NCBI GenBank assembly: GCA_041664585.1
Contig: JBAYKL010000003.1
Span: forward strand, 49,074-113,073
Direction: 5' to 3'
Length of the DNA: 64,000 nucleotides
DNA from: Minisyncoccota bacterium
Lineage (GTDB): Bacteria > Patescibacteriota > Minisyncoccia > Phycocordibacterales > GWA1-40-21
The translations under genes were made by a program, and so were the position numbers. Under the pieces are notes generated by a model. That model saw nothing but the letters and a program-made list of their open reading frames with translations. It was not told the DNA's origin and searched no databases. Positions 1 through 64,000 of the stretch are shown here, piece after piece. The number at the start of each line of letters is the position of its first letter. Positions within the stretch are counted from its first letter, which is position 1.

Positions 1-357
1 CAATTATCTTTCTGTGATTATACGGATAGCGAACCAAATGGATGGTGTGCTGGTGTGTTGGATCATAGTATGAGTTTAAACAGCTGGCATTTTGTGGTTG
101 GAGTATTCCGTTCTGACTCCATTGAAGTATATATAGATGGTGTTTCTATTGGAAGTGGAGTAAAGGCTGGATTAACAACTAGACAAGCAGGTGCTGACCC
201 AGTTAACCTCACTATTGGTGGTAGATCAGTAGATACATATATTCAAAGATGGAGCGGTTTGATAGACGAAGTCGCTATTTGGGATCGTCCTATTTCTCCT
301 GTTGAAATTACCACTCTTTACAACGGTGGTGCTGGTATGAGTATAATTACACCTTAA
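1..357 (+). CDS. 3' fragment of a LamG/concanavalin-like lectin-fold domain protein (5' end outside window)
   Basis: Frame 1 is open from base 1 to TAA at 355-357. The residues VNLTIGG...LIDEVAIWDRPISPVEITTLYNGG resemble the C-terminal strands of laminin-G/concanavalin jelly-roll domains. Confidence 0.4.
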   Translation, partial: QLSFCDYTDSEPNGWCAGVLDHSMSLNSWHFVVGVFRSDSIEVYIDGVSIGSGVKAGLTTRQAGADPVNLTIGGRSVDTYIQRWSGLIDEVAIWDRPISPVEITTLYNGGAGMSIITP

Positions 358-363
358 ATCTAA

Positions 364-390
364 AAACGAGCATAATCTGCTCGTTTTTTA
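364..390 (+). terminator. rho-independent terminator after upstream CDS
   Basis: Hairpin acgagca-taatc-tgctcgt followed by a TTTTTT tract. Confidence 0.6.
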
Positions 391-566
391 ATTATTTGCA
401 TTTTTTCCTATTTTGTTATACTCTATCTCTAACAAAAGCTACTTGGCTGTACGCTTTAGTTTCTGAAAGGATGGCCTTTCTACGAGTTGAATATTTAAAC
501 GAGTTGCAGAGAATTTAGCAGAAATGCGGTTCGCTGTGATTTTTATTATTAATTAAGTTTTAAAAA

Positions 567-983
567 ATGCCTACAATAAATCAGCTAATAAGAAAGAACA
601 GAAAGACAGCGCCTAAAAAACCAAAGGCGATTGCTCTTATGCGTGGTTTCAATACATTGGAAAATAGACCAACAAAAAGTCTTTCTCCATTTAAGAGAGG
701 TGTTTGTACAAAAGTTACAACCAAAACTCCGAAGAAACCAAACTCAGCTATCAGAAAAATCGCAAGGGTTAGACTTACAAACGGTATGGAGGTCACTGCC
801 TACATTCCAGGTATGGGTCACAACTTGCAAGAACACTCAGTTGTTCTATTAAGAGGAGGTAAAGTAAAAGACGTTGGTGTTAGATATACTGTCGTAAGAG
901 GTGTACTTGACGCCGGTGGAGTAGAAGGAAGAAGAAAGGGTCGTAGCCAATATGGTGCAAAAAGACCAAAAGCAGCTAAATAA
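567..983 (+). CDS. rpsL: 30S ribosomal protein S12
   Basis: N-terminus [10 protein letters not shown] and the PKKPNSA(I/L)RK...LRGG S12 signature; first gene of the str operon. Confidence 0.95.
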
Positions 984-993
984 TTAAACTATC

Positions 994-1464
994 ATGAGAA
1001 GAAAACTAAAAACAAAGAAAGCTCTTGCACCTGACTACAAATATAATTCAGAAAAAGTTACAAAGCTCATCAATTATATGATGTACAGTGGAAAGAAATC
1101 AGTTTCAGAAAGAAACATTTACAACTGTTTTGATATTATAATTGAAAAAGCAAAAGTAAAAGATCCTTTGGCTCTTTTTGAACTTGCTCTTTCAAACACA
1201 GCTCCAAACATGGAGGTAAAATCTAAGAGAGTTGGTGGTGCAAACTATCAAGTCCCTATGGAAGTCCGCCCATCAAGAAGATCAGCGCTTTCTATGAAAT
1301 GGATTATAGAAGCAGCTAGAAGTAAAAAAGGTTCAACTATAGCAGAGAGACTCGCAGATGAAATAATCGCAGCATCTAAGAATGAGGGTGAAGCAGTAAA
1401 GAAGAGAGAGAACACTCATAAGATGGCTGAAGCAAACAAAGCTTTTGCTCACTTCGCTTGGTAA
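994..1464 (+). CDS. rpsG: 30S ribosomal protein S7
   Basis: 156 aa, MRRK...YKYNSE N-terminus typical of S7; sits between rpsL and fusA. Confidence 0.9.
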   Translation: MRRKLKTKKALAPDYKYNSEKVTKLINYMMYSGKKSVSERNIYNCFDIIIEKAKVKDPLALFELALSNTAPNMEVKSKRVGGANYQVPMEVRPSRRSALSMKWIIEAARSKKGSTIAERLADEIIAASKNEGEAVKKRENTHKMAEANKAFAHFAW

Positions 1465-1497
1465 GAAAATTTTACAAAATAATTTATTAAATTAAAA

Positions 1498-3663
1498 ATG
1501 AAAAGAGATTATCCATTAGATAAAGTAAGAAATTTCGGAATCATTGCTCACATCGATGCTGGTAAGACAACTGTGTCTGAAAGAATTTTGTATTACACAG
1601 GTGTAAACCACAAGATTGGTGAGGTTCATGAAGGAGAAACAACTACAGACTGGATGGAACAGGAGAGAGAAAGAGGTATCACTATCTGTTCTGCTGCTGT
1701 TACATGTTTTTGGAATCCAACATATATGCCTAAGGAAGACTTAAGCAAAAAGGTTAGATTTAACATCATTGATACTCCTGGACACATCGACTTTACTGCA
1801 GAGGTTAAGCGTTCTTTAAGAGTGCTTGACGGTGCTGTCGTTGTATTTGATGGAGTTGCTGGTGTTGAACCACAATCAGAAACAAACTGGAGATATGCTG
1901 ATGAAGGTAAGGTTCCAAGACTTTGTTTTATAAACAAACTAGACAGAATGGGAGGATCTTTTGAAAGATCATACCAGTCTATTCTTGAAAGACTTACAAA
2001 AAATGCTGTAAGAATGCAACTTCCTATTGGTACAGAATCTGATTTTTCAGGAGTTGTTGATCTTATGAAGATGAAAGCATATTCTACAGAAGGTGCCATG
2101 GGAGAGACAATAACAGAATCAGAAATCCCAGCAGATATGTTAGAAGATGCAAAGAAATACAGAGCTGAGCTTGTAGAAAAGATTGTCGAAAATGATGAAA
2201 AACTCATGTCTGACTATCTCGAAGGAAAAGAAATTTCTCTTGAAGATTTGAAAAAGACTTTGAGAAAAGCAACTATCTCAAACGATATCGTTCCTGTATT
2301 TACTGGGTCTGCTTTGAAGAACAAAGGAGTTCAACTTATGCTTGATGGAGTTGTAGATTATCTACCATCTCCTCTTGATATTCCACCAGTCACAGGTATC
2401 GATCCAAGAACAGGAGCTGAAGTGCTAAGACATGCTTCTGATGAAGAACCTTTTACAGCTCTTGCTTTTAAATTACAAAACGACCCATTCGTAGGTCAGC
2501 TTACATATTTCAGAGTTTACTCTGGATCTATTAAAGCTGGTACATATCTTTATAACTCTACAACTGGAGAAAAAGAGAGACTAGGAAGAATCGTGAGAAT
2601 GCACGCAAATGACAGAGAAGATGTAGATGAGGTTATGGCTGGAGAAATTGCAGCTGCCGTCGGTCTTAAGGGTGCAAAGACTTCACACACTTTCTGTGAT
2701 GAAGCTAATCCAATATTACTTGATCAAATCGTATTCCCAGAACCAGTTATTACTTTGAGAATTGAACCAAAGACAAAAGCGGACCAAGAAAAAATGGGAT
2801 TTGCTTTGAAGAAACTTTCTGATGAAGATCCAACATTTAAAATCAAAACTGATTCAGAAACAGGAGAAACTGTTATGGCAGGTATGGGAGAGCTTCACCT
2901 TGAAATTCTTGTAGACAGAATGAAGAGAGAATTCGGAGTTGAAGCAAATGTCGGTAAACCACAGGTTGCTTATAAAGAAACAATTCTTGGTGAAGCTGAG
3001 AGAGAAGAGAAGTATGTTAAACAGTCTGGAGGTAAAGGCCAATACGGTCACGTTGTTATAAACATCAAACCTATGAAGCCTCTTGAGGAAGGAGCAAAAA
3101 TTCCTAAGAACGTAAAGAGAGATGACAACTTTGAATTCATCGATTCTATCAAGGGAGGTGCTATTCCACAAGAATTTATTCCTGCTGTTGAAAAAGGTGT
3201 TCGTGAAGCTATGGATAGGGGTATTCTTGCAGGATATAAACTTGTAAATGTATCTTGTGAACTTACATTCGGTTCATATCACGATGTTGACTCTTCTGAA
3301 ATTGCATATAAGATTGCCGCTTCTATGGCTTTCCAAGATGCAGCTAAGAGAGCAAAACCTGTTATCATGGAACCTATTATGAAAGTTGAAGTCGTTACAC
3401 CAGAGAAATTCATGGGAGATGTATCTGGAAGCGTCAACTCAAGAAGAGGTCAAATAACTGAGATGTTTGATAGAGGAATGAATAAAGTTATTCATGCTAA
3501 AGTACCTCTTTCTGAAATGTTCGGTTACGTTACAACTTTGAGGTCTATGTCAGAAGGAAGAGCTTCATCTACTATGGAATTCGACCACTACGATGTTGTT
3601 CCACCAAACGTTGCGAAAACTATTATTGAAGCTAGAGGAGCAGGTCCCGCAGCTTTGAAATAA
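1498..3663 (+). CDS. fusA: elongation factor G
   Basis: 721 aa; G-domain motifs [18 protein letters not shown]; classic position after rpsG. Confidence 0.95.
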
Positions 3664-3679
3664 GGAATTAAAAAATAAC

Positions 3680-3712
3680 AAAAAGAGATGGTTTTTAAAC
3701 CATCTCTTTTTG
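3680..3712 (+). terminator. rho-independent terminator after fusA
   Basis: aaaaagagatgg-tttttaaa-ccatctcttttt hairpin plus T tract. Confidence 0.65.
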
Positions 3713-3774
3713 TTTATATACAAATAAACCATGTATTGATATAATATTCGTATTATTAATTTTATTATTTTTCT

Positions 3775-6756
3775 ATGAAAAAAATTCTCTCTTTATTAAT
3801 TCTTTCTCTTATTATATTTCTTGGTATGCAGGTCCATGCTGCGCCAACTCTTGAAGAGATGGAAGAAATGTTTTCGGGATCTAAAGGGGTAGGTGTAGAT
3901 TGTTTTGATTATTACAAATTCCAAAGCGTTCAAGTAAACGTTGGACCAAACAAAAGTGCTTTCACTGCGGGGGAGGATGTAGATTTTTCTGGAAAGATTG
4001 AGAATGAAAATAGGTACCCAGTATTTAATGGATATTTATATGTAAGGATAGCAGAGAAGAACCCTGCGTATATTCATGAGGGTCATAATATTGTAGATGA
4101 GTTTATTGCTCTCGGGCCAATTTCAGTTGACGCATCTTCTTCTGCTCCAGTTTCTTTTTCTTGGAAGATACCAGAAAATCTAAAGTCTGGTGAATATACA
4201 GCGAATTATTTCTTTTCTGTGAATAAAAAGATGAACCTGGGTGGTCTTCCTTTTACTAACGAAATCATTGTGGGTTTTGCGGATTTCTCAATCGCTTCTA
4301 CAAAGACAGGTAATGTTTCTTTTGTAAAAAGTTCCACAAAAGTAAATGAAGCCAAATACAATCACATCGGTAACTGGCCCCTTATTTCTCCAGATGGCAA
4401 AGCTGTTGTGTCACAAGTAATTCAAAATACATTAAAGCAAGATATAAATACAGAAATTTCATATAATTTATATTATTGGGATAGCCTTGATCCTAAAGAT
4501 CTAATCTCTACAAAAAAAGAAAGTCTTACTCTAAAAGCAGGGGAAAGTAAAACTCTTACATATGAAATATCTAAGGTTGAACTCAGCGCGTATTATTTAC
4601 AAATAGTAGCCAAGAATGAAAATGGTACGAAATCTATTGTAAATATGAGAATTACGTCTGATATAGCCAAACCAAGAATTAACTATTTTGGATTAGATAA
4701 TTTTCCTATACAAAAAGGTGCCACAACCACGCTATATTCTTGTTTCCATAATACATCAAACATTTCTGCTTCTGGAACCACGGTGCTTATAGCAAAAGAC
4801 AAAGTAGGCAGAGAGATCTCAAGAGTGGAATACTCAGGAGTTATTCCTTCTGCTATCTCCGCACAAAAAACAGAGTTTATTGCTAATTCAAAATTGGATT
4901 ATATAAAACTTGAACAGAAAATTTATGATGACCAAAAAAATCTTTTAGATACTCAAGAGATTATCTATGATGTCTCTCTTATTAAAGAGCCGGAGATAAA
5001 AGCTGAACCAGTTAATCCCGTAGTAGCTTATGCGTTACTCGGACTCATAGTTTTTGGTTTCTTGCTATTTTTTGTAAAACCAATAAGAAAGAATAAGAAT
5101 TTGTGTTTAGTTATTTCTCTTGTAATTATTTCTTTAGCGGGTGCACTTCTTGTTTTGTTTATGCAAGCTAGACCGGTGAAAGCGCAATCAACGATAGAGA
5201 ATTTTCAGAAATCGCAGAGCGGGGTGGTAGAAAAAGTTTTTGGTGTCGGTTTTAATGGCAAACACGTAAACAATGTTTTTTATGGTTCCGTTAGTTATAC
5301 TTACAAAATAGACACAACCGCCTCTTCACCGATTGTTAGGAAGGGGGATAAAATTAGCTTCTCTTACTCATCACTGGGTTTCTTTAACGCAACTGGAGGG
5401 GGTTGGGATTCACCATATTTAGGAGAAAAATTTGTTCATAATTCTGGTTTGATTTCTAGTTTAGAGGCTGCAAAATGGATACCTGATGTAAGGATTGGAG
5501 AATTTAGAGGTTCTTTAAAGGACACATCCTGTGTTGGTACTCCAGTAGAAGGATGTATCGGTGGGGCACTTGGTCCAGACGGTAAGACCAATCAAACGTA
5601 CAAGGGCTATAATCCTGGACCTGGAGATTCAAGGCCTGGTTATAAAAAAGAAGTTGATATACCACAGCCGGATGTTACAAAATCAAGTGATGATAAAATT
5701 ATGAAATGTGATTCTTCTGGTTGTACAGCACTTTGTCCTGGTACCGTTATATTGACCACATCAATTAAACCATCAGAGGTTATCCTTGGGTATCAATATC
5801 CTTTCCCGATGTCTCTTTATAAGAGTGATCGCTCCGGCTTCAGAGACAGTATCCCTTTTGAAGGGTTTACGGCTAAATGGGTATTTAGAGTAACTGGTCC
5901 TAGTTGTGGGGGCGGTGGTAGTAGAGGGACTGGAGATATCAAAATGTGGGCAGATCCTTCTATTGTTGAATCTGGAGGCGAATCTATTATTAATTGGGAA
6001 ACCACAAATATGAGTTCCTGTCAGGCTGTTGGAGGATGGAGTTCATCGACAGCGATAGCTGGTGAGGAAAAGATGGAGAACATTATTGAGGGGAAAACCT
6101 TTGAAATATCTTGCAGTGGTATCAATGGTACCAAGTACGCTTCAACATCTGTTGGCCTTAGTTTAAAAAAACCTACAGTTCAGCTTTATGCCAACCCACA
6201 GTCTGTTGATCCTGACGGTAAGTCAGTTATCTCTTGGATTTCTGTAAACGCCCAATCTTGTCATGCTATACCAGTTATTGTTGGTACAAAAGAAACTTTT
6301 TGGACCAATTCCACGTCAACTTCCGGTTCTAAAGAGGTTTCTTTGGATAAAGTTGCAAAAACTTTCTCTATTTCTTGTGAGGGTAAGAATGGGATAAGTT
6401 ATTCTACAACCACGATAAATATTTTAAATCCAAAGGAGACAACGGAGGTTGTAACTGCCGCGTGTGTTCCCGAACAGAATTCCTCAAGTAAGATATATAT
6501 AAATAAACAAATGACTTGGAATGTCGTACCAGACGATGTTGACGTAGACTTGCCTTCTGCGAGCACGACATGGAGCGGAACGAACGTGTCAGAGACAGAA
6601 AGGGTTGGGGTGTCTTTAGATAAGATATATACTACTGTGGGCTTAAAGACTATAAATGCGACCACCACGTGGAAGACTGGTTCGACAAATTATATTACAA
6701 CCTGTTCAACTTCTACAAATGTAATGCTTGGAGGGGGGAGTATTAATGAGATATAG
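3775..6756 (+). CDS. large (993 aa) cell-surface protein: signal peptide, central double-TM hairpin, C-terminal Gly/Ser/Thr-rich region with tandem Cys-pair repeats
   Basis: N-terminal signal MKKILSLLILSLIIFLGMQVHA. Two hydrophobic helices near aa 410-465. Two roughly 90-aa tandem repeats (…SSCQAVGGW…EISCSGINGTKYASTS / …AQSCHAIPV…SISCEGKNGISYSTTT). Flanked by terminators on both sides. Confidence 0.6.
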   Translation: MKKILSLLILSLIIFLGMQVHAAPTLEEMEEMFSGSKGVGVDCFDYYKFQSVQVNVGPNKSAFTAGEDVDFSGKIENENRYPVFNGYLYVRIAEKNPAYIHEGHNIVDEFIALGPISVDASSSAPVSFSWKIPENLKSGEYTANYFFSVNKKMNLGGLPFTNEIIVGFADFSIASTKTGNVSFVKSSTKVNEAKYNHIGNWPLISPDGKAVVSQVIQNTLKQDINTEISYNLYYWDSLDPKDLISTKKESLTLKAGESKTLTYEISKVELSAYYLQIVAKNENGTKSIVNMRITSDIAKPRINYFGLDNFPIQKGATTTLYSCFHNTSNISASGTTVLIAKDKVGREISRVEYSGVIPSAISAQKTEFIANSKLDYIKLEQKIYDDQKNLLDTQEIIYDVSLIKEPEIKAEPVNPVVAYALLGLIVFGFLLFFVKPIRKNKNLCLVISLVIISLAGALLVLFMQARPVKAQSTIENFQKSQSGVVEKVFGVGFNGKHVNNVFYGSVSYTYKIDTTASSPIVRKGDKISFSYSSLGFFNATGGGWDSPYLGEKFVHNSGLISSLEAAKWIPDVRIGEFRGSLKDTSCVGTPVEGCIGGALGPDGKTNQTYKGYNPGPGDSRPGYKKEVDIPQPDVTKSSDDKIMKCDSSGCTALCPGTVILTTSIKPSEVILGYQYPFPMSLYKSDRSGFRDSIPFEGFTAKWVFRVTGPSCGGGGSRGTGDIKMWADPSIVESGGESIINWETTNMSSCQAVGGWSSSTAIAGEEKMENIIEGKTFEISCSGINGTKYASTSVGLSLKKPTVQLYANPQSVDPDGKSVISWISVNAQSCHAIPVIVGTKETFWTNSTSTSGSKEVSLDKVAKTFSISCEGKNGISYSTTTINILNPKETTEVVTAACVPEQNSSSKIYINKQMTWNVVPDDVDVDLPSASTTWSGTNVSETERVGVSLDKIYTTVGLKTINATTTWKTGSTNYITTCSTSTNVMLGGGSINEI

Positions 6757-6774
6757 TTGTTTATAAAAATACAC

Positions 6775-6809
6775 AAAAAGAGACGGTAGTAATGCCGTCT
6801 CTTTTTGTG
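6775..6809 (+). terminator. rho-independent terminator
   Basis: aaaaagagacgg-tagtaa-tgccgtctcttttt hairpin plus T tract. Confidence 0.65.
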
Positions 6810-6819
6810 TATTTTGTGA

Positions 6820-6848
6820 TTGACTTATCTTTTTTCTTTTGCTATTAT
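6820..6848 (+). promoter_or_regulatory. sigma70-like promoter for tuf (TTGACT-17-TATTAT)
   Basis: Near-consensus -35 TTGACT at 6820-6825, a 17-nt spacer and -10 TATTAT at 6843-6848, about 190 nt upstream of the tuf ATG. Confidence 0.45.
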
Positions 6849-7045
6849 TTCGTCTACGCGTTTTATGCGCTTTTTTAGTTGCCACTAGATTTTCTTATGG
6901 CAAAAGTGGTGCATTCAAGGTGTAAATTTATAAGTTTCTCAGTTCGCTGAAAAGCGAATGATGGGAGTTAATTTTTTAGCTGGTTTTATGGGCAGAGTAG
7001 ACGTTCTCGCGCACTCCGCTTTAAAAATCAGCAACAATAAAAAAT

Positions 7046-8251
7046 ATGGCACAAGAATTTGAAAGATCAAAGCCACACGTAAACGTGGGTACCATTGGTC
7101 ACATTGACCACGGTAAGACAACATTGACTGCAGCTATTACTTACGTGCAGTCTCTTAAGGGTTTAGCAAATCACATCGCTTATGATCAGGTTGCGAAAGC
7201 GTCTGAAAAAGACGGTAGAAGAGATTCAACAAAAATCATCACTATCGCTATTTCTCACGTTGAGTACTCATCAGATGCAAGACACTATGCGCACGTCGAC
7301 TGTCCTGGACACGCTGACTACGTAAAGAACATGATTACTGGTGCTGCCCAAATGGACGGTGCTATCCTTGTTGTGTCAGCTGTTGATGGCCCTATGCCTC
7401 AGACAAAAGAACACGTTCTCTTAGCTCGCCAGGTTGGTGTGCCAAAGATCGTTGTCTTCTTAAACAAGTGTGACCTTGTTGATGATGCAGACCTATTGGA
7501 CCTAGTTGAAGTAGAAATCAGAGAGCTTTTGACTAAATACAACTTTGATGGAGATAATGCTCCTATCATAAGAGGTTCAGCTACAGGCGCTCTTGCTTGT
7601 AAGACAGCAGATGAACCAGGTGCAAAGTGTATAGCAGATCTTTTGACAGCATTAGATACATATATCCCTATGCCTGTTAGAGACGTAGATAAGCCATTCC
7701 TTATGCCAATCGAAGACATTTTCTCAATCGAAGGAAGAGGAACTGTTGTTACAGGTAGAATCGAAAGAGGAACTGTAAAAGTTGGTGAAGAAGTTGAAAT
7801 CGTTGGTATTAGACCAACAGCAAAATCAACAGTTACTGGTATTGAAATGTTTAATAAACAACTTCAAGACGGAAGAGCTGGAGATAACGCTGGTATCTTG
7901 CTTAGAGGTACAAAGAAAGAAGACGTCACAAGAGGTCAGGTTCTTTGTAAGACAGGTACAACAACTCCACATACAGAATTTGAGGCTGAAGTTTATATTT
8001 TGAAGAAAGAGGAAGGTGGTAGACACACTCCATTCTTCTCAGGTTATAAGCCACAATTCTACATCAGAACAACAGACGTTACTGGAGATGTTACATTAGC
8101 TCCAGGAGTTGAAATGGTTATGCCAGGAGATACAGTTACTTTCAAAGTTAAATTGGTAAACCCAGTTGCTCTTGAAGATAAGATGAGACTTGCTATCAGA
8201 GAAGGTGGTAAGACTGTAGGTTCTGGAGTTATCACAAAGATAGTTGCCTAA
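7046..8251 (+). CDS. tuf: elongation factor Tu
   Basis: 401 aa; [27 protein letters not shown] motifs; the switch-I region carries a short insertion relative to E. coli. Confidence 0.95.
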
Positions 8252-8397
8252 CAAGTTTTAGTTTAAGGATATAATATTTTATATCAAAAACTAATAACTG
8301 AAATCTAAATATGACTGCAACAAAAACAACAAAAAAGAATACAAGTACATTAAAATCAAAAGTTTCAAAAAAGTCTGTAAAGGAGGATGCTGTTCCT

Positions 8398-8697
8398 ATG
8401 CTAAGAATTAGAGTAAGAGCATATGATAGCAAAGTTCTTGACGCTTCAGTCAAACAGATTATTGAAACAGCCATGAGACACGATGTTAAAGTCGTTGGTC
8501 CTGTGCCTTTGCCAACAGAAATCAAGAAATATACTGTCAACAGAGCATCATTCGTCTACAAAAATGCGCGAGAACAATTTGAGATGAGGATACACAGAAG
8601 ATTGATAGATATTATTGGTCCTTCAGCTAAGGTAGTAGAGGCGCTCACAAACTTGAGCTTGCCTTCAGGTGTGAATATTGATGTGAAGATGGTTTAA
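8398..8697 (+). CDS. rpsJ: 30S ribosomal protein S10
   Basis: MLRIRVRAYD...GPVPLPT...RLIDI S10 signature. ATG at 8398 is preceded by AAGGAGGA 11 nt upstream. The in-frame ORF from 8311 adds a Lys-rich extension without a ribosome-binding site and is considered untranslated. Confidence 0.85.
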   Translation: MLRIRVRAYDSKVLDASVKQIIETAMRHDVKVVGPVPLPTEIKKYTVNRASFVYKNAREQFEMRIHRRLIDIIGPSAKVVEALTNLSLPSGVNIDVKMV

Positions 8698-8824
8698 GGA
8701 TTAAAATTAATAGACGCATCGCGATATTATCTTTGATAAGTACAAACATCTTCTTAATTTATTTAAGAAGGTGTTTGGCTTTTAGGGGTAATTGAAAAAC
8801 GCGCTCTGCATTAATAACGCTGAA

Positions 8825-9430
8825 ATGAAATTTATACTAGGAATAAAACAGAATATGACCCAGATCTTTGATGAGAAGGGAAATGTACAGCCTGCGACAA
8901 TATTGTCGGCTGGACCTCTTTTTGTAACTCAAATAAAAGACAAGAATATAGATGGGTATTCTGCCGTGCAAGTCGGTTTTGGTACTAAAAAAGAAAAGAA
9001 TATAAATAAGCCAGAAGCTGGGCACTTAAATGGTGTTAATGCTAGATTCTTGAAAGAATTTAGATTAGACGATACTTCTGCTTTTAAAGTTGGCGACAAA
9101 TTAGATTTATCTGTTTTGTCAGTTGGCGATTGCGTAGAAGTTTCTGGAATCACAAAAGGTAAAGGATATCAGAGTGTTATCAAAAGACATGGTTTCAAGG
9201 GTCAACCAAGAAGTCATGGTCAAAAGCACTGCGAAAATGCTCCAGGTTCTATCGGAGGAGGTCTTAGAAATAGAGTTCCAAAGAATATGAGAATGGCAGG
9301 CAGAATGGGTGCTGACAGAGTAACAATAAAGAACCTTAAAGTCCTTGGAGTCGACCAAGAGAATAATCAGATTTTAATAAGTGGTGCTATCCCTGGAAAG
9401 AGAGGTACTCTTATTGAAGTACGTGGTTAA
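8825..9430 (+). CDS. rplC: 50S ribosomal protein L3
   Basis: MKFILGIKQNMTQIF matches the L3 N-terminus (MKGLIGKKxGMTQ). The longer ORF from 8792 (TTG) is rejected. Confidence 0.85.
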   Translation: MKFILGIKQNMTQIFDEKGNVQPATILSAGPLFVTQIKDKNIDGYSAVQVGFGTKKEKNINKPEAGHLNGVNARFLKEFRLDDTSAFKVGDKLDLSVLSVGDCVEVSGITKGKGYQSVIKRHGFKGQPRSHGQKHCENAPGSIGGGLRNRVPKNMRMAGRMGADRVTIKNLKVLGVDQENNQILISGAIPGKRGTLIEVRG

Positions 9431-9447
9431 TTTTAAATACTACTATT

Positions 9448-10188
9448 ATGGAAAAGAAAATTAAAACAGAAAAGAAAGTTTCAAAGAAAGCCGTAAAGAA
9501 AGTGGTTGTTCAAGGCGATGCTATAAATGCAAAAGTTTATAGTCAAAAAGGTTCTGCTGTATCTGATATACAATTACCAGCGAATATTTTTGGACTTAAT
9601 TGGAATGCAGACCTTGTACACCAAGTTGTTGTTTCAATGCTTTCAGACTCAAGAGTTATTCACGCTCACACACAAGACAGAGGTGAAGTAAGAGGGGGAG
9701 GTAAGAAACCTTGGAGACAAAAAGGTACAGGTAGAGCAAGACACGGTTCATCAAGATCACCTATTTGGGTTGGTGGAGGTATTGCTCATGGTCCAAACGG
9801 ATTAAAGAACTATGGAAGAAAGATCAACAAGAAGATGAAAGCAAAAGCACTTTTCACTATTCTTTCAAAGAAATTTAGAGATAATGAAATAGTTTTTGTA
9901 GACAGATTCGAAATTGAGAAACCAAAAACAACAGAAGCTATTGCTATTCTTAAGAACCTAAGCAAAGTAGCAAAAACTATTCTTACAAAAAAGAATAATA
10001 GCGCTATCCTTGCAACAGCAAGCAAGAACCCTGTGTTTGAAAAGAGTTTCGCAAACCTAGGAAATATTACTGTAGATGAATTGAGAAATATCAATCCTGT
10101 AGATTTGATGAACATAAAATATTTGGTTATCGAAAATCCAGAAGAGTCGATCAAATTTATTGAAAATAAAATGGCTAAAGCTAAATAA
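9448..10188 (+). CDS. rplD: 50S ribosomal protein L4
   Basis: RGGGKKPWRQKGTGRAR...GGG.AHGP L4 signature. Confidence 0.9.
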   Translation: MEKKIKTEKKVSKKAVKKVVVQGDAINAKVYSQKGSAVSDIQLPANIFGLNWNADLVHQVVVSMLSDSRVIHAHTQDRGEVRGGGKKPWRQKGTGRARHGSSRSPIWVGGGIAHGPNGLKNYGRKINKKMKAKALFTILSKKFRDNEIVFVDRFEIEKPKTTEAIAILKNLSKVAKTILTKKNNSAILATASKNPVFEKSFANLGNITVDELRNINPVDLMNIKYLVIENPEESIKFIENKMAKAK

Positions 10189-10189
10189 T

Positions 10190-10477
10190 ATGAATAATAC
10201 AGATTATAAGGCTATTATAAAAAAGCCAAGAATAACAGAGAAATCAGGTATAAAATCAGAATCAGAAAATGTTTATACTTTTGAAGTAGCTTCTAAGGCA
10301 ACAAAAATAAGCGTTGCAAAAGCTGTCAGAGAAATTTACAAAGTAAATCCAGTAAAAGTAAACATTGTAAATCTTCCATCAAAGAAAACTTTTTCAAGAG
10401 GAAAGATGGGAACTAAATCAGGAGTCAAAAAAGCGGTCGTCTTTTTGAAGAAGGGGGAGAAAATAGCATTTATATAA
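10190..10477 (+). CDS. rplW: 50S ribosomal protein L23
   Basis: ATG at 10190 two nt after the rplD stop; YKAIIKKPRITEKS and KVNIVN typical of L23. The TTG start at 10160 is rejected. Confidence 0.85.
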   Translation: MNNTDYKAIIKKPRITEKSGIKSESENVYTFEVASKATKISVAKAVREIYKVNPVKVNIVNLPSKKTFSRGKMGTKSGVKKAVVFLKKGEKIAFI

Positions 10478-10487
10478 TTATACTCAC

Positions 10488-11330
10488 ATGAAATCATATA
10501 AACCAACATCACCGTCAAGAAGAAATATGACCACTGTATCTTACAGGGGCGTATTAACCACAAGTACTCCAGAAAAATCCCTTACGAAAGGATACAAGAG
10601 ACATGTAGGAAGAAATAACAGAGGAAGAATCACAGTTAGACATAAAGGGGGAGGTAACAAGAAGCTCTTCAGAGAAGTAGACTTTATGTACAACAAAAAA
10701 GATATTCCTGCAAAAATTCTTTCAGTTGAATACGATCCTTATAGAACAGGTTTCATCGGTCTTGTCTCATATGCTGATGGTGAAAAGAGATATATTCTTT
10801 TACCAAAAGACTTAGGAGTAGGAGATCAGATGATTGTATCTGAAACAGGTGAAATAAAGACAGGTAACAGAGTTCCATTAAGCAAAATTCCAGTAGGTAC
10901 TTTCGTTTACAATGTTGAAATAAAGAAAAATGGTGGAGCAAAGCTTTGTAGATCAGCAGGTAACTGCGGTCAAATCATTGCAAATGATGCAGGTTATGCA
11001 CACATCAAACTTCCTTCAACAGAAGTAAGAAAGATACCAGAAGGAGCTTGGGCTTGTATTGGTAGAGCTTCAAACGATGAACAATGGCTTGTAAATGTCG
11101 GTAAAGCAGGTAAATCTAGACATATGGGTATAAGACCTACAGTCAGAGGATCTGTTATGAACCCTTGCGACCACCCATACGGTGGAGGTGAAGGTAGGCA
11201 GGGTAGAGGTCTAAAGAGAGCGAAAACTCTTTGGGGTAAACCAGTCGGAAAGGGCCAGAAATCAAGAACACCTAAGAAATACTCAAATTATCTTATCGTT
11301 TCTAGAAGAAAGGTTGGAAAGAGAAAGTAA
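10488..11330 (+). CDS. rplB: 50S ribosomal protein L2
   Basis: 280 aa; GRNNRGRITVRHKGGG and SRHMGIRPTVRGSVMNPCDHPYGGGEG signature. Confidence 0.95.
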   Translation: MKSYKPTSPSRRNMTTVSYRGVLTTSTPEKSLTKGYKRHVGRNNRGRITVRHKGGGNKKLFREVDFMYNKKDIPAKILSVEYDPYRTGFIGLVSYADGEKRYILLPKDLGVGDQMIVSETGEIKTGNRVPLSKIPVGTFVYNVEIKKNGGAKLCRSAGNCGQIIANDAGYAHIKLPSTEVRKIPEGAWACIGRASNDEQWLVNVGKAGKSRHMGIRPTVRGSVMNPCDHPYGGGEGRQGRGLKRAKTLWGKPVGKGQKSRTPKKYSNYLIVSRRKVGKRK

Positions 11331-11337
11331 TTTAAAC

Positions 11338-11371
11338 AAAAAACACTCATCGAAAGATGGGTGTTTTTTGT
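11338..11371 (+). terminator. rho-independent terminator after rplB
   Basis: acactcatc-gaaa-gatgggtgt hairpin plus TTTTTT. The S10 operon ends here instead of continuing into rpsS. Confidence 0.6.
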
Positions 11372-11455
11372 TTGACACCCTTGTTGTCTTAATGTAGTGT
11401 TATTTTAGAATTTAGTTAGTTTCAGGTATGTTGAACGTTAACAAAGGAGAATAAG

Positions 11456-11938
11456 GTGGATAAAAAAGATATAATTCCGAAAACTGCAATACATAATGTC
11501 ATAGACATGGCTGAAAAGATTTTTCCCATGGCTTCGAAAATCGACGGTCGTGGGCAGCCTGGTGGTTATTTGTGTGTTGTTAACCGATGGGGCAAAAATG
11601 TTATCACTTATCTCGTTGGGGATATCCCGATCGTAGATCAGGCTTCGCGTTTTATGACTCGTTGCCAGAACTATGCTGAAATTTTGAGTTCCGAGACTGT
11701 AAACTTTAATGATTGTGCGGTCAGAGATAATTGGGGAACAATTTTCTCGTTTTATGGTTTTGTAAATGATGAGGTTAATCTTGCTGTTGCTGTCGCTTTG
11801 GCTTCAGTACTTGGGGATGACTGCATGCCATTATCTTTGCAGAAGAAAATTGTGGAAGAAAGTAAAAATGATCACGTAGAACATTTATGTGAACTGGTGG
11901 ACGATATGGATCTCTATCTCAAAAAACCGCTCATGTAG
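11456..11938 (+). CDS. hypothetical protein (160 aa), GC-richer than its neighbours
   Basis: GTG start preceded by AAAGGAGA; ORF flanked by terminators; no motif recognised. Inserted between rplB and the rplJ leader. Confidence 0.5.
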   Translation: MDKKDIIPKTAIHNVIDMAEKIFPMASKIDGRGQPGGYLCVVNRWGKNVITYLVGDIPIVDQASRFMTRCQNYAEILSSETVNFNDCAVRDNWGTIFSFYGFVNDEVNLAVAVALASVLGDDCMPLSLQKKIVEESKNDHVEHLCELVDDMDLYLKKPLM

Positions 11939-11950
11939 CTTTTGCTACTC

Positions 11951-11982
11951 AAAGCACCCGATTTCAAAGGGTGCTTTTTTAT
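11951..11982 (+). terminator. rho-independent terminator
   Basis: agcaccc-gatttcaaa-gggtgct hairpin plus TTTTTT. Confidence 0.6.
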
Positions 11983-12020
11983 TTGCATTTTTAAGAAAAT
12001 GCTGTATTATATACACATAA

Positions 12021-12092
12021 AGGCTTAAGACAGCAGGTTCCCAAGATTTGGGTAGAAATCCTGCCGAGGTCAAACTCTAGTGTTAGAGGCCT
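12021..12092 (+). promoter_or_regulatory. candidate ribosomal protein L10 leader (autoregulatory mimic of the 23S L10-binding site)
   Basis: GGCUUAAGACAGCAGG...CCUGCCGAGG resembles the 23S GTPase-centre sequence GGCUUAGAAGCAGCC bound by L10(L12)4; located directly upstream of rplJ. Confidence 0.4.
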
Positions 12093-12132
12093 TTTATAAG
12101 AAGGTCGATTTTTATTTTTAAAACAAAAAATT

Positions 12133-12624
12133 ATGCCGATTACAAAAGCAAAAAAAGCAGAATTAGTAGAAGAAATAGCCAAAGCCATCAAGGGTTCTAA
12201 GTCTATTGTATTTGCAAACTTTCATAATTTGATTGTTGCAGATGATATGGCTATGAGAAAAGCTCTTAGAAAAGAAGGCATTGGATATTTAGTTGTAAAA
12301 AAGACTCTTGCAAAGAGAGCTCTTAATGAAGCTGGAATCACTGGTACTATGCCAGAATTCGTAGGTGAACTTGCTATGGTTTATGGTGAGGATCTTACTG
12401 GTCCAGCGAGAGAGTTTTTTACTTTCCAAAATAAATACAAGGGCAATGTAAAAATTGTCGGAGGTGTTTTTGAAGGAAGATATATGACTCTAGAAGAAAT
12501 GACAGCAATTGCTGCTATTCCTTCACAAAAGACTTTGTATGCTCAGTTTGTTAATCTTATCAATTCTCCAATACAGAGATTCGCTGTTGTTTTGGATCAA
12601 ATTGCTAAGACAAAGACTGCCTAA
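12133..12624 (+). CDS. rplJ: 50S ribosomal protein L10
   Basis: 163 aa; N-terminus MPITKAKKAELVEEI... typical of L10; followed by rplL. Confidence 0.9.
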   Translation: MPITKAKKAELVEEIAKAIKGSKSIVFANFHNLIVADDMAMRKALRKEGIGYLVVKKTLAKRALNEAGITGTMPEFVGELAMVYGEDLTGPAREFFTFQNKYKGNVKIVGGVFEGRYMTLEEMTAIAAIPSQKTLYAQFVNLINSPIQRFAVVLDQIAKTKTA

Positions 12625-12657
12625 CAATTTAACTTATCAATTAATTAATTAAAAATT

Positions 12658-13047
12658 ATGGAAGAAGTAAAAGTAGAAGTTCCTGCTAAATTTAAAGATT
12701 TAGTTGAGACTATAGAAAAGATGTCAGTTTTGGATCTTCATGAGCTTGTAAAAACTCTTGAAGCTAAGTTTGGTGTTTCAGCTGCAGCTGTTGCTGTCGC
12801 TGGTCCAGCTGTTGCTGTTGAAGCTGCAGAAGAGAAGTCAACTTTCAAAGTTGAGCTTACAGATGCAGGTGCTCAGAAAATAGCTGTTATCAAAGCTGTA
12901 AAAGAAGCTTTGGCTCTTGGACTTAAAGAAGCTAAGGACCTCGTAGACGGTGTTCCTTCAGTTCTTAAGGAAGAAATGAAGAAGGAAGAAGCAGAAGCTT
13001 TGAAGAAAGCTGTAGAAGCTGCAGGAGGTAAGGTTACACTTAAATAA
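12658..13047 (+). CDS. rplL: 50S ribosomal protein L7/L12
   Basis: 129 aa; N-terminal dimerisation region, Ala-rich hinge ([18 protein letters not shown]) and C-terminal KVELTDAG...KEAKDLV domain. Confidence 0.95.
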
Positions 13048-13063
13048 TATATTGAATATTAGG

Positions 13064-13104
13064 GAAAAGGCGGGTTTTGCTTAAAGCAAAACCCGCCTTT
13101 TCTT
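13064..13104 (+). terminator. rho-independent terminator after rplL
   Basis: aaaaggcgggttttgc-ttaaa-gcaaaacccgcctttt hairpin plus T tract. No rpoB follows. Confidence 0.7.
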
Positions 13105-13150
13105 ATGCTTTTAGATAGTATATAATGCTTTTAATAACTAATTAGCAAAT

Positions 13151-13768
13151 ATGTCAGCATTAAATATATTATTTGGTAGCCAAGAGAGAGTAAAGATTAT
13201 GCGTCTTTTCCTATTCAATTCAGAAGAGGTTTTTGATTTGGATTTGATTTGTGAAAGGTCTAAAGTTTCTACCTCAAAAGTAAGGAGCGAGGTTAATGTT
13301 TTAGAAAAAGCTGGATTAGTAAAAAGAAGAGATTTTTCTAAAATAATTATAAAGAAGAATCACGGAAAGATTACAGAAAACAAAAAGAAATCTCATGGCT
13401 TTATTTTAAATACAGAGTTTACTTACATGTCTGCTCTCAAGCAGCTTTTGATGAATACTCAATCTCTTGATGGTGGGGATATAGTAAAAAGATTAGCTAA
13501 GGCTGGTAAATTAAAACTTGTTGTTGTTTCTGGTGTCTTTATCCAGGATCCACAAAGTAGAGTAGATATTTTGGTGGTGGGGGATAGGATAAGTAAGAAT
13601 GTATTAGATAAAACTATCAAAAACATTGAATCGGAGATTGGTAAGGAACTTACCTACGCATATTTTGAAGTGTTAGATTATCAATACAGGCTTCAAATGT
13701 ATGACAAACTTGTAAGAGATATTCTGGATTACCCACATGAGGTGTTATTAGACAAAATAAAGGCTTAA
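13151..13768 (+). CDS. hypothetical protein with a possible N-terminal winged-helix DNA-binding domain
   Basis: 205 aa; N-terminal stretch KIMRLFLFNSEEVFDLDLICERSKVSTSKVRSEVNVLEKAGLV resembles ArsR/MarR-type wHTH; the remainder is unassigned. Confidence 0.4.
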   Translation: MSALNILFGSQERVKIMRLFLFNSEEVFDLDLICERSKVSTSKVRSEVNVLEKAGLVKRRDFSKIIIKKNHGKITENKKKSHGFILNTEFTYMSALKQLLMNTQSLDGGDIVKRLAKAGKLKLVVVSGVFIQDPQSRVDILVVGDRISKNVLDKTIKNIESEIGKELTYAYFEVLDYQYRLQMYDKLVRDILDYPHEVLLDKIKA

Positions 13769-13889
13769 AAAGCCTTTATTTTGTTATTAACTTTCTGTTT
13801 GTAATTATTTTAAATAAGATGATATAATTACAGGGTAAATTAAGGTCGTTTGATTATTATTAGTTATTAATATTTAAATAAAAAAATAA

Positions 13890-14576
13890 ATGAATTTAGT
13901 TGAATTAGGTGATAGCTTAAGCGTTTCAGCTTCAAATATGTGGGCAGGTGTTATTAATTTTACTCCAAAACTTATCGTAGCTATTATTATAGCTCTTATA
14001 GGTGTAGTCATCGGAGCTATACTTGGTAAACTTGTTGCTCAGCTTATTAAACTTACTAAGGTTGATAATGCTTTGAAGGCTGCTGGTGCTGATAAGTTTG
14101 TAGAAAAGTCTGGCATCAAGCTAGATGTCGGTGCTTTTATCGGTGCTTTAGTTAAATGGTTCTTTATCGTTGTATTCCTAGTAGTTTCATTCGATATACT
14201 TGGACTTCAAGCTGTTACAGCTTTCTTAACAGGAGATGTACTAAGCTTCCTCCCAAAGGTTATCGTCGCTGCTATTATCATAGTAGTTGCTGCGATTATC
14301 GCAGAAGCTATGCAGAAGGTTGTTGTAGCAAGTGCTAAAGCTGCAAATAGCAGATCAGCAAATTTTGCTGGTAATATAGCAAAAGGAGCTGTTTGGCTTC
14401 TCGCTATCTTCGCTGTAGTTGCTCAATTTGATTCTCTAGCTCAAATAGTTGGTCCTTTACTACAAGGTATCATTATCGCTATTTCTTTGGCTGTTGGTTT
14501 GGCATTTGGTCTTGGTGGTCAAGATGCTGCAGCTAAGTATATTGAGAAGTTGAAGAACGATATAGCTCACAAATAG
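13890..14576 (+). CDS. membrane protein with repeated conserved TM helices (MscS-like TM_helix repeat family candidate)
   Basis: 228 aa, several amphipathic/hydrophobic helices, repeated KxxxxxG(A/I)xIG motifs. Confidence 0.45.
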   Translation: MNLVELGDSLSVSASNMWAGVINFTPKLIVAIIIALIGVVIGAILGKLVAQLIKLTKVDNALKAAGADKFVEKSGIKLDVGAFIGALVKWFFIVVFLVVSFDILGLQAVTAFLTGDVLSFLPKVIVAAIIIVVAAIIAEAMQKVVVASAKAANSRSANFAGNIAKGAVWLLAIFAVVAQFDSLAQIVGPLLQGIIIAISLAVGLAFGLGGQDAAAKYIEKLKNDIAHK

Positions 14577-14600
14577 TTTGTGGATATAAAAGTGTAAAAG

Positions 14601-14637
14601 AAAAAGACTGGATTTGCTAAGCAAATCCAGTCTTTTT
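14601..14637 (+). terminator. rho-independent terminator
   Basis: aaaaagactggatttgc-taa-gcaaatccagtcttttt hairpin. Confidence 0.7.
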
Positions 14638-14689
14638 CAATTTCTTTTCATTTTATATTGTTGACTTTATAAAAGGAGAGTATAATTAA

Positions 14690-14856
14690 AGTAGGATTAT
14701 TAGGGGAGCATTATCCGATTAAATTTTTTTCAGGGAGTCTAACTTTTGATACACCTTGGTGCATCATCGAGGACACCCACCTAGATAATTCTAGGGTAAT
14801 GCTACTTCAAGTAATCCTTATAGAAAACCCGCTCTTCGGAGCGGGTTTTGTTGTTA
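14690..14856 (+). ncRNA. candidate structured small RNA or cis-regulatory leader (unclassified) ending in an intrinsic terminator
   Basis: A TTGACT/TATAAT-like promoter at 14661-14686. Nested long-range pairings AGGAUUAUU/AGUAAUCCU and AGCAUUA/UAAUGCU, an internal CUAG-AUAAUU-CUAG hairpin, then the gcggguuuu terminator at 14826-14856. The next gene starts 43 nt downstream. Confidence 0.35.
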
Positions 14857-14898
14857 TAGAAGCTTATAAATTATTAAACTAGATGCTATAATGTTTTT

Positions 14899-15339
14899 AT
14901 GAAAAAAGAGTATATACTTTACAGCTCATCTTTAGTCCTTGTATTAATTTCTGTTTTAAATTATCTAGGTGGTCAGTTTTATTGGTATTGGACTTACAGA
15001 TGGTTTGATATCCCTGTACACATGCTTGGAGGTGCTTGGATTGGACTTACAACTCTTTGGCTATGGGCACATTTTATGCATTTGAAAGTTATAAAAACTT
15101 TTCGTATGAAAGCTCTTGGGGTGGTAGTTTTTGCAATTTTTTTTGTAGGAATTTCTTGGGAGGTGTTTGAGCTTTTGGGAGGTATTACGGATATGACAGA
15201 TAGGGGATATTGGCCTGATACAATAGGGGATATAATAAATGATTCTATTGGTGGTATGTTTGCGTATTTTCTTTTTATAAAAACAAAGAAACCAGAGAAA
15301 GAACCAGCTGTTATTAGTGTTGGGAATAATATTAATTAA
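14899..15339 (+). CDS. VanZ-like small membrane protein
   Basis: 146 aa with four hydrophobic segments; the C-terminal DTIGDIINDSIGGMFAYFLF resembles the VanZ-family D..(I/L)(A/I)N..GG motif. Confidence 0.4.
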   Translation: MKKEYILYSSSLVLVLISVLNYLGGQFYWYWTYRWFDIPVHMLGGAWIGLTTLWLWAHFMHLKVIKTFRMKALGVVVFAIFFVGISWEVFELLGGITDMTDRGYWPDTIGDIINDSIGGMFAYFLFIKTKKPEKEPAVISVGNNIN

Positions 15340-15340
15340 A

Positions 15341-16699
15341 ATGAAATTAACTTTTTATGGAGGAACGGGTTCGGTAACTGGTGCTAATTTTTTAGTAGAA
15401 ACAGATAGCTTGAAGTTTGTTGTTGATTGCGGAATGATGCAGGGTTCAGATATCGCAGAGAGTTTTAATCGTGATCCATTTCCTTATGATCCTTCTACAT
15501 TGGGCTATCTCTTGGTCACTCATGCACATATAGACCACATAGGAAGAATTCGTAAATTAGTAAAAGATGGTTTTAATGGAAAGATAATCAGCACACCAGA
15601 GACGAAAGAAATTGCGGGCTTTCTTTTAGAAGACTCTCTTAGGATTATAGATGCTGATTCTAGAAAGAAAGGAGTCTTACCAATGTGGGAAAGGAAAGAT
15701 ATGGAGAAAGCCATGTCGCTTTGGCAGACGCTTGAATACCATACAGATTTTTCTTTAAACAGTGAAATATCTATTTATATGAAGGATTCTGGGCATATCT
15801 TGGGGTCTGCGATGATTGAGGTAAAGAGTAGTAAGGGCAAGATTGTATTTACTGGAGATCTTGGTAATTCGCCATCACTTTTGTTGAATGATACAGAAGA
15901 AATTACAGATGCAGATTATATCGTAATGGAGAGTGTATATGGAGACAGAAATCATGAACCAAAAGATGTAAGAAAAGAGAAATTAAAACAGGCTATTTTA
16001 GATACAATAAAAAATAAAAAAGTTCTTATTATTCCAGCATTTTCTCTTGAAAGAAGTCAGATGATTCTTTATGAGATGAATGATTTTTTTGAAAACGGAA
16101 TTATTCCTCAGATTCCTGTTTTTATGGATTCTCCTTTGGCGAGTAAAATTACAAAAGTATATGAAGAATCTAAGAACCTTAAACAGAGCGTACTAGATGA
16201 AATGAAAGCTGGGGATGATGTATTTAAATTTCCAAAACTTAAGTTTACAGTTAGAGCAGACGAATCAGAAAGAATCGATAATACTCCAAATCCTAAAATA
16301 ATTATTGCTGGTTCAGGTATGTCGACTGGTGGAAGAATTATTCATCATGAAAAGGACAATGTTGGGAACAAAGATGCAACGATTCTTCTTGTGGGATATC
16401 AGTCTATCGGTACTCTTGGTAGGAAACTTCAGGATGGATTAAAGGAGGTCCAGATTTACGGAGAAAATATTAAGGTGAAAGCTAGAGTGGATACGATTAC
16501 TGGGTATTCTTCGCATAAAGATTCAGATCACCTAACTGCTTTTGTGGAAAAAGCTGCAGAACAAGAAAAATTAAAGAAAGTATTTGTGGTAATGGGTGAG
16601 CCGAAGTCTTCGCTTTTCTTAGTTCAGCGTCTTAGAGATGATCTTAATGTTTCCGCTGTGAATCCGGAGTATAAACAAGAGGTGGAGATTAGTATTTAG
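15341..16699 (+). CDS. metallo-beta-lactamase / beta-CASP ribonuclease (RNase J-like)
   Basis: HAHIDHIG (HxHxDH) motif, GH...D metal ligands, C-terminal beta-CASP/RMMBL-like region (YSSHKDSDHL). ATG at 15341 lies two nt after the upstream stop. Confidence 0.7.
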   Translation: MKLTFYGGTGSVTGANFLVETDSLKFVVDCGMMQGSDIAESFNRDPFPYDPSTLGYLLVTHAHIDHIGRIRKLVKDGFNGKIISTPETKEIAGFLLEDSLRIIDADSRKKGVLPMWERKDMEKAMSLWQTLEYHTDFSLNSEISIYMKDSGHILGSAMIEVKSSKGKIVFTGDLGNSPSLLLNDTEEITDADYIVMESVYGDRNHEPKDVRKEKLKQAILDTIKNKKVLIIPAFSLERSQMILYEMNDFFENGIIPQIPVFMDSPLASKITKVYEESKNLKQSVLDEMKAGDDVFKFPKLKFTVRADESERIDNTPNPKIIIAGSGMSTGGRIIHHEKDNVGNKDATILLVGYQSIGTLGRKLQDGLKEVQIYGENIKVKARVDTITGYSSHKDSDHLTAFVEKAAEQEKLKKVFVVMGEPKSSLFLVQRLRDDLNVSAVNPEYKQEVEISI

Positions 16700-16750
16700 T
16701 ATATTGTATACAGTATATGGTATACAGAGCGTAAGGGAATAAACAAAGAC

Positions 16751-16790
16751 GGGGTTTGGGCATAGCCCAAACCCCGTCTTTGCTTTATCG
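16751..16790 (+). terminator. rho-independent terminator (first copy of a duplicated element)
   Basis: ggggtttggg-cata-gcccaaacccc hairpin followed by gtctttgcttt. Copy 2 at 21759 has a compensatory stem variant. Confidence 0.6.
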
Positions 16791-17290
16791 AAATGAACCA
16801 TGGTTCATTTCGGTATCTGTCTTTGCGAGCAAAGCGAAGCAAACCATCTCTGGATTGCTACGTCGGCAGACCTCCTAGCAAAGACAGGAAACCTGTTTCT
16901 TGTTTCTCTTAAGATCATATACTAAATACTTATACTGTATACTCACTAACGCTTATCCACACCCCCAAATCCATTGCATCCCACTCTCAAAAACTATGTA
17001 ATATACACATGTCACAGAAAATCTCTAAGTCTCTTTCTAAAATAAAGAAAATATCTATATACACAATATCTGCTTTCATTGTAGCTAAGCTCGTAGTATT
17101 TGCAGGCAATCTTATACCAGAAAGTACTCCAACCACTTCAACAATGGTTACGCTAGGTGATTTATATGAGAAAATCACAAATAACTCATATACCGCTTCT
17201 TCTCATCCAGTATCTACCACTACTTCACCAGCTTCTACATTCTCTACTCTAGAAAGCATATATAATGCTATACCTGACATATCTGGTAAT
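16751..17290 (+). repeat. copy 1 of an approximately 540-bp segmental duplication (terminator, 230-bp conserved leader, first about 90 codons of gene A)
   Basis: More than 90% identical to 21759-22297. Contains the perfect palindrome cgaaatgaacca|tggttcatttcg at 16789-16812. Confidence 0.85.
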
Positions 17291-17776
17291 GCGGCATCTA
17301 TCCTTTCAAATACCTCTATTATGGGAATACAGGGCACTCTTTCTATTCCTTCTGCTTCTCAGGTTGCTACAGGTACAGTATTTGGACCTAATGCTAATGG
17401 AGAAACTATTGGTACTCTTCCTGTCACCGCTCCTGTTCTTCCAGATACCATTAGTGCTTGGTCAGTAGCTAAGTCTACGGGTACTTGGGGTGGAGCTATT
17501 CTATTTTGTAATAATTTGGCAGAAGATGGTGCGAATTGGAGGTTGCCGAAAATAGCAGAACTAGCATTTGCTTTGGAAGAACAATTTAAAAGCAACCCTT
17601 CTTATGTAGATCATGATTTTGCATCGAACTCTGCTTATTGGTCAGGTGTTGAGTCCGATAATAATCCTACAAACGAGGCTTACTACGGTATTTATTATAC
17701 TGATATTAATTACAACCACGTGTACAGTTTTTCTGGCAGTAAGGGTCAAAGTTTTCTCATCCGCTGCGTCCACTAA
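17009..17776 (+). CDS. secreted/anchored DUF1566 (Lcl C-terminal domain)-like protein, paralog A1
   Basis: N-terminal hydrophobic anchor; Ser/Thr-rich linker; conserved W..A..FCNNL.E.G..WRLPK..EL ... YWSG ... RCVH motif block shared with 17788, 22016 and 22744. Confidence 0.6.
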   Translation: MSQKISKSLSKIKKISIYTISAFIVAKLVVFAGNLIPESTPTTSTMVTLGDLYEKITNNSYTASSHPVSTTTSPASTFSTLESIYNAIPDISGNAASILSNTSIMGIQGTLSIPSASQVATGTVFGPNANGETIGTLPVTAPVLPDTISAWSVAKSTGTWGGAILFCNNLAEDGANWRLPKIAELAFALEEQFKSNPSYVDHDFASNSAYWSGVESDNNPTNEAYYGIYYTDINYNHVYSFSGSKGQSFLIRCVH

Positions 17777-17787
17777 TTTTTATATCT

Positions 17788-18513
17788 ATGAAAAACAAAT
17801 TAAAATCATACATACCTAAAATACGCACAATATCTTTATATACGATATCTACTTTTATCGCAGCTAGACTTATAGCTTCAGCCGGTAACTTAGCTCCATC
17901 AGAAGCACCAGCCCCTACTATGGTGACCTTGGATCATTTGTTTAATAAAATTCAGGATAATTATTATTATTTTGGTGATGAACCAAAACTTTCTATTTCT
18001 ACATTATTATCTCCAGCAAACTCTATGCGTACATTGTTGGAAGTATATACTGCTATACCTAGTATCTCTCCAGATACTATTGCTACCGGTACTACTATTA
18101 TGGGCATACCGGGGAATGTGATTATACCGACGGCGAATACGGTGCAGTACGGAGTGCAGTTTGGGGATATGCCTTATAATTATCAAACAGGAACGATTAG
18201 CACGCCAACTAATATATGGTCAAATGCTTCAACAACAGCTAACTGGAATAACGCATTGGTTTTTTGTAATAATCTATCAGAAGGTGGACATGCTTGGAGG
18301 TTGCCGAAGGCGAACGAAATAGTTCAAGGTTTGTCAGAACCAGTTAATGGTTTCGGTCAATATGTGAATGTGTGGTCTGGTACAGATTATGGGGTAGACC
18401 CTTATGATGGCTATGACAAAGCTTTTTTAGGTTCAGTTTTTGCTAATTACACTGAAGCTTACAGCTGGACTGCTTATAAAAATTGGACATTTCATGTCCG
18501 TTGCACCAGATAG
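17788..18513 (+). CDS. secreted/anchored DUF1566-like protein, paralog B1 (Tyr/Asp-rich C-terminus)
   Basis: N-terminus MKNKLKSYIPKIRTISLYTISTFIAARL is 90% identical at DNA level to 22744. Motif LVFCNNLSEGGHAWRLPK. Confidence 0.6.
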   Translation: MKNKLKSYIPKIRTISLYTISTFIAARLIASAGNLAPSEAPAPTMVTLDHLFNKIQDNYYYFGDEPKLSISTLLSPANSMRTLLEVYTAIPSISPDTIATGTTIMGIPGNVIIPTANTVQYGVQFGDMPYNYQTGTISTPTNIWSNASTTANWNNALVFCNNLSEGGHAWRLPKANEIVQGLSEPVNGFGQYVNVWSGTDYGVDPYDGYDKAFLGSVFANYTEAYSWTAYKNWTFHVRCTR

Positions 18514-18647
18514 GGATTTTTTTACTAAGTCTACAACTAGATTCTGCTAGATAATTAAATAGCAAATTTTGTGTTTTTGTGTTATAAAAAGAATATCTAG
18601 AATAATGTATTTTGGATAGGGAGTTCTTTTCAAAAAAAGGGGATTTT

Positions 18648-18866
18648 ATGAGAAAAATAAGAAGTCACAGACTTATTGTAAGTGGTATCGTTTACCGTTG
18701 TGTCGTAATTTTTTTTACAACACTGTTCTTCTGGCTCGGGGTTAAACCACTGGTCGATTCGTGTGGCCCATTTGGCGCTGCAGTTATCTGGGGGATTATA
18801 AATACGCTTATTTACTACGCATATCACTTTCTCTTTGCTAAGATGTTCAAATTGGGCAAAGATTAG
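18648..18866 (+). CDS. small membrane protein, DUF2061-like, immediately upstream of cysD
   Basis: 72 aa; ribosome-binding site AAGGGG before the ATG; two TM helices; ends ...NTLIYYAYHFLFAKM, resembling the DUF2061 YY.HE motif. Confidence 0.35.
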   Translation: MRKIRSHRLIVSGIVYRCVVIFFTTLFFWLGVKPLVDSCGPFGAAVIWGIINTLIYYAYHFLFAKMFKLGKD

Positions 18867-18874
18867 GCTGGTAC

Positions 18875-18909
18875 GACGCGATTCTTGAAAAGAATCGCGT
18901 CTTTTTTTT
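18875..18909 (+). terminator. hairpin plus T tract between the small membrane-protein gene and cysD (possible attenuator)
   Basis: gacgcgattctt-gaaa-agaatcgcgtc followed by TTTTTTTT. Confidence 0.55.
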
Positions 18910-18924
18910 AATGGATTTTATGTT

Positions 18925-19830
18925 ATGCTTTATTTTATGATAAAGCTGAATCATCTAGAGGTGCTTGAATCCGAAAGCATACATATTATAAGGGAAGCTG
19001 TGGCCACTTTCAAAAATCCAGTGATGATGTATTCAATTGGTAAAGATTCCTCAGTGCTATTACATCTAATGAGAAAGGCGTTTGCTCCTACTAAGATACC
19101 TATACCATTACTTCATGTTGATACCGGATATAAATTTAAAGAAATGATTGATTTTAGGAATAATATTGCAAAAGAGCTTTCTCTTAATCTTATTGTTCGT
19201 AAAAATGAATCAGAGCAGGCAAAATCTTTTAAACCAGAAGAGGCCAATACAGACGAATATATATATCACAAAAAAACAAAGGCTCTTTTAGATGCAATTA
19301 AAGAATTTAATTTTGATGCTGCTTTTGGTGGTGGTAGACGCGACGAAGAAAAATCAAGAGCTAAAGAAAGGATTTTTTCTTTTAGGGATGTAAACAATGT
19401 CTGGAATCCTAAAAAACAGAGACCTGAGCTTTGGAATTTGTATAATACAAAAATAAAACAAGGGGAAACCATGAGGATTTTTCCACTATCAAATTGGACA
19501 GAGCTAGATATTTGGACTTATATAAAACAAGAAAATATTTCTATTGTGCCTTTGTATTTTGCACAAAAAAGAAAAATGCTAAAAAGAAATGGGGTGTTTA
19601 TAAGAGTAGACGAATTTAATATACCAAAAGAAGGGGAAGAGATATTTGAAGATTGGAGTAGATTCAGAACTCTGGGCTGTTCTCCTTCAACAGGTGCTAT
19701 TATTTCTAAAGCTGGTAATCTAGATGAAATTATTGAAGAAATACGTTTGACTCGTTTTTCTGAAAGACAGACAAGAGCAATAGACAACGGTTCAAGTATG
19801 GAAAGTAAAAAGAAACAGGGGTATTTTTAA
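18925..19830 (+). CDS. cysD: sulfate adenylyltransferase subunit 2 (CysD/NodP family)
   Basis: Near-collinear with E. coli CysD: [70 protein letters not shown]. Confidence 0.9.
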
Positions 19831-19841
19831 AAAAATATATT

Positions 19842-21095
19842 ATGGAAAATAAAGAATTTGTTATTGTTGCAACTTCGGGGAGTGTGGATGATGGAAAATC
19901 TACTCTACTAGGGCGTCTTTTGTATGATTGTGATTCTATTTATCAAGATGTTTTGAAAACTCTCAAGAAAGATTATGAATCAGAAGACGTGGTGGTAGAT
20001 AATCTCGCTTATGTTACAGACGGTCTGGAAGCTGAAAGGGAACAGGGTATTACTATTGATGTGGCTTACAAACATTTTTCTCGTACTCACAGAAAATTTT
20101 TGTTGGTAGATGTTCCTGGGCACGAGCAATATACAAGAAATATGATCACCGGAGTGTCTCGTGCAGATGCTGTGGTTATTATGATAGATATGAATTTGGG
20201 TGTTTCAATACAATCCAAGAGACATTTTTTCATTGCCTCAATGTTGGGGGTAAAAAATATTATTTTTGCATTGAACAAAATGGACCTTATGGGTTTTAAG
20301 CAAGAAATTTTTGAAAAAGTAAAAAGCGAATTGGAAGATTATTCTACAAAGCTTAATGTATCTAATTGTATTTTTATCCCTATGTCTGCTAAGTATGGAG
20401 ATATGGTAGTAGCCCGTGGAGAAAGAATGAATTGGTATGAGGGGCCAACACTACTCAGTGTTTTAGAAACATTTTCTTTTTCTGAAGATTTGGGCAGTGA
20501 AGATTTTAGGTTGCCAGTTCAGTGTGTATTAAATGATTCTAATTTTAGGGGTTATGCAGGTAAGGTTGAGGCTGGAGTATTAAATGTTGGCGATAAAGTC
20601 ACAATTGTGCCTTCTGGAAAAAAGACTAGTATAAAAGAGATATATATAGGTTTTGATAAAGTGGAGACGGCTTCAAAGGGCCAATCTATAGCAGTGTCTG
20701 TAAATGATAAACTAGATATTAGTCGCGGGGATATAATAATTGGGGCAGATAATTCTATAGTTCAGTCGAATAATTTGGATGTAATTTTGTTCTGGTTTGA
20801 TGAGAAGTCCTTAAAAGAGGGAAGAGATATTATTTTGAAAAATAACACTAAAGATGTTCGTGGTACCGTTCAGAATATTGAGTACTCTATTGATATGAAT
20901 ACCACACAAAAAATTGAAAAAGTAGGTATTTTGAATCAAAATGATGTGGGTAAGGCTAGTATAAAATTAAACTCTGACATATTTTTTGATACTTACGCAA
21001 AGAATAAAAATATGGGAAGTTTTATTCTGATAGACGATATTACTTATGATACTATTGGAGCGGGTATTATTTTAGGTAAAAAAGATGAAAAATAA
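19842..21095 (+). CDS. cysN: sulfate adenylyltransferase subunit 1, GTPase (CysN/NodQ N-terminal part)
   Basis: SGSVDDGKSTLLGRLL, DVPGHEQY, NKMD GTPase motifs; beta-barrel domains follow. Confidence 0.85.
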   Translation: MENKEFVIVATSGSVDDGKSTLLGRLLYDCDSIYQDVLKTLKKDYESEDVVVDNLAYVTDGLEAEREQGITIDVAYKHFSRTHRKFLLVDVPGHEQYTRNMITGVSRADAVVIMIDMNLGVSIQSKRHFFIASMLGVKNIIFALNKMDLMGFKQEIFEKVKSELEDYSTKLNVSNCIFIPMSAKYGDMVVARGERMNWYEGPTLLSVLETFSFSEDLGSEDFRLPVQCVLNDSNFRGYAGKVEAGVLNVGDKVTIVPSGKKTSIKEIYIGFDKVETASKGQSIAVSVNDKLDISRGDIIIGADNSIVQSNNLDVILFWFDEKSLKEGRDIILKNNTKDVRGTVQNIEYSIDMNTTQKIEKVGILNQNDVGKASIKLNSDIFFDTYAKNKNMGSFILIDDITYDTIGAGIILGKKDEK

Positions 21096-21648
21096 AATTA
21101 AAAAAAACAGCAAAAAAATTAAGAAAAAGAGTGGAGCAGTTCTTTGGCTCACTGGTCTTTCTGGTTCTGGCAAAAGCACGATAGGGGATTCTCTTCATGA
21201 AATTTTGAATAAAAAAGGTATTTCAGCACAAAGGCTCGATGGAGATATTTTAAGAGAGCATTTTGAAAATAAACTAGGTTTTAATAAAGAAGGCAGAGAT
21301 TTGAATATTAAAATATCTGCCTTTACTAGCTCTCTTTTAGAAAAACATGGGGTCATCGTCATTTCTTCTTTTATAAGTCCATATAAACACCAGAGAGATT
21401 TCGCGCGTAATCTTTCTAAAAAATTTATAGAGATACATGTAAATGCTTCTGTTGAGACATGTATCAAAAGGGATACAAAAGGACTCTATAAAAAAGCTCT
21501 CGCAGGAGAGATTAAAAATTTTACTGGTATTTCAGATCCGTATGAAGTTCCAGAAAATCCGCATCTTGTGATTGATACCGATATTTTGAATATCAAAGAT
21601 TCTGTAAAAAAAGTTTTAGATTATTTAACAAAAGAGGGGATAATCTAA
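21085..21648 (+). CDS. cysC: adenylyl-sulfate (APS) kinase
   Basis: VLWLTGLSGSGKSTIG P-loop and the LDGD motif of APS kinase; overlaps the cysN stop by 11 nt. Confidence 0.85.
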   Translation: MKNKIKKNSKKIKKKSGAVLWLTGLSGSGKSTIGDSLHEILNKKGISAQRLDGDILREHFENKLGFNKEGRDLNIKISAFTSSLLEKHGVIVISSFISPYKHQRDFARNLSKKFIEIHVNASVETCIKRDTKGLYKKALAGEIKNFTGISDPYEVPENPHLVIDTDILNIKDSVKKVLDYLTKEGII

Positions 21649-21758
21649 GAAGGGGTCGAGGTGAGACCTTGCCTGCCCGTCTTGCCTGCTTTAGGCTGGC
21701 TCAGGAGGGAATCTTCAAAAAGGTCTCTCCTCGACTACGAAAATTCTAAAAACACAGA

Positions 21759-21796
21759 GGGGTTTCGCTCCGCGAAACCCCGTCTTTGCTTTATCA
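21759..21796 (+). terminator. rho-independent terminator (second copy; stem differs from copy 1 by compensatory changes)
   Basis: ggggtttcgc-tcc-gcgaaacccc then gtctttgcttt. Confidence 0.6.
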
Positions 21797-22297
21797 AAAT
21801 GAACCATGGTTCATTTCGGTATCTGTCTTTGCGAGCAAAGCGAAGCAAACCATCTCTGGATTGCCACGTCGGCAGACCTCCTAGCAAAGACAGAAAACCT
21901 GTTTCTTGTTTTCTCTTAAGATCATATACTAAATACTTATATTGTATACTCACTAACACTTATCCACACCCCAAAATCCATTGCATCTCACTTTCAAAAA
22001 CTATATAATATACACATGTCACAGAAAATCTCTAAGTATTTTTCTAAAATAAAGAAAATATCCATATACACCATATCTACTTTCATTGTAGCTAAGCTTG
22101 TAGTATTTGCAGGTACTCTTATGCCAGACAGTACCCCAACCACATCAACAATGGTTACATTAGGTGACTTATATGAGAAAATTACAAATAATTCATACAC
22201 AACTTCTTCTCACCCAGTATCTACTACTACCTCACCAGCTTCTACATTTTCTACTCTGGAAAGCATATATGATGCTATACCGGATATAGCTAGGCAG
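21759..22297 (+). repeat. copy 2 of the approximately 540-bp segmental duplication
   Basis: More than 90% identical to 16751-17290; palindrome aaatgaaccatggttcattt at 21796-21815. Confidence 0.85.
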
Positions 22298-22732
22298 GCG
22301 AACTTGATAGATTCAACACATTCTCTTATGGGTGTACAAGGTGCTCTATACATTCCTACAATAAATCAAGTGGCTTCAGGTACACACTTTGGTCCCAATG
22401 GAAGTTTGGTAGGGACACTTTCTGCTGCTGCGGTGGCCTCGGATGAAATTAGTGCTTGGTCAGTAGCTAAATCTTCAGGTACATGGAGTGAAGCCATTCT
22501 GTTTTGTAATAATCTATCAGAAGGTGGACATGCTTGGAGGTTGCCGAAGAGGGCAGAGCTAGAGGGGCTAGTTAATAGTCCATTTTCATCATATACAATT
22601 TATTGGTCAGGTACAGAGGGTTTTATCAATCCCACTCATGCTTATGGCATCTATAGCTACGACTCAGGTTTTTCCGTCAATGCATATAATTATATGAAGA
22701 CGGACGTTCTTGGTGTTGGTTGCGTCCACTAA
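22016..22732 (+). CDS. DUF1566-like protein, paralog A2
   Basis: First 90 aa nearly identical to A1. C-terminal motif block includes a 48-nt stretch identical to B1 (ttttgtaataatctatcagaaggtggacatgcttggaggttgccgaag). Confidence 0.6.
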   Translation: MSQKISKYFSKIKKISIYTISTFIVAKLVVFAGTLMPDSTPTTSTMVTLGDLYEKITNNSYTTSSHPVSTTTSPASTFSTLESIYDAIPDIARQANLIDSTHSLMGVQGALYIPTINQVASGTHFGPNGSLVGTLSAAAVASDEISAWSVAKSSGTWSEAILFCNNLSEGGHAWRLPKRAELEGLVNSPFSSYTIYWSGTEGFINPTHAYGIYSYDSGFSVNAYNYMKTDVLGVGCVH

Positions 22733-22743
22733 TCTACACATCT

Positions 22744-23499
22744 ATGAAAAACAAATTAAAATCATACATACCTAAAATCCGCACAATATCTTTATATACG
22801 ATATCTACTTTTATCGCAGCTAGACTTATAGCTTCAGCTGGTAACCTAGCACCTACAGAAGCTCCAACTCCTACCATGGTAACATTGGACCATCTGTTTA
22901 ATAAAATTCAGAATAATACTTATTCTACAAGTACAGATGAAAAGTTGTCTATTTCAACACTACTATCTCCAGCAAACTCTATGCGCACCTTGCTGGAAGT
23001 ATATACTGCTATACCTAGTATTTCTCCAGATATTATTGCCACTGGTACCACTATTATGGGTATACCTGGGAATGTGGTGATGCCAGATGCAGCGAATGTT
23101 GCTAATGGGGTTGGATTTGGTCCTAGTAATTTTTATGACGATGGCTATGGTGGATTTTATTTTAGTGGTTATCCTTTTGTTGGTGAATTTAAAACATCTC
23201 ATCAGATATGGTCAAACGCTACAGGTAGCGGAAATTGGAATGATGCTATTTTGTTCTGTAATAATTTATCAGAAGGCGGGCATGCTTGGAGGTTGCCTAA
23301 GGATGGTGACTGGGGAGCCATGCACGAACCTTCTTTTCCAGGTAGATATTTTTGGTCTGGTACTGAAGTGAGTGCTGAATACGCTAGAGCATTCGGGATA
23401 TTTGATAGTGGCCAGGGATACTATTATGCTGCTCCATACTCAGATCAGTCGGATAAAGCTGCTGGCTACGGCGTTCGTTGTATAACTAAAACATTGTAA
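22744..23499 (+). CDS. DUF1566-like protein, paralog B2 (Tyr/Asp/Gly-rich C-terminus)
   Basis: ATG at 22744 gives MKNKLKSYIPKIRT..., matching the B1 start; the ORF-track start at 22720 is rejected. Motif ILFCNNLSEGGHAWRLPK. Confidence 0.6.
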   Translation: MKNKLKSYIPKIRTISLYTISTFIAARLIASAGNLAPTEAPTPTMVTLDHLFNKIQNNTYSTSTDEKLSISTLLSPANSMRTLLEVYTAIPSISPDIIATGTTIMGIPGNVVMPDAANVANGVGFGPSNFYDDGYGGFYFSGYPFVGEFKTSHQIWSNATGSGNWNDAILFCNNLSEGGHAWRLPKDGDWGAMHEPSFPGRYFWSGTEVSAEYARAFGIFDSGQGYYYAAPYSDQSDKAAGYGVRCITKTL

Positions 23500-23525
23500 T
23501 TTATTTTAAAATTTCGGATTTGCAA

Positions 23526-23552
23526 AAAAATCGCACGAGAGTGCGATTTTTA
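23526..23552 (+). terminator. rho-independent terminator
   Basis: aaaatcgcac-gaga-gtgcgatttt hairpin. Confidence 0.6.
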
Positions 23553-23579
23553 ATTAAGAATATTAACCCTGAAAGATTT

Positions 23580-24428
23580 TTATTCTAAAGTTGTATTTAA
23601 TTTTAATTCTCTTTTTGTCCAAAAGTTTAAATGCTCATATTTTTTTGCAGCAGCCTCTCCTATAAGTATGGGCCATTTTGGTAGTACCGGTGTAATTACA
23701 GCCCTTATCGTATGTAAGTCATCAAATCCGTGGTATTCATCTTTCTCAAATACGACTTGTTTTACATTATTGAAGTCATGTTTATATCTAGGAATCTCTA
23801 GAAAATCATATATTTTATTCATAACTTTTTCAGGACTATGAGTAAAAGATTCAAAGTCTACAAAAAGCATTTGCTTGGCATAGCCTTTGTGTACAGCATC
23901 ACGCATTTGATTGTATGCGCTACCCACAACTTCTTTTGAGTCCATAAATACTTCAAGTCTGCCTTCAATAGTATTAAATTTATCTGGGTTTCCCATTTCT
24001 TGTGGTATTGCTCTGTGTCCTGTATTTTTTCTCCACAAAGATTCAAAGCTGGCCAAGACTTCTCTGATATCTCTCACCGTTACAAGTAATTTAACAGGAT
24101 GACCAAGGATTTCTTCTGCCATTTCTATATTTCCACACCAACCACGAGATTTATCTACACAATATTTTTTGTCTGTATTTGAAAAGTAGCCCTCAAACAT
24201 CCCGCGCATTATTCTAATAGAAGACACTTTGTCATCTATGTGGTCGGAAGCTTTTATGGAAGGCATCTGACTCCACATGTTTTTTGTATTTCTCATAAGA
24301 CCTATAATGCTACTTGTAGGGGTGACATAGAAATCTGGGTTTTGAGATAGGACATTACAAAGTAGGGTGGAGCCAGAGCGGGGAAGTCCTGATAGGAAGA
24401 AGTATTCTCTTGTTTTTTTATCGTTCAT
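23580..24428 (-). CDS. PAPS-dependent sulfotransferase (Sulfotransfer_3 / Stf0-NodH-RaxST-like)
   Basis: 5'-PSB motif LPRSGSTLL near the N-terminus and a 3'-PB-like motif VTVRDIREVLAS; 282 aa. Confidence 0.65.
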   Translation of the reverse strand: MNDKKTREYFFLSGLPRSGSTLLCNVLSQNPDFYVTPTSSIIGLMRNTKNMWSQMPSIKASDHIDDKVSSIRIMRGMFEGYFSNTDKKYCVDKSRGWCGNIEMAEEILGHPVKLLVTVRDIREVLASFESLWRKNTGHRAIPQEMGNPDKFNTIEGRLEVFMDSKEVVGSAYNQMRDAVHKGYAKQMLFVDFESFTHSPEKVMNKIYDFLEIPRYKHDFNNVKQVVFEKDEYHGFDDLHTIRAVITPVLPKWPILIGEAAAKKYEHLNFWTKRELKLNTTLE

Positions 24429-24518
24429 TTTTAAGATAAATTATGTTTATAACAAATTAATCATAGCATTATGTAGGGGGAATATAAAGAGATAATTTAT
24501 CTTTTAATCAATAAATAC

Positions 24519-24558
24519 AAAAGGCCGGTTCGCGAAGCGAACCGGCCTTTTGTGTTTT
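24519..24558. terminator. bidirectional rho-independent terminator (end of the infC-rpmI-rplT operon)
   Basis: aaaaggccggttcgc-gaa-gcgaaccggcctttt with T/A tracts on both sides. Confidence 0.7.
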
Positions 24559-24592
24559 ATTTTGTGGACTTTAAAAACTTTTTACTTTCTAC

Positions 24593-24937
24593 CTACTTTG
24601 CTTTAGCTAAGATTTTAAGGAAAACTTCAGGATTTTCGTTTGCAAGAGTTGCAAGGATTTTTCTGTCGATTTCTATTTTTTGTTTTGTAAGTGCTCCTAT
24701 GAATTTGCTGTATGTTGAGCCATTTTCTCTAAGGATTGCATTTATTTGTACATTCCAGAGTCTTCTAGCTACACCCTTCTTATCTCTTCTGTGAGCGAAA
24801 GCATTTGCACCAGCGTGCATGATAGCTTCTGTAGCTGCAGCTTCTTTGCTCCTTCTATTTAGTCTGAAGCCTTTTGTTTGCTTAAGAACATTCTTTCTTG
24901 TCTTGTTCTTTGTTACACCTCTTTTAACTCTTGTCAT
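24593..24937 (-). CDS. rplT: 50S ribosomal protein L20
   Basis: MTRVKRGV...KGFRLNRR and AFAHRRDKK L20 signature. Confidence 0.9.
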   Translation of the reverse strand: MTRVKRGVTKNKTRKNVLKQTKGFRLNRRSKEAAATEAIMHAGANAFAHRRDKKGVARRLWNVQINAILRENGSTYSKFIGALTKQKIEIDRKILATLANENPEVFLKILAKAK

Positions 24938-24954
24938 TGTATTATTAAATTAGT

Positions 24955-25143
24955 TTAGAATTTTCCTGCCAAAAATCTTGCTTTCGCTTTGCTAGTAAAT
25001 TTGATTGTAACGGCCCTCTTTTTGTTTAATTGTGAACCTCTACTTTCCTTTGCGTTGAAATGGTTTTGTCCAGCTTTTCTGCCGACGATCTTACCATTTT
25101 TTGTTACTTTCAATCTTTTTGAAAATGATTTGTTTGTTTTCAT
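24955..25143 (-). CDS. rpmI: 50S ribosomal protein L35
   Basis: 62 aa, MKTNKSFSKRLKVTKNGK basic protein between infC and rplT. Confidence 0.85.
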   Translation of the reverse strand: MKTNKSFSKRLKVTKNGKIVGRKAGQNHFNAKESRGSQLNKKRAVTIKFTSKAKARFLAGKF

Positions 25144-25156
25144 ATTAATAATTAAA

Positions 25157-25678
25157 TTATGATTTTTTATTTGCTTTTTCTATCACTATTGTCAAACCTT
25201 TCGGACCTTTTGTTGAAGGTTCTGCCACCTTATATTCTTCAGTGATGAGTTTTAACATTCTTTCCATTCTTTCATTTAAGAAAGCCTGATTTAAATATTT
25301 TGCTCTACCAGCGAGGAAAAGATTAAGCTTAACTCTATGGCCTTCCTTAAGCCATTCAGAAGCTTTACCGGCTTTTAGTAGGAGATCGTGTTCATCCGTA
25401 CCTATTTTCACCTGGACACTCTTAATCTCAATGTTTTGAATCTTGGATTTAGTTTCCTTTAGCTTCTTCTTCTCAGTGTATTGAAATTTACCATAATCCA
25501 TTATTTTTGCAACTGGTGGAACTGCATTTGGAGATATCTCTATCAAGTCCAAATTCATTTCTTGAGCTTTTTTCAAAGCTTCGCCAATAGACAGAACGCC
25601 GAGGTTTTGACCGTCATCGGTTATTACTCTGAGTTCCGTTGCCCTTATTTGCTGATTTATTCTAACTCTTATATTCAA
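25157..25678 (-). CDS. infC: translation initiation factor IF-3
   Basis: [13 protein letters not shown]..G...LG and [26 protein letters not shown] signatures. The true start may be a non-ATG codon, as is common for infC. Confidence 0.85.
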   Translation of the reverse strand: [173 protein letters not shown]

Positions 25679-25708
25679 AGTATTGGAAATAATGTATTAC
25701 GCCTATAT

Positions 25709-26335
25709 TTATAGCATATTTTTCTTTTTAAGGCAACATACAAAACTAGCTAATATATAACAGATTGAGCCAAGTAGAATACCAGCCAAAACATCAGAAA
25801 ACCAGTGAACTGAGAGATATACTCTGCTTATAATTACCAGGGGAAATATTATCGAAGTACAGAGGATAAAGATTTTTCTTGAAAAACTGTTTTTTATTAA
25901 GGGAGCGATTATAACAATTGAAGAAATGAGAAAAACAGTAGCTATTGTGGCATGTCCGCTAGGGAAGCTGTAATCTGTCTCTAGGAGCAGATTACTTAGA
26001 GGTCTTATTCTTTCAATTAGGGGTTTTATTATAAAAGGCAGTAATGTTCCCAGCGCTGTAAAAGTTGTAAATAAATAAAATAATTGTTTTTTCTTTTTTA
26101 AGATTAGGAAGATTGAAAAAATTATAAAAATTATGATTGATTCTGGGATATTACAGACTTTTGTAATAGAAAGCATCAGAGAATTCAAGGTGGGGGACTG
26201 TATATTATTAAAATAGATATTTATGAAGTAATCAAAGCTAAGCAATGTTTGGTTGTTGCATTTGACTAGTAGACTAATAGATATTAGACAGATTACAAAG
26301 ATTGCTAGCAAAAGTATTTTTCTTTTTTGTGACAT
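25709..26335 (-). CDS. PAP2-family membrane phosphatase (phosphatidic-acid/undecaprenyl-PP phosphatase-like)
   Basis: KxxxxxxRP (IERIRPLSN), PSGH (FPSGHATIA) and SRxxxxxHxxxD (SRVYLSVHWFSD) motifs; multiple TM segments. Confidence 0.7.
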   Translation of the reverse strand: MSQKRKILLLAIFVICLISISLLVKCNNQTLLSFDYFINIYFNNIQSPTLNSLMLSITKVCNIPESIIIFIIFSIFLILKKKKQLFYLFTTFTALGTLLPFIIKPLIERIRPLSNLLLETDYSFPSGHATIATVFLISSIVIIAPLIKNSFSRKIFILCTSIIFPLVIISRVYLSVHWFSDVLAGILLGSICYILASFVCCLKKKNML

Positions 26336-26409
26336 GTGAGTATTTTAACATTTTTTATAAAAGAAAAACCAGAGCGTTCATGAATCGCTCTGGTTATGGT
26401 TGAGGCTGG

Positions 26410-26688
26410 TTAAGCCGCGATGTCTCCAAACTGTTTAGTCAGTACTTCGTTTAATTTATTAAAAATCGCTTCCGATGTTGCGGACATATCTTTAATAGCT
26501 ACTAGTTCACCAGTTTCTGTTTTAGCAGATATCACCCATCCATGCAGTTGGTTAGATATTGCTCTTTTTGCTTCAAGCGGTTCTTGCTTGATTAGTTTCA
26601 GGAGATCACGTTTCCTTTTACCATCTGTATCTCCGGAAACGTGGCCAGCTACCCAGTCAGTGAACTCTTCTAAAGGCATCTCTTTCAT
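26410..26688 (-). CDS. hypothetical small protein (92 aa)
   Basis: ORF on the minus strand with flanking hairpins; GC-richer than the genome background; no motif recognised. Confidence 0.4.
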   Translation of the reverse strand: MKEMPLEEFTDWVAGHVSGDTDGKRKRDLLKLIKQEPLEAKRAISNQLHGWVISAKTETGELVAIKDMSATSEAIFNKLNEVLTKQFGDIAA

Positions 26689-26849
26689 ATCAATTTTCCT
26701 TTTGTTTAGGTTTGAAATAGTTTCCTTTGGTCCTTATTAAGAATCTCAAAAATATACAAACGGGTCAACATTACATTTTGTAAATTTAATGGTTTGATAT
26801 GAAAAAACCGGCCCGCTTGTAAAGTGGTCCGGTTTGAAGGGGGAGGTGA

Positions 26850-27158
26850 TTAGCCTCTGCTGAGTCTGCTGATTTCGGCGGCGAAGATAACCAAAAGTTT
26901 GTCGACTGCCTGTTGAGCCACTTGTTGGTCGTCATTCTCATCCATTTTTTCGATGGTGAGGCCGGTATCATCTTCGGCTCTGATTTTCCAGTTGTAGATT
27001 TCGCTACAAATCGAAACGACGTGATTGTCCGTGTCGTCTCTAAGGGACCTTAGAAAAGTTCCCCTTGAGCACGGGCCTGATTCATCGATTTCTTTTTTTC
27101 TTGCATCTGCAATCCATGCAACAAGCTCTTGCTTGGTCATGGTTTTTTTACTTCCCAT
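26850..27158 (-). CDS. hypothetical small protein (102 aa), weak HU/IHF-like N-terminus
   Basis: MTKQELVAWIAD resembles the HU N-terminal helix MNKxELIxxIA; the rest is divergent. Terminator hairpin at 26800-26830. Confidence 0.35.
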   Translation of the reverse strand: MGSKKTMTKQELVAWIADARKKEIDESGPCSRGTFLRSLRDDTDNHVVSICSEIYNWKIRAEDDTGLTIEKMDENDDQQVAQQAVDKLLVIFAAEISRLSRG

Positions 27159-27304
27159 AATTTCTCCTTATTTAGAACAAAAACACGGAATGTGTTTTTC
27201 TAATGTAATAATACCACTGCTTTAAAATAAAGTCAAATTATAAACAAGAGATGCCATTGGGGGGTAGATAATATTGATTTATATGTGATATAATGTGCCT
27301 CGAT

Positions 27305-28048
27305 ATGGAAACCTACGATAAATTGGCGAAATATTATTTTGAGAGAAGAAAAAATAAGAATAGATTTGATTATAATCGTGATATTGATGTTCCAGCTCTT
27401 ATAAAAATGATTGGAAACGCTGAGAAAAAGACAATCTTAGATATCGGCTGTGGTTTTGGAGATCTTGCTGAGAAATTATCAAAACAAAATTATAAAAAAT
27501 TGATTGGTTTTGACGTTAGCAGTGAGTTAATTAAATTAGCGAATGAACAGCATATCCCCAAAACACTTTTTGAAGTGGGTGATATGGGCAAAAAATTAAA
27601 ATATCAGAGCTCCTATTTTGATATTGTTTGTTCTGGTCTTGCAATACATTATAACAAAAACATTAATTTTTTATTTAAGGAAGTTAATCGTGTTTTGAAA
27701 AAGGGAGGTTATTTTTGTTTTTCTACAGGACATCCTATTTTTAATTTAATTAATCAAACCAAGGGAGGTTTAATAGGTATAAAAATTTTATCAAACGATA
27801 AGGAAGAAATTTTTGGTGATTATTTTGATGAATCATCTAGGCTTAATGATTTAGGTCATTTAGGAATGATCAATCTTTATGGTTTTACCTTTGAAACTTT
27901 TATTAAAGCCGGTTTAAATAGTGGATTTGAATTAGTTGACTATAAAGATGCAAAGCCTGTTAAGTCTTCCCAAAAATATAATCCTAAGGTGTATAACAGA
28001 ACAACAAAATTACCAACTTTTATGGTTTTTAAATTTAAGAAAAAATAA
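27305..28048 (+). CDS. class I SAM-dependent methyltransferase
   Basis: ILDIGCGFGDLAEKL motif I and FDIVCSGLAIHY motif II. ATG at 27305 lies downstream of a TATAAT box; the upstream ATG at 27293 overlaps the -10 element and is rejected. Confidence 0.65.
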   Translation: METYDKLAKYYFERRKNKNRFDYNRDIDVPALIKMIGNAEKKTILDIGCGFGDLAEKLSKQNYKKLIGFDVSSELIKLANEQHIPKTLFEVGDMGKKLKYQSSYFDIVCSGLAIHYNKNINFLFKEVNRVLKKGGYFCFSTGHPIFNLINQTKGGLIGIKILSNDKEEIFGDYFDESSRLNDLGHLGMINLYGFTFETFIKAGLNSGFELVDYKDAKPVKSSQKYNPKVYNRTTKLPTFMVFKFKKK

Positions 28049-28122
28049 GCAATAATACTAACTCTATAGATCTAATGAATAGAGGAGGTTAGAATCTATT
28101 TTTCCTATATTTTAAACCTAAC

Positions 28123-28156
28123 AAAAAGGCCCTAGCAGAACTAGGGCCTTTTTGTT
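28123..28156 (+). terminator. rho-independent terminator
   Basis: aggccctag-cagaa-ctagggcct plus TTTTT. Confidence 0.65.
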
Positions 28157-28177
28157 TTTATTCTATTTTTGTTCTAG

Positions 28178-28584
28178 TGGAGATGCCGAGAATCGAACTC
28201 GGGTGCAAATGATTGAACTCAATGCTTCTACAAAGTCTAGTTGATTTGTTTCCGTCCGAAGACGAATTTAGGTTTGTAAACTATAAAACAACAAAACATT
28301 TACAAACCGATTCTCTATTTTCGTCACTAGACGAGAAGGCTAGTGATATATTCTGAAAATATTGCACCTCATTCTACCTCTCAGAAGTCAGTAGATGAAA
28401 TGTAGCTTAGGCTAAAGCGTAAGCTAAAGTAAGGTCCTTGGCACCAAAAAATGGTGATACAATTCCCGCTACTTTTTGTGTAAAGCTTTTTGCATTTACA
28501 AGTCCTTGGTAGATTTAGGAGTTCACAAGGTTGCTCCACTTTGCGCAAGAGAGAACGGACCAATTGTCTAGGCCGATCATCCCC
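28178..28584 (-). ncRNA. ssrA: tmRNA (transfer-messenger RNA)
   Basis: Minus-strand 5' end GGGGAUGAUCGGCC. 3' end ...GCACCCGAGUUCGAUUCUCGGCAUCUCCA (T-arm GUUCGAUUC plus acceptor, CCA encoded). Internal tag ORF ...GAKDLTLAYALA-UAA. Immediately downstream of smpB. Confidence 0.85.
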
Positions 28585-28588
28585 AATA

Positions 28589-29032
28589 TTATTCTTTCAA
28601 TGTTCTTCTTATCTCTCTATCCGTTTCGCGTTTTTTTATACTTTCACGCTTGTCGTGAGTCTTCTTACCGCGAACGATTCCAAGCTCTACTTTGAGCTTC
28701 TTACCCATATTATACACCGAAAGGGCAGATATTGTCAATCCTTTTTGATTTTCCATATCTCCCAAACGTTTTATCTCTTTTTTGGTAAGAAGAAGTTTCC
28801 TATTTCTTCTAGGATCAAAGTCTGCGGGCGTATTCTTAGGTTGAATAGGGGTAATGTTTGAATTAATGAGAAAAGCCTCAGAGCCTCTGATTATCGCGTA
28901 CGCTCCATCTAAAGACATTTTCCCATCCTTTACCGCCTTCACTTCGAAACCAAGTAATTCAATACCGGCCGTGATTTTCTCAAGGATTTCATAATTAAAA
29001 TATGCTTTTCTGTTTTCTGCGAATTTACTCAT
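28589..29032 (-). CDS. smpB: SsrA-binding protein SmpB
   Basis: MSKFAENRKAYFNYEILEK...GIEL.G.EVK S SmpB signature. Start chosen at MSKF; the longer ORF to 29098 is rejected. Confidence 0.85.
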   Translation of the reverse strand: MSKFAENRKAYFNYEILEKITAGIELLGFEVKAVKDGKMSLDGAYAIIRGSEAFLINSNITPIQPKNTPADFDPRRNRKLLLTKKEIKRLGDMENQKGLTISALSVYNMGKKLKVELGIVRGKKTHDKRESIKKRETDREIRRTLKE

Positions 29033-29103
29033 CTCAATTATAGTATCAGAATAGGGGAGATTTGAGAAATAAAAAAGGACCGAATAAATCGGTCCCAACT
29101 TTT

Positions 29104-29469
29104 TTATTCATGTACCCCTTCTATTACGAAGTAGAGGGATACTATGGAGCAGGCAGTGATTGCCATCAAAACTAAGCTGAAAAATTTCCAACAGAAACCT
29201 GGTGCGAAAATTAGACAGCCGAGTGATATTCCAAGACCCAGTGAATTGATCATTAGAGCAATGGTTTTTGATTTTTTTGCTACCCCGCCATCTTTTTGTT
29301 CTTCAAAGAAAGCGGCTCCCACCAAGATGCAACATATTGCGACTATCACGAAGATTTCAAATCTTGGTATGTCGATGCAGCTCATGAAAAAGCATCCAAT
29401 TAATCCGATTGTTATTGCCCAAGCAATCTTTGGCATACCAAGTTCGAAAGGTTCCATTTTTTGTATCAT
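29104..29469 (-). CDS. hypothetical four-TM membrane protein upstream of smpB
   Basis: Four clear hydrophobic helices; co-oriented with smpB-ssrA. The overlapping plus-strand ORF 29144-29521 is less hydrophobically coherent. Confidence 0.4.
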   Translation of the reverse strand: MIQKMEPFELGMPKIAWAITIGLIGCFFMSCIDIPRFEIFVIVAICCILVGAAFFEEQKDGGVAKKSKTIALMINSLGLGISLGCLIFAPGFCWKFFSLVLMAITACSIVSLYFVIEGVHE

Positions 29470-29569
29470 AGGGTACTCCTTTTTTTGTCTCTATCTCAAA
29501 TATACTATTTATAAATTATAGGTCAATAGTATTTTCGACTTCTTTATAAATTTTACAAAAAATGCTATC

Positions 29570-31558
29570 ATGTTGCATAATATGAATAATATAAAAAATA
29601 ATTTAAATAAGCCTAAACTTCCTATTCCACCAAAAGGAAAATTTCCAAAGATGATTAAAAAACCTTCTAAGGGTCCACTTTCTGTATTTAGTAAAATACT
29701 AAATGCAATTTTCATACTTCTCCTCATTTCTACTCTATACTCAATGGTTTTTACTGGAGATCCTAAAAAAGATGAGATATCTCTTTCCCAACTTGCAACA
29801 GACATATCTTTAGGAACAGTAGAAAAAATTGTTGTAAAAGGAGACAGTCTTTCTATTACATATTTGGCTACAAGTACTGCGACTGGTACCAAAGCGATAA
29901 TCAAAGAATCAAGAAAGGAGGAAGGGGTCGCACTTACACAAACACTTTCAAATTACAAAGTGTCACAAGACAAGTTGGCAAAGATAAATATTGATATAGG
30001 AAGTGATACTGGTTTTGGATTTTGGTTTCTAAATCTCGCTCCGTTTTTAATTCCTCTACTTTTAATCGGTGTCTTTATCTGGATGCTCACAAAACAAGTG
30101 AAAGGTGCTGGTATGCAAGCGATGTCTTTTGGACAGTCAAAAGCTAGAGTGATACTTCCGACAGATAAAAAACAGAGAGTAACTTTTGCAGATGTTGCAG
30201 GTGCGAAAGAAGCAAAAGAAGAGCTTGCTGAAGTTGTGGATTTCTTGAAAAATCCTAAAAAGTTTTTGGATATTGGAGCAAAAATTCCCAAAGGAATTCT
30301 TCTCATGGGTGCGCCTGGTACAGGAAAAACTTTACTAGCGAGAGCGGTAGCTGGAGAAGCTGGAGTAGCATTCTTTTCAATCTCTGGATCTGAATTCGTA
30401 GAAATGTTTGTGGGTGTGGGCGCTTCTCGTGTAAGAGATTTATTTAAAATGGCAAAGGTAGCAGCACCAGCTATTATATTTATAGATGAAATAGACGCAG
30501 TGGGTAGGGTACGTGGTGGAGGAATGGGTGGAGGTAATGATGAAAGAGAACAAACCTTAAACCAGATACTTGTAGAAATGGATGGTTTTGAACCAAATGT
30601 AAAAGTTATTGTTATGGCTGCTACAAACAGACCAGATGTACTTGATCCTGCACTCTTAAGGCCAGGAAGATTCGATAGAAGAGTTACTATAGATTTGCCA
30701 GATAGAAACGACAGAGAAGCAATTTTGAAAGTCCACTCAAAAGAAAAACCTTTTGCTGAGGATGTAAATCTTAGAACTATTGCAGAAAGAACTCCAGGAT
30801 TTTCTGGTGCAGACCTGTATTCTCTTATGAACGAAGGTGCGATACTCGCTGCAAGAGAAAGCAGACAAAAAGTTTCTCAGTTTGATCTTATCCGTTCCAT
30901 AGAAAAAGTAATGATGGGTCCAGAAAGAAAGAGTCATATACTTTCAAAACAAGAAAAGAAAATTACTGCGTATCACGAAGCGGGACACGCCCTTGTTTCT
31001 TCACTTCTTACCTATGCAGACCCAGTACATAAAATTTCTATAATCTCTCGTGGAAGAGCTGCTGGATATACTTTGCACCTACCATTTGAAGATAGAAAAT
31101 TACAATCAAGGAAAGAATTTTTGGATGATATTGCTGTCACTCTTGCTGGATATGTTACAGAAAAAATGATTTTTGATGATCTTACTACTGGTCCATCAAA
31201 CGATTTGCAAGTATCAAGCGCTCTCGCTAGAGACATGGTTACTAAATACGGTATGTCAGATAAGATTGGCCCAGTAGCTCTTGAGGGGGAAGGTGGCAGA
31301 TCGCTTTTTGGTAGAGGAGTAAGCGACAAAGAATATTCTGACAAAGTAAATGCAGTTATAGACTCAGAAGTTTCTGAAATAATTGATTCAAATATGAAGA
31401 GGGCAGAACACATTCTCAAGGAACATAAAAAGGCTCTTGATGCTATCGCAACTAGATTAGTAGAGACAGAGACAATAGAAAGGGAAGAGTTTGAAAAACT
31501 TTTGGTTGCAAATGGAATTGTACCTAAGAAGAAAGAAGATATAGAACATTTGGGATAA
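29570..31558 (+). CDS. ftsH: ATP-dependent zinc metalloprotease FtsH
   Basis: N-terminal TM, AAA Walker A GAPGTGKTLLARAVAGEA, SRH region, Zn motif HEAGHAL. Confidence 0.95.
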   Translation: MLHNMNNIKNNLNKPKLPIPPKGKFPKMIKKPSKGPLSVFSKILNAIFILLLISTLYSMVFTGDPKKDEISLSQLATDISLGTVEKIVVKGDSLSITYLATSTATGTKAIIKESRKEEGVALTQTLSNYKVSQDKLAKINIDIGSDTGFGFWFLNLAPFLIPLLLIGVFIWMLTKQVKGAGMQAMSFGQSKARVILPTDKKQRVTFADVAGAKEAKEELAEVVDFLKNPKKFLDIGAKIPKGILLMGAPGTGKTLLARAVAGEAGVAFFSISGSEFVEMFVGVGASRVRDLFKMAKVAAPAIIFIDEIDAVGRVRGGGMGGGNDEREQTLNQILVEMDGFEPNVKVIVMAATNRPDVLDPALLRPGRFDRRVTIDLPDRNDREAILKVHSKEKPFAEDVNLRTIAERTPGFSGADLYSLMNEGAILAARESRQKVSQFDLIRSIEKVMMGPERKSHILSKQEKKITAYHEAGHALVSSLLTYADPVHKISIISRGRAAGYTLHLPFEDRKLQSRKEFLDDIAVTLAGYVTEKMIFDDLTTGPSNDLQVSSALARDMVTKYGMSDKIGPVALEGEGGRSLFGRGVSDKEYSDKVNAVIDSEVSEIIDSNMKRAEHILKEHKKALDAIATRLVETETIEREEFEKLLVANGIVPKKKEDIEHLG

Positions 31559-31563
31559 CAAGA

Positions 31564-31592
31564 AAAAAGGAGTTTTTAAACTCCTTTTTTCT
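31564..31592 (+). terminator. rho-independent terminator after ftsH
   Basis: aaggag-tttttaaa-ctcctt plus TTTTTT. Confidence 0.6.
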
Positions 31593-31645
31593 TGTATTAT
31601 TTTTTGATGGTGATAATGTATTTATAGAAAACAAAAGGAGGTCTT

Positions 31646-31927
31646 ATGCATTGCGCTTGTCTTTTGTCTGTGATTTTTGGTTTGATGCTTATCTATATAG
31701 GTTCGAGATCTGTCACAGATTATTTTTTTTACAGAAACGTCGTTGATCGCGGAACAAAAAGTTTGAAAGATAAAATACGCTTTTATCTAATTAACCTTTT
31801 TGTTGGTTGTTTCTGTGATTCAAAGTGCTGTGATCTTGGTTCATTCTGGCCTCATTACAAGAAAATGAGTAACATCGGGATGATCATGGTTCTTTTGTCG
31901 GTACTAATTATTTGTTTGACGAAGTGA
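31646..31927 (+). CDS. hypothetical small Cys-rich membrane protein
   Basis: 93 aa ORF with two hydrophobic segments; weak support. Confidence 0.25.
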   Translation: MHCACLLSVIFGLMLIYIGSRSVTDYFFYRNVVDRGTKSLKDKIRFYLINLFVGCFCDSKCCDLGSFWPHYKKMSNIGMIMVLLSVLIICLTK

Positions 31928-31967
31928 TTTAATAACAGGGCTACGGAAGCTCTGTTTTTTTATGATG

Positions 31968-32041
31968 TACGCCTGCCTGGATTCGAACCAGGGACCCCCG
32001 AGGTATAAGCTCGATGCTCTAACCAGCTGAGCTACAGGCGT
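31968..32041 (-). tRNA. tRNA-Ile (anticodon UAU) candidate
   Basis: Reverse complement folds as acceptor ACGCCUG/CAGGCGU, D-arm GCUCAGCUGGUUAGAGC, anticodon stem UCGAG/CUCGG with loop CUUAUAC, T-arm CCUGGUUCGAAUCCAGG, discriminator A. Confidence 0.7.
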
Positions 32042-32122
32042 ATATGAAAGATATTATCTTAAAAATGACTTTTTCGCAATGTGTTTTTGCTAGCACCTTA
32101 CATTGTATGATATTATTAATCT

Positions 32123-33139
32123 ATGGAAAATTTACCTAAATTTGAAGTAATTGGAAATGTACCAGAGGAAGAAAAAGATAAATACAGGTCTTATAAAAAA
32201 GATATCTTTATTAAACAGGGTGAAATGTTACCCAAAGAAAGAGCCGAGGAACTTAATGCACTCGAGCAAGAAAAAACCCCAGAAGAAATTGTTATATTAA
32301 ATCTTATAAATGAAGAGACGAGTCGCTTGATGAAAGAATGCGGGGTTGAACCTTTTGATATCCCTATACAGAATTATCATATTTTACCACCAGAAGGTCT
32401 AAAAAAGTTTTTTGGTACGGATTCTGATGGCGTTTATAAAAATTACGCTGTTGGTTTGTCTTCCGAATTACGTTCGAGTCTTTTAGATTTTGCGACAACC
32501 GCTTTTCATGAATCATTGCACATGAAATCTAGAAGTATATGGGAATTATATGAAGATGAAAAAGGGAAAATCAAACATAATGAATATAGAGGCGGTGTGA
32601 GATCCTTTTCGCCAAACACAAAAGATGAGAAGGGTATACGCGTCGGTCATTTTTCTGGTTTAGATGAAGCTATAGTATCGTGGCAGGAAAAAATATTTTT
32701 GCAAAAATTCTTGAGTATTCCAGAATTAGCTAAAGAAAAACAAGTATATGACTCTGAAGAAAATAAACTATTAAGACAAAAAATCGCTAAAAAGAGAGGT
32801 CTCCCAGAGGATGAAATATTGGGGGTTGATTCTTCTAGTGAGAGAGTTCTCATGTATGGCTATTATGGTCATAGACGGGTTTTAGAGTATGTGTGTGAAG
32901 AGATATCAAAAGAGTTTGATGATAAGTATCAAAGTAGAGAAGATGTCTTTAAAGACTTTTTGAGATCAAATTTTGATGGCAATCTAATACTAATTGCAAG
33001 ATTAATGAAACAAACTTTTGGCGATATGGGATTAAGAGCTCTTAGTACTATGAGGATTGGTTATCCTAGTGGAGGTATCGAGAATTTGTTAGAGATGCTC
33101 AGAAAAATGAGAAGAAACGTTTTGAATGGTAAAAAATAA
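32123..33139 (+). CDS. hypothetical protein with an HExxH motif (possible metallopeptidase-like)
   Basis: 338 aa; AFHESLHM contains HExxH; otherwise unrecognised. Confidence 0.4.
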   Translation: MENLPKFEVIGNVPEEEKDKYRSYKKDIFIKQGEMLPKERAEELNALEQEKTPEEIVILNLINEETSRLMKECGVEPFDIPIQNYHILPPEGLKKFFGTDSDGVYKNYAVGLSSELRSSLLDFATTAFHESLHMKSRSIWELYEDEKGKIKHNEYRGGVRSFSPNTKDEKGIRVGHFSGLDEAIVSWQEKIFLQKFLSIPELAKEKQVYDSEENKLLRQKIAKKRGLPEDEILGVDSSSERVLMYGYYGHRRVLEYVCEEISKEFDDKYQSREDVFKDFLRSNFDGNLILIARLMKQTFGDMGLRALSTMRIGYPSGGIENLLEMLRKMRRNVLNGKK

Positions 33140-33145
33140 TTCTTG

Positions 33146-35305
33146 CTATTCAAAATGTATTTCTTCCATTTTTCTATGTTTCATTTTTTCACAAATAAGT
33201 GGATATTTTGAAAGCGTGTCACCTTGTTTCAGAAGGTATTCTGCTTCGGCTCTAGCTGCTTCAACCATTTTTAGATTTTTAATTGCTTCCATACCTATAT
33301 CAGAAATACCCCATTGTTTATTTCCAGAAAGTTCTCCTGGTCCACGAAGTTTCAAATCGTATTCAGCAAGTTCAAATCCATTTTTCGCTTGTGTAAGCGC
33401 CCTAAGTCTGTCTATTGTTTTGTCAGATTTTGCTTCTGCAAACACATAGCAATATGCCTGATGATTACTTCTTACAACACGCCCTCTTAGCTGGTGAAGT
33501 TGAGCAAGGCCAAATCTTTCTGCTCCCTCAATTATAATTATTGTTGCATTAGGAACATTCACACCGACCTCAACCACAGAAGTAGCACAAAGTATTTGTG
33601 TTTTATATTCTGTAAATTCTTTCATTATCCTGTCTTTTTCTACTGGTGTCATTTTGCTATGTAATACACCGATTTCATATTCAGGGAAAATATCTTTTTT
33701 TAAGCGCTTAGCTTCTTCTTTTACGGACTTTGCTAGTACAGCAGCTTCTTTGGCTGGATCTGGCTCATCTATTCTTGGGCAGATGACATATAGTTGTCTG
33801 CCATCCTTCATTTCTTTACGAATCTTTTCATAAGTTTCTTCTCTTTTATTTTTTAAAACAATTTCTGTGATTATTTGTTTTCTTCCAGTAGGCATTTGGT
33901 CTATAAGAGTAAGGTCTAAGTCTCCGTATACGGTAAGGGCGAGAGTGCGGGGGATTGGAGTGGCCGTCATTGAGAGAAGGTGTGGAGCGATCTTTTCTTT
34001 TTTTAATAATTTTTGTCTTTGGGCTGTTCCGAATCTATGTTGCTCGTCTATTACTACAAAAGATAGATGTTTAAACTTAACAGTTTTTTGTATAAGAGCA
34101 TGTGTACCTATGAGAATATGTATTTCTCCATTCGCTACCCATTTCAAAAGTTGTGTACGAGAAATATCTGTCCAACTTTTTGGATTTACTTTTGAAGGGA
34201 ACTTTTTACATCCACTTCCTGTGATGAGTCCGATATTTATTCCTAAGTAATAGAAATATTTTATGAAAGATTCGAAGTGTTGCTTAGCTAATATTTCAGT
34301 TGGTGCCATATAGGCGACTTGTAATGCACCAAAGGTTTGTCCAAGAGGTCTTGTCGTCACAGCTCCAAATGCAGCAGCAGCAGCAACCGCCGTTTTACCA
34401 GAACCCACATCTCCTTCAAGTAGACGAGACATGGCATGTCCTTTTGCAAAATCTTGGAATAAGGTTTCTATAGCTTTGTTTTGTGCTTCGGTTGCGGTAA
34501 AAGGAAATCTTTTTATAAACCCATCTATTTTATCTTGCGGAGTTTTGATTATGAAAGAAGGTTCCTTTTGCCATTCTAATCTAGCCTTTATTCTTTCAAG
34601 TTGTATAAAGAAGACTTCTTCGAAAGCAAATCTTTTTCTTGCAGATATTGCATGATCTCTTTTTTGTGGAGTATGGATCCAGACTAGCGCAGTCTTAAGG
34701 GTAGGTAAATTATATGTATTTAAAATATATTCTGGTATTGGGTCAGTGATTGTTTCCAGTATTCCACTTTGAAATATTTTTTGTATTGCGTGGTATATCC
34801 AGTTTGAAGTTACCCCTTTGCTTTCTGGGTATACTGGATATAGAGAGTGTGATTCACCATCTTCACCAAATAGAGAATCTCCGACACCAATTGGAAGTTT
34901 TGTGACCGGTTCTATCTTTGGGTTGCTCATGTATAACTCACCCTTTCTATCAGAAACTTTTCCATCAGCTCTTACAAAGAAACCATCCTGGAGCATTTTT
35001 GCTATATATGGTTGATGAAACCACACTGCTTTTATTTTTCCAGACTCATCTTCGATCCAAGCTTCGGACATTGGTATTTTACTTTTAAAGCTTTTGCTGG
35101 TTTTTAATCCAGAAATCTTTCCAAAAATAGTTGCAGATTCTCCAGAGGAGAGACTGGCGATATTTCTTTTTTGTGATGTATCACCATATCTAACAGGGAA
35201 GTGATACAGTAAATCTTCCACAGTTTTAATACTTAATTTTTTTAGAGCTAATTTTTGCCCTTCCAAAATTCTCAGATTTTCTGTAAGTTGGTCATCTAAT
35301 TTCAT
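33146..35305 (-). CDS. recG: ATP-dependent DNA helicase RecG
   Basis: 719 aa; N-terminal wedge/OB region, helicase motif I DVGSGKT, motif II DEQHRFG, motif VI QLRGRVVR. Confidence 0.9.
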   Translation of the reverse strand: MKLDDQLTENLRILEGQKLALKKLSIKTVEDLLYHFPVRYGDTSQKRNIASLSSGESATIFGKISGLKTSKSFKSKIPMSEAWIEDESGKIKAVWFHQPYIAKMLQDGFFVRADGKVSDRKGELYMSNPKIEPVTKLPIGVGDSLFGEDGESHSLYPVYPESKGVTSNWIYHAIQKIFQSGILETITDPIPEYILNTYNLPTLKTALVWIHTPQKRDHAISARKRFAFEEVFFIQLERIKARLEWQKEPSFIIKTPQDKIDGFIKRFPFTATEAQNKAIETLFQDFAKGHAMSRLLEGDVGSGKTAVAAAAAFGAVTTRPLGQTFGALQVAYMAPTEILAKQHFESFIKYFYYLGINIGLITGSGCKKFPSKVNPKSWTDISRTQLLKWVANGEIHILIGTHALIQKTVKFKHLSFVVIDEQHRFGTAQRQKLLKKEKIAPHLLSMTATPIPRTLALTVYGDLDLTLIDQMPTGRKQIITEIVLKNKREETYEKIRKEMKDGRQLYVICPRIDEPDPAKEAAVLAKSVKEEAKRLKKDIFPEYEIGVLHSKMTPVEKDRIMKEFTEYKTQILCATSVVEVGVNVPNATIIIIEGAERFGLAQLHQLRGRVVRSNHQAYCYVFAEAKSDKTIDRLRALTQAKNGFELAEYDLKLRGPGELSGNKQWGISDIGMEAIKNLKMVEAARAEAEYLLKQGDTLSKYPLICEKMKHRKMEEIHFE

Positions 35306-35366
35306 TTATTGTATTTTAGCATAAATTGGATACATTTTTGCTGTGGTATAATATTTTGTATTAAAT

Positions 35367-36152
35367 ATGAAAATAAAGATTGCTCATTTGAATATTGAAA
35401 GGGACAAACACTTAGAGTTAGTTCATAACTTTTTTGATTTACATAAACCGGATGTGTTTTGTTTGTGTGAAATTATTGAGTCAAACGCTATTAATTTTGC
35501 AAAAGAATTTGGATATAATTTTGTCTATTCGCCATTGATTAATACAGAGAAGGGTACTCAGGGCTCAGCTATTTTTTCTAAAGTCCCGATTCTTGCTTCT
35601 TCTATTTTAAGATATGATGATCAGGATGGGAGTGTCTTACCGTTTGTTACTTTTGATAGTATTAATAAAGACAAAAATAGACCAAAAGCCATGTTTACAT
35701 ATCATTATGCTATTCTTACCGCAGAAATAGAGAATGACAAAAAAGAAAAGGTTATTGTATCAACCACTCATTTTCCAGTCGCAGACCATTCAACACCCGG
35801 ATTAGATGATCATGTTTTAGACGAGATGAGCGATATAAGGGAGATTAATAAATCTAGGATTTTTTTTGATAGATTTTTATCTATTATTAAAACGCTTCCG
35901 CGACCTTTAATTTTTACTGCAGACATGAATAACTCTAGGGGAGAATATATTTATGATACATTAGCGCACGAGCTTCTAGATTTAACGCCATCAGGTATTG
36001 TGTCAACTATTGATTCCAAAATACATCGTTGCCGGGATTTGAGTTTGGTTGTGGATACCGTAATGGTTAGTAGTGAGATTAATGTAGGTGAGGTAAAGAT
36101 CTTTGATGGAGTAAGTGACCATAAGGCTCTGGTTGCAGAGTTAGATATTTAA
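35367..36152 (+). CDS. endonuclease/exonuclease/phosphatase (EEP) family protein
   Basis: N-terminal LNIE..., conserved Asp/His positions and C-terminal SDHKALVAEL typical of the EEP fold. Confidence 0.55.
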   Translation: MKIKIAHLNIERDKHLELVHNFFDLHKPDVFCLCEIIESNAINFAKEFGYNFVYSPLINTEKGTQGSAIFSKVPILASSILRYDDQDGSVLPFVTFDSINKDKNRPKAMFTYHYAILTAEIENDKKEKVIVSTTHFPVADHSTPGLDDHVLDEMSDIREINKSRIFFDRFLSIIKTLPRPLIFTADMNNSRGEYIYDTLAHELLDLTPSGIVSTIDSKIHRCRDLSLVVDTVMVSSEINVGEVKIFDGVSDHKALVAELDI

Positions 36153-36217
36153 CCCCTCGAAGACTAAAGTTATTTTTTTTGTTATAATCTCTATATTAAA
36201 AGTTATTAATTTATAAA

Positions 36218-36661
36218 ATGATTACATTAACATTAACTGAAATTATTATTAGAATCTCAGTAGCTGTTGGTTTAGGAGCGCTTCTTGGGCTCGAAAGAAC
36301 ATTGGCTGGTAAAAGTGCTGGTTTACGTACTTATGCTATGGTTTCTCTTGGGTCGGCTCTTTTTATATTAATTGCTGAATTAGTTTCTCTTTCTGTACCA
36401 AATTCTAACCCTTTACTTTTAGGTTCCGCTATAATTACTGGTATTGGTTTTATAGGCGCTGGTCTTGTCTTGTTTCAAGATCATAAAGTCACAGGACTTA
36501 CTACTGCCGCTGGTCTCTGGGTTTCTGCTGGTATAGGTATGGCTTCTGGATACGGATTATATCAGGTTGCTACCGTAGCCTTCATTGCCGCACTTCTGGT
36601 CTTTACCTTTTTTTGGTTTATAGAAAGCATCTTAAAAAAGCTCTCATATAATAGAGACTAG
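36218..36661 (+). CDS. MgtC/SapB-family membrane protein
   Basis: GLGALLGLERTLAGKSAGLRTYAMVSLGSALF matches the MgtC N-terminal domain signature. Confidence 0.65.
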   Translation: MITLTLTEIIIRISVAVGLGALLGLERTLAGKSAGLRTYAMVSLGSALFILIAELVSLSVPNSNPLLLGSAIITGIGFIGAGLVLFQDHKVTGLTTAAGLWVSAGIGMASGYGLYQVATVAFIAALLVFTFFWFIESILKKLSYNRD

Positions 36662-36702
36662 AGATATAATAAAAAAACGAGGTATTTTATACCTCGTTTT
36701 TT

Positions 36703-37365
36703 TTATTTTTTCTCTTTGATTTTTCTCATACTCATTAAAACTAATAACAGTAAGAATAAGAATAGAGCAGAGATGGTTTTCCCTAATATTCCAGACGCGA
36801 GCATATAGGCTGGTTCCTCGAAAAAATTAATCTTTAATTTCGGCAAACTCATTATTGTTTTCATTGCTTCGTTTAGTGGGAATGATTCTTCTTGCCCTAC
36901 GGTTAGCACATATTTCCCCACGTTGTCTTCCGAAGTGATTTCAATTAAGTATTCTCCAGTTTTAACATACTTGGTTTCTTCTGGACCTTTGAGATAGAAA
37001 TCTCCAGCGAATTCTTCGTAATAACTTTCCCAGTTTGTTTTGTTTCCGTCCAGATACATTTTTATATCACTATCTGGTGAACTTAGTTTAATCATCTTGG
37101 CTGAAAGTCCAACGGAAGCGTTTCCGTTATCTGGAACAAGTAAACCAAAATATATTATAGATGGCTGATCTATTTTTATCTTGTAATATTCAGGTTTATT
37201 TTTTAATATTCCGTAATATGCCTGTGATATTTCTGGCTTTTCTATGATGATAGGGGATATGGATGTATTTTTTATATCCCAAACCAACCTTGGATTATGT
37301 GCTGATGCTTGGTTAGCGATGATTATCGTACCGAGTATCACCGTGATTGATAGAATTTTTTTCAT
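36703..37365 (-). CDS. exported protein with signal peptide and C-terminal TM anchor
   Basis: Signal peptide MKKILSITVILGTIIIANQASA; C-terminal ISALFLFLLLLVLMSMRK. Confidence 0.5.
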   Translation of the reverse strand: MKKILSITVILGTIIIANQASAHNPRLVWDIKNTSISPIIIEKPEISQAYYGILKNKPEYYKIKIDQPSIIYFGLLVPDNGNASVGLSAKMIKLSSPDSDIKMYLDGNKTNWESYYEEFAGDFYLKGPEETKYVKTGEYLIEITSEDNVGKYVLTVGQEESFPLNEAMKTIMSLPKLKINFFEEPAYMLASGILGKTISALFLFLLLLVLMSMRKIKEKK

Positions 37366-37390
37366 TAGGATTATTATATCAAATTAAAAT

Positions 37391-37422
37391 AAAAAAAGGT
37401 GGCATCTTTTTATGATGCCACC
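37391..37422. terminator. bidirectional hairpin terminator between convergent/tandem minus-strand genes
   Basis: ggtggcat-ctttttatg-atgccacc flanked by A/T tracts. Confidence 0.5.
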
Positions 37423-37427
37423 AGGTA

Positions 37428-37781
37428 CTAGCTTTCGCTTTTTTGAATTTCTTGGCATTTCATACACCGCTCTTTTTTCTTGACTGGACAATGTGTCCAT
37501 CCGCTGTGTAGTCTGCTCAATTCACATTCTTCACCGAAGGAACAATTTTCTATATCTTCGCAAAGACGTTGGAAGTCTAGCCTTTTTTGTGCAAAGGCTT
37601 CCGCCCCTCCGTTTTTTACGAAATGTTCAACCAACCATTCTGGGTGTTTGTACAATTCCCAATCATCGCAGTTGTGTTCTATTCTCGTCGCGTGACGGTT
37701 TACAGGACAAGTTAGAATTTCAATTATCTGTTTTGTATTGTATGCGTTTAGATCAAACAAGGGTGTAACAACTTTTTTCAT
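37428..37781 (-). CDS. hypothetical Cys-rich protein (8 Cys; possible zinc ribbon)
   Basis: 117 aa with CxxC-like pairs (CMKC, CSFGEEC). Confidence 0.4.
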   Translation of the reverse strand: MKKVVTPLFDLNAYNTKQIIEILTCPVNRHATRIEHNCDDWELYKHPEWLVEHFVKNGGAEAFAQKRLDFQRLCEDIENCSFGEECELSRLHSGWTHCPVKKKERCMKCQEIQKSES

Positions 37782-37896
37782 TTGTTCTCCTTTTTTGCTT
37801 CCTTTTTAATATTAACAGATATATAGATTTTGCCAAATTATTATAAAAAATAACTAGAATAATACATCATAATATGTTAATCTATTTTTGTTAGAT

Positions 37897-37983
37897 GGAG
37901 ACGTGTCAGAGTGGTCTAATGTGCCTCTTTGCTAAAGAGGTGGGGTGTAAAAGCCCCCGCTGGTTCGAATCCAGCCGTCTCCG
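37897..37983 (+). tRNA. tRNA-Ser (anticodon GCU)
   Basis: GGAGACG acceptor, D-arm GUCAGAGUGGUCUAAUG, anticodon stem CCUCU/AGAGG with loop UUGCUAA, long variable arm, T-arm GCUGGUUCGAAUCCAGC, discriminator G. Confidence 0.85.
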
Positions 37984-38006
37984 CAGGAATATATAAGGTA
38001 TTGTAG

Positions 38007-38636
38007 ATGATTAGATTACCTAAAATTTATATAGCAAGACATGGACAGGATGAAGATAATTCATTCGGCATTTTGAATGGTCACAGAGATACACAGCTGA
38101 CCGATATTGGAGTAGGACAGGCCGAAGCTTTAGCTAATGCCATAGAAGAAAATAATCTTGGGATAACTAAAATATATTCTTCTCCATTAAAACGTGCATA
38201 TCAAACAGCAGGGATTGTTGCTTCTAAACTTTCTCTTGAGGAACCAGAGGTTTTAGATTTAATCATCGAACGTGATTTTGGAATTATGACTGGTAAACCA
38301 ACAAAAGATATAGAATTGTTATGTTCACCTGAAATAATAAAAACAGACACCATTACCTATTTTTTGTCCCCAGTTAATGCAGAAACATTTCCAGATTTAA
38401 TTAACAGAGCGAAAGAGGTTCTTAGGTTTATAAATTTAAAATGTAATCTATCAGATGTAATTCTTTTGGTATCACACGGTGATATAGGGAAAATGATTTA
38501 TGCAGCTTACTATAATTTAGATTGGAAGGATGTTTTAACAAAATTTCATTTTGGAAATAGCGAGATTATTCTTCTTTCAGAAGACGTTGAGATAAAGGAT
38601 AGATACGTACATAAGGTAGAACAATATAATCTTTAA
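38007..38636 (+). CDS. histidine phosphatase family protein (phosphoglycerate-mutase-like)
   Basis: IYIARHGQ (RHG catalytic motif) and a later SH.G histidine; 209 aa. Confidence 0.65.
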   Translation: MIRLPKIYIARHGQDEDNSFGILNGHRDTQLTDIGVGQAEALANAIEENNLGITKIYSSPLKRAYQTAGIVASKLSLEEPEVLDLIIERDFGIMTGKPTKDIELLCSPEIIKTDTITYFLSPVNAETFPDLINRAKEVLRFINLKCNLSDVILLVSHGDIGKMIYAAYYNLDWKDVLTKFHFGNSEIILLSEDVEIKDRYVHKVEQYNL

Positions 38637-38686
38637 TTAAGATTACTTTTGTTTTTTCCTAATTAATATATATAATATCTTTAGTT

Positions 38687-39220
38687 ATGGGTTTAATAGA
38701 AACAAAAGAAAAAGGTTTTACTCTGATAGAGCTTTTGGTAGTAATAGCTATAATTGCAATGCTGAGCTCTGTTGTTATGGCCGGTTTTAGTGATACTAAA
38801 CAGAAGGGTAGAGATGCTGCTAGAGTAAGGGCCTTACAGGAGGTGAGAAGCGCTTTGCAACTTTATGCTACTGATAAGGGAGGGTTTCCTCCGGGTACCA
38901 ATATATTAGGATCTTCTAATTTATTAACTGAACTTGCGGTAAACAATAAATACATAGCGTCTGTTGATTCTAGTCTAAGATATAGCGGAGTAAATTCCGA
39001 TGGAACTTATTGTAATCCGTCAGTATATACAGTGTGCTCTGGGTACCATATTGGAATAGCCCTAGAAAGAAGAGACAGTGGTGTTTTAGTGAATGACAGT
39101 AACTCAATTCTGCCAACTGGTAGTGGTCCAGGCACAGCGGTGATAGGAACAAATGATACTTGTGGGCCTGCTGGTGTAGTCGGAGGCACCCCAGTATTGT
39201 GCTATGATATTTTACAGTAA
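38687..39220 (+). CDS. type IV pilin-like protein (class III signal KG|FTLIELLVVIAII)
   Basis: Prepilin cleavage motif G|FTLIEL with Glu at +5; hydrophobic N-terminal helix; C-terminal Cys pair. Confidence 0.8.
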   Translation: MGLIETKEKGFTLIELLVVIAIIAMLSSVVMAGFSDTKQKGRDAARVRALQEVRSALQLYATDKGGFPPGTNILGSSNLLTELAVNNKYIASVDSSLRYSGVNSDGTYCNPSVYTVCSGYHIGIALERRDSGVLVNDSNSILPTGSGPGTAVIGTNDTCGPAGVVGGTPVLCYDILQ

Positions 39221-39224
39221 TTTC

Positions 39225-39782
39225 ATGTTTTATAATAAAAGAAAGAATGGTTTTACTCTAATAGAGCTTTTAGTTGTTATATCTATAATCGGCCTACTCT
39301 CCACAGTCATCTTGGCTAGTCTAACGAGCGCAAGGAAAAAGGCTCAAGCTACAAAATTTGTTGCTGATATGAATCAACTCAAAACAGCTTTTGAATTGTA
39401 TAGGAATGACAATGGTCAGTATCCTTTTGAAGATAGACAAATAGGTACTGAAGCCGACGAGATATCACATCTCTCTTTGACAACCAATTTACCGGGCGCT
39501 AGTGGGAAGGGTCTTAATGATGAATTAGTCACGAATAAATACATAAGTTCTATTCCTAATATTTCTCAGTGTCCAACTGTATGTGATTTGAGAGTCACAG
39601 TAACTCCAGAGGATTATGGTTATATTACAAAAAAAGAATTACTCGGTGGTACCGATACCTCTTATCATTGTGGTGGTGTTATTTTTAAAAATTATTTATT
39701 TTATGTCGGTAATAATCAGATAAGTCCGAATTATCCGCACCTTGGTGGGGGCTACGACAATTATTATTGTTTTGGTCAGTAA
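39225..39782 (+). CDS. type IV pilin-like protein (paralog of 40826 and 41378)
   Basis: MFYNKRKNG|FTLIELLVVISIIGLL; start at 39225 chosen over 39204 because it lies after the upstream stop; ends ...YYCFGQ. Confidence 0.8.
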   Translation: MFYNKRKNGFTLIELLVVISIIGLLSTVILASLTSARKKAQATKFVADMNQLKTAFELYRNDNGQYPFEDRQIGTEADEISHLSLTTNLPGASGKGLNDELVTNKYISSIPNISQCPTVCDLRVTVTPEDYGYITKKELLGGTDTSYHCGGVIFKNYLFYVGNNQISPNYPHLGGGYDNYYCFGQ

Positions 39783-39821
39783 TATGTTTAGTTTTCCAAA
39801 AATTAGTTTATAATACATTGT

Positions 39822-40475
39822 ATGTCCGTAGAGTTCGACCAGAAAAATATGTTTTTGAAAAAAAGTAAAGGTTTCACCCTCATAGAACTTCTAGTGGTTA
39901 TTTCAATAATTGGTTTGTTATCTACTGTAGTCATGGCTGGTATGCAAACCGCTAGGCAAAGAGCAAAGAATTCTTATGTAACTGCTTCAATAAAATCTTA
40001 CATAACTGCATTAAAGGGTTATTATGCAGATCATGGAGGGTACCCAGCTAATTATGGAGACGGTTGTGAGTGGGCGGCATATTATTATATTGGATTAGGA
40101 AAAACAGACTATCAAGCATTAGGGGGACATTTTTGCTCGTATATTGATTCGAATTACTTTTTAGACCAACTTTCGCCGTACCTTTCTTCTCTGGATGATC
40201 CTAGTCCGTATGAGAATCCAAAGCCTTATAATGATATCCATAACGTTATCTATTGGAACAGGAAGGGCGCAGGATTTGTTTGCGAAGATAAACAAACAAA
40301 CCTTTACTGTTCTAAGGGTAAAATTGTTTGGGTTATTGATACAACTATAGATAAAAATGTTAATTGTGGGGATGTGGGTGGTGGAAGTAATTCTATGCCG
40401 GCTGAAGATTTACAAAATATTTTTGGTATGGATTTGAAAAATTACGTTTATCACTACTGTTATTTAAATATTTAG
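39822..40475 (+). CDS. type IV pilin-like protein with a long leader (MSVEFDQKNMFLKKSKG|FTLIEL)
   Basis: Prepilin motif. The N-terminal MSVEFDQKN is conserved at protein level with gene 40491, so the 39822 start is probably used; the alternative start is 39849. Confidence 0.7.
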   Translation: MSVEFDQKNMFLKKSKGFTLIELLVVISIIGLLSTVVMAGMQTARQRAKNSYVTASIKSYITALKGYYADHGGYPANYGDGCEWAAYYYIGLGKTDYQALGGHFCSYIDSNYFLDQLSPYLSSLDDPSPYENPKPYNDIHNVIYWNRKGAGFVCEDKQTNLYCSKGKIVWVIDTTIDKNVNCGDVGGGSNSMPAEDLQNIFGMDLKNYVYHYCYLNI

Positions 40476-40490
40476 TGATATAATAATTTT

Positions 40491-40826
40491 ATGTCTATCG
40501 AATTTGATCAAGAAAATAGTTTTAATAAAACTTTTAGCAAAGCCTATTCAAAAAGTGGTGATTCTAAGATAGTCGCATATCTTATTAAAAAGAGGTTTGC
40601 CAAGAATGAAAAACAAGCAAATATGATTTTGCTTGGTATTGCTGTCTTGTGTATTTTATTAACTCTTTCTATTATTAAAACTACAGTCTATCCTGCATCG
40701 GCACCAGTATCACAAAGGACTCGAGAGATTTCTCAAACGATGTCAGAGTACAGAAAAGCCGGTTTACCGTTATCAGAAATAAGAAAAAGGATTGCTGAGG
40801 ATATTCAGTCTGGAAAGATAAAGTAA
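40491..40826 (+). CDS. small membrane protein sharing the MS(V/I)EFDQ(K/E)N N-terminus with the upstream pilin
   Basis: 111 aa, one TM helix, no G|F cleavage motif. Confidence 0.5.
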   Translation: MSIEFDQENSFNKTFSKAYSKSGDSKIVAYLIKKRFAKNEKQANMILLGIAVLCILLTLSIIKTTVYPASAPVSQRTREISQTMSEYRKAGLPLSEIRKRIAEDIQSGKIK

Positions 40827-41371
40827 TGTTTAAGGTAAAGGTAAAAAATAATAGAGGTTTCACCCTCATCGAGCTTTTAGTTGTTATATCTATAATCGGT
40901 CTACTATCCACAGTCGTCTCGGCTAGTCTAACGAGTGCAAGAAAAAAAGCTGAAGCTGCAAAATTTCTTGCAGAAATGGATCAGTTCAAAAAGGCTTTAG
41001 AATTATACAGAACTGATAATGGAATATATCCAGGAGAGCCTGATTATATGGCCTGTTGGATGGGCCCAGGCTCGGTTTGTTCTAAGAACGTTGCTACCTA
41101 TTTAAAAGAAGAATTGGTGGATAAAAAGTACATCCCGGCATTACCACAAGTGAGTAGGTTTGATGATTCGGAATATTATGCTGGGATAACTAACTTGGAT
41201 TTTATGGACTCAGGTGTAAATTATAAAACAGTTTGTGGTGGTAGGTATCTAAAATCATACATGGTTGATTTTTATTATGAAAATATTCCAACTCAAGATT
41301 TTCCTAAATTTTCATATATTATAAATGGGATAGAGTGGCCAATGGGTGACAGGTATTGTTTAGGAGAATAA
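40826..41371 (+). CDS. type IV pilin-like protein
   Basis: RG|FTLIELLVVISIIGLLSTVVSASLTSARKKAEAAKF; ends ...RYCLGE. Confidence 0.8.
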   Translation: MFKVKVKNNRGFTLIELLVVISIIGLLSTVVSASLTSARKKAEAAKFLAEMDQFKKALELYRTDNGIYPGEPDYMACWMGPGSVCSKNVATYLKEELVDKKYIPALPQVSRFDDSEYYAGITNLDFMDSGVNYKTVCGGRYLKSYMVDFYYENIPTQDFPKFSYIINGIEWPMGDRYCLGE

Positions 41372-41377
41372 TTATTT

Positions 41378-41920
41378 ATGAAAACAAAAAGACAAAAAGG
41401 TTTTACATTGATAGAGTTACTGGTTGTTATTTCAATAATAGGTTTATTGTCTACGGTCGTTTTGGCTAGTCTAACGAGTGCAAGAAAAAAAGCTGAAGCT
41501 GCAAAATTTGTTGCGGAGATGAAACAATTAAAAACAGCTTTTGAATTGTATAGGAATGACAACGGAGGTTATCCTGGCGGATTAAATTTTGATAGTTGTT
41601 ATCCTTTATCTGGATCTTGCCAAGATGCAAAAATATTTTTAATAAATGAATTAGTTAATAAAAAATATATTCAGTCCGTACCCCAAATAGACAATTTTAA
41701 TGAATTTTATTATTCGGCCGGTGCAACTCTGGATCAGACTATTGGGCAAACAAGATGGCAGCAAATTTGCGGAGGCAGGGCTTTAAAAGCATGGGGACTT
41801 TTCTTTGTATATCCAAATATACCAATAAACGATTTTGATGTTTGGGAAGCTTATGTTTATGAAAATGGACAATATCAAGGCTCAAATACCTTCGATGGTT
41901 TTTATTGTATTGGGGAGTAG
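41378..41920 (+). CDS. type IV pilin-like protein
   Basis: KG|FTLIELLVVISIIGLLSTVVLASLTSARKKAEAAKF; ends ...FYCIGE; 5' 170 nt about 85-90% identical to 39225 and 40826. Confidence 0.8.
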   Translation: MKTKRQKGFTLIELLVVISIIGLLSTVVLASLTSARKKAEAAKFVAEMKQLKTAFELYRNDNGGYPGGLNFDSCYPLSGSCQDAKIFLINELVNKKYIQSVPQIDNFNEFYYSAGATLDQTIGQTRWQQICGGRALKAWGLFFVYPNIPINDFDVWEAYVYENGQYQGSNTFDGFYCIGE

Positions 41921-41921
41921 A

Positions 41922-42584
41922 CTAATGCCCTAAAGCAAATCCAATTACTTTTTTTGTCCCAGCTTCTTCGAGTGCTTGGCGAGCTTCTTTCATGGTTGCC
42001 CCAGTAGTAATCACATCATCTATTAATATTATATTTTTACCTTTTATTCTTTCTTTGTCTACATAAAAACATCCATCCAAATTTTTTAATCTTTGCATTT
42101 TATTTTTTGTTTTTGCTTGGTGCTTAGTTTCTTTTATTTTTTTTAAAGCTTTAAAATCTGTTGAGAAATTTTCCCCACCATCTATTTTTATAAGTTCTTT
42201 TATGATGAGTTCGCATTGATTATATCCTCTTTCTCTCAGATTCTCTTTGCTTGTTGGTATTGGTACAAGGATGGGGGATTGAAAATTATTAAAAAGCAAT
42301 TCGTCGCCAATTTCTTCCAATATGAAATCGTATAGGGCTTTCGAAAACTTTTCTAAAATCCCTTTGTTCTTCTTATATTTTATTTCCCATATAGCTTGTT
42401 TTACAATTTTATTTTTATATTGGAAAAGAGCTTTGAATTTAGGGTTATTTGTCTCAGCGGCTTTTGGTAGTTCCCTTACTATATATTCAGAATTAAGGTT
42501 TTCTATTTCAAGAATCTTTTCTTCTTTTGGTAACAAAATGGAGAGTATCGTCTCAAATATTTTTTTAATTCCTTGCAGTATCAT
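41922..42584 (-). CDS. comF: ComF/GntX-family phosphoribosyltransferase-domain competence protein
   Basis: C-terminal PRTase motif NIILIDDVITTGATM. Confidence 0.7.
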   Translation of the reverse strand: MILQGIKKIFETILSILLPKEEKILEIENLNSEYIVRELPKAAETNNPKFKALFQYKNKIVKQAIWEIKYKKNKGILEKFSKALYDFILEEIGDELLFNNFQSPILVPIPTSKENLRERGYNQCELIIKELIKIDGGENFSTDFKALKKIKETKHQAKTKNKMQRLKNLDGCFYVDKERIKGKNIILIDDVITTGATMKEARQALEEAGTKKVIGFALGH

Positions 42585-42655
42585 TTTGTAGTTAAAGTAT
42601 TTGAGCTATTTTAACATAGTGTGATATAATATTAGTAATTGAAATTAAGTTAAAT

Positions 42656-43774
42656 ATGGATAATCCATTTAAAAATATTTTTAGTTCATTTTTTGCAACG
42701 AAAGAATCTAGTGTTCTTGGTGTTGATATTGGCCCTTCATCTATCAAGGTTGTTCAGCTTAAAAAGAAAAATGGAAGAGCTGTTCTTGAAACCTACGGAG
42801 AGTTGGTTTTAGGTCCTTATGCTGGTACAGATAGTGGCAGATCTACCGTTCTCGGTACAGAAAAACTTGTTGAGGCATTGAAAGACTTATTAAAAGAATC
42901 AAATACAACGACCTTAAACGCTGGTATGTCTATTCCAATAGGTTCAAGTATGATTACTTTTATTAAACTTCCAACAACAGACGAGAGACAGCTTGCAGAG
43001 ATGGTTCCTATAGAAGCAAGGAAATATATCCCGGTTTCAATATCGGAGGTTAGTATAGACTACTGGCCAATACCAAAAGATGAATCATCTGTTTCAGAGT
43101 TTCAAAATGGAGAAAAAAAGGAGACAAGTAAAGATACAGAAGTACTGCTTGTTGTTATACACAACGATGCTGTGAATAAAAATAAAGATATACAAAAGGC
43201 AGTTGGTTTTGAAAATGCTTTTTCCGAGATAGAAATATTTAGTTGTATGAGAGCAGCTCTTGATCCTGGTATCGCACCCCAGATGATTATTGATTTTGGT
43301 TCAAGTTCTACCAAGGCTTTTATAGTAGAGAGGGGAGTCCTAAGATCTTCTCACGTCATCAATCGTGGTTCTCAGGATATTACACTCTCTATATCAAAAT
43401 CTTTGAGCATTTCTTTTGAAGAAGCTGAAAAGATAAAAAGAATACAAGGAATAGTTGGTAAAACTGGACAAGATAGTGTTGCAGAGGTTTCTTCTACCAC
43501 AGTTGATTATATTTTGGCTGAAATAGGTAGGGTCATCATGGGTTATTATAAGAAAAATGGCAAGAAAGTTAGCAAGATTATTTTAACCGGTGGAGGAGCT
43601 TTACTAAAAGGTCTTAGGGAAAAGGCCGGCTTAGCTTTTGAAACACCCGTAGAAGTTGCTGATCCTTTTGCAAAAGTTGAGTATCCTGCGTTTTTAGAGG
43701 AGGTTCTCAAAAATTCTGGACCAGAATTTGCAGTTGCTATTGGTTTGGCTATAAGAAAACTACAAGAAATATAA
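42656..43774 (+). CDS. pilM: type IV pilus assembly protein PilM (actin-like ATPase fold)
   Basis: SSVLGVDIGPSSIKVVQLKK N-terminus and an overall FtsA/PilM-like architecture. Confidence 0.75.
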   Translation: MDNPFKNIFSSFFATKESSVLGVDIGPSSIKVVQLKKKNGRAVLETYGELVLGPYAGTDSGRSTVLGTEKLVEALKDLLKESNTTTLNAGMSIPIGSSMITFIKLPTTDERQLAEMVPIEARKYIPVSISEVSIDYWPIPKDESSVSEFQNGEKKETSKDTEVLLVVIHNDAVNKNKDIQKAVGFENAFSEIEIFSCMRAALDPGIAPQMIIDFGSSSTKAFIVERGVLRSSHVINRGSQDITLSISKSLSISFEEAEKIKRIQGIVGKTGQDSVAEVSSTTVDYILAEIGRVIMGYYKKNGKKVSKIILTGGGALLKGLREKAGLAFETPVEVADPFAKVEYPAFLEEVLKNSGPEFAVAIGLAIRKLQEI

Positions 43775-43830
43775 TCCACAGTTTTTTATTGGTGTTTTAT
43801 TTTTTTATTTGATGTATAATATTATTAGAA

Positions 43831-44442
43831 ATGGAAACTAAATTTCAAACATCTTTTATACCCAAAAAACCTGTCGTTGAGGAACAGAGAAACAATTCAA
43901 GTATCAGTCTATTCCTGTTGCTTTCAATAATAGTTTTCTTGGTCTCTCTCGGTCTTGGGGGATGGATTTTTATACAAAAAGACTTACTTGTAAAAAACAT
44001 AGCTGCTGCTGAAGAAATTATTAAAGCAAATAAGGGGGCTTTCGAATTAGATACTATAGAGAGCATGATTCGTTTGGATTCAAGAATTAAGATTTCTAAG
44101 GGTCTTTTGGCAAGCCACATTTCAGTTTCTCCAATCTTCAGTTTTTTGGAGGACAAAACTTTGAAGAGTGTTAGATTTAAAACATTTAGTTTTTCTAGTG
44201 CTGGTAAAGATGAGAGTGGTGCCCAGTCAATAAAACTAACAATGACTGGTCAAGCTAGAGATTTTAAGACAATCGCATTGCAAGCAGAAGAATTTGGTAA
44301 TGTGAACTATAGAAATATAATTAAGAATCCTGTTTTTGCAGATTTAAATCTTACCTCTGATGGAAGTGTTTCCTTCTCTGCATCGATGCTAGTTATCCCA
44401 AGCTTCTTATCTTATTCAAAAAGTATAGTAGGAAACCAATAA
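43831..44442 (+). CDS. pilN: PilN-like pilus assembly protein (N-terminal TM plus periplasmic domain)
   Basis: Single TM after a short cytoplasmic segment, immediately after pilM. Confidence 0.5.
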   Translation: METKFQTSFIPKKPVVEEQRNNSSISLFLLLSIIVFLVSLGLGGWIFIQKDLLVKNIAAAEEIIKANKGAFELDTIESMIRLDSRIKISKGLLASHISVSPIFSFLEDKTLKSVRFKTFSFSSAGKDESGAQSIKLTMTGQARDFKTIALQAEEFGNVNYRNIIKNPVFADLNLTSDGSVSFSASMLVIPSFLSYSKSIVGNQ

Positions 44443-44443
44443 T

Positions 44444-45016
44444 ATGAATTTTATATTACCATTAATTTTAATACTTTCTTCCCTAGGAATATTCTTTGGG
44501 TATGTTGATCCAAATTATAAAGGATCAGGCGCTGTTGTAGAGAGTGATCTCACTACTTATGGTATTAAGCAACTTCAGGATGAGTATGCTAAATATCAAG
44601 ATACATCAAACAATTCTACAAAAGTTGTTCAAAACAGAGAAACTCTCACTGCAAAGAATAATAAAATATTAGAAACAGATAAGGCCAAGCTTTTAAAAAT
44701 GCTTCCAGATAATATTGATAATGTTAAACTTATTCTAGAAATTACTGATATCGCTGCTAAAAGAAATCTCTCTCTTAAGGGCATTTCCATTAGTGGTTCT
44801 ACTAAAACATCAGAAACTATAGGCCCAGATAATACACCTTATGGTACTTTGAATTTGAAGTTTTCTGTAAATACTACCTATGACACCTTTTTGAATTTAT
44901 TGAATGATTTAGAGAGCAACTTGAGACTTGTTGATATTACAGATGTTGGTTTTGCTTCTTCGGAAACCGATTTTTATGATTTTAGTGTTAGTTTAAATAC
45001 GTATTGGTTAAAATAA
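44444..45016 (+). CDS. pilO: PilO-like pilus assembly protein
   Basis: N-terminal TM, coiled-coil region, position after pilN. Confidence 0.45.
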   Translation: MNFILPLILILSSLGIFFGYVDPNYKGSGAVVESDLTTYGIKQLQDEYAKYQDTSNNSTKVVQNRETLTAKNNKILETDKAKLLKMLPDNIDNVKLILEITDIAAKRNLSLKGISISGSTKTSETIGPDNTPYGTLNLKFSVNTTYDTFLNLLNDLESNLRLVDITDVGFASSETDFYDFSVSLNTYWLK

Positions 45017-45021
45017 CGATT

Positions 45022-45408
45022 ATGAATAAAAAGAATCAAATTTTAATAGTAGTGATAGTAGTGATAGTTGGTTTTTTTGTATTTAATTACTTCAAAAACA
45101 GCTCGGTTGATAATTCTGGTTCTTCTATCGTTGCTGAACAGAGAGTCACTGAATTTGCTGGGGCTAGAGAAATATTAAGTCTTCTAAATAGAATGTCTAA
45201 TGTTAAATTAGACGATTCTATATTTAACGATAGTAGTTTTAAGTCTTTGAAAGACACCACAGTTGTTTTGGTAGGACAGCCAGTTGGTAGAAATAATCCT
45301 TTTGCACCGCTAGGTACAGATGGTTCGAGATCTACTTCATCATCGGCTTCTTCAGCACCAAAAACTCAGTCTGGATCAACACCTTTTGGCGGAAGCACAC
45401 AGAGATAG
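45022..45408 (+). CDS. small TM protein with Ser-rich tail, possible PilP-like component
   Basis: ATG at 45022 after the pilO stop; N-terminal TM; position in the pilMNOP-like block. Confidence 0.35.
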   Translation: MNKKNQILIVVIVVIVGFFVFNYFKNSSVDNSGSSIVAEQRVTEFAGAREILSLLNRMSNVKLDDSIFNDSSFKSLKDTTVVLVGQPVGRNNPFAPLGTDGSRSTSSSASSAPKTQSGSTPFGGSTQR

Positions 45409-45458
45409 TTTTTGGTTTTTGAGAAAGACAGTTTTCAATTAAGGTGATTATTTTAAAC

Positions 45459-47189
45459 ATGACCATACTAGAAATTTTAGTTAATAAAAATATAATAAAG
45501 AAGGAAGATATAACCAAGATCGAGAAGGAGATGAGCGTATCAGGTAAAACCTTGGAAGAAACACTTGAGGGTTTTGGGGTTTCTTCTGATACTATGCTTA
45601 GTGCTAAGGGAGAATATTTTAACGTTCCAATATTAAGTCTTGGTAATCATACAGTTCCTTTTTCTATTTTAAAATATATACCAGAGGACGCCGCTACACA
45701 TTATGGTGTGGTGCCAATATCTCTTAAGGACGGCGTGCTTGATATTGGTGTTCTTGATCCAGAAAACATTGAGGCAAGAGATGCTTTGAACTTTATTGCT
45801 GGAAAGATGAATGTTCCATACAAGATTTTTCTTATATCAGAAGGAGATTTTAAAAAGACAATTGAAAGTTATAAGGGAATGTCAGGAGAGGTGACAAAGG
45901 CTTTAAATGAGCTTGAATCAGAATTGTCTGATGATCTTGAAGATGTGGAAATTGTAAAAGGTGGTTTAGCAACTAATTCTGAATCTGGTAAAGTTGAAAC
46001 AAAGATTATCGAAGATGCTCCTGTTACAAAAATTGTTGCTACTATTCTAAGATATGCCACAGAAGGTGGAGCTTCCGACGTACACATTGAACACATGAGG
46101 GATCAGATAAGAGTCAGATTTAGAGTCGATGGAGTCTTAAATACTAGTTTAGTTTTACCTGTTGAGGTTCATCAGGCTGTTGTTGCTAGAATCAAGATCC
46201 TTTCAAATATGAAGCTTGATGAGAAGCGTAAACCACAGGACGGTCGTTTTTCTGCAAAGATTGAAGGAAGAAAGATAGATTTTCGTGTATCTACTTTTCC
46301 TTCATATTTCGGTGAAAAAGTGGTTATGAGAATTTTGGATCAAGAGAAAGGTGTAAAACCACTTGAAGAGATGGGAATGTCTCCTAAACATATGCAAATG
46401 GTACGTGATGCTATAAAAAGACCATACGGTATGATTCTGATTTCTGGTCCTACAGGATCTGGTAAGACAACTACTTTATATGCCATGTTGAATGAGATCA
46501 ATAAAGATGAGAAAAACGTTTTGAGTTTGGAAGACCCTATAGAATACAATATAGATGGTATGAGCCAGTCACAGGTTTTTCCAGAAATTGGTTATACTTT
46601 CGCTTCTGGTTTGAGAACAACCTTAAGACAAGACCCAGACGTTATCATGGTGGGAGAAATTAGAGATAAAGAAACAGCTCAGCTTGCTATTCAGGCTGCT
46701 CTTACTGGTCACTTGGTTCTTTCCACAATACACACAAATACATCAACTGGTGTTGTACCTAGACTTATAGACATGGGAGTAGATCCTTTCCTTTTACCAC
46801 CGACACTTATTCTCACTATCGCTCAGAGACTTGTTAGAAAAATATGTCCTGGAACTGGCAGACCGATGCCAATTGAGGGTAGTTTGAAACAAATGGTTGA
46901 TAATCAATTTAAGGATTTACCAGAACAGTTCAAGACAGAAATACCAGATGTAAAAGAGATCCTTGGTGTTGAGCCAACATCTGCTTGCCCAAATGGTACT
47001 AAAGGAAGACTTGCTGTGTACGAAATGTTTAATATGAATAAAGAGATTGAGCAGGTTATTCTTAAGAATCCAGTGGAGTCAGCTGTGTTTGACGCCGCAA
47101 GAAGAAATGGACTTATAACAATGAAAGAGGATGCCATGATAAAGGCAATGAAGAAGATCATTCCTTTTGAAGAGATTAATGATTTATAA
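45459..47189 (+). CDS. pilB: type IV pilus assembly ATPase PilB/GspE
   Basis: N-terminal GspII_E-like domain, Walker A LISGPTGSGKTTTLYAML, tetracysteine-like region, Walker B/His box. ATG at 45459 with AAGGTGA upstream. Confidence 0.85.
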   Translation: MTILEILVNKNIIKKEDITKIEKEMSVSGKTLEETLEGFGVSSDTMLSAKGEYFNVPILSLGNHTVPFSILKYIPEDAATHYGVVPISLKDGVLDIGVLDPENIEARDALNFIAGKMNVPYKIFLISEGDFKKTIESYKGMSGEVTKALNELESELSDDLEDVEIVKGGLATNSESGKVETKIIEDAPVTKIVATILRYATEGGASDVHIEHMRDQIRVRFRVDGVLNTSLVLPVEVHQAVVARIKILSNMKLDEKRKPQDGRFSAKIEGRKIDFRVSTFPSYFGEKVVMRILDQEKGVKPLEEMGMSPKHMQMVRDAIKRPYGMILISGPTGSGKTTTLYAMLNEINKDEKNVLSLEDPIEYNIDGMSQSQVFPEIGYTFASGLRTTLRQDPDVIMVGEIRDKETAQLAIQAALTGHLVLSTIHTNTSTGVVPRLIDMGVDPFLLPPTLILTIAQRLVRKICPGTGRPMPIEGSLKQMVDNQFKDLPEQFKTEIPDVKEILGVEPTSACPNGTKGRLAVYEMFNMNKEIEQVILKNPVESAVFDAARRNGLITMKEDAMIKAMKKIIPFEEINDL

Positions 47190-47219
47190 AAATAAGAGAT
47201 AAGTGATATAATACTACCT

Positions 47220-47612
47220 ATGACAACAGAAAAGAGAAAAATTTTAATATTGGATGACGATCGTTTTTTGCTAAACATGTACTCAATGAAATTTGAGAAA
47301 AACGGTTTCGATGTAAAGGTGGCTGGCGGAGGACCAGAAGCACTGGAGATTCTTAAGGAAGGTTTCAAACCAGACATTATGCTTATGGACTTGATTATGC
47401 CTGTTATGGATGGATTCACTTTCTACGAAACAGCAAAGAATGAAAAACTTGCTGATGGTATTATAGCTATAATGCTTACAAACCAAGGTTTGGTATCTGA
47501 TATAAACAGAGCAAAAGAGCTTGGGGTACATGGATATATTGTCAAAGCAACCACAATTCCTTCTGAGGTGGTAGAAGAGGTTATACAAATTTATAACAAT
47601 AATAAAAAATAA
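47220..47612 (+). CDS. stand-alone CheY-like response-regulator receiver domain (PilG/PilH-like)
   Basis: ILILDDD...D(57)-like LMDLIMPVMDG...K motif pattern; 130 aa. Confidence 0.7.
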   Translation: MTTEKRKILILDDDRFLLNMYSMKFEKNGFDVKVAGGGPEALEILKEGFKPDIMLMDLIMPVMDGFTFYETAKNEKLADGIIAIMLTNQGLVSDINRAKELGVHGYIVKATTIPSEVVEEVIQIYNNNKK

Positions 47613-47613
47613 T

Positions 47614-48675
47614 ATGGATTACAAAAGTGAATTAGCAGATTTGATAAAAACAGTTGCTCAGGAAGGAGCTTCTGATTTACATCTTTCTGAAGGCAGAAGA
47701 CCCACTATTAGAGTTTCTGGTTTTCTAATTCCTCTTGTAAAAAAAGATGTTCTTACCAAAGATAGTTTAGATGGTATCATCACATTACTTCTTACGAAAG
47801 AGAACAAAGACCTTTTCCTAAAGAACAAGGAAATGGATTTTTCATATAATACTGATGAGGGGATAAGATTTAGAGGTAATGCGTATTTCCAGCAAGGTTC
47901 TATAAGTATTGCTCTTAGGCTTATACCTAAAAAAATTAGAAGTTTTGAAGAATTAAATCTTCCAGAAATATTAAAATCTTTTGCGGATAGAGAGCAAGGT
48001 TTTTTCCTCGTGGTTGGTCCAGTTGGACATGGTAAATCTACAACTCTTGCGGCGATGATAGAAAGTATAAACGATAGTAGGGCAGAACACATCCTTACCA
48101 TTGAAGACCCTATAGAATATTTATATGAACAAAAGAAATCTATTATAGATCAAAGAGAAGTGAGAATAGACACCGAAGATTTCCCTACAGCTTTGCAGAG
48201 TATGTTCAGAGAAGACATAGACGTTGCTTTGATCGGAGAGATGCGTGGTGCAGAAACCATAGCAACAGCTGTTACCGCTGCAGAAACAGGTCACTTAGTA
48301 TTTTCTACTCTACATACAAATAGTGCTTCACAGACGATAAGTAGAATTATAGATTCTTTTCCTGCTGAGCAGCAGAATCAAATTAGAGTTCAACTTGCTG
48401 GAAGCTTAAATGGTATATTTTCTCAACGCTTAGTTCCAAGAGTCTCTGGAGGTCTTATCCCGGCTTACGAACTTCTTATAAATAACACAGCAATTTCAAA
48501 TCTTATAAGAGAAAATAGAATTCATGAGATAAATTCTGTTATAGAAACATCTTCTCAGGATGGAATGGTAGATATGAATAGATCCCTTGCAGAGTTGGTA
48601 TCAAAAGGGGAGATAACCATAGAGGATGCTTATAGACATGCTTTAGATCCAAAAGTTTTGGAAAGAATGCTTTAA
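47614..48675 (+). CDS. pilT: twitching-motility/retraction ATPase PilT
   Basis: Walker A VVGPVGHGKSTTLAAMI, Asp/His boxes, about 350 aa, typical of PilT. Confidence 0.85.
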   Translation: MDYKSELADLIKTVAQEGASDLHLSEGRRPTIRVSGFLIPLVKKDVLTKDSLDGIITLLLTKENKDLFLKNKEMDFSYNTDEGIRFRGNAYFQQGSISIALRLIPKKIRSFEELNLPEILKSFADREQGFFLVVGPVGHGKSTTLAAMIESINDSRAEHILTIEDPIEYLYEQKKSIIDQREVRIDTEDFPTALQSMFREDIDVALIGEMRGAETIATAVTAAETGHLVFSTLHTNSASQTISRIIDSFPAEQQNQIRVQLAGSLNGIFSQRLVPRVSGGLIPAYELLINNTAISNLIRENRIHEINSVIETSSQDGMVDMNRSLAELVSKGEITIEDAYRHALDPKVLERML

Positions 48676-48690
48676 TTTAATAATTTATAA

Positions 48691-49896
48691 ATGACTTTCA
48701 AATATAAAACAATAGATGCTAATGGGGGACAACTTTCTGGTGTTATAGATGCTATAAATATGGAAGTTGCTATAAGTGCCTTACAAAAAAGAGGACTTAC
48801 TATTGTTTCTATATCTCCAGAACAAGTTGGTTCGTTTTTTGAAAAAAACATTACCTTTTTTGAAAGGGTTTCCAATAAAGACGTCGTTATTCTTTCAAGA
48901 CAGATGGCAACTCTTTTTGAGGCCCAGGTTTCCGCTCTTAGAGTTTTCCAACTTCTTGCTATGCAGTCAGAGAATCCTACTCTTAGAAAGAAATTAAAAG
49001 AAGTTGTAGATGACTTGCAGGCTGGTAGTACTATTTCGAATGCTTTAGCTAAACATCCAAAGGTATTTTCTCAATTTTATATAAATATGGTTAAGTCTGG
49101 AGAAGAGTCTGGTAAATTGGATCAAACTTTTATGTATTTGGCAGACTATTTGGACAGAACATACGAGGTTTCTTCAAAGGTTAAGACTGCTCTTATATAT
49201 CCTGCCTTCGTTATATTTACTTTTGTCGCTGTTATGGTACTTATGCTTACAGTAGTTATTCCAAAAATCAGCGTTATTTTGAAAGATTCTGGTCAAGAAG
49301 TTCCTATATATACTAAGATCGTTATGGGCTTTTCTGATTTTCTTTTAAATTACGGAATATTTTTCTTAATTGTACTTATTATCGGTGGTTTCTTCTTGTG
49401 GAGGTATTTGATGACAGAAAATGGTAAATACTCTTTGGATAGTGCGAAAATAAATACTCCATTTATCAAAAATCTTTATAGTAAGCTATATCTTTCAAGA
49501 ATTGCGGATAACATGAATACTATGCTTCTTTCTGGTATACCTATGGTTAGAGGTTTGGATCTTACGGGTAATGTTGTTGAAAATGTTGTTTTTAAAAAGA
49601 TATTGGATAAAACAGTAGAAGATGTAAAGGGTGGAAGCTCGGTATCAGATGCCTTTGGTAAACATCAAGAAATGCCTGGAATATTCGTACAAATGGTGAA
49701 GATAGGAGAAGAGACTGGTCAGCTTGGAAATATTTTAAAAACCCTCGCTGCTTTTTATAGGAGAGAGGTTACGAACTCTATCGATTCTCTCGTTAGTCTT
49801 ATAGAGCCAGCCATGATCGTCCTTCTTGGTCTTGGTGTTGCTTTCCTTTTGGCTTCTGTTCTTATTCCGATTTACAACATATCTTCTGGAGTTTAG
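48691..49896 (+). CDS. pilC: type IV pilus inner-membrane platform protein PilC/GspF
   Basis: 401 aa with two GspF-type repeats and three TM segments. Confidence 0.8.
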   Translation: MTFKYKTIDANGGQLSGVIDAINMEVAISALQKRGLTIVSISPEQVGSFFEKNITFFERVSNKDVVILSRQMATLFEAQVSALRVFQLLAMQSENPTLRKKLKEVVDDLQAGSTISNALAKHPKVFSQFYINMVKSGEESGKLDQTFMYLADYLDRTYEVSSKVKTALIYPAFVIFTFVAVMVLMLTVVIPKISVILKDSGQEVPIYTKIVMGFSDFLLNYGIFFLIVLIIGGFFLWRYLMTENGKYSLDSAKINTPFIKNLYSKLYLSRIADNMNTMLLSGIPMVRGLDLTGNVVENVVFKKILDKTVEDVKGGSSVSDAFGKHQEMPGIFVQMVKIGEETGQLGNILKTLAAFYRREVTNSIDSLVSLIEPAMIVLLGLGVAFLLASVLIPIYNISSGV

Positions 49897-49907
49897 AAAA
49901 GATTTTA

Positions 49908-49948
49908 AAAATACCTCTGAATCTTATAAGATTCAGAGGTATTTTTTG
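49908..49948 (+). terminator. rho-independent terminator after pilC
   Basis: aaaatacctctgaatc-ttataag-attcagaggtatttttt. Confidence 0.7.
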
Positions 49949-50150
49949 TTTAAAGTTATCCACATACCCCCTTATTTACACTTTTTTGTTAAAAAGGTGT
50001 ATAATATAAACATAAGCCTGAGCTTCGCGCGAAGCTAATTGTTTTTTCAAAAATTTTTCACCTTGAGCAAGTGAAAGACAGAATGAAAAATCACAGGATA
50101 TTTATTAGAGTTAGAGTTAATTGATTTTTATCGATAAAAATTAAAAAAAT

Positions 50151-50561
50151 ATGAATAAAAAAGGTTTTACATTGATTGAGCTTTTGGTGGTTATCGCCAT
50201 CATTGGTATTCTATCTTCAGTCGTTCTTGCTTCATTGAATTCAGCTAGATCAAAAGGATCAAATGCTGCTATAAAGTCTAGTTTGGCTAACATGAGAGCA
50301 CAGGCAGAAATGTATTATGACGGTACAGGTGCAGGAACATATGGTGCATCTAATGCTTTGTGTACAGATGCTGCTTCTGGTATAAAAAATATGGTTGATT
50401 CAGTTAAAGGAATGTCAACTGCTGTTACATGTACTAGCGACGCTAGCTCATGGGCTGTGTCTGCTTTGTTGAAAGATGCAACAACATGGTGTGTTGATTA
50501 CACTGGCAAATCTGCAACAACAACAGGTATCGCTTCCTCAACTCCGTTTAAATGTAGCTAA
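50151..50561 (+). CDS. pilA: major type IV pilin candidate (short, own promoter and terminator)
   Basis: MNKKG|FTLIELLVVIAIIGIL; 136 aa; C-terminal Cys pair C...C; strong extended -10 (tgtataat) promoter upstream and terminator downstream. Confidence 0.75.
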   Translation: MNKKGFTLIELLVVIAIIGILSSVVLASLNSARSKGSNAAIKSSLANMRAQAEMYYDGTGAGTYGASNALCTDAASGIKNMVDSVKGMSTAVTCTSDASSWAVSALLKDATTWCVDYTGKSATTTGIASSTPFKCS

Positions 50562-50595
50562 ACTTTATTAAGACTTCTTAATAATTAAAAAGAAA

Positions 50596-50625
50596 AAACT
50601 CGCAATCGCGAGTTTTTTCTTTTTT
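50596..50625 (+). terminator. rho-independent terminator after pilA
   Basis: aaaaaactcgc-aat-cgcgagtttttt. Confidence 0.7.
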
Positions 50626-50647
50626 ATAAAATGATATAATATTAAGC

Positions 50648-52132
50648 ATGATAAAAATCACTAAACAAATTTTACTCCTCATTATTGTTATTTTAATAAT
50701 CATTGGCTTCTATTTTGGTTATAATTATTTTATAGATAGCAAATTAAGATCTGATGCAAAAAGACTTTCGGAGAGGGAATTATATATTAATACAAAGTTT
50801 GGTGGTTTGGTTGATAAAACAAAGATGACAGAAGGTTTTTGGTATACGGTAAAGGATCAATATGGCAATGAAAGCATAGCCTTTTTTGATCCTAGCGCTT
50901 TGGCTGGAAGTGATCTTACCCAAGAAGAGATAGACATGATCTACGGTCAGGTAAAAAGCTCTGAGATTTCAGATAAGAATCGATATGAAGTGGTTCCGGA
51001 AGAAAAATTATCGGAAAATATGCAATTTTATAATTCAGTCCTTTCTTCTCCTGTGTCACAAAATGAAAATCAGTATGTGGATATAAAAAAGAATCTAATT
51101 TCTCTTTTTAAAAATGGGAATGCTACCAAAGACGATCTCATCCAGCTTGCTTATATTTATGAGTTAGAGGGTAAATATTCAGACAAGGATTTAATTAATA
51201 AAAAAATATGTGCATCTTTTAAAATTAGATGTACTCAAGATTTGCAAATAGAGATAAGGGGTTATGTAAAAGATTCTCGTGGCTGGCTTGTTCAAAATGC
51301 AAAAGTTGATGTTCTAAGTGATGATAATGCGTCATCTGTTTTGACAAATGAAAATGGTGCATATTTGATAAAGATGAAAGCGAATGAATTACAAAAGATT
51401 CGTTTAAAAGTCACAAAAAAGGGATATTCTGATGGTATTGTTAGCCTTCAGGTTTTGTATAAAGAGCAAAAGAAATATCAAGCAGAAGATGCGGTAATTA
51501 AAAATGCCAACTATCAATTTACTTTAGATACAAAAAAGAGGACAATAACTGGTGATGACAATAAAATAGAAGGGGATACGGCAATTGTGAAAACCTCTCA
51601 AAGCACATACTCGATACCTTTAAATGTATTTTTTGATAAAAATGGAAATTATTTTAGTGGGCAGGTTGAGATTGTGGCTTATGAATTTACTAGAGAAACT
51701 GTACCTGTAAGTATTATGGCGGTAGATACTTTTGACACCGTTCGAGGATACGCTGGGAATCTTATGCAAACCTTTGGTATGCCATATATACAGTTCTATG
51801 ACAAAGATGGGGGAGATTTGTTTGTAAGAAAAAGCTCACCGATTAAACTTATTTACAAAATGTATCATATGGAAGATCTATATTCTGGCGATACAAACAT
51901 ATATGAACCAGTTACAGAAAAGGATGTTTCCGAGATGATTACTTATTGTAAAAATAGTAAGGAAGAGTATCCAATTACGAGAGAGTTTTTGATTGAAAAT
52001 CGACTTCTTAAGTTCCCAGCATGGTGGATTTTTGACCAAAGTAAAGGGGTTTGGGACAATATTGGCTACAAATTACTCGATTCAAGTGGAACGATAGAAA
52101 CCATCTTCTATACAATTAAAGATGTGGTATAA
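50648..52132 (+). CDS. hypothetical 494-aa protein with N-terminal TM anchor, inside the pilus locus
   Basis: Single N-terminal TM (ILLLIIVILIIIGFYF), large extracytoplasmic domain, no recognised motif. Confidence 0.5.
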   Translation: MIKITKQILLLIIVILIIIGFYFGYNYFIDSKLRSDAKRLSERELYINTKFGGLVDKTKMTEGFWYTVKDQYGNESIAFFDPSALAGSDLTQEEIDMIYGQVKSSEISDKNRYEVVPEEKLSENMQFYNSVLSSPVSQNENQYVDIKKNLISLFKNGNATKDDLIQLAYIYELEGKYSDKDLINKKICASFKIRCTQDLQIEIRGYVKDSRGWLVQNAKVDVLSDDNASSVLTNENGAYLIKMKANELQKIRLKVTKKGYSDGIVSLQVLYKEQKKYQAEDAVIKNANYQFTLDTKKRTITGDDNKIEGDTAIVKTSQSTYSIPLNVFFDKNGNYFSGQVEIVAYEFTRETVPVSIMAVDTFDTVRGYAGNLMQTFGMPYIQFYDKDGGDLFVRKSSPIKLIYKMYHMEDLYSGDTNIYEPVTEKDVSEMITYCKNSKEEYPITREFLIENRLLKFPAWWIFDQSKGVWDNIGYKLLDSSGTIETIFYTIKDVV

Positions 52133-52172
52133 TTATTAGTAAGGTTTAATTTATTAATTTTAATATTTAAGT

Positions 52173-53234
52173 ATGAATTTTTATTCAAAAAAATCTAAGG
52201 TTGGTATTTTGTTTATTTTAGTTTTAATTATTATTTTGGCTGTCGCAGGCTTCTTTATTGCTAGACAATATACAAAAGCAAATACTGATTATATTTGTAC
52301 CAAGGTAACTTATGGTGCGTGTGTTATTGATAATACTCAAACACAGAGTAATTTTTCCTGTGTTGATGGGAAATATCAAAGAACTGTAAACGGAATCAAG
52401 TCTATAGCCAACACTTCATTCGCTTGGAGAAGAACTTCTTGCCCTACCAGTGATTATAAAAGCACGGTGCGTGGTAGCTCCAAGGGTGCTTCTGGTTTAA
52501 TTGGTTCAGAAAATGTTTCTGTTGAATATCAGAGCTGTCAGTTTATAGAATATGGTGATTCTTGTGGCGGTGGAGGCAGGACCAGCTGTGTTCCTAAAGA
52601 AGGGGAGTATTTAAATAGTAATGGAGAATGTGTTGCTGTTTCACCTGTAGATTTATGTCCAAACATCCTAGATGGTAAAATTCATAATCAAGCTTATATA
52701 GCTTCAAGTTCTTTGGTTTACAATCCAATAGAGAATAAATGTGATCCAAAAGATACTGATGTTTGTAGTAACCCTGGTATCCAAAGAACAATGCTCGGAT
52801 TCACTTGGAGGGATGGAGCCGGATATTGCCACACAGAGGCTTCTGAGGTTGAGGATAAAAATATTGTTATGGATATAAATTGTTCTACGAATAATGGTCA
52901 GACATGGAATGATTGTTCGAGAGTTGTGCTAGCTTCAAGAAGTCAACCTATAAAATTAAGGCCAATAATAGGTGGAATTATTGACAAAAATGGTCAATAT
53001 GAATGGTTTGATCCATCTAAGGCAGGGCAACCAATTGCATATTTCGATGGTATTGACCCATCAGAAATATCTAACATTGTAAAACCCCTTATGAATCTTA
53101 AGCTTGATACAAAAACCAGGTTTACTAAAGATGTTAGTTTAAAATTTGTTGACAGCAACAATGGAAAATATAATACTTTCACAAAGGCGATTAATATTGT
53201 AATTGCTTCTCAAGATGTCATTATAGAAAGATAA
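52173..53234 (+). CDS. hypothetical 353-aa Cys-rich extracytoplasmic protein with N-terminal TM anchor, inside the pilus locus
   Basis: N-terminal TM; about 20 Cys residues in the exported domain. Confidence 0.5.
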   Translation: MNFYSKKSKVGILFILVLIIILAVAGFFIARQYTKANTDYICTKVTYGACVIDNTQTQSNFSCVDGKYQRTVNGIKSIANTSFAWRRTSCPTSDYKSTVRGSSKGASGLIGSENVSVEYQSCQFIEYGDSCGGGGRTSCVPKEGEYLNSNGECVAVSPVDLCPNILDGKIHNQAYIASSSLVYNPIENKCDPKDTDVCSNPGIQRTMLGFTWRDGAGYCHTEASEVEDKNIVMDINCSTNNGQTWNDCSRVVLASRSQPIKLRPIIGGIIDKNGQYEWFDPSKAGQPIAYFDGIDPSEISNIVKPLMNLKLDTKTRFTKDVSLKFVDSNNGKYNTFTKAINIVIASQDVIIER

Positions 53235-53257
53235 TTTATATCTTTAATTATAAGAAA

Positions 53258-53290
53258 ACAAAACCCCACTAAAATGGGGTTTTGTTTTTG
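53258..53290 (+). terminator. rho-independent terminator
   Basis: aaaaccccac-taaaa-tggggtttt plus T tract. Confidence 0.65.
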
Positions 53291-53314
53291 ATTTAAAAAT
53301 TATATAATATGTAT

Positions 53315-53803
53315 ATGAAAATTAACTTCAAAAAAGGATTTAGCATAGCCGAGATAGTTGTAGTTGTTGGTATTATGGCCCTTCTTACTACCTTAGTTTA
53401 TACATCACTTGATGGTTCAAAAAAACAGAGTAGAGATCAAAAGAGGGTTTCTGATATAAGCTCAGTTCAACTCGCTTTAGAACAGTTTTACGCAAGAAAT
53501 AAATATTATCCAAACTCTTTGTCTATAAATAGTACCGATGATTTATCTAAATATTTATCTTCTGTTCCAGATGGAGTAGTGTATGCCCCACTAGTCAGCA
53601 TAAATCCTAGTGATCCTATTCCAAACACTAAGTGTAGCTCATATCATTTATATATATCGTTGGAGTCACAAATTTCTGTGTTAGATTCTAAAAAGGGTTT
53701 TAATTCATTAACTACAGTCACACCAAGTTGTATTATTAGTCCTGATAAAAGAATAGACGCATCGGCTGCGGTTGCACCTTTGATTTACGACGTAACTCCT
53801 TAA
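53315..53803 (+). CDS. pseudopilin/minor pilin-like protein
   Basis: MKINFKKG|FSIAEIVVVVGIMALL class III signal (Glu +5). Confidence 0.7.
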   Translation: MKINFKKGFSIAEIVVVVGIMALLTTLVYTSLDGSKKQSRDQKRVSDISSVQLALEQFYARNKYYPNSLSINSTDDLSKYLSSVPDGVVYAPLVSINPSDPIPNTKCSSYHLYISLESQISVLDSKKGFNSLTTVTPSCIISPDKRIDASAAVAPLIYDVTP

Positions 53804-53812
53804 ATTAATTTT

Positions 53813-54610
53813 GTGATTTTATTTAATACACTTTTATTTTTTATATTTGGTGCGATCATAGGGAGTTTTTTGAATGTTGTTGTTCTGAGATATAACACGG
53901 GTTGTTCTTTTGTGAAGGGAAGATCCAAGTGTTTTTCTTGTTCCAAAGAGCTTTCATGGTATGAACTCGTGCCGATTTTTAGTTTTTTATTTTTAAAAGG
54001 TAGATGTTTTGGTTGCAAGAGTAAAATCTCTATTCAATATCCACTTGTAGAATTTATTACTGGTGTACTTTTTTCCTTTGTTTTTCTAAAGTTTGGTTTT
54101 GATACTTTTTTGCCAGCATACTTATTTATTACAGCCTTGCTTGTAGCAATGGCCATATATGATTTTATGCACAAAATTATTCCAGATGGAATGGTTTTTG
54201 TATTTGATCTGTTGGCACTTATTTTGGTTTTTATGAAGACTGGTTTTATCAGTTCTTTTCAAATGCCGGGCTTTCTTAATTTATTTGCAGGAATAGTCTT
54301 ATTTGCTTTCTTCGGTGGTCTCTGGCTTGTTTCTTCTGGTAAATGGATGGGGTTTGGTGATGCCAAGCTTTCCCTCGGTATCGGATGGCTTCTTGGTATG
54401 TCTGGAGGTATTTTTTCTATAATGTTGGCTTTCTGGATTGGAGCTATATTTAGTATAGTTTTACTTATTTTAGAGAAGTTGAATTTATCCAATAAAAAGC
54501 TTACAATTAAAAGTGAAATACCTTTTGCCCCGTTTATAATATTTGCTTTTTTCATTGAATTTTTATTGGGCTGGGGCTCGGTTTATGTTGGTTATTTATT
54601 TAATTTTTAA
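53813..54610 (+). CDS. pilD: prepilin peptidase (A24 family) PilD
   Basis: N-terminal Zn-binding CxxC...CxxC (CFSCSKE...CFGCKSK), 8 TM, DxxxG catalytic-region pattern (MGFGDAKL). Confidence 0.8.
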   Translation: MILFNTLLFFIFGAIIGSFLNVVVLRYNTGCSFVKGRSKCFSCSKELSWYELVPIFSFLFLKGRCFGCKSKISIQYPLVEFITGVLFSFVFLKFGFDTFLPAYLFITALLVAMAIYDFMHKIIPDGMVFVFDLLALILVFMKTGFISSFQMPGFLNLFAGIVLFAFFGGLWLVSSGKWMGFGDAKLSLGIGWLLGMSGGIFSIMLAFWIGAIFSIVLLILEKLNLSNKKLTIKSEIPFAPFIIFAFFIEFLLGWGSVYVGYLFNF

Positions 54611-55279
54611 ATGATAAAAAAGAACCTTAAAAAAATAAATTCGGCCGGGTTTACTCTTGTAGAGCTTTTGGTCACTCTTTCTATTTTTGCTGTTACTACT
54701 GGTATCGTTATGACAAGTCAGGGTAAGTTTGATAATAGTATTTTACTTACAAATACAGCATATGATATAGCTCTTACTTTGCGTCAGGCGCAGACTTTTG
54801 GAGTTAACGTAAAAGAGGGTTCTGGTAATGCTTCCAGTAAATTTAATCCATATGGGGTTGTTTTTAATAATTCAGTAAAAACAAGATTTGATCTTTTCGA
54901 AGACCTTCCGGGCGGTAGCGGGGGTAGTAATTATAGATATAAATATGATGGTAATTTTATATGTGTGACTAATGTAGACTTAGAATGTGTTAGCGGCTTT
55001 AAGATTAAAAGAGGACATTATGTAAAATCAATTTCTATTTATGATAATGCTGGAGCATCTTCATCTGTTGACGTTTTGAATATAAGTTTTATTAGACCTA
55101 ATCCTGAGGCAATAATAGTGGCAGATGTTGGAGCCAATATTGGAAGTTATAATCCAGCTCTTCCATCGGCTTTCTTTAATTTACCAAAATCTGCAGAGAT
55201 TGTTATCTCTTCTGCTGATAATTCAGCAACAAGAACTATAATAGTAACCAAAGTAGGACAAATTTATGTTAAAAGATAA
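54611..55279 (+). CDS. minor pilin (GspH/FimT-like)
   Basis: AG|FTLVELLVTLSIFAV prepilin motif. Confidence 0.7.
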   Translation: MIKKNLKKINSAGFTLVELLVTLSIFAVTTGIVMTSQGKFDNSILLTNTAYDIALTLRQAQTFGVNVKEGSGNASSKFNPYGVVFNNSVKTRFDLFEDLPGGSGGSNYRYKYDGNFICVTNVDLECVSGFKIKRGHYVKSISIYDNAGASSSVDVLNISFIRPNPEAIIVADVGANIGSYNPALPSAFFNLPKSAEIVISSADNSATRTIIVTKVGQIYVKR

Positions 55280-55943
55280 TTCAAAATTTAATAAGGGTTT
55301 TACTTTAGTCGAAATGCTCGTTGCCATTGCTGTTTTTATGATTGTTATGACAGTAGCTGTCGGTTCTCTGGTTTCAATAATAGATGCTAATAGAAAAGCT
55401 CAGGCAATAAAAAATGTTGTTAATAATATAAATTTTGCTTTGGAAAGTATTTCAAAGGATATGAGAGTTGGAACAAATTTCTTCTGTTTGACTAACGCGT
55501 TATATAATAATGGAACTTATACAAGTGGAGAGTATGTTAATGATGAAGATGCTTGTAAGATTGGTTCTGTTGGGGTTGGATATAAGAAGGAGAAAAACAA
55601 GTACGTTTATTATAGATTTTTTCCTGGAGACAGTAGTGTTTTAGGAGAGAAGGGTAATATTAGAAAATGTGTCAGCTCCAGTTTTCCAGATTGTAATGAT
55701 TGGGAAAGTATTACTGCACCAGCTTACAATGTTCAAATTACAAGTATGAAGTTCTATGTCTTAGGTGCCGATACTCTTTTTGATGCTGCTGGTGTCTATA
55801 CCAATAAGTCAAAGACTCAAGATTCATGGAGACAACCAAGGGTTATAATTGCCTTGGAAGGGACAGCTGGTATTAAGGATAATGTGAAAACAACTTTCAA
55901 TATTCAAACAACTGTTTCTCAGAGAATAAGAGAAATACATTAA
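55266..55943 (+). CDS. minor pilin (PilW-like)
   Basis: KG|FTLVEMLVAIAVFMIV prepilin motif. Confidence 0.7.
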   Translation: MLKDNSKFNKGFTLVEMLVAIAVFMIVMTVAVGSLVSIIDANRKAQAIKNVVNNINFALESISKDMRVGTNFFCLTNALYNNGTYTSGEYVNDEDACKIGSVGVGYKKEKNKYVYYRFFPGDSSVLGEKGNIRKCVSSSFPDCNDWESITAPAYNVQITSMKFYVLGADTLFDAAGVYTNKSKTQDSWRQPRVIIALEGTAGIKDNVKTTFNIQTTVSQRIREIH

Positions 55944-55946
55944 TAT

Positions 55947-56537
55947 ATGTTATATGTAAAAAATAAAAAAAGAATAGAAGGGTTTACGTTAGTGGAGTCA
56001 CTTGTTGCTATTTCTATTTTGATGGTTGCTATCGTTGCCCCTATGACAATCGCTCAGAAAGGTCTAGGCTCTGCTTCATATTCTAAAGATCAGATGACCG
56101 CATCTTTTTTGGCTCAAGATGCGATTGAGTTTATAAAAAACAAGAGAGATGAGATTGGTTTGAGGAAGGTTGCTGTTAAAGCAGATCCGATTGACGCTGA
56201 ATGGCTTGGGAGTAACTCGGCTTTGATTTTGTTGGACATTTATAATAAGTGTCTAAATCAAACATGTTATGTTGATACTGTGATTGAGAATATAAGTAAT
56301 ACTCCTAGTAACGTCTATTTAATCAGAAATTCTTCAGATCATAGTTTTATCTATTACGGTAATCAAAATTCAAATTCTGGTTACGAATCAGAACTATCTA
56401 AATTCAAAAGAGAGGTAACCGTGAAATATCCTGCATCTAGTAGTTTGGACGAAGCCCTTATCACAGTCAAAGTATCTTGGCCAGGTGAAACGATCACTGT
56501 TCAAAGCTTTATTTATAATTACTGGGAAAACCTATAG
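55947..56537 (+). CDS. minor pilin (PilV/GspI-like)
   Basis: EG|FTLVESLVAISILMVA prepilin motif. Confidence 0.7.
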   Translation: MLYVKNKKRIEGFTLVESLVAISILMVAIVAPMTIAQKGLGSASYSKDQMTASFLAQDAIEFIKNKRDEIGLRKVAVKADPIDAEWLGSNSALILLDIYNKCLNQTCYVDTVIENISNTPSNVYLIRNSSDHSFIYYGNQNSNSGYESELSKFKREVTVKYPASSSLDEALITVKVSWPGETITVQSFIYNYWENL

Positions 56538-56539
56538 AT

Positions 56540-59135
<2,596 letters not shown>

Positions 59136-59179
59136 ACTTTTATATTCTAAATTCTGTCTGAATATGCTATATTTACCCT

Positions 59180-59464
59180 ATGTTGGAAATTAAAGATATA
59201 GAAAAGCTTGCCAAATTAGCCAGAATTGAGCTAACTACAGAGGAAAAGGAGGACCTGCTTAAGGAAGTAGATCCTATTTTAGGTTATGTAGCACTCCTTA
59301 AGGAAGTTGTTTCTTCTGTTGGAGAAACTAAAAAGGCAGGGGAACTTAGAAATGTAACAAGAGAGGATTCTTTGCCAACTGAGTCTGGATTAAATACTGA
59401 AGTGTTAGTCGCTGATATGCCAGAATCTCAAGATAATTATTTGAAGGTAAAGAAAATTTTATAA
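59180..59464 (+). CDS. gatC: Asp-tRNA(Asn)/Glu-tRNA(Gln) amidotransferase subunit C
   Basis: 94 aa, ...VEKLAKLARIELTEEE... typical of GatC, directly upstream of gatA. Confidence 0.8.
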   Translation: MLEIKDIEKLAKLARIELTTEEKEDLLKEVDPILGYVALLKEVVSSVGETKKAGELRNVTREDSLPTESGLNTEVLVADMPESQDNYLKVKKIL

Positions 59465-59468
59465 TTTT

Positions 59469-60893
59469 ATGATTGACCTTAGGAATCTTACAATTAAAAA
59501 AGCACATGAAGCCTTAACAAAAGGCGAGTATACTTCTGTAGAATTAGCCAATGCATATTTGGAACAAATTAAAAAAACCGATGGAGATATACATGCATAT
59601 CTTGAAATTTATTCTGATGTATTGGAACAAGCAAAAAAGGCTGATGAAATAATTAAATCTGGTAAAGCTACTGTACTTACAGGTATTCCCATTTCTATAA
59701 AAGATAATATTTTAATAAAAGGTAGAATCGCTTCTTCTGCTTCGAAGATTTTGGAAAATTATGTAGCGACATATGATGCTACTGTGGTTGAAAAACTAAA
59801 AAAAGAAGGGGTCGTATTTATGGGTAGAACAAATATGGATGAATTTGCCATGGGTGGTTCTACTGAAAATTCCGGCTTTGGGCCAACAAAAAACCCGTTT
59901 GATGTAGAAAGGGTACCTGGAGGTTCTTCTGGTGGTGCAGCGGCTTCTGTGGCCTCAAACGAGGCTTTGGTAGCTCTCGGTTCTGATACAGGAGGCTCTA
60001 TTCGTCAGCCAGCAAGCTTTTGTGGGCTTGTGGGTTTGAAGCCGACTTACGGTGCTGTTTCTAGGCATGGTGTAATGGCTATGGGATCTTCACTTGATCA
60101 AATTGGTCCATTTGGAAAAACAGTTGAAGATGTAGAAATTCTTTTTAATACAATAAAGGGACAGGACACAATGGACAGTACTACTATCCCAGATAAAACT
60201 TCTGAAGTTTTGAAAGAAAAGAAAATGAAAATTGGTGTGCCAAGAGATTTTCTTAATATGGGTGGAATAGATGGAAGTGTTGTAAAAAGTTTTGAGGAAT
60301 CTTTAGAAAAATTAAAGAGTTTGGGGCACACGATTGTTGATATAGAATTACCAAATTTAAAATATTCTCTAGCTGTTTATTATGTCATTGTTCCTGCAGA
60401 AGTTTCTTCAAACATGGCCAGATTTGATGGTATGAGATTTGGTAAGAGACTATCTGGTAAAGATGGTATTGAAGACTATTTTCTTTCAAGACAGGCTGGT
60501 TTGGGCAGAGAAGTAAAAAGGAGAATTATACTTGGTACATACGTACTTTCTTCGGGCTATTATGATGCTTATTATAATAAGGCAAATATTGTACGAGAAC
60601 TTATAACAAATGATTATAAAAAAGCTTTTGAAAGAGTAGATGTGATTATTACCCCTACTACTCCTGGTCCGGCGTTTAGGATAGGGGAGAAGTCCGGAGA
60701 TCCACTTAAGATGTACCTTGAAGATATTTTTACTGTACCAATAAACTTGGCTGGTGTTCCAGCAATATCTGTCCCATTTGGTTTTAAAGAAATTGATAAC
60801 AAGAAACTTCCATTAGGAATACAGTTTATAGCGAAACACTCTGGGGAGGAAATTCTTTTTGCTATTTCTAAAGATTTATTAGGAGAGAAATAA
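59469..60893 (+). CDS. gatA: Asp-tRNA(Asn)/Glu-tRNA(Gln) amidotransferase subunit A
   Basis: Amidase signature GGSSGGAAAVA...GSDTGGSIRQPA; 474 aa. Confidence 0.9.
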   Translation: MIDLRNLTIKKAHEALTKGEYTSVELANAYLEQIKKTDGDIHAYLEIYSDVLEQAKKADEIIKSGKATVLTGIPISIKDNILIKGRIASSASKILENYVATYDATVVEKLKKEGVVFMGRTNMDEFAMGGSTENSGFGPTKNPFDVERVPGGSSGGAAASVASNEALVALGSDTGGSIRQPASFCGLVGLKPTYGAVSRHGVMAMGSSLDQIGPFGKTVEDVEILFNTIKGQDTMDSTTIPDKTSEVLKEKKMKIGVPRDFLNMGGIDGSVVKSFEESLEKLKSLGHTIVDIELPNLKYSLAVYYVIVPAEVSSNMARFDGMRFGKRLSGKDGIEDYFLSRQAGLGREVKRRIILGTYVLSSGYYDAYYNKANIVRELITNDYKKAFERVDVIITPTTPGPAFRIGEKSGDPLKMYLEDIFTVPINLAGVPAISVPFGFKEIDNKKLPLGIQFIAKHSGEEILFAISKDLLGEK

Positions 60894-60934
60894 TTTCTTT
60901 TTGAGATTTTGTATTAGGTGTTATAATATTTACC

Positions 60935-61573
60935 ATGAATCAGATAGACTCATTACATTCTTTAGACCCATTTTGGATATTTCGTGTACTGTATGAGCTT
61001 TTTACTGGTGGTGTAAATGGTTCTGCAAGTTCTGCGGCAAAGATTAGCGTTGGGATATCTGGTTTTATTCACAATATTCCATATCATTTGATAAACTTTT
61101 TTGCTAGATATGTAGTATTTTCTATACTTCTTTCAATTGTTCTCCTAATCTTATCCATAATTTATATTAGAAGATTTACCGCGATAAGAAAGAAAATAAT
61201 GGATAAGATAATACCTACTGAAGGAGAAAAAGAATCTCATGCAGATGAAAAAGAAATGGTAAATCCTAAATGGCAGCTAATTGAGAAGCATATCAATTCA
61301 GATAATCAGGCTGATTGGAAGCTTGCAATTCTTGAGGCAGATATTATGCTCGCAGAACTTTTAGAAAGTATGGCTTTACCAGGAGATAGTATCGGTGAAA
61401 AATTAAAAGCCGTGGAAAAAAGTGATTTTGGATCTCTAGAAGAAGCATGGGAGGGACACAAAATACGAAATGCTATTGCTCACGAAGGTTCAGATTTTTT
61501 GATTACAGAAAGAGAAGCAAAAAGAGTTATCTCTTTGTATCATAAGGTTTTTGATGAGTTTGATATAATCTAA
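60935..61573 (+). CDS. hypothetical membrane protein
   Basis: 212 aa, one TM helix (YVVFSILLSIVLLILSIIYI), charged C-terminal domain. Confidence 0.4.
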   Translation: MNQIDSLHSLDPFWIFRVLYELFTGGVNGSASSAAKISVGISGFIHNIPYHLINFFARYVVFSILLSIVLLILSIIYIRRFTAIRKKIMDKIIPTEGEKESHADEKEMVNPKWQLIEKHINSDNQADWKLAILEADIMLAELLESMALPGDSIGEKLKAVEKSDFGSLEEAWEGHKIRNAIAHEGSDFLITEREAKRVISLYHKVFDEFDII

Positions 61574-61624
61574 GTTCAGCTTGATTTTGTATCTTTTATC
61601 TGGTAATATACTACCTCTAGTATA

Positions 61625-61693
61625 GCGGGGTAGAGTAACGGTAATTCGCAAGGCTCATAACCTTGAGATTTTGGTTCAAATCCAAACCCCGCA
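61625..61693 (+). tRNA. tRNA with CAU anticodon (elongator Met or Ile2/lysidine type), slightly atypical stems
   Basis: GCGGGGU acceptor, anticodon stem CAAGG/CCUUG with loop CUCAUAA, T-loop UUCAAAU, 3' ACCCCGC-A. G1:C72 is paired, so it is not an initiator. Only 69 nt with a tight acceptor/T junction. Confidence 0.6.
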
Positions 61694-61780
61694 ACATTTT
61701 TTAAGAAGGATTTTGCGAAGCAAAATCCTTCTTTTAATTTGTTTTTTCGTTAAAAAATGCTATATTGTCTTTGTTTATAT

Positions 61781-61854
61781 GTCGACGTAGCTCAGACGGT
61801 TAGAGCGTAGCACTCATAAAGCTAAGGTCGGTGGTTCGATTCCACCCGTCGACA
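61781..61854 (+). tRNA. tRNA with CAU anticodon (Met/Ile2 type)
   Basis: GUCGACG acceptor, D-arm GCUCAGACGGUUAGAGC, anticodon loop CUCAUAA, T-arm GGUGGUUCGAUUCCACC, discriminator A; 31:39 is an A·A mismatch. Confidence 0.75.
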
Positions 61855-61940
61855 CAGATTAAGAAAGATATATCTATACGTTTTTTTTAAGTTATTCTTA
61901 ATGCCTAGTGTAATACCCTGTCACGTGTTACAATTGACAG

Positions 61941-62618
61941 ATGCCAATATATAAAAAGGTAAATAAGGATTTTTTTAAAAAATGGACACCTGAGATGGCT
62001 TATATTTTAGGGTTTTTCTCGGCGGATGGGTACATTACTGTGAATAAACGTGGTGCTAGTTTTTGGAGTATACAAATAACAGATAAAGATTTAATTTATA
62101 AAATAAGAGAGTGTGTTGAGGCTGAACATAAAATAGGTTTTAGAAAGGGTTTGGGAAATAATAAGGATTTATACAGATTACAGGTGGGGAGTTTTGAAAT
62201 GTGTGAGGATTTAAACAAATTAGGTTTAAAAGCAAATAAAACTAAAAATCTATTGTTACCAAAAGTCCCCAAGAAATACTTTTCAGATTTTGTCCGTGGA
62301 TATTTTGATGGTGACGGTAATGTTTGGGTTGGTTTTCTCCATAAAAATAGACCCAGACCAGATCTGGTAATTTTTACTGCTTTTACTTCATGTTCTCTTT
62401 GTTTTTTGACTGATTTACGAGATAAATTAAATGCTGCGGGTTTGTCTGGTGGTTCTATTATTAAAAACAAAGCTAATTATTGTCGTCTCTCATTTAGTAC
62501 TAAAAGCACTTTGAAATTATTCAAATATATGTATAATAGTATAGATCTTAAAAAAGATGGTTTGTTCCTGAAGAGGAAAGCAGCTGTTTTTGAGAGATTC
62601 ATCAAAATGCGGGCGTAG
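61941..62618 (+). CDS. double-motif LAGLIDADG homing endonuclease
   Basis: Two LAGLIDADG motifs: AYILGFFSADGYI and FVRGYFDGDGNVW; 225 aa. The stop codon TAG lies inside the acceptor stem of the downstream tRNA. Confidence 0.7.
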   Translation: MPIYKKVNKDFFKKWTPEMAYILGFFSADGYITVNKRGASFWSIQITDKDLIYKIRECVEAEHKIGFRKGLGNNKDLYRLQVGSFEMCEDLNKLGLKANKTKNLLLPKVPKKYFSDFVRGYFDGDGNVWVGFLHKNRPRPDLVIFTAFTSCSLCFLTDLRDKLNAAGLSGGSIIKNKANYCRLSFSTKSTLKLFKYMYNSIDLKKDGLFLKRKAAVFERFIKMRA

Positions 62619-62885
62619 CTCAACGGTAGAGCACTCCCCTGTAGACGTGCAGCTTTTCGTTGAGAGACGAATTGAAACTCTCTGGGATAACGGTGAAGGC
62701 TAAGTTTCATTTAGAAATATGCGAACACCGTGGGAACCCCTAGATTCGCTAGGGGGCGCCGTAGAGACTAGATACCGGAGTACCCTAACTTGTTATGAGA
62801 AGGGTAAAGATATAGTCCACGCCGCTATGAAAATAGTGGAATTAGTGCACGGGAGAGGCCGTGGGGTCAGCACCCATCGCCCGCG
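62609..62885 (+). tRNA. tRNA-Asp (GUC) candidate interrupted by a group I intron in the anticodon loop
   Basis: 5' exon GCGGGCG-UA-GCUCAACGGUAGAGC-A-CUCCC-CUGU (62609-62642). 3' exon CAC-GGGAG-...-CGCCCGC-G (62848-62885). The acceptor and anticodon stems are perfectly complementary, the spliced loop is CUGUCAC and the discriminator is G73. The T-loop (GUCAGCA) is non-canonical. Confidence 0.6.
62643..62847 (+). mobile_element. group I intron (approximately 205 nt, no internal ORF)
   Basis: P7 core GAGACUAGAUACCGG ... AGAUAUAGUCCACGCC closely parallels Tetrahymena CAGACUAAAUGUCGG ... AGAUAUAGUCGGACC. The internal guide GUGCAG can pair with 5' exon CUGU (U·G at the splice site; P1) and 3' exon CAC (P10). 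Terminal omega-G at 62847. Confidence 0.65.
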
Positions 62886-62890
62886 CAATT

Positions 62891-62916
62891 AAAAGCCCCA
62901 TTTGGGGCTTTTTTGC
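62891..62916 (+). terminator. rho-independent terminator after the tRNA cluster
   Basis: aaaagcccca-ttt-ggggctttttt. Confidence 0.7.
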
Positions 62917-63033
62917 TATTTATAAAACAATATTTTCTAATATTTATACTGAATAAAATTGTGTTATAATATTTGAACTTACTGATTGGCGTTATTTTTC
63001 TGATTAATTTATAAAAAGATTTATTTAATAATA

Positions 63034-64000
63034 TGGGTTTTGATTCCATTATATTTCTAATTTTTATAGCTTCTTTTTTCTTTACCCTCTTGTTTAGTTA
63101 CATTGATTTCAAAAGAAAAAAACCGGTTTCAAAAGAACCTTATATTTCTATAGTTATTCCTACTTATAATGACGGTGATACTATTGGAGAATCAATAGCT
63201 AGTGTTTACGATTCTTATAATAAAGAAAAGTTTGAAATTATAGTTGTAAATGACAAGAGTACGGACAATACTTTAGAAAAACTTGAGGTTTTAAGAAATA
63301 AATATAATTTTACTATTTTAAATAATGATGAAAACCTTGGAAAGGTTAGGTCATTAAATCATGCTGTAGATCACACGAAGGGTGATTTTATTTTATTTCT
63401 AGATTCAGACACTCTTATATCTAAAAAAGCGCTTTTTGATATGTTGAGTTCATTAGAAAATCCAAGGGTAGCTGCCTCTACTTGTAGGTATAGGGCAAAA
63501 AACAAAGGCTTTATGGCAAGAATGCAGGAGCTTGAATATGGTTTGCTCGGTTTAATACAGACTTCCTACAATCTAACATCAACTATCAGTTTGTGGGGTG
63601 GGTGTATTTTAATAAAGAAGAACGCCTTAGAGTCAGTCGGTAGATTTTCTCTAAATATGCTTATAGAAGATATGGATTTGGCCTTGAAGCTTGGCGAGAA
63701 TGGCTGGAAGGTTAGAGAAAGTCATTATTCTGTAGCTAGTTATGTGCCAACTTCTTTTAAGGTTTATTATAAACAGAAAATGAGATGGGCTGCTGGATTT
63801 GGGCAAAACTTTTTTGCTCATTACAAAACCTTTTTTAGAAACCCGATGGTAATTTTCTTTTTCTTAACATATTCTCTGCTCACTTTTTCTTTCGTTTTTT
63901 TAATGATAAGAAACATTCTTTTTGTAGACAATCTTTACCAGATTTTTGAATCAATACGTGATCAGGGTTATTCCTTCTTTAATTCTTTATATATGATGCA
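63034..64000 (+). CDS. family 2 glycosyltransferase (GT-A fold), 3' end beyond window
   Basis: ATG at 63034; N-terminal TM, SIVIPTYND, DKSTDNT, DxD-like LDSDT, C-terminal TM region; no stop before the window end. Confidence 0.7.

Follow-up and report, generated by a model that had tools for sequence, protein, structure and literature searches.

Our analyses show that an uncultured Candidatus Paceibacterota (CPR) MAG contains a two-gene surface-lectin cassette (genes A and B) in duplicate, with the same hairpin-rich non-coding block lying 5' of each copy. A minus-strand sRNA gene is most likely what this block represents, although this is not provable from sequence alone. Tentatively, and with a confidence that stays short of even, we propose that the block would be a divergently transcribed, structured sRNA gene of ~165-170 nt that ends at a bidirectional terminator. 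According to this proposal, the A genes would be transcribed from a -10 box located 4-6 nt before their ATG, yielding leaderless mRNAs, and the part of the block that comprises the terminator (T), a palindromic hairpin (P), a stem-loop (L) and a small helix (S), 130-170 nt in length, would lie outside the A transcript. Divergent transcription of the sRNA would begin in the AT-rich region adjoining the A promoter and stop at T, used jointly with the convergent upstream gene, P being the penultimate stem-loop of the RNA and not an operator. As part of the duplicated unit, the sRNA gene would have been copied along with A and B, its near-identity being kept by selection, by gene conversion, or by both. 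Minus-strand transcription, the RNA ends and any function are features that we infer.

This reading is ranked first because of the excess of conservation in the block, its structure, its G+C content, the strand pattern of its differences, its boundaries and its non-leader layout. It is tempered by a weak promoter match, by the small number of changes (four in two copies), by gene conversion and by the lack of an Rfam family. A more far-reaching version, which we regard as rather doubtful, would make the block a cassette-linked, undescribed Paceibacterota sRNA whose apical hairpin AAAUGAACCAUGGUUCAUUU and terminator form a module common to distinct CPR genomes, and which would regulate, or be co-regulated with, a host-attachment lectin and PAPS-sulfation island. 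The link of the block to this lectin/sulfation island is only a guess.

The duplicated cassette and its mosaic divergence

Each duplicated unit consists of a ~270 bp non-coding block followed by gene A and gene B. In the window, that is, the whole 64-kb stretch of DNA analysed, the first unit carries A1 (17009..17776, plus strand, 255 aa) and its paralogue B1 (17788..18513, plus strand, 241 aa), and the second A2 (22016..22732, plus strand, 238 aa) and B2 (22744..23499, plus strand, about 251 aa). The ATG at 22744 aligns with the start of B1; the listed ORF for B2 starts earlier, at a TTG at 22720. The four proteins have a common plan, in which the N-terminus bears a membrane anchor, the C-terminus a Lcl_C/DUF1566 lectin-like domain, and ~100 residues form a conserved module. 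A small membrane-protein ORF and cysD-like, cysN-like and cysC genes lie between the two units, and a sulfotransferase gene is found 3' of copy B on the opposite strand. The same locus is present on a 292-kb JGI contig and on a 96-kb ENA contig, which are mutually identical here and differ from the window at 2 positions. The source sites are JGI 3300037810 and ENA ERZ27249449, and the NCBI locus tags of the MAG begin with WC229_. On contig Ga0376277_0000294, position x of the window falls at 193638 + x, which puts the two blocks at about 210376-210646 and 215383-215653.

The initial annotation had reported a duplication more than 90% identical that included ~230 bp of non-coding DNA. This is borne out by the alignment of 16751-17290 with 21759-22297, in which 489 of 541 positions are identical (90.4%), and by that of the 233-nt non-coding part (16776-17008 against 21782-22015), with 224 of 234 (95.7%). 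The stretch described is thus real, but the true repeat is larger, since homology spans the whole A-B cassette (~16741-18513 against 21748-23499). Outside the duplicated unit the flanks are unrelated (21-24% identity), and the start of the homologous unit coincides exactly with the far side of T. The hairpin-rich core of the block (16776-16905) is identical between copies at 127 of 130 positions, with 3 substitutions and one indel, and the remaining, promoter-bearing non-coding part at 97 of 104 (7 differences). In the adjoining A codons 1-92, pS reaches 0.30 (dS 0.38, dN 0.044), and Fisher tests against the synonymous sites of these codons gave p = 4.5e-8 for the core and p = 1.6e-4 for the remaining non-coding part, the divergence of the block being lower by a factor of 4-13 than that of nearby synonymous sites. 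These divergence tests, together with the folding analyses given below, support the earlier claim of a conserved, structured upstream block, with conservation that is unusually high and structure that is strong.

Divergence changes abruptly along the unit. Successive segments have pS values of 0.30, >0.63, 0.12, 0.44 and 0.72; B codons 1-35, which are 96-100% identical between copies, account for the value of 0.12 and B codons 36-110 for that of 0.44, and the C-terminal halves of A and B both exceed 0.6. Synonymous sites are saturated in the C-terminal lectin-like domains, with dS of at least 1.4. This mosaic synonymous divergence implies that gene conversion operates between the copies, and its combination with unrelated flanks is that of a segmental duplication with gene conversion. 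A young conversion tract alone could account for the low divergence of the block without selection, and the two processes are not separable here from the sequences at hand.

Two mechanisms that might have produced or diversified the copies were discarded. For a MITE or an invertible promoter, the 12-nt inverted match GTATACAGTATA/TATACTGTATAC flanks copy A only, its left motif being missing in copy B, and no direct target duplications were seen at the two copies. For a DGR, neither a reverse transcriptase nor a template repeat was found near the cassettes, and the 97-nt repeat family D5 corresponds to the conserved Lcl_C core.

Promoters, terminators and stem-loops of the block

Almost none of the 55 genes in the window has a Shine-Dalgarno motif, and 23 of them have a -10-like hexamer ending 4-14 nt 5' of the start codon, the distances peaking sharply at 6-7 nt, against 9 and 5 genes in control windows further upstream. 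Most of the start-proximal -10 hexamers of this genome have a TGn extension and no clear -35. The scarcity of Shine-Dalgarno motifs and the start-proximal -10 boxes are a signature of leaderless mRNAs, and most mRNAs in this genome appear to be of this kind. The probable core promoter of A1 (16974..17008, plus strand) comprises TTGCAT (16974-16979), a 17-nt spacer, and either TGTAAT (16997-17002) or TAATAT (16999-17004), followed by the ATG at 17009; that of A2 (21981..22015, plus strand) reads TTGCAT-17-TATAAT and is separated by 6 nt from the ATG at 22016. The TAATAT hexamer also occurs 5' of the tRNA and tmRNA genes of this genome. Further upstream in copy A, a C-rich spacer (16950-16995) is preceded by an AT-rich region (16909..16945) that contains back-to-back promoter-like sites, TTAAGA-16-TATACT on the plus strand and TATACA-16-TATGAT on the minus strand, as well as the box TATACTGTATAC (16931-16942). 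The plus-strand site offers an alternative promoter, TG-TATACT (16936-16943), whose -10 lies ~66 nt before the ATG and whose leader would not exceed about 60 nt. A promoter scan detected no promoter-like site between T and P.

From the position of these predicted promoters, at most the last 0-60 nt of the block would probably be transcribed with A. Because the A genes follow the leaderless pattern of the genome, P would fall outside any A leader. It is located 150-200 bp 5' of the likely A transcription start and ~200 bp from the A start codon, and the predicted promoters do not place it between start and ATG, where a cis-regulator of the 5' UTR would be. The designation of the block as a leader in the initial annotation is consequently not supported, the -10 boxes of the A genes ending 4-6 nt before the ATG and P lying ~200 bp upstream of the start. 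Other elements that it had described are all present, namely a perfect 20-24 bp palindrome in both copies, far above chance expectation, the inverted repeat CTTTGC-GAG-CAAAG, the AT-rich TATACT region, and terminator stems with compensatory changes, in which both arms differ between the copies and pairing is kept.

These stems belong to T, which combines a GC-rich stem, a short loop and U-rich runs, as expected for a bidirectional Rho-independent terminator. In copy A (16741..16785, both strands), an 11-bp GC-rich stem (16751-16775; GGGGTTTGGGC-ATA-GCCCAAACCCC) is extended by AAAGAC/GTCTTT and accompanied by T-rich runs on both strands, the repeat having 21-nt arms that are 95% complementary. 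In copy B (21748..21791, both strands), the stem (21759-21781) reads GGGGTTTCGC-TCC-GCGAAACCCC and is flagged as a terminator on both strands. It is the inner 3-4 stem pairs that differ between copies. T would also serve the convergent upstream gene. A U-rich tail in the minus direction is present in both copies; terminators in this genome are as a rule symmetric, however, and this tail is therefore weak evidence for a minus-strand gene.

The palindromic hairpin P extends over 16786..16815 in copy A, where its perfect core measures 24 nt (16789-16812; CGAAATGAACCATGGTTCATTTCG) and has the centre GAAC-N4-GTTC, and over 21792..21821 in copy B, with a perfect core of 20 nt (21797-21816). The 20-mer AAATGAACCATGGTTCATTT has exactly two matches in the 64-kb window (16791-16810 and 21797-21816), for 0.01 expected by chance, and no additional site was found there when up to 3 mismatches were allowed. 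Perfect palindromes that lack a loop and have arms of 10 nt or more number three in the window, namely the two copies of P and one at 49907-49946, for a mean of 0.14 in shuffled sequences. The shorter dyad GAACCATGGTTC (GAAC-N4-GTTC) is found in the window only at 16795-16806 and 21801-21812, and GAAC-N4-GTTC has at least two matches in 16% of the shuffles. Over about 82 kb (the window and ~18 kb of flanks), P has no other site with up to 3-4 mismatches, and the ~18 kb beyond the window ends contain no other copy of P, of L, of the hairpin family H1 or of clusters of the 8-mer GTCTTTGC. Each block has three occurrences of this 8-mer, which amounts to six of the eight in the window.

Next to P, stem-loop L (16817..16887 in copy A) is closed by a 10-bp helix, CTGTCTTTGC/GCAAAGACAG, around an inner hairpin GCAA-A-CCA-TCTC-TGG-A-TTGC, and contains an AGGAGG tract on the minus strand. 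It is followed by the small helix S (16888..16906, GAAAC/GTTTC); in copy B, the folding comparison places L and S together at 21823..21913. The block folds much better than shuffled sequences, with z-scores of -7.2 for the plus strand and -8.4 for the minus strand, which still amount to -3.2 to -4.7 when the terminator is removed. Its best 80-nt window has a G+C content of 0.51, peaking in L, against 0.31 for intergenic DNA overall; for comparison, the values are 0.50 for the tmRNA and 0.53-0.56 for the tRNA genes.

The predicted fold of the minus strand is alike in both copies and consists of S, L with its inner hairpin, P and then T. All four inter-copy differences are tolerated or compensated in this fold, as far as two sequences can tell. 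On the minus strand, an A-U pair becomes G-U at 16846 (inner helix of L) and a G-C pair becomes G-U at 16789 (P), and the substitution at 16875 forms a compensatory pair with the extra base. This last change affects S, where the copies differ by one base change and a one-base insertion that jointly add a base pair, and where consensus columns 6/24 are GC in one copy and AU in the other, both sides having changed. On the plus strand, by contrast, two of the three substitutions become A.C mismatches, left unpaired in the consensus fold, and the single-sequence folds differ between copies. The minus strand is better folded by 6.6-7.5 kcal/mol in copy B, and equal or better by 3.4 in copy A. One outer pair of P favours the plus strand, being T.G on the plus and C.A on the minus strand, and two transitions would favour the same strand by chance with a probability of ~0.25. 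The strand evidence from these modelled folds points to the minus strand, as a lean from two sequences and not as proof. The "regulatory RNA hairpin" that the initial annotation had offered as an alternative to an operator is thus viable, with the evidence pointing to the opposite strand.

The candidate sRNA would be encoded on the minus strand at 16738..16908 in copy A and at 21745..21915 in copy B, extending over ~165-170 nt from the promoter-like site, by way of S, L and P, as far as T with its U-run. The promoter-like site, TATACA-16-TATGAT (16941-16914), is present in both copies, matches a promoter at 9 of 12 positions and has no TGn extension. Set against the features of an sRNA gene, the block has a terminator, a promoter-like sequence (9/12) and, in two sequences only, four of four differences that are structure-neutral or compensatory. 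Conserved small ORFs were dismissed as the content of the block, as the ends of the 39-codon plus-strand and 20-codon minus-strand frames are shifted by the indel and a substitution, and they have no promoter. Prediction of sRNA targets with RNAduplex returned only meaningless long-range duplexes and was set aside.

Occurrence in other genomes and alternative readings

The cassette has few close relatives. A alone has no homologue except A2 in a 5.8-billion-protein index, and searching with an A/B profile contributed no more than B1, B2 and a single 1.2-kb fragment that has no upstream region; in GTDB species genomes, a scan guided by the proteins yielded no confirmed locus for relatives of A/B. 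The N-terminal module, by contrast, is widespread, and a full HMMER scan for it retrieved 496 representatives at E <= 0.001, including 130 at E <= 1e-10, with varied C-terminal domains. Upstream regions could be compared at five distinct homologue loci (L041, L042, L043/44, L045 and L047/48; 30-50% identity, not strict orthologues), the genome of the first being syntenic with the source genome on the left flank. Their 95-340 nt of upstream sequence contain neither the palindrome nor any similarity to the block, and have a TATAAT 20-35 nt before the ATG. The initial annotation had proposed an operator upstream of DUF1566-like genes and had itself counted absence of the palindrome from orthologous leaders against the idea; what we find comes close to this, the loci being homologues and not strict orthologues.

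Among 185,579 GTDB species genomes, the exact 20-mer occurs at two loci only. One, inside a Porphyromonadaceae contig, was judged to be a chance match, ~0.5 matches being expected by our estimate. The other lies at the junction of two contigs in the MAG Loclat_bin-14315 (uncultured bacterium; CAIPUJ01), as part of a perfect 50-nt palindrome that has in common with the window the extended core TACC(G)AAATGAACCATGGTTCATTT(C)GGTA. Exactly 18 nt separate this palindrome from a GGGGTTTGCC...GGCAAACCCC terminator, so that the AAACCCC-N18-TGAACC spacing of the window recurs, a coincidence for which we estimate a chance of ~1e-4. Its neighbouring genes are unrelated to the cassette, no U-run follows it, and no matching promoter stands out on the minus strand. 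The source genome and the Loclat MAG also have in common a second family of hairpins, H1. In metagenomes, 34 matches to an 18-mer were rejected as relatives, since they range from 28 to 72% G+C, have no common context and compare with ~30 expected by a rough estimate. On the contig with 72% G+C, two copies of the palindrome flank a TTGACA 5' of a divergent TetR-family gene, of which they are evidently the operator; this shows what such a palindrome is capable of, not its role in the window. Searches of viral contigs, phage records and plasmid records with the palindrome, the L segment, H1 and the whole block gave no match, and the L/S part has no homologue in any of the collections searched (metagenome contigs, viral, phage and plasmid sequences, and homologue upstream regions). 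An Rfam 15 scan of the whole window at gathering thresholds retrieved only the tmRNA and tRNAs, and a permissive scan of 16600-17100 only hairpin-level matches far below threshold.

Several alternatives can be weighed against a minus-strand sRNA gene. The block might be a stack of hairpins acting on the plus strand or at the DNA level (terminators, insulators or REP-like elements), which would shield the A promoter from read-through and would have been homogenised by gene conversion. On the plus strand, the scan does pick out terminator-like hairpins in P (13 pairs, tail TCTGTCTTTG) and in the S region (tail CTTGTTTCTC), and a co-directional gene pair in Loclat is separated by the same succession of terminator, palindrome, further hairpins, promoter and gene. 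H1 attests to dispersed intergenic hairpins in these lineages, and the mosaic pS to conversion tracts. However, the A.C mismatches produced on the plus strand by two of the three substitutions, with a plus fold that differs between copies, fit poorly with such a stack, as do the lack of a U-run after P in Loclat and the restriction of P, unlike REP families, to the two cassette copies in about 82 kb. A conversion tract would moreover need to stop by coincidence near the start codon, and we consider this reading possible though improbable. It is unlikely, to a slightly greater degree, that the block has no specific function beyond those of a terminator and a promoter, being intergenic DNA co-duplicated within a young or recurrent conversion tract. 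The range of pS along the unit, from 0.12 to >0.7, would allow for this, and the first 35 codons of B reached near-identity with no need of an RNA element; the divergence of the non-coding block differs only marginally from that of the synonymous sites at the B start (p = 0.054). Yet such inert DNA would not be expected to have a G+C content of 0.51 against 0.31 for intergenic sequence, a perfect palindrome that chance would produce 0.01-0.14 times, a 10-bp long-range helix, GTCTTTGC three times per block and folding z-scores well below those of shuffles, nor would its T and P module be expected to recur in another genome.

The palindrome could also be the operator of a dimeric regulator acting on both cassettes, with a LexA/Cheo box or the site of a TetR or winged-helix repressor as candidates. 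Its perfect 20-24 bp dyad with a GAAC-N4-GTTC centre has the right form, its core is conserved as sequence, beyond pairing, in two genomes with differing flanks, which also fits a protein-binding DNA site, and the unrelated TetR-associated metagenome contig provides a precedent. A weak candidate, a winged-helix-like protein of 205 aa, is encoded 3 kb upstream (13151-13768; E = 0.004-0.005, below curated cut-offs). Nevertheless, the site is ~200 bp away from the probable A start, ~100 nt inside the candidate minus-strand transcript, and overlaps no promoter; it has no counterpart in about 82 kb at up to 3-4 mismatches and is missing upstream of homologous genes elsewhere. The Loclat palindrome, at 50 nt, far exceeds the length of an operator, and surface lectins are not SOS genes, all of which makes a role as operator quite unlikely. 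Finally, a plus-strand 5' leader, riboswitch or attenuator of A-B could be imagined in which the three GTCTTTGC/GCAAAGAC segments form alternative helices, given that 16776-16784 or 16817-16826 may pair, in a mutually exclusive manner, with 16878-16887 and that the scan reveals terminator-like plus-strand hairpins. We hold this to be very improbable, as the interval from T to the structured part contains no promoter, the -10 boxes adjoin the ATG as they do genome-wide, no Rfam family matches, the element is missing from the upstream regions of homologues and the plus-strand fold is not kept between copies.

Significance and comparison with known systems

CPR/Patescibacteria are believed to live in attachment to host cells, and the regulation of their surface proteins is poorly understood. 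A narrow literature search found no described small or regulatory RNAs from CPR, and the sRNA proposed here, if real, would to our knowledge represent one of the earliest candidate families of regulatory RNA defined for these bacteria. As a gene that accompanies a lectin-like adhesin cassette beside a sulfation island, it would make CPR gene regulation accessible to concrete tests and could seed a new RNA family. If, on the contrary, the block contains only converted stacked hairpins, the locus would be one of ordinary paralogous surface-protein cassettes, and its main value would be that "leaders" in this genome are not leaders, most mRNAs appearing to be leaderless.

As in trans-encoded sRNA genes, the block has ~170 nt, several stem-loops, a GC-rich hairpin with a U-run at the 3' end, a location between a convergent gene and a divergent promoter, and a G+C content above the intergenic background. 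Unlike them, it is known from sequence alone, belongs to no Rfam family, has a weak promoter match and finds its only relative in the partial terminator and palindrome module of one MAG. The Gram-positive-type LexA (Cheo) box is CGAAC-N4-GTTCG, and the centre of P, GAAC-CATG-GTTC, has this dyad, which makes a LexA link for P, by analogy, a candidate; P differs from such boxes in that it overlaps no promoter, has lectin-like and sulfation genes and not SOS genes as neighbours, and has no other copy in about 82 kb. With REP/BIME repeats, the locus has in common intergenic imperfect palindromes that follow terminators and, in H1, a family found in two genomes, but P occurs only twice in about 82 kb, both times within the duplication and not dispersed, and no RAYT-like gene was seen. 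The resemblance to paralogous surface-protein cassettes includes a near-identical upstream region and N-terminal anchor, saturated C-terminal domains and mosaic identity, with the difference that there are only two copies, both looking expressed, and that Pfam searches of part of the window revealed no silent donors, invertase or DGR reverse transcriptase nearby. By analogy with these systems, the locus may work like paralogous surface-protein cassettes with a conserved 5' region and divergent binding domains, to which a candidate sRNA is added.

Short elements of the upstream blocks and their counterparts elsewhere

Exact copies of the motif TATAYKGTATAC number five in the window, and every one is at the upstream blocks of the two duplicated lectin-like cassettes: three overlapping copies lie to the left of the copy A terminator (16700-16725), and each AT-rich region holds one more (16931-16942 and 21938-21949). 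When one mismatch is allowed, the window contains 7 matches against 1.5 expected. The motif could be bound by a protein, or could simply reflect the -10-like boxes.

The window genome also has in common with the metagenome-assembled genome Loclat_bin-14315 (locus L002) a second hairpin family, GGTCGAGGTG-RR-ACCTT ... AAGGT-YY-CTCCTCGAC, represented at 21654-21737 of the window and at positions 66-115 (plus strand) and 3868-3913 (minus strand) of L002. It keeps a T.T mismatch and shows two compensatory pairs, and all three cases are in sense orientation with respect to the flanking genes.

The sequence of the perfect palindrome found in both upstream blocks recurs in an unrelated metagenome contig of 72% G+C (L029), where two AAATGAACC(A/C)TGGTTCATTT copies stand on either side of a TTGACA (1697-1750), upstream of a TetR-family gene that is divergently transcribed. 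This paired site is probably a TetR operator whose sequence is the same as that of the window palindrome.

Transcription signals, pilin-like genes and a candidate intron

Across the whole window, Shine-Dalgarno sites are almost entirely absent, and many start codons have an extended -10 box (TGnTATAAT) whose last base lies 6-7 nt before the codon, a spacing by which leaderless mRNAs would seem to be the rule in this genome. The region separating a 401-aa gene from a pilin-like gene holds a 40-nt perfect palindrome (49907-49946) with the halves AAAAATACCTCTGAATCTTA and TAAGATTCAGAGGTATTTTT, which resembles a symmetric terminator. Type IV pilin-like paralogues carrying the N_methyl motif are clustered at 38687-41920 and 50151-50561 and explain two repeat families, D1 and D2; more pilin-like genes, together with a prepilin peptidase, occupy approximately 53813-56537. 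A group I intron (Rfam RF00028) at 62618-62839, detected only in a permissive scan at 51.3 bits where the gathering score is 50, immediately follows a LAGLIDADG-like ORF (61941-62618) and lies shortly downstream of two tRNA-Met genes.

Genomic settings of the lectin-like genes

The N-terminal module of the A and B proteins defines a widespread family, with 496 representatives, whose C-terminal domains vary. One genome carries an A-like pair within the ribosomal-protein operon, between L5 and S14 (L042, 3232-4333). In another (L041), which is syntenic with the window genome, Sua5 and RNase H have an A-like gene inserted between them (4001-4669), whereas the window genome has no A-like gene at that place.

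Upstream of copy A, positions 15317-16699 encode a beta-CASP/metallo-beta-lactamase protein that scores 402 bits with the NCBIfam model of the type VII CRISPR protein Cas14, far under its 800-bit cut-off, and 266 bits with the archaeal aCPSF1. Most likely this protein is a beta-CASP ribonuclease of general function. The two lectin-like cassettes have a PAPS-synthesis set between them at 18648-21648 (a small membrane ORF, cysD-like, cysN-like and cysC genes), and a sulfotransferase gene follows copy B at 23580-24428. This proximity suggests that, together, they constitute a surface sulfation-plus-lectin island. In Legionella, the C-terminal domain of Lcl binds sulfated glycans.

Follow-up and report, generated by a model that had tools for sequence, protein, structure and literature searches.

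Results

The locus lies in a metagenome-assembled genome of Candidatus Paceibacterota, within the Candidate Phyla Radiation (CPR). Here the window, which is the whole 64-kb stretch of DNA that was analysed, contains two cassettes of two genes each, all on the forward strand. In the first cassette A1 (17009..17776, 255 aa) is followed by B1 (17788..18513, 241 aa), and in the second cassette their paralogs A2 (22016..22732, 238 aa) and B2 (22744..23499, 251 aa) follow each other in the same way. All four open reading frames of the original prediction were thus present at its start positions 17009, 17788, 22016 and 22744. The B2 start codon, ATG 22744, was picked by homology to B1; the mechanical ORF list starts upstream at TTG 22720, and the public gene calls give a truncated 207 aa (JGI) and 251 aa (ENA). 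A1 and A2 are 68% identical overall and approximately 91% identical across their first 90 residues. B1 starts 11 nt past the stop codon of A1, and therefore the two genes are probably co-transcribed. Moreover, a repeat search and an identity profile demonstrated that the duplicated unit was the whole A-B pair together with approximately 240 nt of non-coding DNA upstream. The four genes had been described as a four-member paralog family; their homology was confirmed, but they are not independent paralogs, as the pair and its leader were duplicated as one. Read from the sequence, the locus would be best explained if a small operon, made up of genes A and B and their regulatory leader, had undergone segmental duplication.

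The conserved non-coding leader of cassette 1 (16769..17008, forward strand) includes the 3' arm of an upstream terminator hairpin, a perfect palindrome, CGAAATGAACCATGGTTCATTTCG (16789-16812), a long stem-loop (about 16817-16888) and a promoter-like site recognised by its hexamers (16909-16936). Its RNA fold had a z-score of -8.2, and no Rfam match to the leader was found. The leader of cassette 2 (21775..22015, forward strand) is likewise conserved and non-coding and carries the same elements, with one mismatch in the palindrome. Between the two leader copies 10 of 240 nt differ, whereas in the coding DNA next to them the figure is 20 of 66 synonymous sites (Fisher 2e-8); this conservation of the leader could stem from selection instead of recombination.

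The region between the cassettes (18612..21648, forward strand) harbors a small membrane-protein ORF (18612-18866), a terminator (18875-18901) and three genes of PAPS synthesis, all in the forward orientation, as follows: cysD (18925-19830; Pfam PAPS_reduct, 1e-50), cysN (19842-21095; GTP_EFTU, 6e-41) and cysC, encoding an APS kinase (21085-21648; APS_kinase, 5e-55). Downstream, a sulfotransferase gene on the reverse strand (23580..24428) is convergent with B2 and matched Pfam Sulfotransfer_1 and Sulfotransfer_3 at approximately 1e-15.

The A1 protein begins with a hydrophobic anchor or signal. Next comes a stalk rich in Ser and Thr that contains two helices of the form T-x-x-T-L-x-x-(I/L)-Y-x-x-I, and the C-terminal part is a lectin-like head of the Lcl_C type. 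B1, which was identified in the family profile search, has the same architecture. In the alignment, the N-terminal anchor and the TMVTLGDLYEKI / TMVTLDHLFNKI box were common to the four proteins, as were the head motifs FCNNL(S/A)E.G..WRLPK ... (Y)WSG(T/V) ... C(V/I/T)(H/R/T). The shared motif blocks described originally were therefore recovered, with the exception that G, not R, precedes the Cys of the C-terminal motif in A2. The strongest hydrophobic segment spans residues 15-33, with five Lys/Arg within residues 1-15; the basic N-terminus, the hydrophobic helix of approximately 19 residues and the invariant A-G-x-L-x-P that follows are a predicted signal anchor or cleavable signal peptide. 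The anchor-and-stalk module had no match in Pfam, and collagen-like GXY repeats were absent from the four sequences.

The head was assigned with Pfam PF07603 (Lcl_C, formerly DUF1566), whose gathering score is 34.9 bits. All four proteins were matched, A1 above that score (36.5 bits) and A2, B1 and B2 below it (31.7, 21.9 and 18.3 bits), the latter three still being significant (E 2e-7 to 3e-3, with 2e-4 for B1) and all four proteins mutually homologous. Accordingly, the proposed DUF1566 signature was established for A1 at the gathering score and in the other three proteins by matches beneath it. The suggested relation to Fib_succ/TIGR02145 was not upheld, since neither this model nor any other NCBIfam model matched the four proteins at E<=1. 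A C-type-lectin-like fold was further supported by a match of the family profile to the C-terminal domain chain of Legionella Lcl (E 8e-9) and by an AF2 monomer model in which the head is confident. The core around R178 and E184 of A1 aligns with DWRLPTRFEL of the Lcl C-terminal domain, and these two residues are six apart, as are Arg338 and Glu344 of the Lcl salt bridge. R178 is invariant in the four paralogs and E184 is kept in all of them except B2, and each is at least 90% conserved in an alignment of 14 family sequences. With a pI of 4.9-5.8 the heads are acidic, Asp and Glu together outnumbering Lys and Arg. Every protein contains exactly two Cys, both invariant across the family, which probably form a disulfide clamping the head; the head would therefore be extracellular and ligand-binding. 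Together, the N-terminal hydrophobic helix, the invariant Cys pair and the lectin-like head make a surface, ligand-binding role reasonable, in agreement with the surface-protein and host-interaction function first suggested for these genes.

The family is spread across the CPR, and its profile recovered 3,205 cluster representatives at E<=1e-3, of which 419 remained at E<=1e-10. Among the related loci that were sampled, about half carry the variable repeat of a diversity-generating retroelement (DGR) as the last 45 or so codons of the gene. Verified DGR cassettes, comprising target, Avd, template repeat and reverse transcriptase, were found at loci L005, L007 and L010, where the mismatches between template and variable repeat are adenine-biased and template adenines carry 27 (L005/P0019), 27 (L007) and 20 (L010/P0009) of them. 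These targets are among the top full-length matches of the paralog profile, and P0009 and P0019 share approximately 38% identity with A1. In addition, a reverse transcriptase or bAvd adjoins family genes at L011, L020, L021 and on the P0152/P0153 contig. This targeting of close family members by DGRs is the most informative context of the locus, and it was absent from the original prediction.

Alignment with the verified variable and template repeats placed the equivalent segments of the paralogs, all on the forward strand, at 17615..17773 (A1), 18349-18510 (B1), 22580-22729 (A2) and 23329-23496 (B2). The scaffold F..YWSGTE..NP..A(Y/W).G..V..K..VRC is kept in the paralogs as it is in DGR variable repeats, and the paralogs differ mainly where DGR templates randomise, namely at template-Asn positions; synonymous sites of these segments are saturated between paralogs. 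In a contig of 291,888 nt, the search for a DGR covered approximately 84 kb, and the search for homologs of a DGR reverse transcriptase covered the best 120 of 7,988 matches. In the 64-kb window, no ORF with a YxDD motif was found, and blastn with a word size of 7 returned only the paralogs themselves as template-like repeats of any head. Furthermore, RVT_1 and bAvd were absent from the existing Pfam annotation of 20.8 kb around the locus and from the 10 kb past each window end.

Divergence along the genes was strongly mosaic. The N-termini are approximately 90% identical between cassette copies, which is the bottom of the 90-95% range first reported. In the 5' third, dS was 0.39 for A1/A2 and 0.42 for B1/B2, compared with saturation in the heads (Fisher 2e-6 and 6e-5), where the indel-rich alignment is uncertain and the dS estimates are therefore inflated. 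A 48-nt tract of B1 (18262..18309, forward strand), which encodes FCNNLSEGGHAWRLPK at the start of the lectin-like head, is identical to 22502..22549 of A2 (forward strand), exactly as predicted. This is the longest exact match between an A gene and a B gene of any pair, and it exceeds the longest exact run between A1 and A2, which is only 23 nt; B1 and B2 share an exact run of 59 nt (p 4e-4). In A2 the tract differs from A1 at 11 sites (5 amino acids) and from B2 at 5 synonymous sites, at which B2 also differs from B1 although it encodes the same 16 residues. Thus, inside the tract A2 is nearer to B1 (0/48) than to A1 (11/48), and this order is reversed in both flanks. When alignment sites were permuted, the 14 consecutive concordant variable sites of A2 and B1 were reached in none of 10,000 shuffles, and a run of 14 sites was reached in none of 5,000 shuffles when the maximum over all A-versus-B pairs was taken. 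Given the peptide and the codon usage of the genome, the chance of the same codon at all 16 codons was approximately 5e-6. The sharply unequal dS and this significant tract confirm the mosaic gene conversion that had been claimed, with B1 probably the donor and A2 probably the recipient. That such recombination is ongoing, as had also been claimed, was not borne out, because two public assemblies are identical over all four genes.

Discussion

The data can be accounted for as a whole by a duplicated operon encoding a CPR family with lectin-like heads, with no nearby DGR and with recombination between the cassettes, and we assign this sequence-based reading a probability of about 0.7. Homologous recombination between the cassettes would have kept the leader, anchor and stalk alike. 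It would also have transferred one or more segments of the head core, at least the 48-bp one, for which B1 to A2 is the most parsimonious direction. The source of variation at this locus would then be a set of four fixed paralogs with heads diverged to the point of saturation. The four genes most likely encode DGR-type variable proteins without a DGR, since neither reverse transcriptase nor Avd nor template repeat was found in approximately 84 kb and the two assemblies are identical. In short, the relatives rewrite the head by means of a mutagenic retroelement, and here duplication and small exchanges of DNA between copies form a fairly ordinary pattern. The window taken alone offers a tidy case of concerted evolution with head diversification, and no new mechanism.

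An assembly error at this locus is unlikely. The genome was assembled from a metagenome, and repeats are a known cause of misjoins; however, no exact repeat between the cassettes is longer than 68 nt, the next being 59 and 48 nt, and all three are shorter than the 141 suggested by the name of the ENA contig (k141_...), and this 95,773-nt contig agrees at every base with the 291,888-nt JGI contig over 20,768 nt that include all four genes, although the two assemblies may derive from the same reads. Collapse or chimerism, which had been named as what might undo the original claim, is thus disfavored, and an artefact behind the repeat structure or the 48-mer is highly improbable. The mosaic might instead have arisen without gene conversion, through tighter constraint on anchor, stalk and head core, with the 48-mer as retained ancestry or as an element functioning at the nucleotide level. 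Anchor, stalk and head core are indeed the most conserved protein parts of the family, and TGG AGG TTG CC is common to all four genes. Constraint on the protein nevertheless leaves unexplained the synonymous sites, with a dS of 0.4 in the 5' parts against saturated heads, and the synonymous changes by which B2 encodes the same peptide argue against a universal nucleotide constraint on the 48-mer. Together with the reversal of A2 affinity at the borders of the tract, these observations make an origin by constraint improbable.

Marginally less probable still is that a DGR elsewhere in the genome continues to act on one or more of the four genes and varies their heads by mutagenic retrohoming. 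The homologs are verified DGR targets, the scaffold of the variable repeat is retained, and NNC codons are mildly enriched in the equivalent segments (47 C:106 T vs 79 C:337 T elsewhere, p 0.004); remote, non-adjacent targets are also known for other DGRs (PMC5758913), but that survey saw them in non-CPR lineages. Besides the empty search of approximately 84 kb around the locus and the heads that are identical in two assemblies, indels and changes at scaffold codons separate the four heads, so that a single template could not serve more than one. A further possibility, doubtful but the least improbable of these alternatives, ties the cassettes to the flanking sulfation genes: the ligand that the heads recognise would be sulfated, or the heads, being rich in Tyr, would themselves be sulfated by the sulfotransferase. 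The position of cysD, cysN and cysC between the cassettes and of the convergent sulfotransferase next to B2 accords with such a tie, as does the binding of sulfated glycosaminoglycans by the Lcl C-terminal domain (PMC11162425). A further point in its favor is that protein-tyrosine sulfotransferase 1 (TPST1) is the best solved-structure match of the sulfotransferase. However, the heads are acidic and the binding face of Lcl is basic, and cys or sulfotransferase genes were nearby in none of 16 other family loci. Furthermore, the TPST1 match is confined to the PAPS-binding loop (residues 8-59). Equally doubtful is the combined version, in which these are orphaned DGR proteins that lost their retroelement, with four fixed heads reshuffled by gene conversion and wired to the flanking PAPS-synthesis and sulfotransferase genes through tyrosine-sulfated heads or a sulfated ligand. 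If true, this would mean that sulfation and host attachment are connected in CPR episymbionts in a way not described before.

With the duplicated, recombining operon as the preferred reading, the paralogs may be compared with known systems. They share the C-type-lectin-like Lcl_C head with the C-terminal domain of Legionella pneumophila Lcl (PDB 8q4e), but Lcl has a collagen-like GXY stalk, which the paralogs do not, and a basic glycosaminoglycan-binding face. Moreover, the Lcl domain has no disulfide (PMC11162425), in contrast to the two invariant Cys of the paralogs. The Lcl head is trimeric; the paralog head was modelled as a monomer. The DGR variable proteins of the DUF1566/DUF823/Fib_succ_major class, which carry CLec2 variable repeats, such as Legionella LdtA (PMC5758913), have the same C-terminal variable-repeat scaffold, and surface display is implied in both. 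Unlike them, the paralogs lack the three DGR components within the approximately 84 kb searched, their heads differ by indels and synonymous sites and not only at adenine-templated positions, and their anchor is an N-terminal hydrophobic helix, not a lipoprotein signal. TvpA of Treponema denticola, a CLec-fold DGR target, belongs to the FGE-sulfatase-type subclass and resembles the paralogs at the level of fold only. The locus also resembles paralogous surface-protein families in which gene conversion has been at work: the regulatory, signal and stalk sequences at the 5' end are preserved, the ligand-binding sequences at the 3' end have diverged, and non-equivalent copies are connected by a short tract of conversion. 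Unlike in such families, there are two cassettes only, and neither a silent donor array nor an invertase or recombinase nor programmed switching was seen.

A life attached to host cells is generally assumed for CPR bacteria, and to our knowledge the proteins responsible for this attachment are almost unknown. The four paralogs show the form that the family takes where no DGR adjoins, which makes them reasonable choices for studies of receptor binding. A previous survey outlined that CPR DGR targets are usually without a recognisable membrane or functional domain (PMC8144416). The present locus and its relatives are a clear exception to that survey, being a membrane-anchored family with lectin-like heads and frequent DGR targeting, and the family also possesses a conserved N-terminal anchor-and-stalk module.

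Organization of the duplicated cassettes

The four paralogous genes lie on the forward strand as two A-B pairs, with A1 (17009-17776, 255 aa) and B1 (17788-18513, 241 aa) forming cassette 1 and A2 (22016-22732, 238 aa) and B2 (22744-23499, 251 aa) forming cassette 2. All four are intact open reading frames, and the ATG of B2 was chosen to match the start of B1. Public gene calls differ for B2 (207 aa from MVTLDHL in JGI, 251 aa in ENA), and its homology to B1 supports 22744 as the probable start. A1 and A2 share 68% identity, and the A and B proteins share approximately 40%. Searches for repeats, together with identity computed in sliding windows, demonstrated that the duplication took in the entire A-B pair and approximately 240 nt of the non-coding DNA preceding it (16757-18513 and 21766-23499). 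The interval between the two cassettes contains the ORF of a small membrane protein, then a strong terminator and the genes cysD, cysN and cysC; a sulfotransferase gene (23580-24428) is convergent with B2.

The source is a metagenome-assembled genome of Candidatus Paceibacterota (CPR), in which the window corresponds to approximately 193.6-257.6 kb of a 291,888-nt JGI contig. An assembly artefact was rejected because the cassettes share no exact repeat longer than 68 nt (the next two are 59 and 48 nt) and because an ENA contig (k141_..., 95,773 nt) is identical to the JGI contig at every base over 20,768 nt spanning the locus, the read sets of the two assemblies being possibly non-independent. 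Only two bases of the window, 7726 and 15552, differ from both public assemblies, and both are distant from the locus.

Architecture of the four proteins

The motifs listed in the original prediction were all found in the four paralogs. Its assignment to DUF1566/Fib_succ held in part: Lcl_C (PF07603, formerly DUF1566) is the sole Pfam domain in each protein, above the gathering score in A1 and below it in A2, B1 and B2, and none of the four matched any NCBIfam model, TIGR02145 included. Moreover, a 33-sequence family profile matched the solved C-terminal domain of Legionella Lcl (E 8e-9) through a DWRLP...EL...YWSS...VR core. Five Lys/Arg residues mark the N-terminus, and the 19-residue window after them is more hydrophobic than any other in the protein. 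For A1, AF2 predicts a helix spanning residues 5-30, two further helices, short but confident, that coincide with the TMVTLGDLYEKI and TFSTLESIYNAI motifs, and then a head (the C-terminal lectin-like domain, residues 150-255) with a pLDDT of approximately 90 over most of its length. Each protein has exactly two cysteines, both invariant throughout the family, and the heads are acidic (pI 4.9-5.8). From the domain, the sequence link to Lcl, the model, the anchor and the cysteines, we infer that the four proteins are extracytoplasmic, either membrane-anchored or secreted, with a disulfide-clamped lectin-like head.

Mosaic evolution of the paralogs

Divergence is distributed very unevenly along the genes. 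Over the first approximately 90 codons, Nei-Gojobori dS is 0.39 for A1/A2 and 0.42 for B1/B2, with dN of 0.04-0.08; in the head following WRLPK, dS is saturated and dN reaches 0.6-0.8. Synonymous differences in the N-terminal part and in the head number 20/66 against 30/38 for the A pair (p 2e-6) and 21/65 against 27/36 for the B pair (p 6e-5). Since constraint at the protein level cannot account for this contrast at synonymous sites, the pattern must reflect one of two histories: an old duplication whose 5' parts were later homogenised, or replacement of the 3' parts.

The predicted 48-nt identity between B1 (18262-18309) and A2 (22502-22549) is exact at both positions and is the longest exact match between any A and B gene; exact runs between A1 and A2 do not exceed 23 nt. 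In a permutation test modelled on GENECONV, not one of 10,000 shuffles matched the discrete A2/B1 tract; a second tract, between B1 and B2, was also significant (p 4e-4). Within the 48 nt, A2 matches B1 throughout, whereas 5 positions, each of them synonymous, separate it from B2 and 11, affecting 5 amino acids, separate it from A1; on both flanks A2 is again A1-like. A micro-conversion from B1 to A2 would be the most parsimonious explanation of this pattern. Thus, together with the synonymous contrast, the tract bears out the claim of mosaic gene conversion; the original observation is confirmed and its interpretation is supported with corrections.

The non-coding leaders preceding the cassettes (16769-17008 and 21775-22015) show 10 differences in 240 nt (approximately 96% identity) and are thus significantly more conserved than the neighbouring synonymous sites (p 2e-8). 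The leader is strongly structured (z -8.2) and includes a perfect 24-nt palindrome at 16789-16812. Outside the two cassettes, this palindrome was found neither in the window nor in any fetched family locus, and the idea that the leader is a dispersed repeat was rejected on this ground. No credible Rfam match was obtained for the leader, and its conservation could have arisen through selection, were the leader a regulatory element, or through conversion at a more recent date. A separate GC-rich hairpin of approximately 85 nt (21654-21736; -42 kcal/mol, z -3.5) directly follows cysC; it likewise had no credible Rfam match and occurs upstream of cassette 2 only.

Relationship to diversity-generating retroelements

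The family context in diversity-generating retroelements (DGRs), in which a reverse transcriptase and Avd rewrite the variable repeat of a target gene from a template repeat, is the main addition to the original prediction. Searching with a profile of the four paralogs yielded, at E<=1e-3, 3,205 cluster representatives of two kinds: giant proteins with multiple Lcl_C repeats, and proteins of 200-400 aa with the same N-terminal anchor-and-stalk module, the latter constituting roughly half of the top 150 of the 3,205 matches. The module also bears other heads, as in protein P0079. In a further, fifth protein from this genome (window 1-357, extending upstream; 7845-9788 of locus L023), it is joined to a region rich in Cys and to a head of the Laminin_G_3 type, which indicates that the module serves several head types. 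The four-paralog alignment recovered no close relatives among species-representative genomes; with a broader family alignment, 5 loci from CPR genomes and 7 from metagenomes were obtained. Viral origin was rejected, as two query alignments found no relatives in IMG/VR and PHROGs matches were negligible.

In locus L007 (Staskawiczbacteria), the target gene is followed in turn by bAvd, a template repeat of 145 nt and the reverse-transcriptase gene, and nearly all differences between the template and variable repeats lie at template adenines. The same layout was found in L005 (protein P0019) and L010 (P0009), and family genes adjoin a reverse transcriptase or bAvd in L011, L020, L021 and the P0152/P0153 contig. 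DGR parts were not found at eight sampled places (L001, L008, L009, L013, L014, L019, L022 and the window). These neighbourhoods establish the family as a frequent DGR target. The reverse-transcriptase ORFs beside family genes in L020 (7097-8026) and L021 (7469-7941) are short or split, which suggests that these DGRs are decaying and points to a way in which variable proteins could become orphaned. In three unrelated loci, the family gene is immediately preceded by a gene for a peptidoglycan-binding PG_binding_1 protein (L001 3022-4032, L019 5036-5980, L020 5125-5904); this is not so in the window. Among DGR targets, variable repeats of the DUF1566/Fib_succ type are classed as CLec2 (PMC5758913). 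Recognisable membrane domains are usually absent from CPR targets (PMC8144416), a pattern to which the present family is an exception.

When the last approximately 50 residues of the four paralogs were aligned with the variable-repeat and template peptides of L005, L007 and L010, a common scaffold was revealed (F..YWSGTE..NP..A(Y/W).G..V..K..VRC), and the positions of template Asn were those at which the paralogs differ. NNC codons are modestly enriched in the segments equivalent to variable repeats (p 0.004), a weak hint that fits a former AAC-templated variable repeat. Sensitive blastn searches of the window for a template repeat, with the 3'-terminal 320-370 nt of each gene as query, recovered the paralogs alone; no YxDD motif occurs among the window ORFs, and neither RVT_1 nor bAvd is annotated in the 10 kb past each window end. 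Because the scaffold is retained while the DGR parts are missing from the window and 10 kb on each side, we conclude that the four paralogs are most likely variable proteins of the DGR type that lack a DGR in their vicinity.

A live DGR elsewhere in the genome could in principle still rewrite these genes, and the retained scaffold and the NNC enrichment would fit this. Among the best 120 of 7,988 matches in a homology search with the L005 reverse transcriptase, none lies on the 291,888-nt contig. The heads, however, also differ at scaffold codons and through insertions or deletions, so that no single template could serve more than one of them, and they are identical between the two public assemblies. 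Continuing action of a remote DGR is accordingly very improbable. The paralogs belong to a known class, namely lectin-fold, DGR-type variable surface proteins that evolved as gene-conversion mosaics, and the locus exemplifies CPR family diversification where the retroelement is not nearby, being of moderate-to-low interest alone.

Neighbouring sulfation genes and other features

The cysD-cysN-cysC operon (18925-21648), a complete PAPS-synthesis set, and the sulfotransferase gene (23580-24428) are present in this small CPR genome. A functional tie between them and the cassettes might be proposed from their interleaving with the cassettes, from the binding of sulfated glycosaminoglycans by the Legionella Lcl C-terminal domain, and from the best solved-structure match of the sulfotransferase, the tyrosylprotein sulfotransferase TPST1, although that match covers the PAPS-binding loop only. 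However, the acidity of the heads argues against such a tie, and none of the 16 other family loci has cys or sulfotransferase neighbours, so that it is considered improbable.

Upstream of cassette 1, the gene at 15317-16699 encodes an RNase of the beta-CASP metallo-beta-lactamase fold, whose best NCBIfam model is Cas14 (type VII CRISPR). This identity was rejected because the score of 402 bits falls below the cut-off of 800, and the protein is a generic beta-CASP nuclease. Elsewhere in the window, a tRNA-Ile with anticodon TAT lies at 31967-32041, and a 408-nt tmRNA at 28175-28584 encodes an unusually long tag peptide of 28 residues.

Follow-up and report, generated by a model that had tools for sequence, protein, structure and literature searches.

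The region described here carries five complete type IV prepilin genes in a tandem array that adjoins one type IV pilus machine, and it lies in a 64-kb stretch of DNA (the whole stretch analysed, called the window below) from a MAG of Candidatus Paceibacterota (Patescibacteria/CPR), an ultrasmall bacterium. How can neighboring pilin genes have so similar 5′ parts and, at the same time, 3′ parts that are so different? Very likely, this is a normal tandem pilin family whose five prepilins are served by one machine as alternative or accessory subunits, whose 5′ identity comes from constraint together with old gene conversion, and whose members undergo birth-and-death evolution. The initial annotation covered 39225-41920 and saw tandem pilin paralogs there, but it left out two more array pilins (38687-39220 and 39822-40475) and the non-pilin gene 40491-40826. 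The three genes on which it focused, 39225, 40826, and 41378, constitute one lineage-specific pilin family with a CGG...YCIGE frame and a length of about 180 aa, and they are called pilins A, B, and C below. The genes are arranged as follows.

38687..39220, + strand: pilin gene 1, 177 aa, leader MGLIETKEKG, C-terminal end LCYDILQ (PF07963 N_methyl, E 1.1e-08)
39225..39782, + strand: focal pilin A, 185 aa, A-type head with CPTVC, NYP, and YCFGQ (PF07963, E 8.6e-09)
39822..40475, + strand: pilin gene 3, 217 aa, six Cys, a head family of its own (PF07963, E 1.5e-08)
40491..40826, + strand: orf111, non-pilin bitopic membrane protein of 111 aa, without Pfam match
40826..41371, + strand: focal pilin B, 181 aa, C-terminal YCLGE (PF07963, E 3.9e-09)
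41378..41920, + strand: focal pilin C, 180 aa, C-terminal YCIGE
41922..42584, − strand: ComF-like phosphoribosyltransferase, convergent with pilin C (PF00156, PF15610)

All five array genes start with a K/R-rich leader that ends in K/R-G, with Gly at position −1, followed by FTLIELLVVI with Glu at mature position 5, and they match PF07963 with E-values of 1e-8 to 1e-9, above the gathering score. The lollipop fold, in which a long N-terminal helix is packed on an antiparallel beta-sheet head, was found as well. Pilin gene 1 belongs to a pilin family other than that of the three focal genes, and an orthologous 177-aa pilin occupies its position in the related locus L165, where the ComF-like gene also keeps the same place. 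A-type heads like that of pilin A occur in other genomes, too (P0007, P0019, and P0020). The base composition of the array matches that of its surroundings, and recent acquisition by horizontal transfer is not indicated. An Rfam scan of the array gave no RNA family, and a promoter and terminator scan gave sites no more numerous than in shuffled sequence; transcription units were assigned from gene spacing and TATAAT-like boxes read by eye. Pilin A starts 4 nt after gene 38687, with which it is probably co-transcribed. Pilin C starts 6 nt after pilin B, with a GGAG at 41363-41366, 9-12 nt upstream of its start codon, and these two genes are probably co-transcribed as well. Thus assigned, there are probably three putative transcription units: 38687 with 39225, 39822 alone, and orf111 with 40826 and 41378.

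Downstream of the array, the same strand carries the machinery and a second group of pilins.

42656..49896, + strand: pilus machinery (PilM, PilN-like, PilO, a gene of unknown function, PilB, a response regulator, PilT, and PilC; Pfam)
50151..50561, + strand: short pilin, 136 aa, leader MNKKG (PF07963, E 1.4e-09)
53813..54610, + strand: prepilin peptidase PilD (PF06750, E 9e-31; PF01478)
54611..57109, + strand: four further pilin-like genes (54611, 55266, 55947, and 56540), all with pilin-like N-termini and three with PF07963

The cognate peptidase and the assembly machinery are therefore encoded in the same window as the array pilins. The genes at 54611-57109 are probably the core minor-pilin set. 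Gly, Ala, Ser, and Thr make up 49% of the 50151 pilin versus 25-29% of the focal pilins, and of all the pilins this small protein is the strongest candidate for major subunit; it probably forms the filament bulk. Could each array paralog instead make up, as major subunit, a homopolymeric pilus of its own, with one machine assembling these pili under different conditions, much as Thermus thermophilus has wide and narrow pili? The alpha-1 helix of the focal pilins resembles that of major pilins and GspG, unlike that of minor pilins, the three putative transcription units could be separately regulated, a response regulator lies inside the machinery operon, and there is a separate minor-pilin set. 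However, PilB, PilC, and PilT are each encoded just once in the window, genes 40826 and 41378 lie 6 nt apart and are probably co-transcribed, and the 50151 pilin fits the profile of a major pilin better. We thus regard several distinct filaments as unlikely, and take the array pilins as alternative or accessory subunits for one machine.

The similarity among the three focal genes resides in the following blocks.

39237..39425, + strand: conserved 5′ block, copy A (D1 repeat, with a mosaic site pattern)
40844..41032, + strand: conserved 5′ block, copy B (D1 repeat, holding a 46-nt run)
41387..41575, + strand: conserved 5′ block, copy C (D1 repeat)

These ungapped 189-nt blocks form a direct-repeat family, D1, with 80-81% identity among genes 39225, 40826, and 41378; in copy A, the coding sequence comprises the leader's end, the class III signal peptide, and the alpha-1 helix as far as ..YRNDNG. 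If counted over 174 nt from the Gly(−1) codon, pairwise DNA identity is 78-82%, and only sub-blocks of 60 nt reach 90-92%. A shared 5′ block is thus real, but the 85-90% identity ascribed to the first ~170 nt was an overestimate, the measured value being about 80%. The stretch said to be near-identical between 40826 and 41378 is in fact exactly identical over 46 nt (40921-40966 and 41464-41509), a run that never appeared in shuffles of the window. Beyond nt ~175-190, ungapped identity falls to 23-35%, the random level.

How much of this identity needs an explanation at the DNA level? The 5′ identity lies far above chance as such. When codons were drawn for the protein sequences, as observed, according to codon usage in the window, 70-74% identity was expected for the focal pairs, which exceed it by 6-12 points (z 2.2-4.6). 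No clear excess (z −0.1 to 1.8) is seen in any other pilin pair that was tested, among them the pairs formed with the MAG's fourth family member, and gene 38687 is 54-56% identical to the three focal genes in its 5′ 174 nt, just as codon usage predicts. The same 5′ stretch is 66-77% identical in family members of other genomes and in the fourth member; another contig of the same MAG is L003 (locus-tag prefix WC229). Conservation of the protein and AT-rich codon usage therefore explain most of the focal 5′ identity, and the remaining excess is accounted for by old gene-conversion tracts between paralogs. It is to be noted that the relatives used here were obtained from protein look-ups: an exact-pattern scan of metagenome contigs with a degenerate 31-nt core of the block found nothing, and the GFTLIELLV pattern in genome and metagenome collections gave mostly distant N-terminal matches, with no close relatives among the matches listed.

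Traces of conversion are seen as clusters of informative sites along the 5′ part, where A and B agree at nt 9-62 (permutation p = 0.006), B and C at nt 80-102 (p = 0.004), and A and C at nt 111-161 (p = 0.0004); the switching of the pattern itself has p = 0.0007. The N-terminal tree and the head tree also give 41378 different partners. The same mosaic is present in orthologues on two contigs from related strains, L001 and L002, so that it must predate the split of the strains. These site patterns point to gene conversion that took place long ago within the conserved 5′ portion, a process that would homogenize the copies and not diversify them. One orthologue pair has a dS of 0.47 in its 5′ part versus 0.14 in its 3′ part, and some 5′ exchange may be more recent than the shared mosaic. 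Such values, together with the excess of synonymous identity and the mosaic, could be taken as signs of ongoing concerted evolution, in which the 5′ ends would stay similar through frequent conversion at the present day, and heads would continually be lost or duplicated in populations by unequal crossing-over at the blocks. Array content does differ between the window and L165, which has three pilins and two small orfs, and 39822 is a fusion gene. But the mosaic is old and common to orthologues, 5′ identity within a genome (0.78-0.82 in the window, 0.80 in L168, and 0.74 in L165) is barely above that between genomes (0.66-0.83), and the fusion junction of 39822 falls outside the 5′ homology block. 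Concerted evolution at the present day therefore seems improbable to us, and we retain constraint plus old conversion as the source of the 5′ identity.

Do the 3′ halves really diverge completely, as the initial annotation stated? They do so at the DNA level, where blastn between the focal 3′ halves gave no matches, but not at the protein level, where the heads are still 27-35% identical. The C-terminal halves of 40826 and 41378 share 34-35% of their residues (E 1e-15 to 1e-16), and that of 39225 shares 27-29% with the other two (E 8e-5 and 0.013-0.033). A framework of ELVxxKYI, CGG, and YCxGE is common to all three heads, and the C-terminal Cys motif pointed out before is indeed present at each end as YC[FLI]G[QE]. 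From their paired Cys positions, the heads probably carry two disulfides. When the head of 41378 was used by itself as a phmmer query on 1.84 billion representatives, the matches were only itself, the cluster of 40826, P0003, and a spurious repeat protein, P0160, and this scarcity of relatives shows that the heads diverge fast over long times.

Over shorter times, they are stable. Strain-level evidence comes from the two short Logan contigs, of which L001 is collinear with 39988-41416 of the window at 89.8% DNA identity and L002 with 39113-40032 at 87.8%; the head of 41378 lies outside both. The orthologue of pilin A, P0011, is 93% identical in amino acids with a dN/dS of 0.15 in the 3′ half, that of pilin B, P0002, is 91% identical with a 3′-half dN/dS of 0.078, and the C-terminal part of 39822 compared with L001 gives 0.054. 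The order orf111, pilin B, next pilin is conserved both in L001 and in the more distant L168. The word hypervariable is thus not appropriate for heads that, in the two related strains and leaving aside that of 41378, are 91-93% identical between orthologues, with dN/dS of 0.05-0.15 and conserved gene order. As far as such substitution patterns tell, the 3′ halves are old, diverged head domains kept stable by purifying selection.

These observations bear directly on antigenic or phase variation of the pilE/pilS type, in which one expressed pilin would take head sequence from its neighbors by non-reciprocal recombination starting in the conserved 5′ region. In Neisseria, the silent pilS copies are without promoter and 5′ coding part, and conserved DNA segments are found within their variable region. 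The array is similar in that pilin-related sequences lie close together and gene conversion occurred between copies; three same-orientation blocks of ~190 nt with ~80% identity, two of them sharing 46 identical nt, and the statistical evidence of sequence movement would also suit such a system. Unlike in Neisseria, it is the 5′ part that is shared here, the heads have no DNA in common, each copy is a complete gene, and from strain to strain the heads remain stable. Each copy has its own ATG, leader, Gly(−1), and full alpha-1 helix, and no truncated, partial, or silent head copy, 5′-truncated cassettes included, was found in the 64-kb window by tblastn and blastn, which matched only full genes. 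Past nt ~190, there is no DNA homology by which an exchange could be resolved, except ~15 partly matching nt at the stop codon. Neither a G4 motif (G3+N1-7 x4, on both strands of the window) nor a homopolymer or repeat tract was found. In addition, heads and gene order are the same in strains 10-12% apart in DNA, with purifying selection on the heads, and the conversion tracts lie inside the conserved part and are older than the strain split. Accordingly, the probability of a pilE/pilS-type system here is very small.

What about variation by inversion? The R64 pilV shufflon and the Moraxella tfpQ/tfpI system with Piv require inverted segments, short inverted recombination sites, and a dedicated recombinase. 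Although they also combine a conserved pilin 5′ part with alternative 3′ parts, the genes here are all complete and in direct orientation on the + strand, the inverted repeats around the array are only short, AT-rich, and imperfect ones that do not convince as recombination sites, and no recombinase domain was found in the neighboring proteins scanned, a subset of the window ORFs. A diversity-generating retroelement was considered and rejected: a whole-window repeat scan revealed no template/variable-repeat pair for the heads, and no reverse transcriptase was among the scanned ORFs around the largest repeat. That largest repeat of the window flanks cysDNC-like genes. The suggestion that the array serves recombination-mediated pilin variation thus loses its ground, since the copies are complete, no DNA similarity could guide exchange of heads, orthologous heads are stable, and conversion is confined to the 5′ part. 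The other suggestion made at that time, several pilus types or specificities, agrees with all the observations and comes close to the explanation that we infer.

Arrangements of this sort have been described in relatives. In Ca. Paceibacteria, clusters of several pilin genes adjoining pilBCDMT have been reported (the UBA5633 clusters; PMC9763046), and the pilins of Saccharibacteria have diverged in their C-terminal domains but retain N-terminal features, with small, highly expressed pilins as major subunits (PMC11623550). The present locus is like these and like T4P-1 and T4P-2 of Nanosynbacter lyticus TM7x in that prepilins are clustered with pilB, pilC, pilD, pilM, and pilT, strongly diverged C-terminal heads follow conserved N-terminal features, and a small candidate major pilin accompanies larger accessory pilins for which host attachment is presumed (PMC9763046; PMC11623550). 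The CGG...YCIGE pilin family and its orf111 partner are not named in the consulted passages of either paper, and the present locus is described from its sequence. Streptococcus sanguinis offers a further comparison: its PilE1 and PilE2 are two tandem major pilins that form one heteropolymeric filament and are 78% identical along their whole length (PMC6497953). Adjacent full-length paralogs with one PilD, one machine, and (near-)identical N-termini are found in both cases, the S. sanguinis paralogs being functionally non-equivalent; the match concerns the genetic arrangement only, and the heads here, in contrast to the 78% of PilE1 and PilE2, are just 27-35% identical (PMC6497953).

The non-pilin gene orf111 deserves separate attention. 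Its stop codon overlaps the start of pilin B (TAATG), and it has 32 homologues among 5.8 billion proteins; at the inspected loci, a family pilin follows each of them immediately, and several more homologues share a contig with one. orf111 is thus a conserved partner of the focal pilin family. In its AF2 model (pLDDT 76), orf111 consists of helices only, one of them a long TM helix; this simple helical bitopic protein gives no functional clue. In upstream and 5′-end alignments, the promoter-like TATAAT box and the first ~9 codons of 39822 (MSVEFDQKN) derive from an orf111-family gene, which makes 39822 a deletion/fusion product with a fused orf111-family remnant and a leader of 17-23 residues. 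A strain variant of 39822, P0125, has a longer orf111-like leader stretch, MSVEFGQENCFTKIFNRTTKKNK, followed by GFTLIELL. It is tempting to imagine that orf111 and pilin form an undescribed two-gene module, in which orf111 would be a dedicated, translationally coupled partner for insertion, targeting, or regulation, its conserved cytoplasmic N-terminus M[SP]VEFDQEN would have been captured as the long leader of 39822, and the ~190-nt blocks would occasionally mediate deletion, duplication, or reassortment of modules between strains. We hold this idea to be rather doubtful; if it is true, changes in the displayed heads would change the host range of these epibiotic bacteria. With so few homologues, the orf111 family is a modest lead for the pilus biology of Paceibacterota.

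How, then, may the array work as a normal tandem pilin family? The class III signal peptide and the alpha-1 helix are specified by the shared 5′ ~175-190 nt, a part kept in every subunit because of PilD cleavage, membrane seating, and packing in the filament core. The three putative transcription units probably bring all copies to expression, the single PilD would process all the array pilins, and the single PilB/PilC/PilMNO machine would receive them. If they co-assemble, as we infer, they would present different surfaces on the same stem, with the small 50151 pilin probably providing the bulk of the filament, and the different heads probably serve attachment to host cells or substrates. During evolution, the array would change by duplication, deletion, and fusion without programmed switching. 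Tandem pilins with conserved 5′ and divergent 3′ parts are the default architecture of the pilin family and no sign of programmed variation; what tells the two apart is whether copies are complete or truncated, whether the heads share DNA homology, how well orthologues are conserved from strain to strain, and what identity is to be expected once codon usage is taken into account. As the means by which Patescibacteria find and hold their hosts, type IV pili are the leading candidates, and a genome with a number of stable, unlike heads on a common conserved stem hints at several binding specificities.

The window, whose GC content is 35%, carries three related prepilin genes (39225, 40826 and 41378; genes are named by their first nucleotide) within the following array:

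38687-39220, + strand: prepilin gene 1, of another pilin family than the focal three
39225-39782, + strand: prepilin gene 39225, focal
39822-40475, + strand: prepilin gene 39822, of another pilin family than the focal three
40491-40826, + strand: orf111, a small non-pilin gene among the prepilin genes
40826-41371, + strand: prepilin gene 40826, focal
41378-41920, + strand: prepilin gene 41378, focal

At the protein level the window's genes are exact matches to a Candidatus Paceibacterota MAG (locus tags WC229_...). All five prepilins have the N-terminal methylation motif above the Pfam threshold and read K/R-G followed by FTLIELLVVI. Directly 3' of the array come a convergent ComF-like gene and then PilM, PilN-like, PilO, an unknown gene, PilB, a response regulator, PilT and PilC; after PilC there are a pilin, two large proteins, a pilin-like gene, PilD (53813) and four pilin-like genes (54611-57109). 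The array is thus the 5' end, made up of pilin genes, of a type IV pilus locus that is complete. The pilin just after PilC is to be noted:

50151-50561: short pilin of 136 aa, with the leader MNKKG, 49% Gly/Ala/Ser/Thr and four Cys

Among the pilins of the locus, this one is the strongest candidate for the major subunit. The two large proteins between it and PilD (50648-53234) each have an N-terminal hydrophobic segment and may be pilus-associated adhesins; one, of 494 aa, resembles CarboxypepD_reg weakly and below threshold, and the other, of 353 aa, is Cys-rich. The four consecutive genes immediately after PilD look like a core minor-pilin set; the last of them (56540) has a non-canonical N-terminus, GFAMLFAV, without Glu5. 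On the other side, the array is preceded by a histidine phosphatase gene (38007-38636), not present in the syntenic locus L165 of another genome, with an 87-nt tRNA (37897-37983, + strand) 5' of it. Elsewhere in the window are a tmRNA gene (28175-28584, - strand) and a duplicated pair of genes for Lcl_C (PF07603/DUF1566) proteins (16769-18513 and 21775-23499), 86-98% identical in DNA, in direct orientation and about 5 kb apart, on either side of genes for sulfate activation that resemble CysD, CysN and CysC (18925-21648).

How much of the 5' similarity among the focal genes needs to be explained? They share an ungapped block of 189 nt with 80-81% identity, and over 174 nt from the Gly(-1) codon the identity is 78-82%, lower than the 85-90% claimed in the initial annotation; the near-identical stretch that it quoted is indeed an exact match of 46 nt (40921-40966 and 41464-41509). 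The other two array pilins (38687 and 39822) show only 54-60% over the 5' stretch. Past about nt 175-190, ungapped identity of the focal genes is 23-35%, a random level, so that the complete divergence described earlier holds for DNA but not for the proteins, whose heads are still 27-35% identical (34-35%, E ~1e-15, between 40826 and 41378, and 27-29% for 39225 against either). The family alignment retains ELVxxKYI, CGG and the C-terminal YCxGE, and the four Cys of each focal pilin are placed as two likely pairs; from this placement two disulfides are likely, one of which would bridge the CGG strand and the YCxGE end. When codons were redrawn from the codon usage of the window onto the observed protein sequences, the expected DNA identity of the three focal pairs was 70-74%, against the 78-82% observed (z 2.2-4.6), and none of the other pilin pairs tested, those with the fourth family member on L003 (another contig of the same genome) among them, showed a clear excess (z -0.1 to 1.8). 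Over this stretch, family members of other genomes are 66-77% identical to the window genes, with one partial gene up to 83%. Constraint on the proteins, at the signal peptide and the alpha-1 helix, therefore accounts for most of the 5' identity in this AT-rich genome.

The order of the 47 polymorphic sites is also informative. Sites at which 39225 agrees with 40826 cluster at nt 9-62, those uniting 40826 and 41378 at nt 80-102, and those uniting 39225 and 41378 at nt 111-161; when the site order was permuted, the longest runs had p = 0.006, 0.004 and 0.0004, respectively, and the number of pattern switches had p = 0.0007. All three proteins have the same sequence in the first block, and thus the agreement there is purely synonymous. 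This clustering is a signature of gene conversion between the paralogs. By neighbour-joining of the N-terminal part, 41378 groups with 39225, but in the head tree its partner is 40826. Because the mosaic is also seen in orthologues on the related-strain contigs L001 and L002, the conversions are older than the strain split, and dS between 39225 and its orthologue, which is 0.47 over the 5' part but 0.14 over the 3' part, hints at a later 5' exchange at this gene.

Do such exchanges amount to the recombination-mediated pilin variation proposed initially? The related-strain comparison consists of two short Logan contigs, L001, collinear with 39988-41416 at 89.8% identity, and L002, 87.8% identical to 39113-40032. 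In these two strains the orthologues carry the same heads (91% aa identity for 40826 and 93% for 39225), and dN/dS is 0.078 and 0.15, respectively, in the 3' halves and, for 39822, 0.054 in the C-terminal part; at this scale, therefore, purifying selection acts on the heads, and they are not hypervariable. On L168, a more distant contig, the order of orf111, a pilin with a 40826-like head and the next pilin is retained, with the 6-nt spacing. A search with the head of 41378 alone found almost nothing in 1.84 billion representatives, so that heads, stable as they are between close strains, diverge fast over long times. Neither tblastn nor blastn found a partial copy of any head in the 64-kb window, all the pilin genes are in direct orientation with only short, AT-rich inverted repeats, the neighbouring proteins scanned contain no recombinase domain, and the window has no G4 motif. 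In and between the pilin genes there is no A/T run of at least 8, no G/C run of at least 6 and no short tandem repeat; the array has no Rfam match and the same base composition as its surroundings. For a pilE/pilS-like system, every defining feature tested fails. No signature of a diversity-generating retroelement was seen, as a window-wide repeat scan gave no template/variable-repeat pair for the heads and the ORFs scanned around the window's largest repeat include no reverse transcriptase.

The content of the array differs among genomes. In L165 (GCA_964841735.1) the order is MgtC ... pilin177, orf111, A-type pilin (head like 39225), orf105, pilin187, ComF, PilM and so on, which gives three pilins with two small orfs, against five with one in the window. 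In L166, of a related genome, there are a pilin that bears a LamG domain, orf110 and two younger paralogs, 83% identical in their 5' parts, with heads about 50% identical in aa and dN/dS of 0.33. The array of L166 starts with this 379-aa pilin (6710-7849), whose Laminin_G_3 domain makes a modular, lectin-like head, resembling S. sanguinis PilB and PilC, both modular minor pilins. A fourth family pilin of the window's genome (WC229_03590, L003 10001-10549) stands with its own orf111 paralog (9664-9999) beside rpoB/rpoC, far from pilus machinery genes. Such differences fit birth-and-death evolution of a gene family.

The orf111 family is rare, with only 32 members among 5.8 billion proteins, and lacks any Pfam domain. 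At all the loci inspected (window 40491-40826; L003 9664-9999; L165 3826-4161 and 4699-5016; L166 7992-8324; L001 504-839; L168 3-215) it lies directly 5' of a YCIGE-family pilin, with stop and start overlapping or 1-2 nt apart. The product is predicted by AF2 to be a helical bitopic membrane protein, and is conserved at the cytoplasmic N-terminus (M[SP]VEFDQENxFN ... LIKKGxAKNEKQAN), strongly so in the peptide M[SP]VEFDQENxFN, and the C-terminal tail. The TATAAT-like box and first nine or so codons of 39822 (MSVEFDQKN; region 39783-39870) share homology with the promoter and gene start of this family, the best match being orf105, 3' of the A-type pilin in L165, and in the strain variant P0125 the leader (23 residues, against 17 in 39822) retains more of the orf111-like sequence. 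By this homology and the longer remnant, 39822 is the product of a deletion that fused an orf111-like gene start to a pilin; its internal Met (MFLKKSK-G) might also serve as a start, in the window strain only. The orf111-pilin module is a modest lead.

What, then, are the focal pilins for? Since 50151 is small and rich in Gly/Ala/Ser/Thr, a major-pilin profile described for Saccharibacteria (PMC11623550), we lean toward accessory or alternative subunits. They might be co-polymerised, by analogy with PilE1/PilE2 of S. sanguinis (PMC6497953), be present at low abundance beside 50151 as the major pilin, or form separate filaments. Multi-pilin gene clusters beside pilBCDMT have already been reported in Ca. 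Paceibacteria (PMC9763046). The data are best explained by an ordinary multigene family whose complete pilin subunits share one PilD and one assembly machine; in this reading the conserved 5' part encodes the functional stem, kept alike mainly through selection and partly through old gene conversion, and the heads are old, distinct and each conserved individually. The tandem-pilin feature is thus real and is ordinary biology, and its individually conserved, distinct heads suggest different binding surfaces.

Follow-up and report, generated by a model that had tools for sequence, protein, structure and literature searches.

Group I introns between positions 35 and 36 of tRNA-Asp and tRNA-Asn in Patescibacteria were described by Nakagawa et al. 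(mSystems 2026; PMC13011429), the only systematic study of tRNA introns in this phylum. A member of this 35/36 class was demonstrated to self-splice in vitro without protein, and in the complete genome used for the splicing assay the intron-bearing tRNA-Asp is the sole copy. The intron was found in 3 of 95 complete Patescibacteria genomes. Endonuclease genes were sought only within introns longer than 500 bp, the conclusion was that most tRNA introns are without endonuclease genes and limited in mobility, and the question was posed of why genome-reduced bacteria retain tRNA introns (PMC13011429).

Two further lines of work, both from phages, bear on the locus described here. Collaborative, or trans, homing is known from F-CphI and the psbA intron of cyanophage S-PM2 and from mobE and I-TevIII of T4 (PMC3984707; PMC2790892). 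The second line concerns SegB of T4, a free-standing endonuclease encoded among clustered tRNA genes; a conserved tRNA motif is part of the site that it recognises, and it promotes the inheritance of itself and of the adjacent tRNA genes (PMC2330249).

In the window, by which is meant the whole 64-kb stretch of DNA that was analysed, a group I intron splits a tRNA-Asp gene and a free-standing endonuclease gene runs into the 5' end of that tRNA gene (Table 1). The contig and its relatives are of the Paceibacteria type. The tRNA-Asp(GUC) gene spans 62609-62885 overall and is interrupted after U35 by an intron that, at 205 nt, is too short for an endonuclease gene; the latter lies outside it. A terminator scan found no terminator between tRNA-Met and the ORF, and the ORF and tRNA-Asp would necessarily share a single transcript. 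ARAGORN makes no call on the unspliced tRNA-Asp gene, intron mode included; given the exons spliced in silico it returns tRNA-Asp(GTC), and this product is identical to the intron-less tRNA-Asp of two relatives (L143 and L189). The 3' exon does not encode CCA and has an unusual T-loop, GUCAGCA, which is widespread among relatives both with and without the intron. In line with the preliminary description, the 64-kb window has no second tRNA-Asp, and the intron would have to be spliced out for tRNA-Asp to be made.

Table 1. Features of the tRNA-Asp locus and of its intron (positions in the window)
Feature	Position	Strand	Basis
tRNA-Met(CAT), upstream neighbour	61781..61855	+	ARAGORN and Rfam tRNA, 69 bits
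Promoter module of the endonuclease cassette	61903..61934	+	Fixed-register consensus, PWM scan
Free-standing LAGLIDADG homing endonuclease gene, 225 aa	61941..62618	+	ORF, Pfam PF14528
tRNA-Asp(GUC) 5' exon, positions 1-35, last base U35	62609..62642	+	In-silico splicing and ARAGORN
Group I intron, 205 nt, without ORF	62643..62847	+	Rfam RF00028, covariation
tRNA-Asp 3' exon, C36 to G73	62848..62885	+	In-silico splicing and ARAGORN
Intrinsic terminator at the end of the unit	62891..62912	+	Terminator scan
Intron P1, with U62642·G62649	62639-62643/62648-62652
Intron P3	62680-62685/62775-62780
Intron P7	62766-62770/62813-62817
Intron P8	62781-62785/62802-62806
Intron P9, GAAA loop	62822-62828/62833-62839
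Omega-G, terminal G of the intron	62847

The preliminary description had placed a group I intron at 35/36 of tRNA-Asp(GUC) and had named the Rfam model Intron_gpI (RF00028) as the one to compare it with, and both the exon-intron boundaries and the match to this model agree. The match scores 51.3 bits (E 2.6e-12) in a search of 401 nt, above the gathering cut-off of 50 bits; an Rfam scan of the whole window did not pick up the intron. The intron, with its score near the Rfam threshold, also conceals tRNA-Asp from standard tRNA finders, which affects estimates of genome completeness. RNAalifold, applied to 42 homologous intron-tRNAs, finds P1, P2, P3, P4, P5, P6 and P8 and closes the anticodon stem across the intron, with compensatory changes at 36 of 70 pairs that support P3, P4, P5, P6 and P8, while P7 (GACUA/UAGUC) does not vary. 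The catalytic core of a group I intron, P3 to P8 with the guanosine-binding helix P7, is present, and so are its splice-site features: the U·G pair of P1 at the 5' splice site and the omega-G are both invariant among the 42. P1 is formed by CUGU+A with U+GCAG, and the pair beside the U·G covaries (A:U, n=38; C:G, n=4). Of the internal guide proposed earlier, the P1 part with its U·G at the splice site stands; the P10 part (GUG:CAC) does not, as the bases 5' of UGCAG differ among relatives (CG, AC, AT; TGG in some). The site between 35 and 36 of tRNA-Asp(GUC) is that of the published Patescibacteria class, and the intron is 81% identical to a published Paceibacteria tRNA-Asp intron (GCA_023898525.1), scores 249 bits against the family profile and aligns over its full length, at 63% identity, with the Microgenomatia intron that was spliced in vitro (PMC13011429). 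The class is already known and its self-splicing already published.

The upstream gene encodes a double-motif LAGLIDADG protein, as had been noted, and this is borne out by motifs, Pfam match and predicted fold alike. LGFFSADG lies at residue 23 and RGYFDGDG at residue 119, Pfam LAGLIDADG_3 (PF14528) is matched at 6e-10, and the two motifs carry the acidic residues of a monomeric LAGLIDADG enzyme: catalytic D29 (GFFxADG) and D125 (RGYFDGDG) are invariant in 71 of 71 sequences. The AlphaFold2 model (pLDDT 89.3, pTM 0.87) has the tandem alpha-beta-beta-alpha-beta-beta-alpha fold of a DNA-binding saddle, and Foldseek matches it to I-AniI (7.8e-9, TM 0.67), I-HjeMI, I-Tsp061I and I-OnuI-type enzymes at E values of about 1e-8. 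From these models we infer the fold of a monomeric homing endonuclease, and for its cleavage target the promoter module discussed below offers a candidate. There are at least 1604 homologues of about 225 aa, and the nearest relatives outside the CPR are free-standing phage genes (28-41% identity). Phages were considered as vectors of the gene and rejected, the viral homologues being that distant and without linkage to a tRNA.

It was likewise correct that the ORF is free-standing and ends within the tRNA gene. Its TAG (62616-62618) had been assigned to the acceptor stem and corresponds instead to U8-A9-G10, just beyond the 5' strand of that stem, so that the last 10 nt of the ORF are positions 1-10 of tRNA-Asp. 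Most loci whose ORF is intact have this overlap of exactly 10 nt, which is more common than any other arrangement, and the stop falls inside the tRNA in about nine of ten intact ORFs (80 species loci); the ORF has no stop of its own and almost always uses the UAG of the tRNA. The locus would be a compact example of overlap between an mRNA and a tRNA gene, and the RNase P cut at tRNA +1 would take away the ORF stop codon and might in this way restrict enzyme output.

The arrangement, which had been thought unusual, proved not to be a one-off but a conserved cassette equipped with a promoter module. Genes of this family lie directly 5' of tRNA-Asp in 80 of 80 species, with tRNA-Met upstream in nearly all of the loci; about 42 loci have the intron and about 36 do not. 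The adjacency of endonuclease gene and intron reported before is real, therefore, but what the gene keeps to is the 5' edge of tRNA-Asp and not the intron. Position, length (about 225 aa) and motifs of the ORF are kept in Nomura-, Yonath-, Vogel-, Kaiser-, Taylor-, Zambryski- and Campbellbacteria, at 53-65% protein identity across these seven groups.

The cassette has the marks of a mobile element: it is present in some relatives and absent from others, the empty sites are clean, and decay products occur. In gene-less alleles a gap of 15-110 nt separates tRNA-Met from tRNA-Asp. One close relative (L143) has neither cassette nor intron and a 54-nt spacer, its flanks being 81-93% identical to those of the window and its exons identical. 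C-terminal stubs of the ORF remain in five loci (L110, L096, L181, L154, L192), and the ORF is not intact in 5 of 80. Nothing points to a recent horizontal transfer, for cassette and flanks are equally diverged between the window and two relatives (L002, L004); a third (L003) shares the cassette block alone, with homology stopping at the terminator, at 62915, and is too distant to interpret. The conservation across the seven groups, the collinearity of close relatives with equal divergence of cassette and flanks, and an operator-like module that is itself conserved would all suit a domesticated, vertically inherited host factor that is no longer mobile, such as a DNA-binding regulator of the tRNA operon with the module as its operator. 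Against such a role stand the patchy distribution, with an empty site in a close relative, stubs and disrupted ORFs, the absence of the gene from the majority of the genomes sampled in the window's tRNA-Asp lineage (about 37 of 54 alleles) and the entirely conserved nuclease active site, and we regard it as distinctly unlikely.

The intron is enriched where the cassette is present. In an unbiased sample, the 54 loci of the same tRNA-Asp lineage as the window, 5 of 15 gene-bearing loci have it, compared with 2 of 39 gene-less ones (Fisher p = 0.014, uncorrected for shared ancestry); among the gene-bearing species loci it is found in about 52%, and among complete Patescibacteria genomes in 3 of 95 (PMC13011429). 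Mapped on the endonuclease tree, the presence or absence of the intron is only moderately clustered, with 15 changes compared with 23.9 in shuffles. This co-occurrence above expectation could also be read as the mark of a protein that serves mainly as a maturase, helping to splice the tRNA-Asp intron or further group I introns in the cell. The bI3 maturase and the bifunctional I-AniI are indeed among the top structural matches, with matches at the sequence level as well, and in some relatives a second group I intron lies next door. Pure maturases such as bI3 have lost the catalytic Asp, but both are invariant here. About half of the gene-bearing loci, moreover, have no tRNA-Asp intron, and 35/36-class introns splice in vitro free of protein (PMC13011429), so that a principal role in splicing appears highly improbable.

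A promoter module stands in front of the ORF. In the window it reads GCCTAG-tgtaatac-CCTGTCACG-tgt-TACAAT, and the consensus of the family is GGTTAG-tATAATnt-CCTGTCACG-nGa-TATAAT, a fixed-register consensus with information equal to that of the -10 box. As this box lies only 6 nt ahead of the start codon, a leaderless mRNA is predicted. The module duplicates positions 18-22 of the tRNA-Asp D-loop and positions 31-39 of the intron-less anticodon junction, with the 9-nt spacing kept: the canonical tRNA-Asp gene shows GGTTAGAGC...CCTGTCACG, and within the module the junction CCTGT|CACG is uninterrupted. In the window CCTGTCACG occurs once, against 0.10 occurrences expected by chance. When both strands of 1.63 Mb were scanned with a PWM, the module was matched in 68 of the 80 gene-bearing species loci and in 7 metagenome loci, all of the latter gene-bearing, whereas loci without the endonuclease gene and viral loci gave no match. 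Both the resemblance to the proposed target and the location between promoter elements are conserved in sequence.

Three other accounts of the module were rejected. Its flanks do not covary with the cognate anticodon stem, the positions failing to track the tRNA; an RNA hairpin mimicking the anticodon arm is not consistent with the pairing, and on these two grounds the module is treated as a DNA-level element. Nor is it the displaced 5' half of an ancestral tRNA-Asp, because it is found only with the endonuclease gene, the cassette-free alleles having tRNA-Met, a short spacer and tRNA-Asp.

These observations are best brought together if the locus is taken as two separable selfish elements sharing one essential gene. 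One would be the promoter module with its probably leaderless ORF, placed in the short spacer between tRNA-Met and tRNA-Asp and flush on the latter; the other would be an ORF-less, self-splicing group I intron of the published 35/36 class. That a free-standing homing endonuclease cassette has settled at tRNA-Asp, and that the intron is its facultative partner in collaborative homing, seems to us somewhat probable. The endonuclease would recognise the uninterrupted tRNA-Asp DNA of cassette-free genomes from D-loop to anticodon loop (GGTTAG-N9-CTGTCACG), and repair of the cut off a cassette-bearing donor would copy the cassette, situated a mere 30 bp or so from the cut; an intron-bearing donor would have its intron copied along with it. 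Because the intron splits the CCTGT|CACG half-site, it would shield its carrier. I-TevI is said, on the account of Edgell and colleagues in 2004, to be autorepressed, a sequence like its homing site overlapping its own promoter, and the target look-alike between the promoter elements might let the enzyme repress its own gene in the same way. Strong self-repression would also throttle the tRNA-Asp downstream, which counts against this step unless read-through from tRNA-Met supplies tRNA-Asp.

Cleavage of the intron-less tRNA-Asp allele, already considered in the preliminary description, is the best hypothesis for what the enzyme may do, with the module's copy of the intron-less junction as indirect support, and the exact target proposed is a guess. 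The lack of covariation between module and cognate anticodon stem counts against it. A canonical D-arm is found in 40 of 42 intron-bearing loci and 15 of 36 gene-bearing intron-less loci (p = 1.6e-7), a comparison uncorrected for shared ancestry and confined to gene-bearing loci; the contrast is possibly a signal of immunity. In the tRNA lineage of the window, where the D-loop variant is CGGTAG and not GGTTAG, gene-bearing intron-less loci carry a tRNA-Asp identical to that of gene-less loci. If that sequence were cut by the enzyme, such hosts would cut themselves, so that either CGGTAG is resistant, repression of the enzyme is tight or the target lies elsewhere.

The last of these would be the case in classical free-standing homing, with the junction of spacer and tRNA-Asp 5' end as the target, destroyed by the insertion, and the intron an independent resident. 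The cassette/tRNA junction is indeed precise in about nine of ten loci, the shared tRNA just mentioned would mean that immunity there comes from the insertion itself, and the intron does occur without the gene in two loci (L163, L083), one of which (L083, with a 573-nt spacer) shows no endonuclease remnants at E <= 1. The cassette-free spacers upstream of G1, however, are alike in little but A/T-rich bases, and half of a 5'-junction site of roughly 20 bp would therefore be unconserved; the module copy of tRNA positions 18-39 with its intron-less junction, and the enrichment of the intron with the endonuclease gene, would both go unexplained. We hold this account to be unlikely.

The window locus and about 100 related ones have a dedicated endonuclease gene just outside the intron, on the same tRNA gene, and a gene so placed is a testable explanation of the origin, spread and persistence of the intron. 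A broader proposal, that collaborative homing operates on an essential tRNA gene of bacterial chromosomes and that an endonuclease aimed at uninterrupted tRNA-Asp, self-regulated through the target copy in its leaderless promoter and held down by tRNA processing through its borrowed stop codon, drives in CPR bacteria the spread and retention of 35/36 introns as immunity elements, together with the unusual D-arm variants of tRNA-Asp, is offered tentatively and with more doubt than confidence; if true, it would overturn the published view that tRNA introns are of low mobility through the absence of endonuclease genes. The locus would also be a natural "pre-fusion" stage on the proposed pathway from free-standing endonuclease and ORF-less intron to mobile intron, and its family would comprise over 1600 small LAGLIDADG enzymes, whose predicted target could readily be synthesised.

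Compared with known enzymes, the protein shares with I-AniI, I-HjeMI, I-Tsp061I and I-OnuI the double fold, the two LAGLIDADG helices and the two catalytic Asp, at just 14-20% sequence identity; the genes of those enzymes lie in introns, in organelles or archaea, and the gene of this one stands free among bacterial tRNA genes. The homing-site look-alike at its own promoter recalls I-TevI, an intron-encoded GIY-YIG enzyme unlike the present protein, and here both binding and repression are predictions. SegB is similar in having a free-standing gene between tRNA genes, but it is a phage-encoded GIY-YIG enzyme that reads the T-psi-C arm, with no intron and no overlap of ORF and tRNA; the window protein has a LAGLIDADG and not a GIY-YIG domain and is SegB-like in lifestyle only. 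As in collaborative homing, the proposed target is the intron site; an intron there would make its carrier immune and be passed on together with the endonuclease gene. The known cases involve phage hosts, protein-gene targets and Endo VII-like or HNH enzymes, in contrast to the bacterial chromosome, tRNA gene and LAGLIDADG enzyme seen here, where moreover the ORF overlaps the proposed target gene, half of the carriers are intron-less and the target is read from sequence. With the introns of Nakagawa et al. the window intron shares host gene, site after U35 and phylum. Their paper makes no mention of a flanking free-standing LAGLIDADG gene, of its overlap with the tRNA or of the promoter module (PMC13011429), and the conserved linkage of endonuclease gene and tRNA-Asp, with a promoter look-alike of the uninterrupted tRNA, appears to be unreported.

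Among 80 loci that carry the LAGLIDADG endonuclease gene, fetched as one genome per species, tRNA-Asp(GTC) lies directly 3' of the ORF wherever the DNA extends far enough, with an intron of 203-254 nt in about 42 and an uninterrupted tRNA-Asp in about 36. The endonuclease gene is tied to tRNA-Asp, not to the intron, and tRNA-Met is its upstream neighbour in nearly all of these loci. The preliminary description had singled out a free-standing ORF ending inside the tRNA as unusual; the overlap is there, but it is no one-off, as about nine in ten intact ORFs read on into the tRNA. The commonest overlap is exactly 10 nt, the TAG stop being U8-A9-G10 of the tRNA, and a few ORFs stop at a different TAG within the D-arm. 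RNase P cutting at tRNA position +1 would remove the ORF's stop codon. The best-supported reading is that of a free-standing homing-endonuclease cassette (promoter module and ORF) docked on tRNA-Asp, with the group I intron between tRNA positions 35 and 36 as a facultative partner.

Features of the tRNA-Asp region and its surroundings, with second group I matches in relatives
Feature	Sequence	Position	Strand	Remark
tmRNA gene	window	28175-28584		
tRNA-Ile (UAU anticodon)	window	31967-32041	-	ARAGORN call
212-aa ORF	window	60935-61573	+	flanked by gatA and tRNA cluster
tRNA-Met(CAT), first copy	window	61624-61695		
Terminator after first tRNA-Met(CAT)	window	61703-61733		
tRNA-Met(CAT), second copy	window	61781-61855		
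Spacer, second tRNA-Met to ORF	window			85 nt
Promoter module	window	61903-61934		position weight matrix match
Endonuclease ORF	window	61941-62618		225 aa
Split tRNA-Asp, whole	window	62609-62885		exons 62609-62642 and 62848-62885
Group I intron	window	62643-62847		205 nt
Terminator closing region	window	62891-62912		
Second group I match	L057	1959-2203	-	
Second group I match	L034	1785-1989		
Second group I match	L014	1840-2048		
Second group I match	L012	1766-2064		
Second group I match	L030	996-1200	-	

The contig (ENA ERZ27249449, 95.8 kb) derives from the Candidate Phyla Radiation (CPR), from a bacterium of Paceibacteria type. The 212-aa ORF has no Pfam match and is conserved at the DNA level in three relatives (L143, L002 and L004). 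The UAU anticodon of the tRNA-Ile is uncommon in bacteria, where AUA is usually decoded by a lysidine-modified CAU tRNA.

The intron is already known as a class. Nakagawa et al. (mSystems 2026, PMC13011429; preprint 2025) described 35/36 group I introns in tRNA-Asp and tRNA-Asn of Patescibacteria that self-splice precisely in vitro, and the intron-bearing genes used in their splicing assays, one tRNA-Asp among them, are each the only copy of their tRNA in the genome. The window sequence shares 81% identity with the tRNA-Asp example they give from Paceibacteria (GCA_023898525.1), which reaches 249 bits against the family profile, and a Microgenomatia intron spliced in that study aligns over its full length with the window intron at 63% identity, which makes the latter a new member of the published class. 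Endonuclease genes were sought there only inside introns, and limited mobility was inferred. No description of the flanking endonuclease gene was found in the literature; apparently new here are the cassette, the ORF-tRNA overlap and the target-like promoter module.

ARAGORN found nothing in the unspliced tRNA-Asp DNA and called tRNA-Asp(GTC) after in silico ligation of the exons, in agreement with the GUC identity proposed earlier; the ligated tRNA matches the intron-less tRNA-Asp genes of two related contigs (L143 and L189) in every base. The group I assignment of the preliminary description was borne out by the Rfam model (RF00028), which scored the region at 51.3 bits when it was searched alone (gathering cut-off 50); a whole-window Rfam scan did not detect the tRNA-Asp intron. 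The relatives' homologous introns score 50-51 bits and are often undetected too, and matches, in the window (62618-62839) as in relatives, come and go with the sequence length per search. With scores right at the cut-off, routine annotation can be expected to miss these introns often, and hence the tRNA-Asp as well.

For an alignment of 42 homologous intron-tRNAs, RNAalifold gave the acceptor, D and T stems, an anticodon stem closing across the intron, and the intron helices P1, P2, P3, P4, P5, P6 and P8, with compensatory changes in 36 of 70 predicted pairs. P1 consists of CUGU+A with U+GCAG; its splice-site U.G, anticipated from the sequence, is invariant, as are P7 (GACUA/UAGUC) and the intron's terminal G, and the pair beside the U.G covaries from A:U to C:G. 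The P10 pairing (GUG:CAC) put forward earlier is not conserved in this alignment.

The tRNA-Asp of the window (62860-62878) and of about 60 metagenome loci (L082-L201) has a non-canonical T-loop, GUCAGCA, with G54 and G58 replacing T54 and A58, accompanied by a short D-loop, CAACGGTAGAGC; this variant occurs widely, independently of intron and endonuclease gene. In several relatives, the place of the window's intact tRNA-Met(CAT), just 5' of the endonuclease gene, is taken by a second Rfam group I match of 51-81 bits, probably a tRNA-Met(CAU) split by an intron.

The ORF matches Pfam LAGLIDADG_3, and the double motif recognized earlier holds, the catalytic aspartates D29 (GFFxADG) and D125 (RGYFDGDG) being invariant in 71 full-length relatives. 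An AlphaFold2 model (pLDDT 89.3, pTM 0.87) resembles the monomeric LAGLIDADG enzymes I-AniI, I-HjeMI, I-Tsp061I and the I-OnuI family. Homologues of about 225 aa number at least 1604, with all named source genomes Paceibacteria-type, and the closest non-CPR relatives are free-standing phage genes (28-41% identity) that are not beside tRNAs.

In fixed register upstream of the start codon lies a module with the consensus tGGTTAG-tATAATnt-CCTGTCACG-nGa-TATAAT-N6-[A/G]TGCC, in which CCTGTCACG equals tRNA-Asp positions 31-39, the uninterrupted intron-insertion junction, and GGTTAG equals D-loop positions 18-22; GGTTAG and CTGTCAC are 9 nt apart, as in canonical tRNA-Asp. Since the -10 box is 6 nt before the start codon, with no Shine-Dalgarno sequence in front of it, a leaderless endonuclease mRNA is predicted. 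Alleles free of the gene (e.g., L093, L199 and L096) have TATAAT about 8 nt before G1 of tRNA-Asp, which would give a tRNA-Asp transcript with almost no 5' leader, in parallel with the predicted mRNA. A position weight matrix built from the module, run on both strands of all fetched DNA (1.63 Mb), matched 68 of the 80 species loci, the window once and seven metagenome loci, all carriers of the gene, and matched none of the gene-free or viral loci. The module 9-mer occurs once in the window (chance expectation 0.10). By analogy with I-TevI, the endonuclease may repress itself via the module; in a less probable rival reading, the protein would be a domesticated regulator.

A sample of the window's own tRNA-Asp lineage, gathered with its odd T-arm as search pattern and blind to gene and intron, comprised about 37 loci with neither, 2 with the intron only, 10 with the gene only and 5 with both, and all four classes share the same tRNA-Asp sequences. 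Intron and gene are associated (Fisher p = 0.014, uncorrected for phylogeny). On a neighbour-joining tree of the endonuclease, the intron state requires 15 changes, versus 23.9 when shuffled (1000 shuffles, minimum 18), so the intron is partly co-inherited but labile. A maturase role for the LAGLIDADG protein is another, less probable rival reading.

In gene-free alleles, tRNA-Met is followed by a spacer of 15-110 nt, which carries its own promoter, and then by tRNA-Asp. In the close relative L143, with flanks 81-93% identical to the window's, a 54-nt spacer replaces window 61857-62607, the intron is absent and the exons are 100% identical. Five alleles retain just the last 35 or so codons as ORF stubs, and an intact ORF is absent in 5 of the 80 species loci. 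Positions 1036-2078 of another relative, L003, show 77% similarity to window 61902-62915, beginning exactly at the module's left edge and ending at the terminator; its flanks are unrelated and the upstream tRNA-Met is absent. Everything from the module through ORF, tRNA-Asp and intron to the terminator thus acts as one separate block. When L143 (Ga0116157_10014060) is compared with window 61578-62897, the small tRNA block (two tRNA-Met and tRNA-Asp) has the opposite orientation with respect to the protein genes on either side, both flanks being otherwise collinear (81-84% identity).

A canonical D-arm is found in 40 of 42 intron-bearing loci and in 15 of 36 endonuclease-gene loci without the intron (p = 1.6e-7), the variants including GGTTAG-T-AGC, GGTCCAAAGC and GGTTAACA. 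This pattern is a possible immunity signal, drawn from a comparison within endonuclease-gene loci that shared ancestry may confound. It fits a target spanning D-loop to anticodon loop, for which a carrier would need the intron or a variant site; this stretch would be what the endonuclease cleaves, and the intron would protect its carrier. The main difficulty is that intron-less carriers in the window's lineage share the exact tRNA-Asp of non-carriers. A less probable alternative places the target at the junction of spacer and tRNA, the intron having no connection with it.

Read as a cassette docked on tRNA-Asp with the intron as facultative partner, the locus matches the arrangement of collaborative (trans) homing in phages (PMC3984707), and in lifestyle the cassette is similar to T4 SegB (PMC2330249), whose gene is located in a tRNA cluster and which recognizes a tRNA motif.
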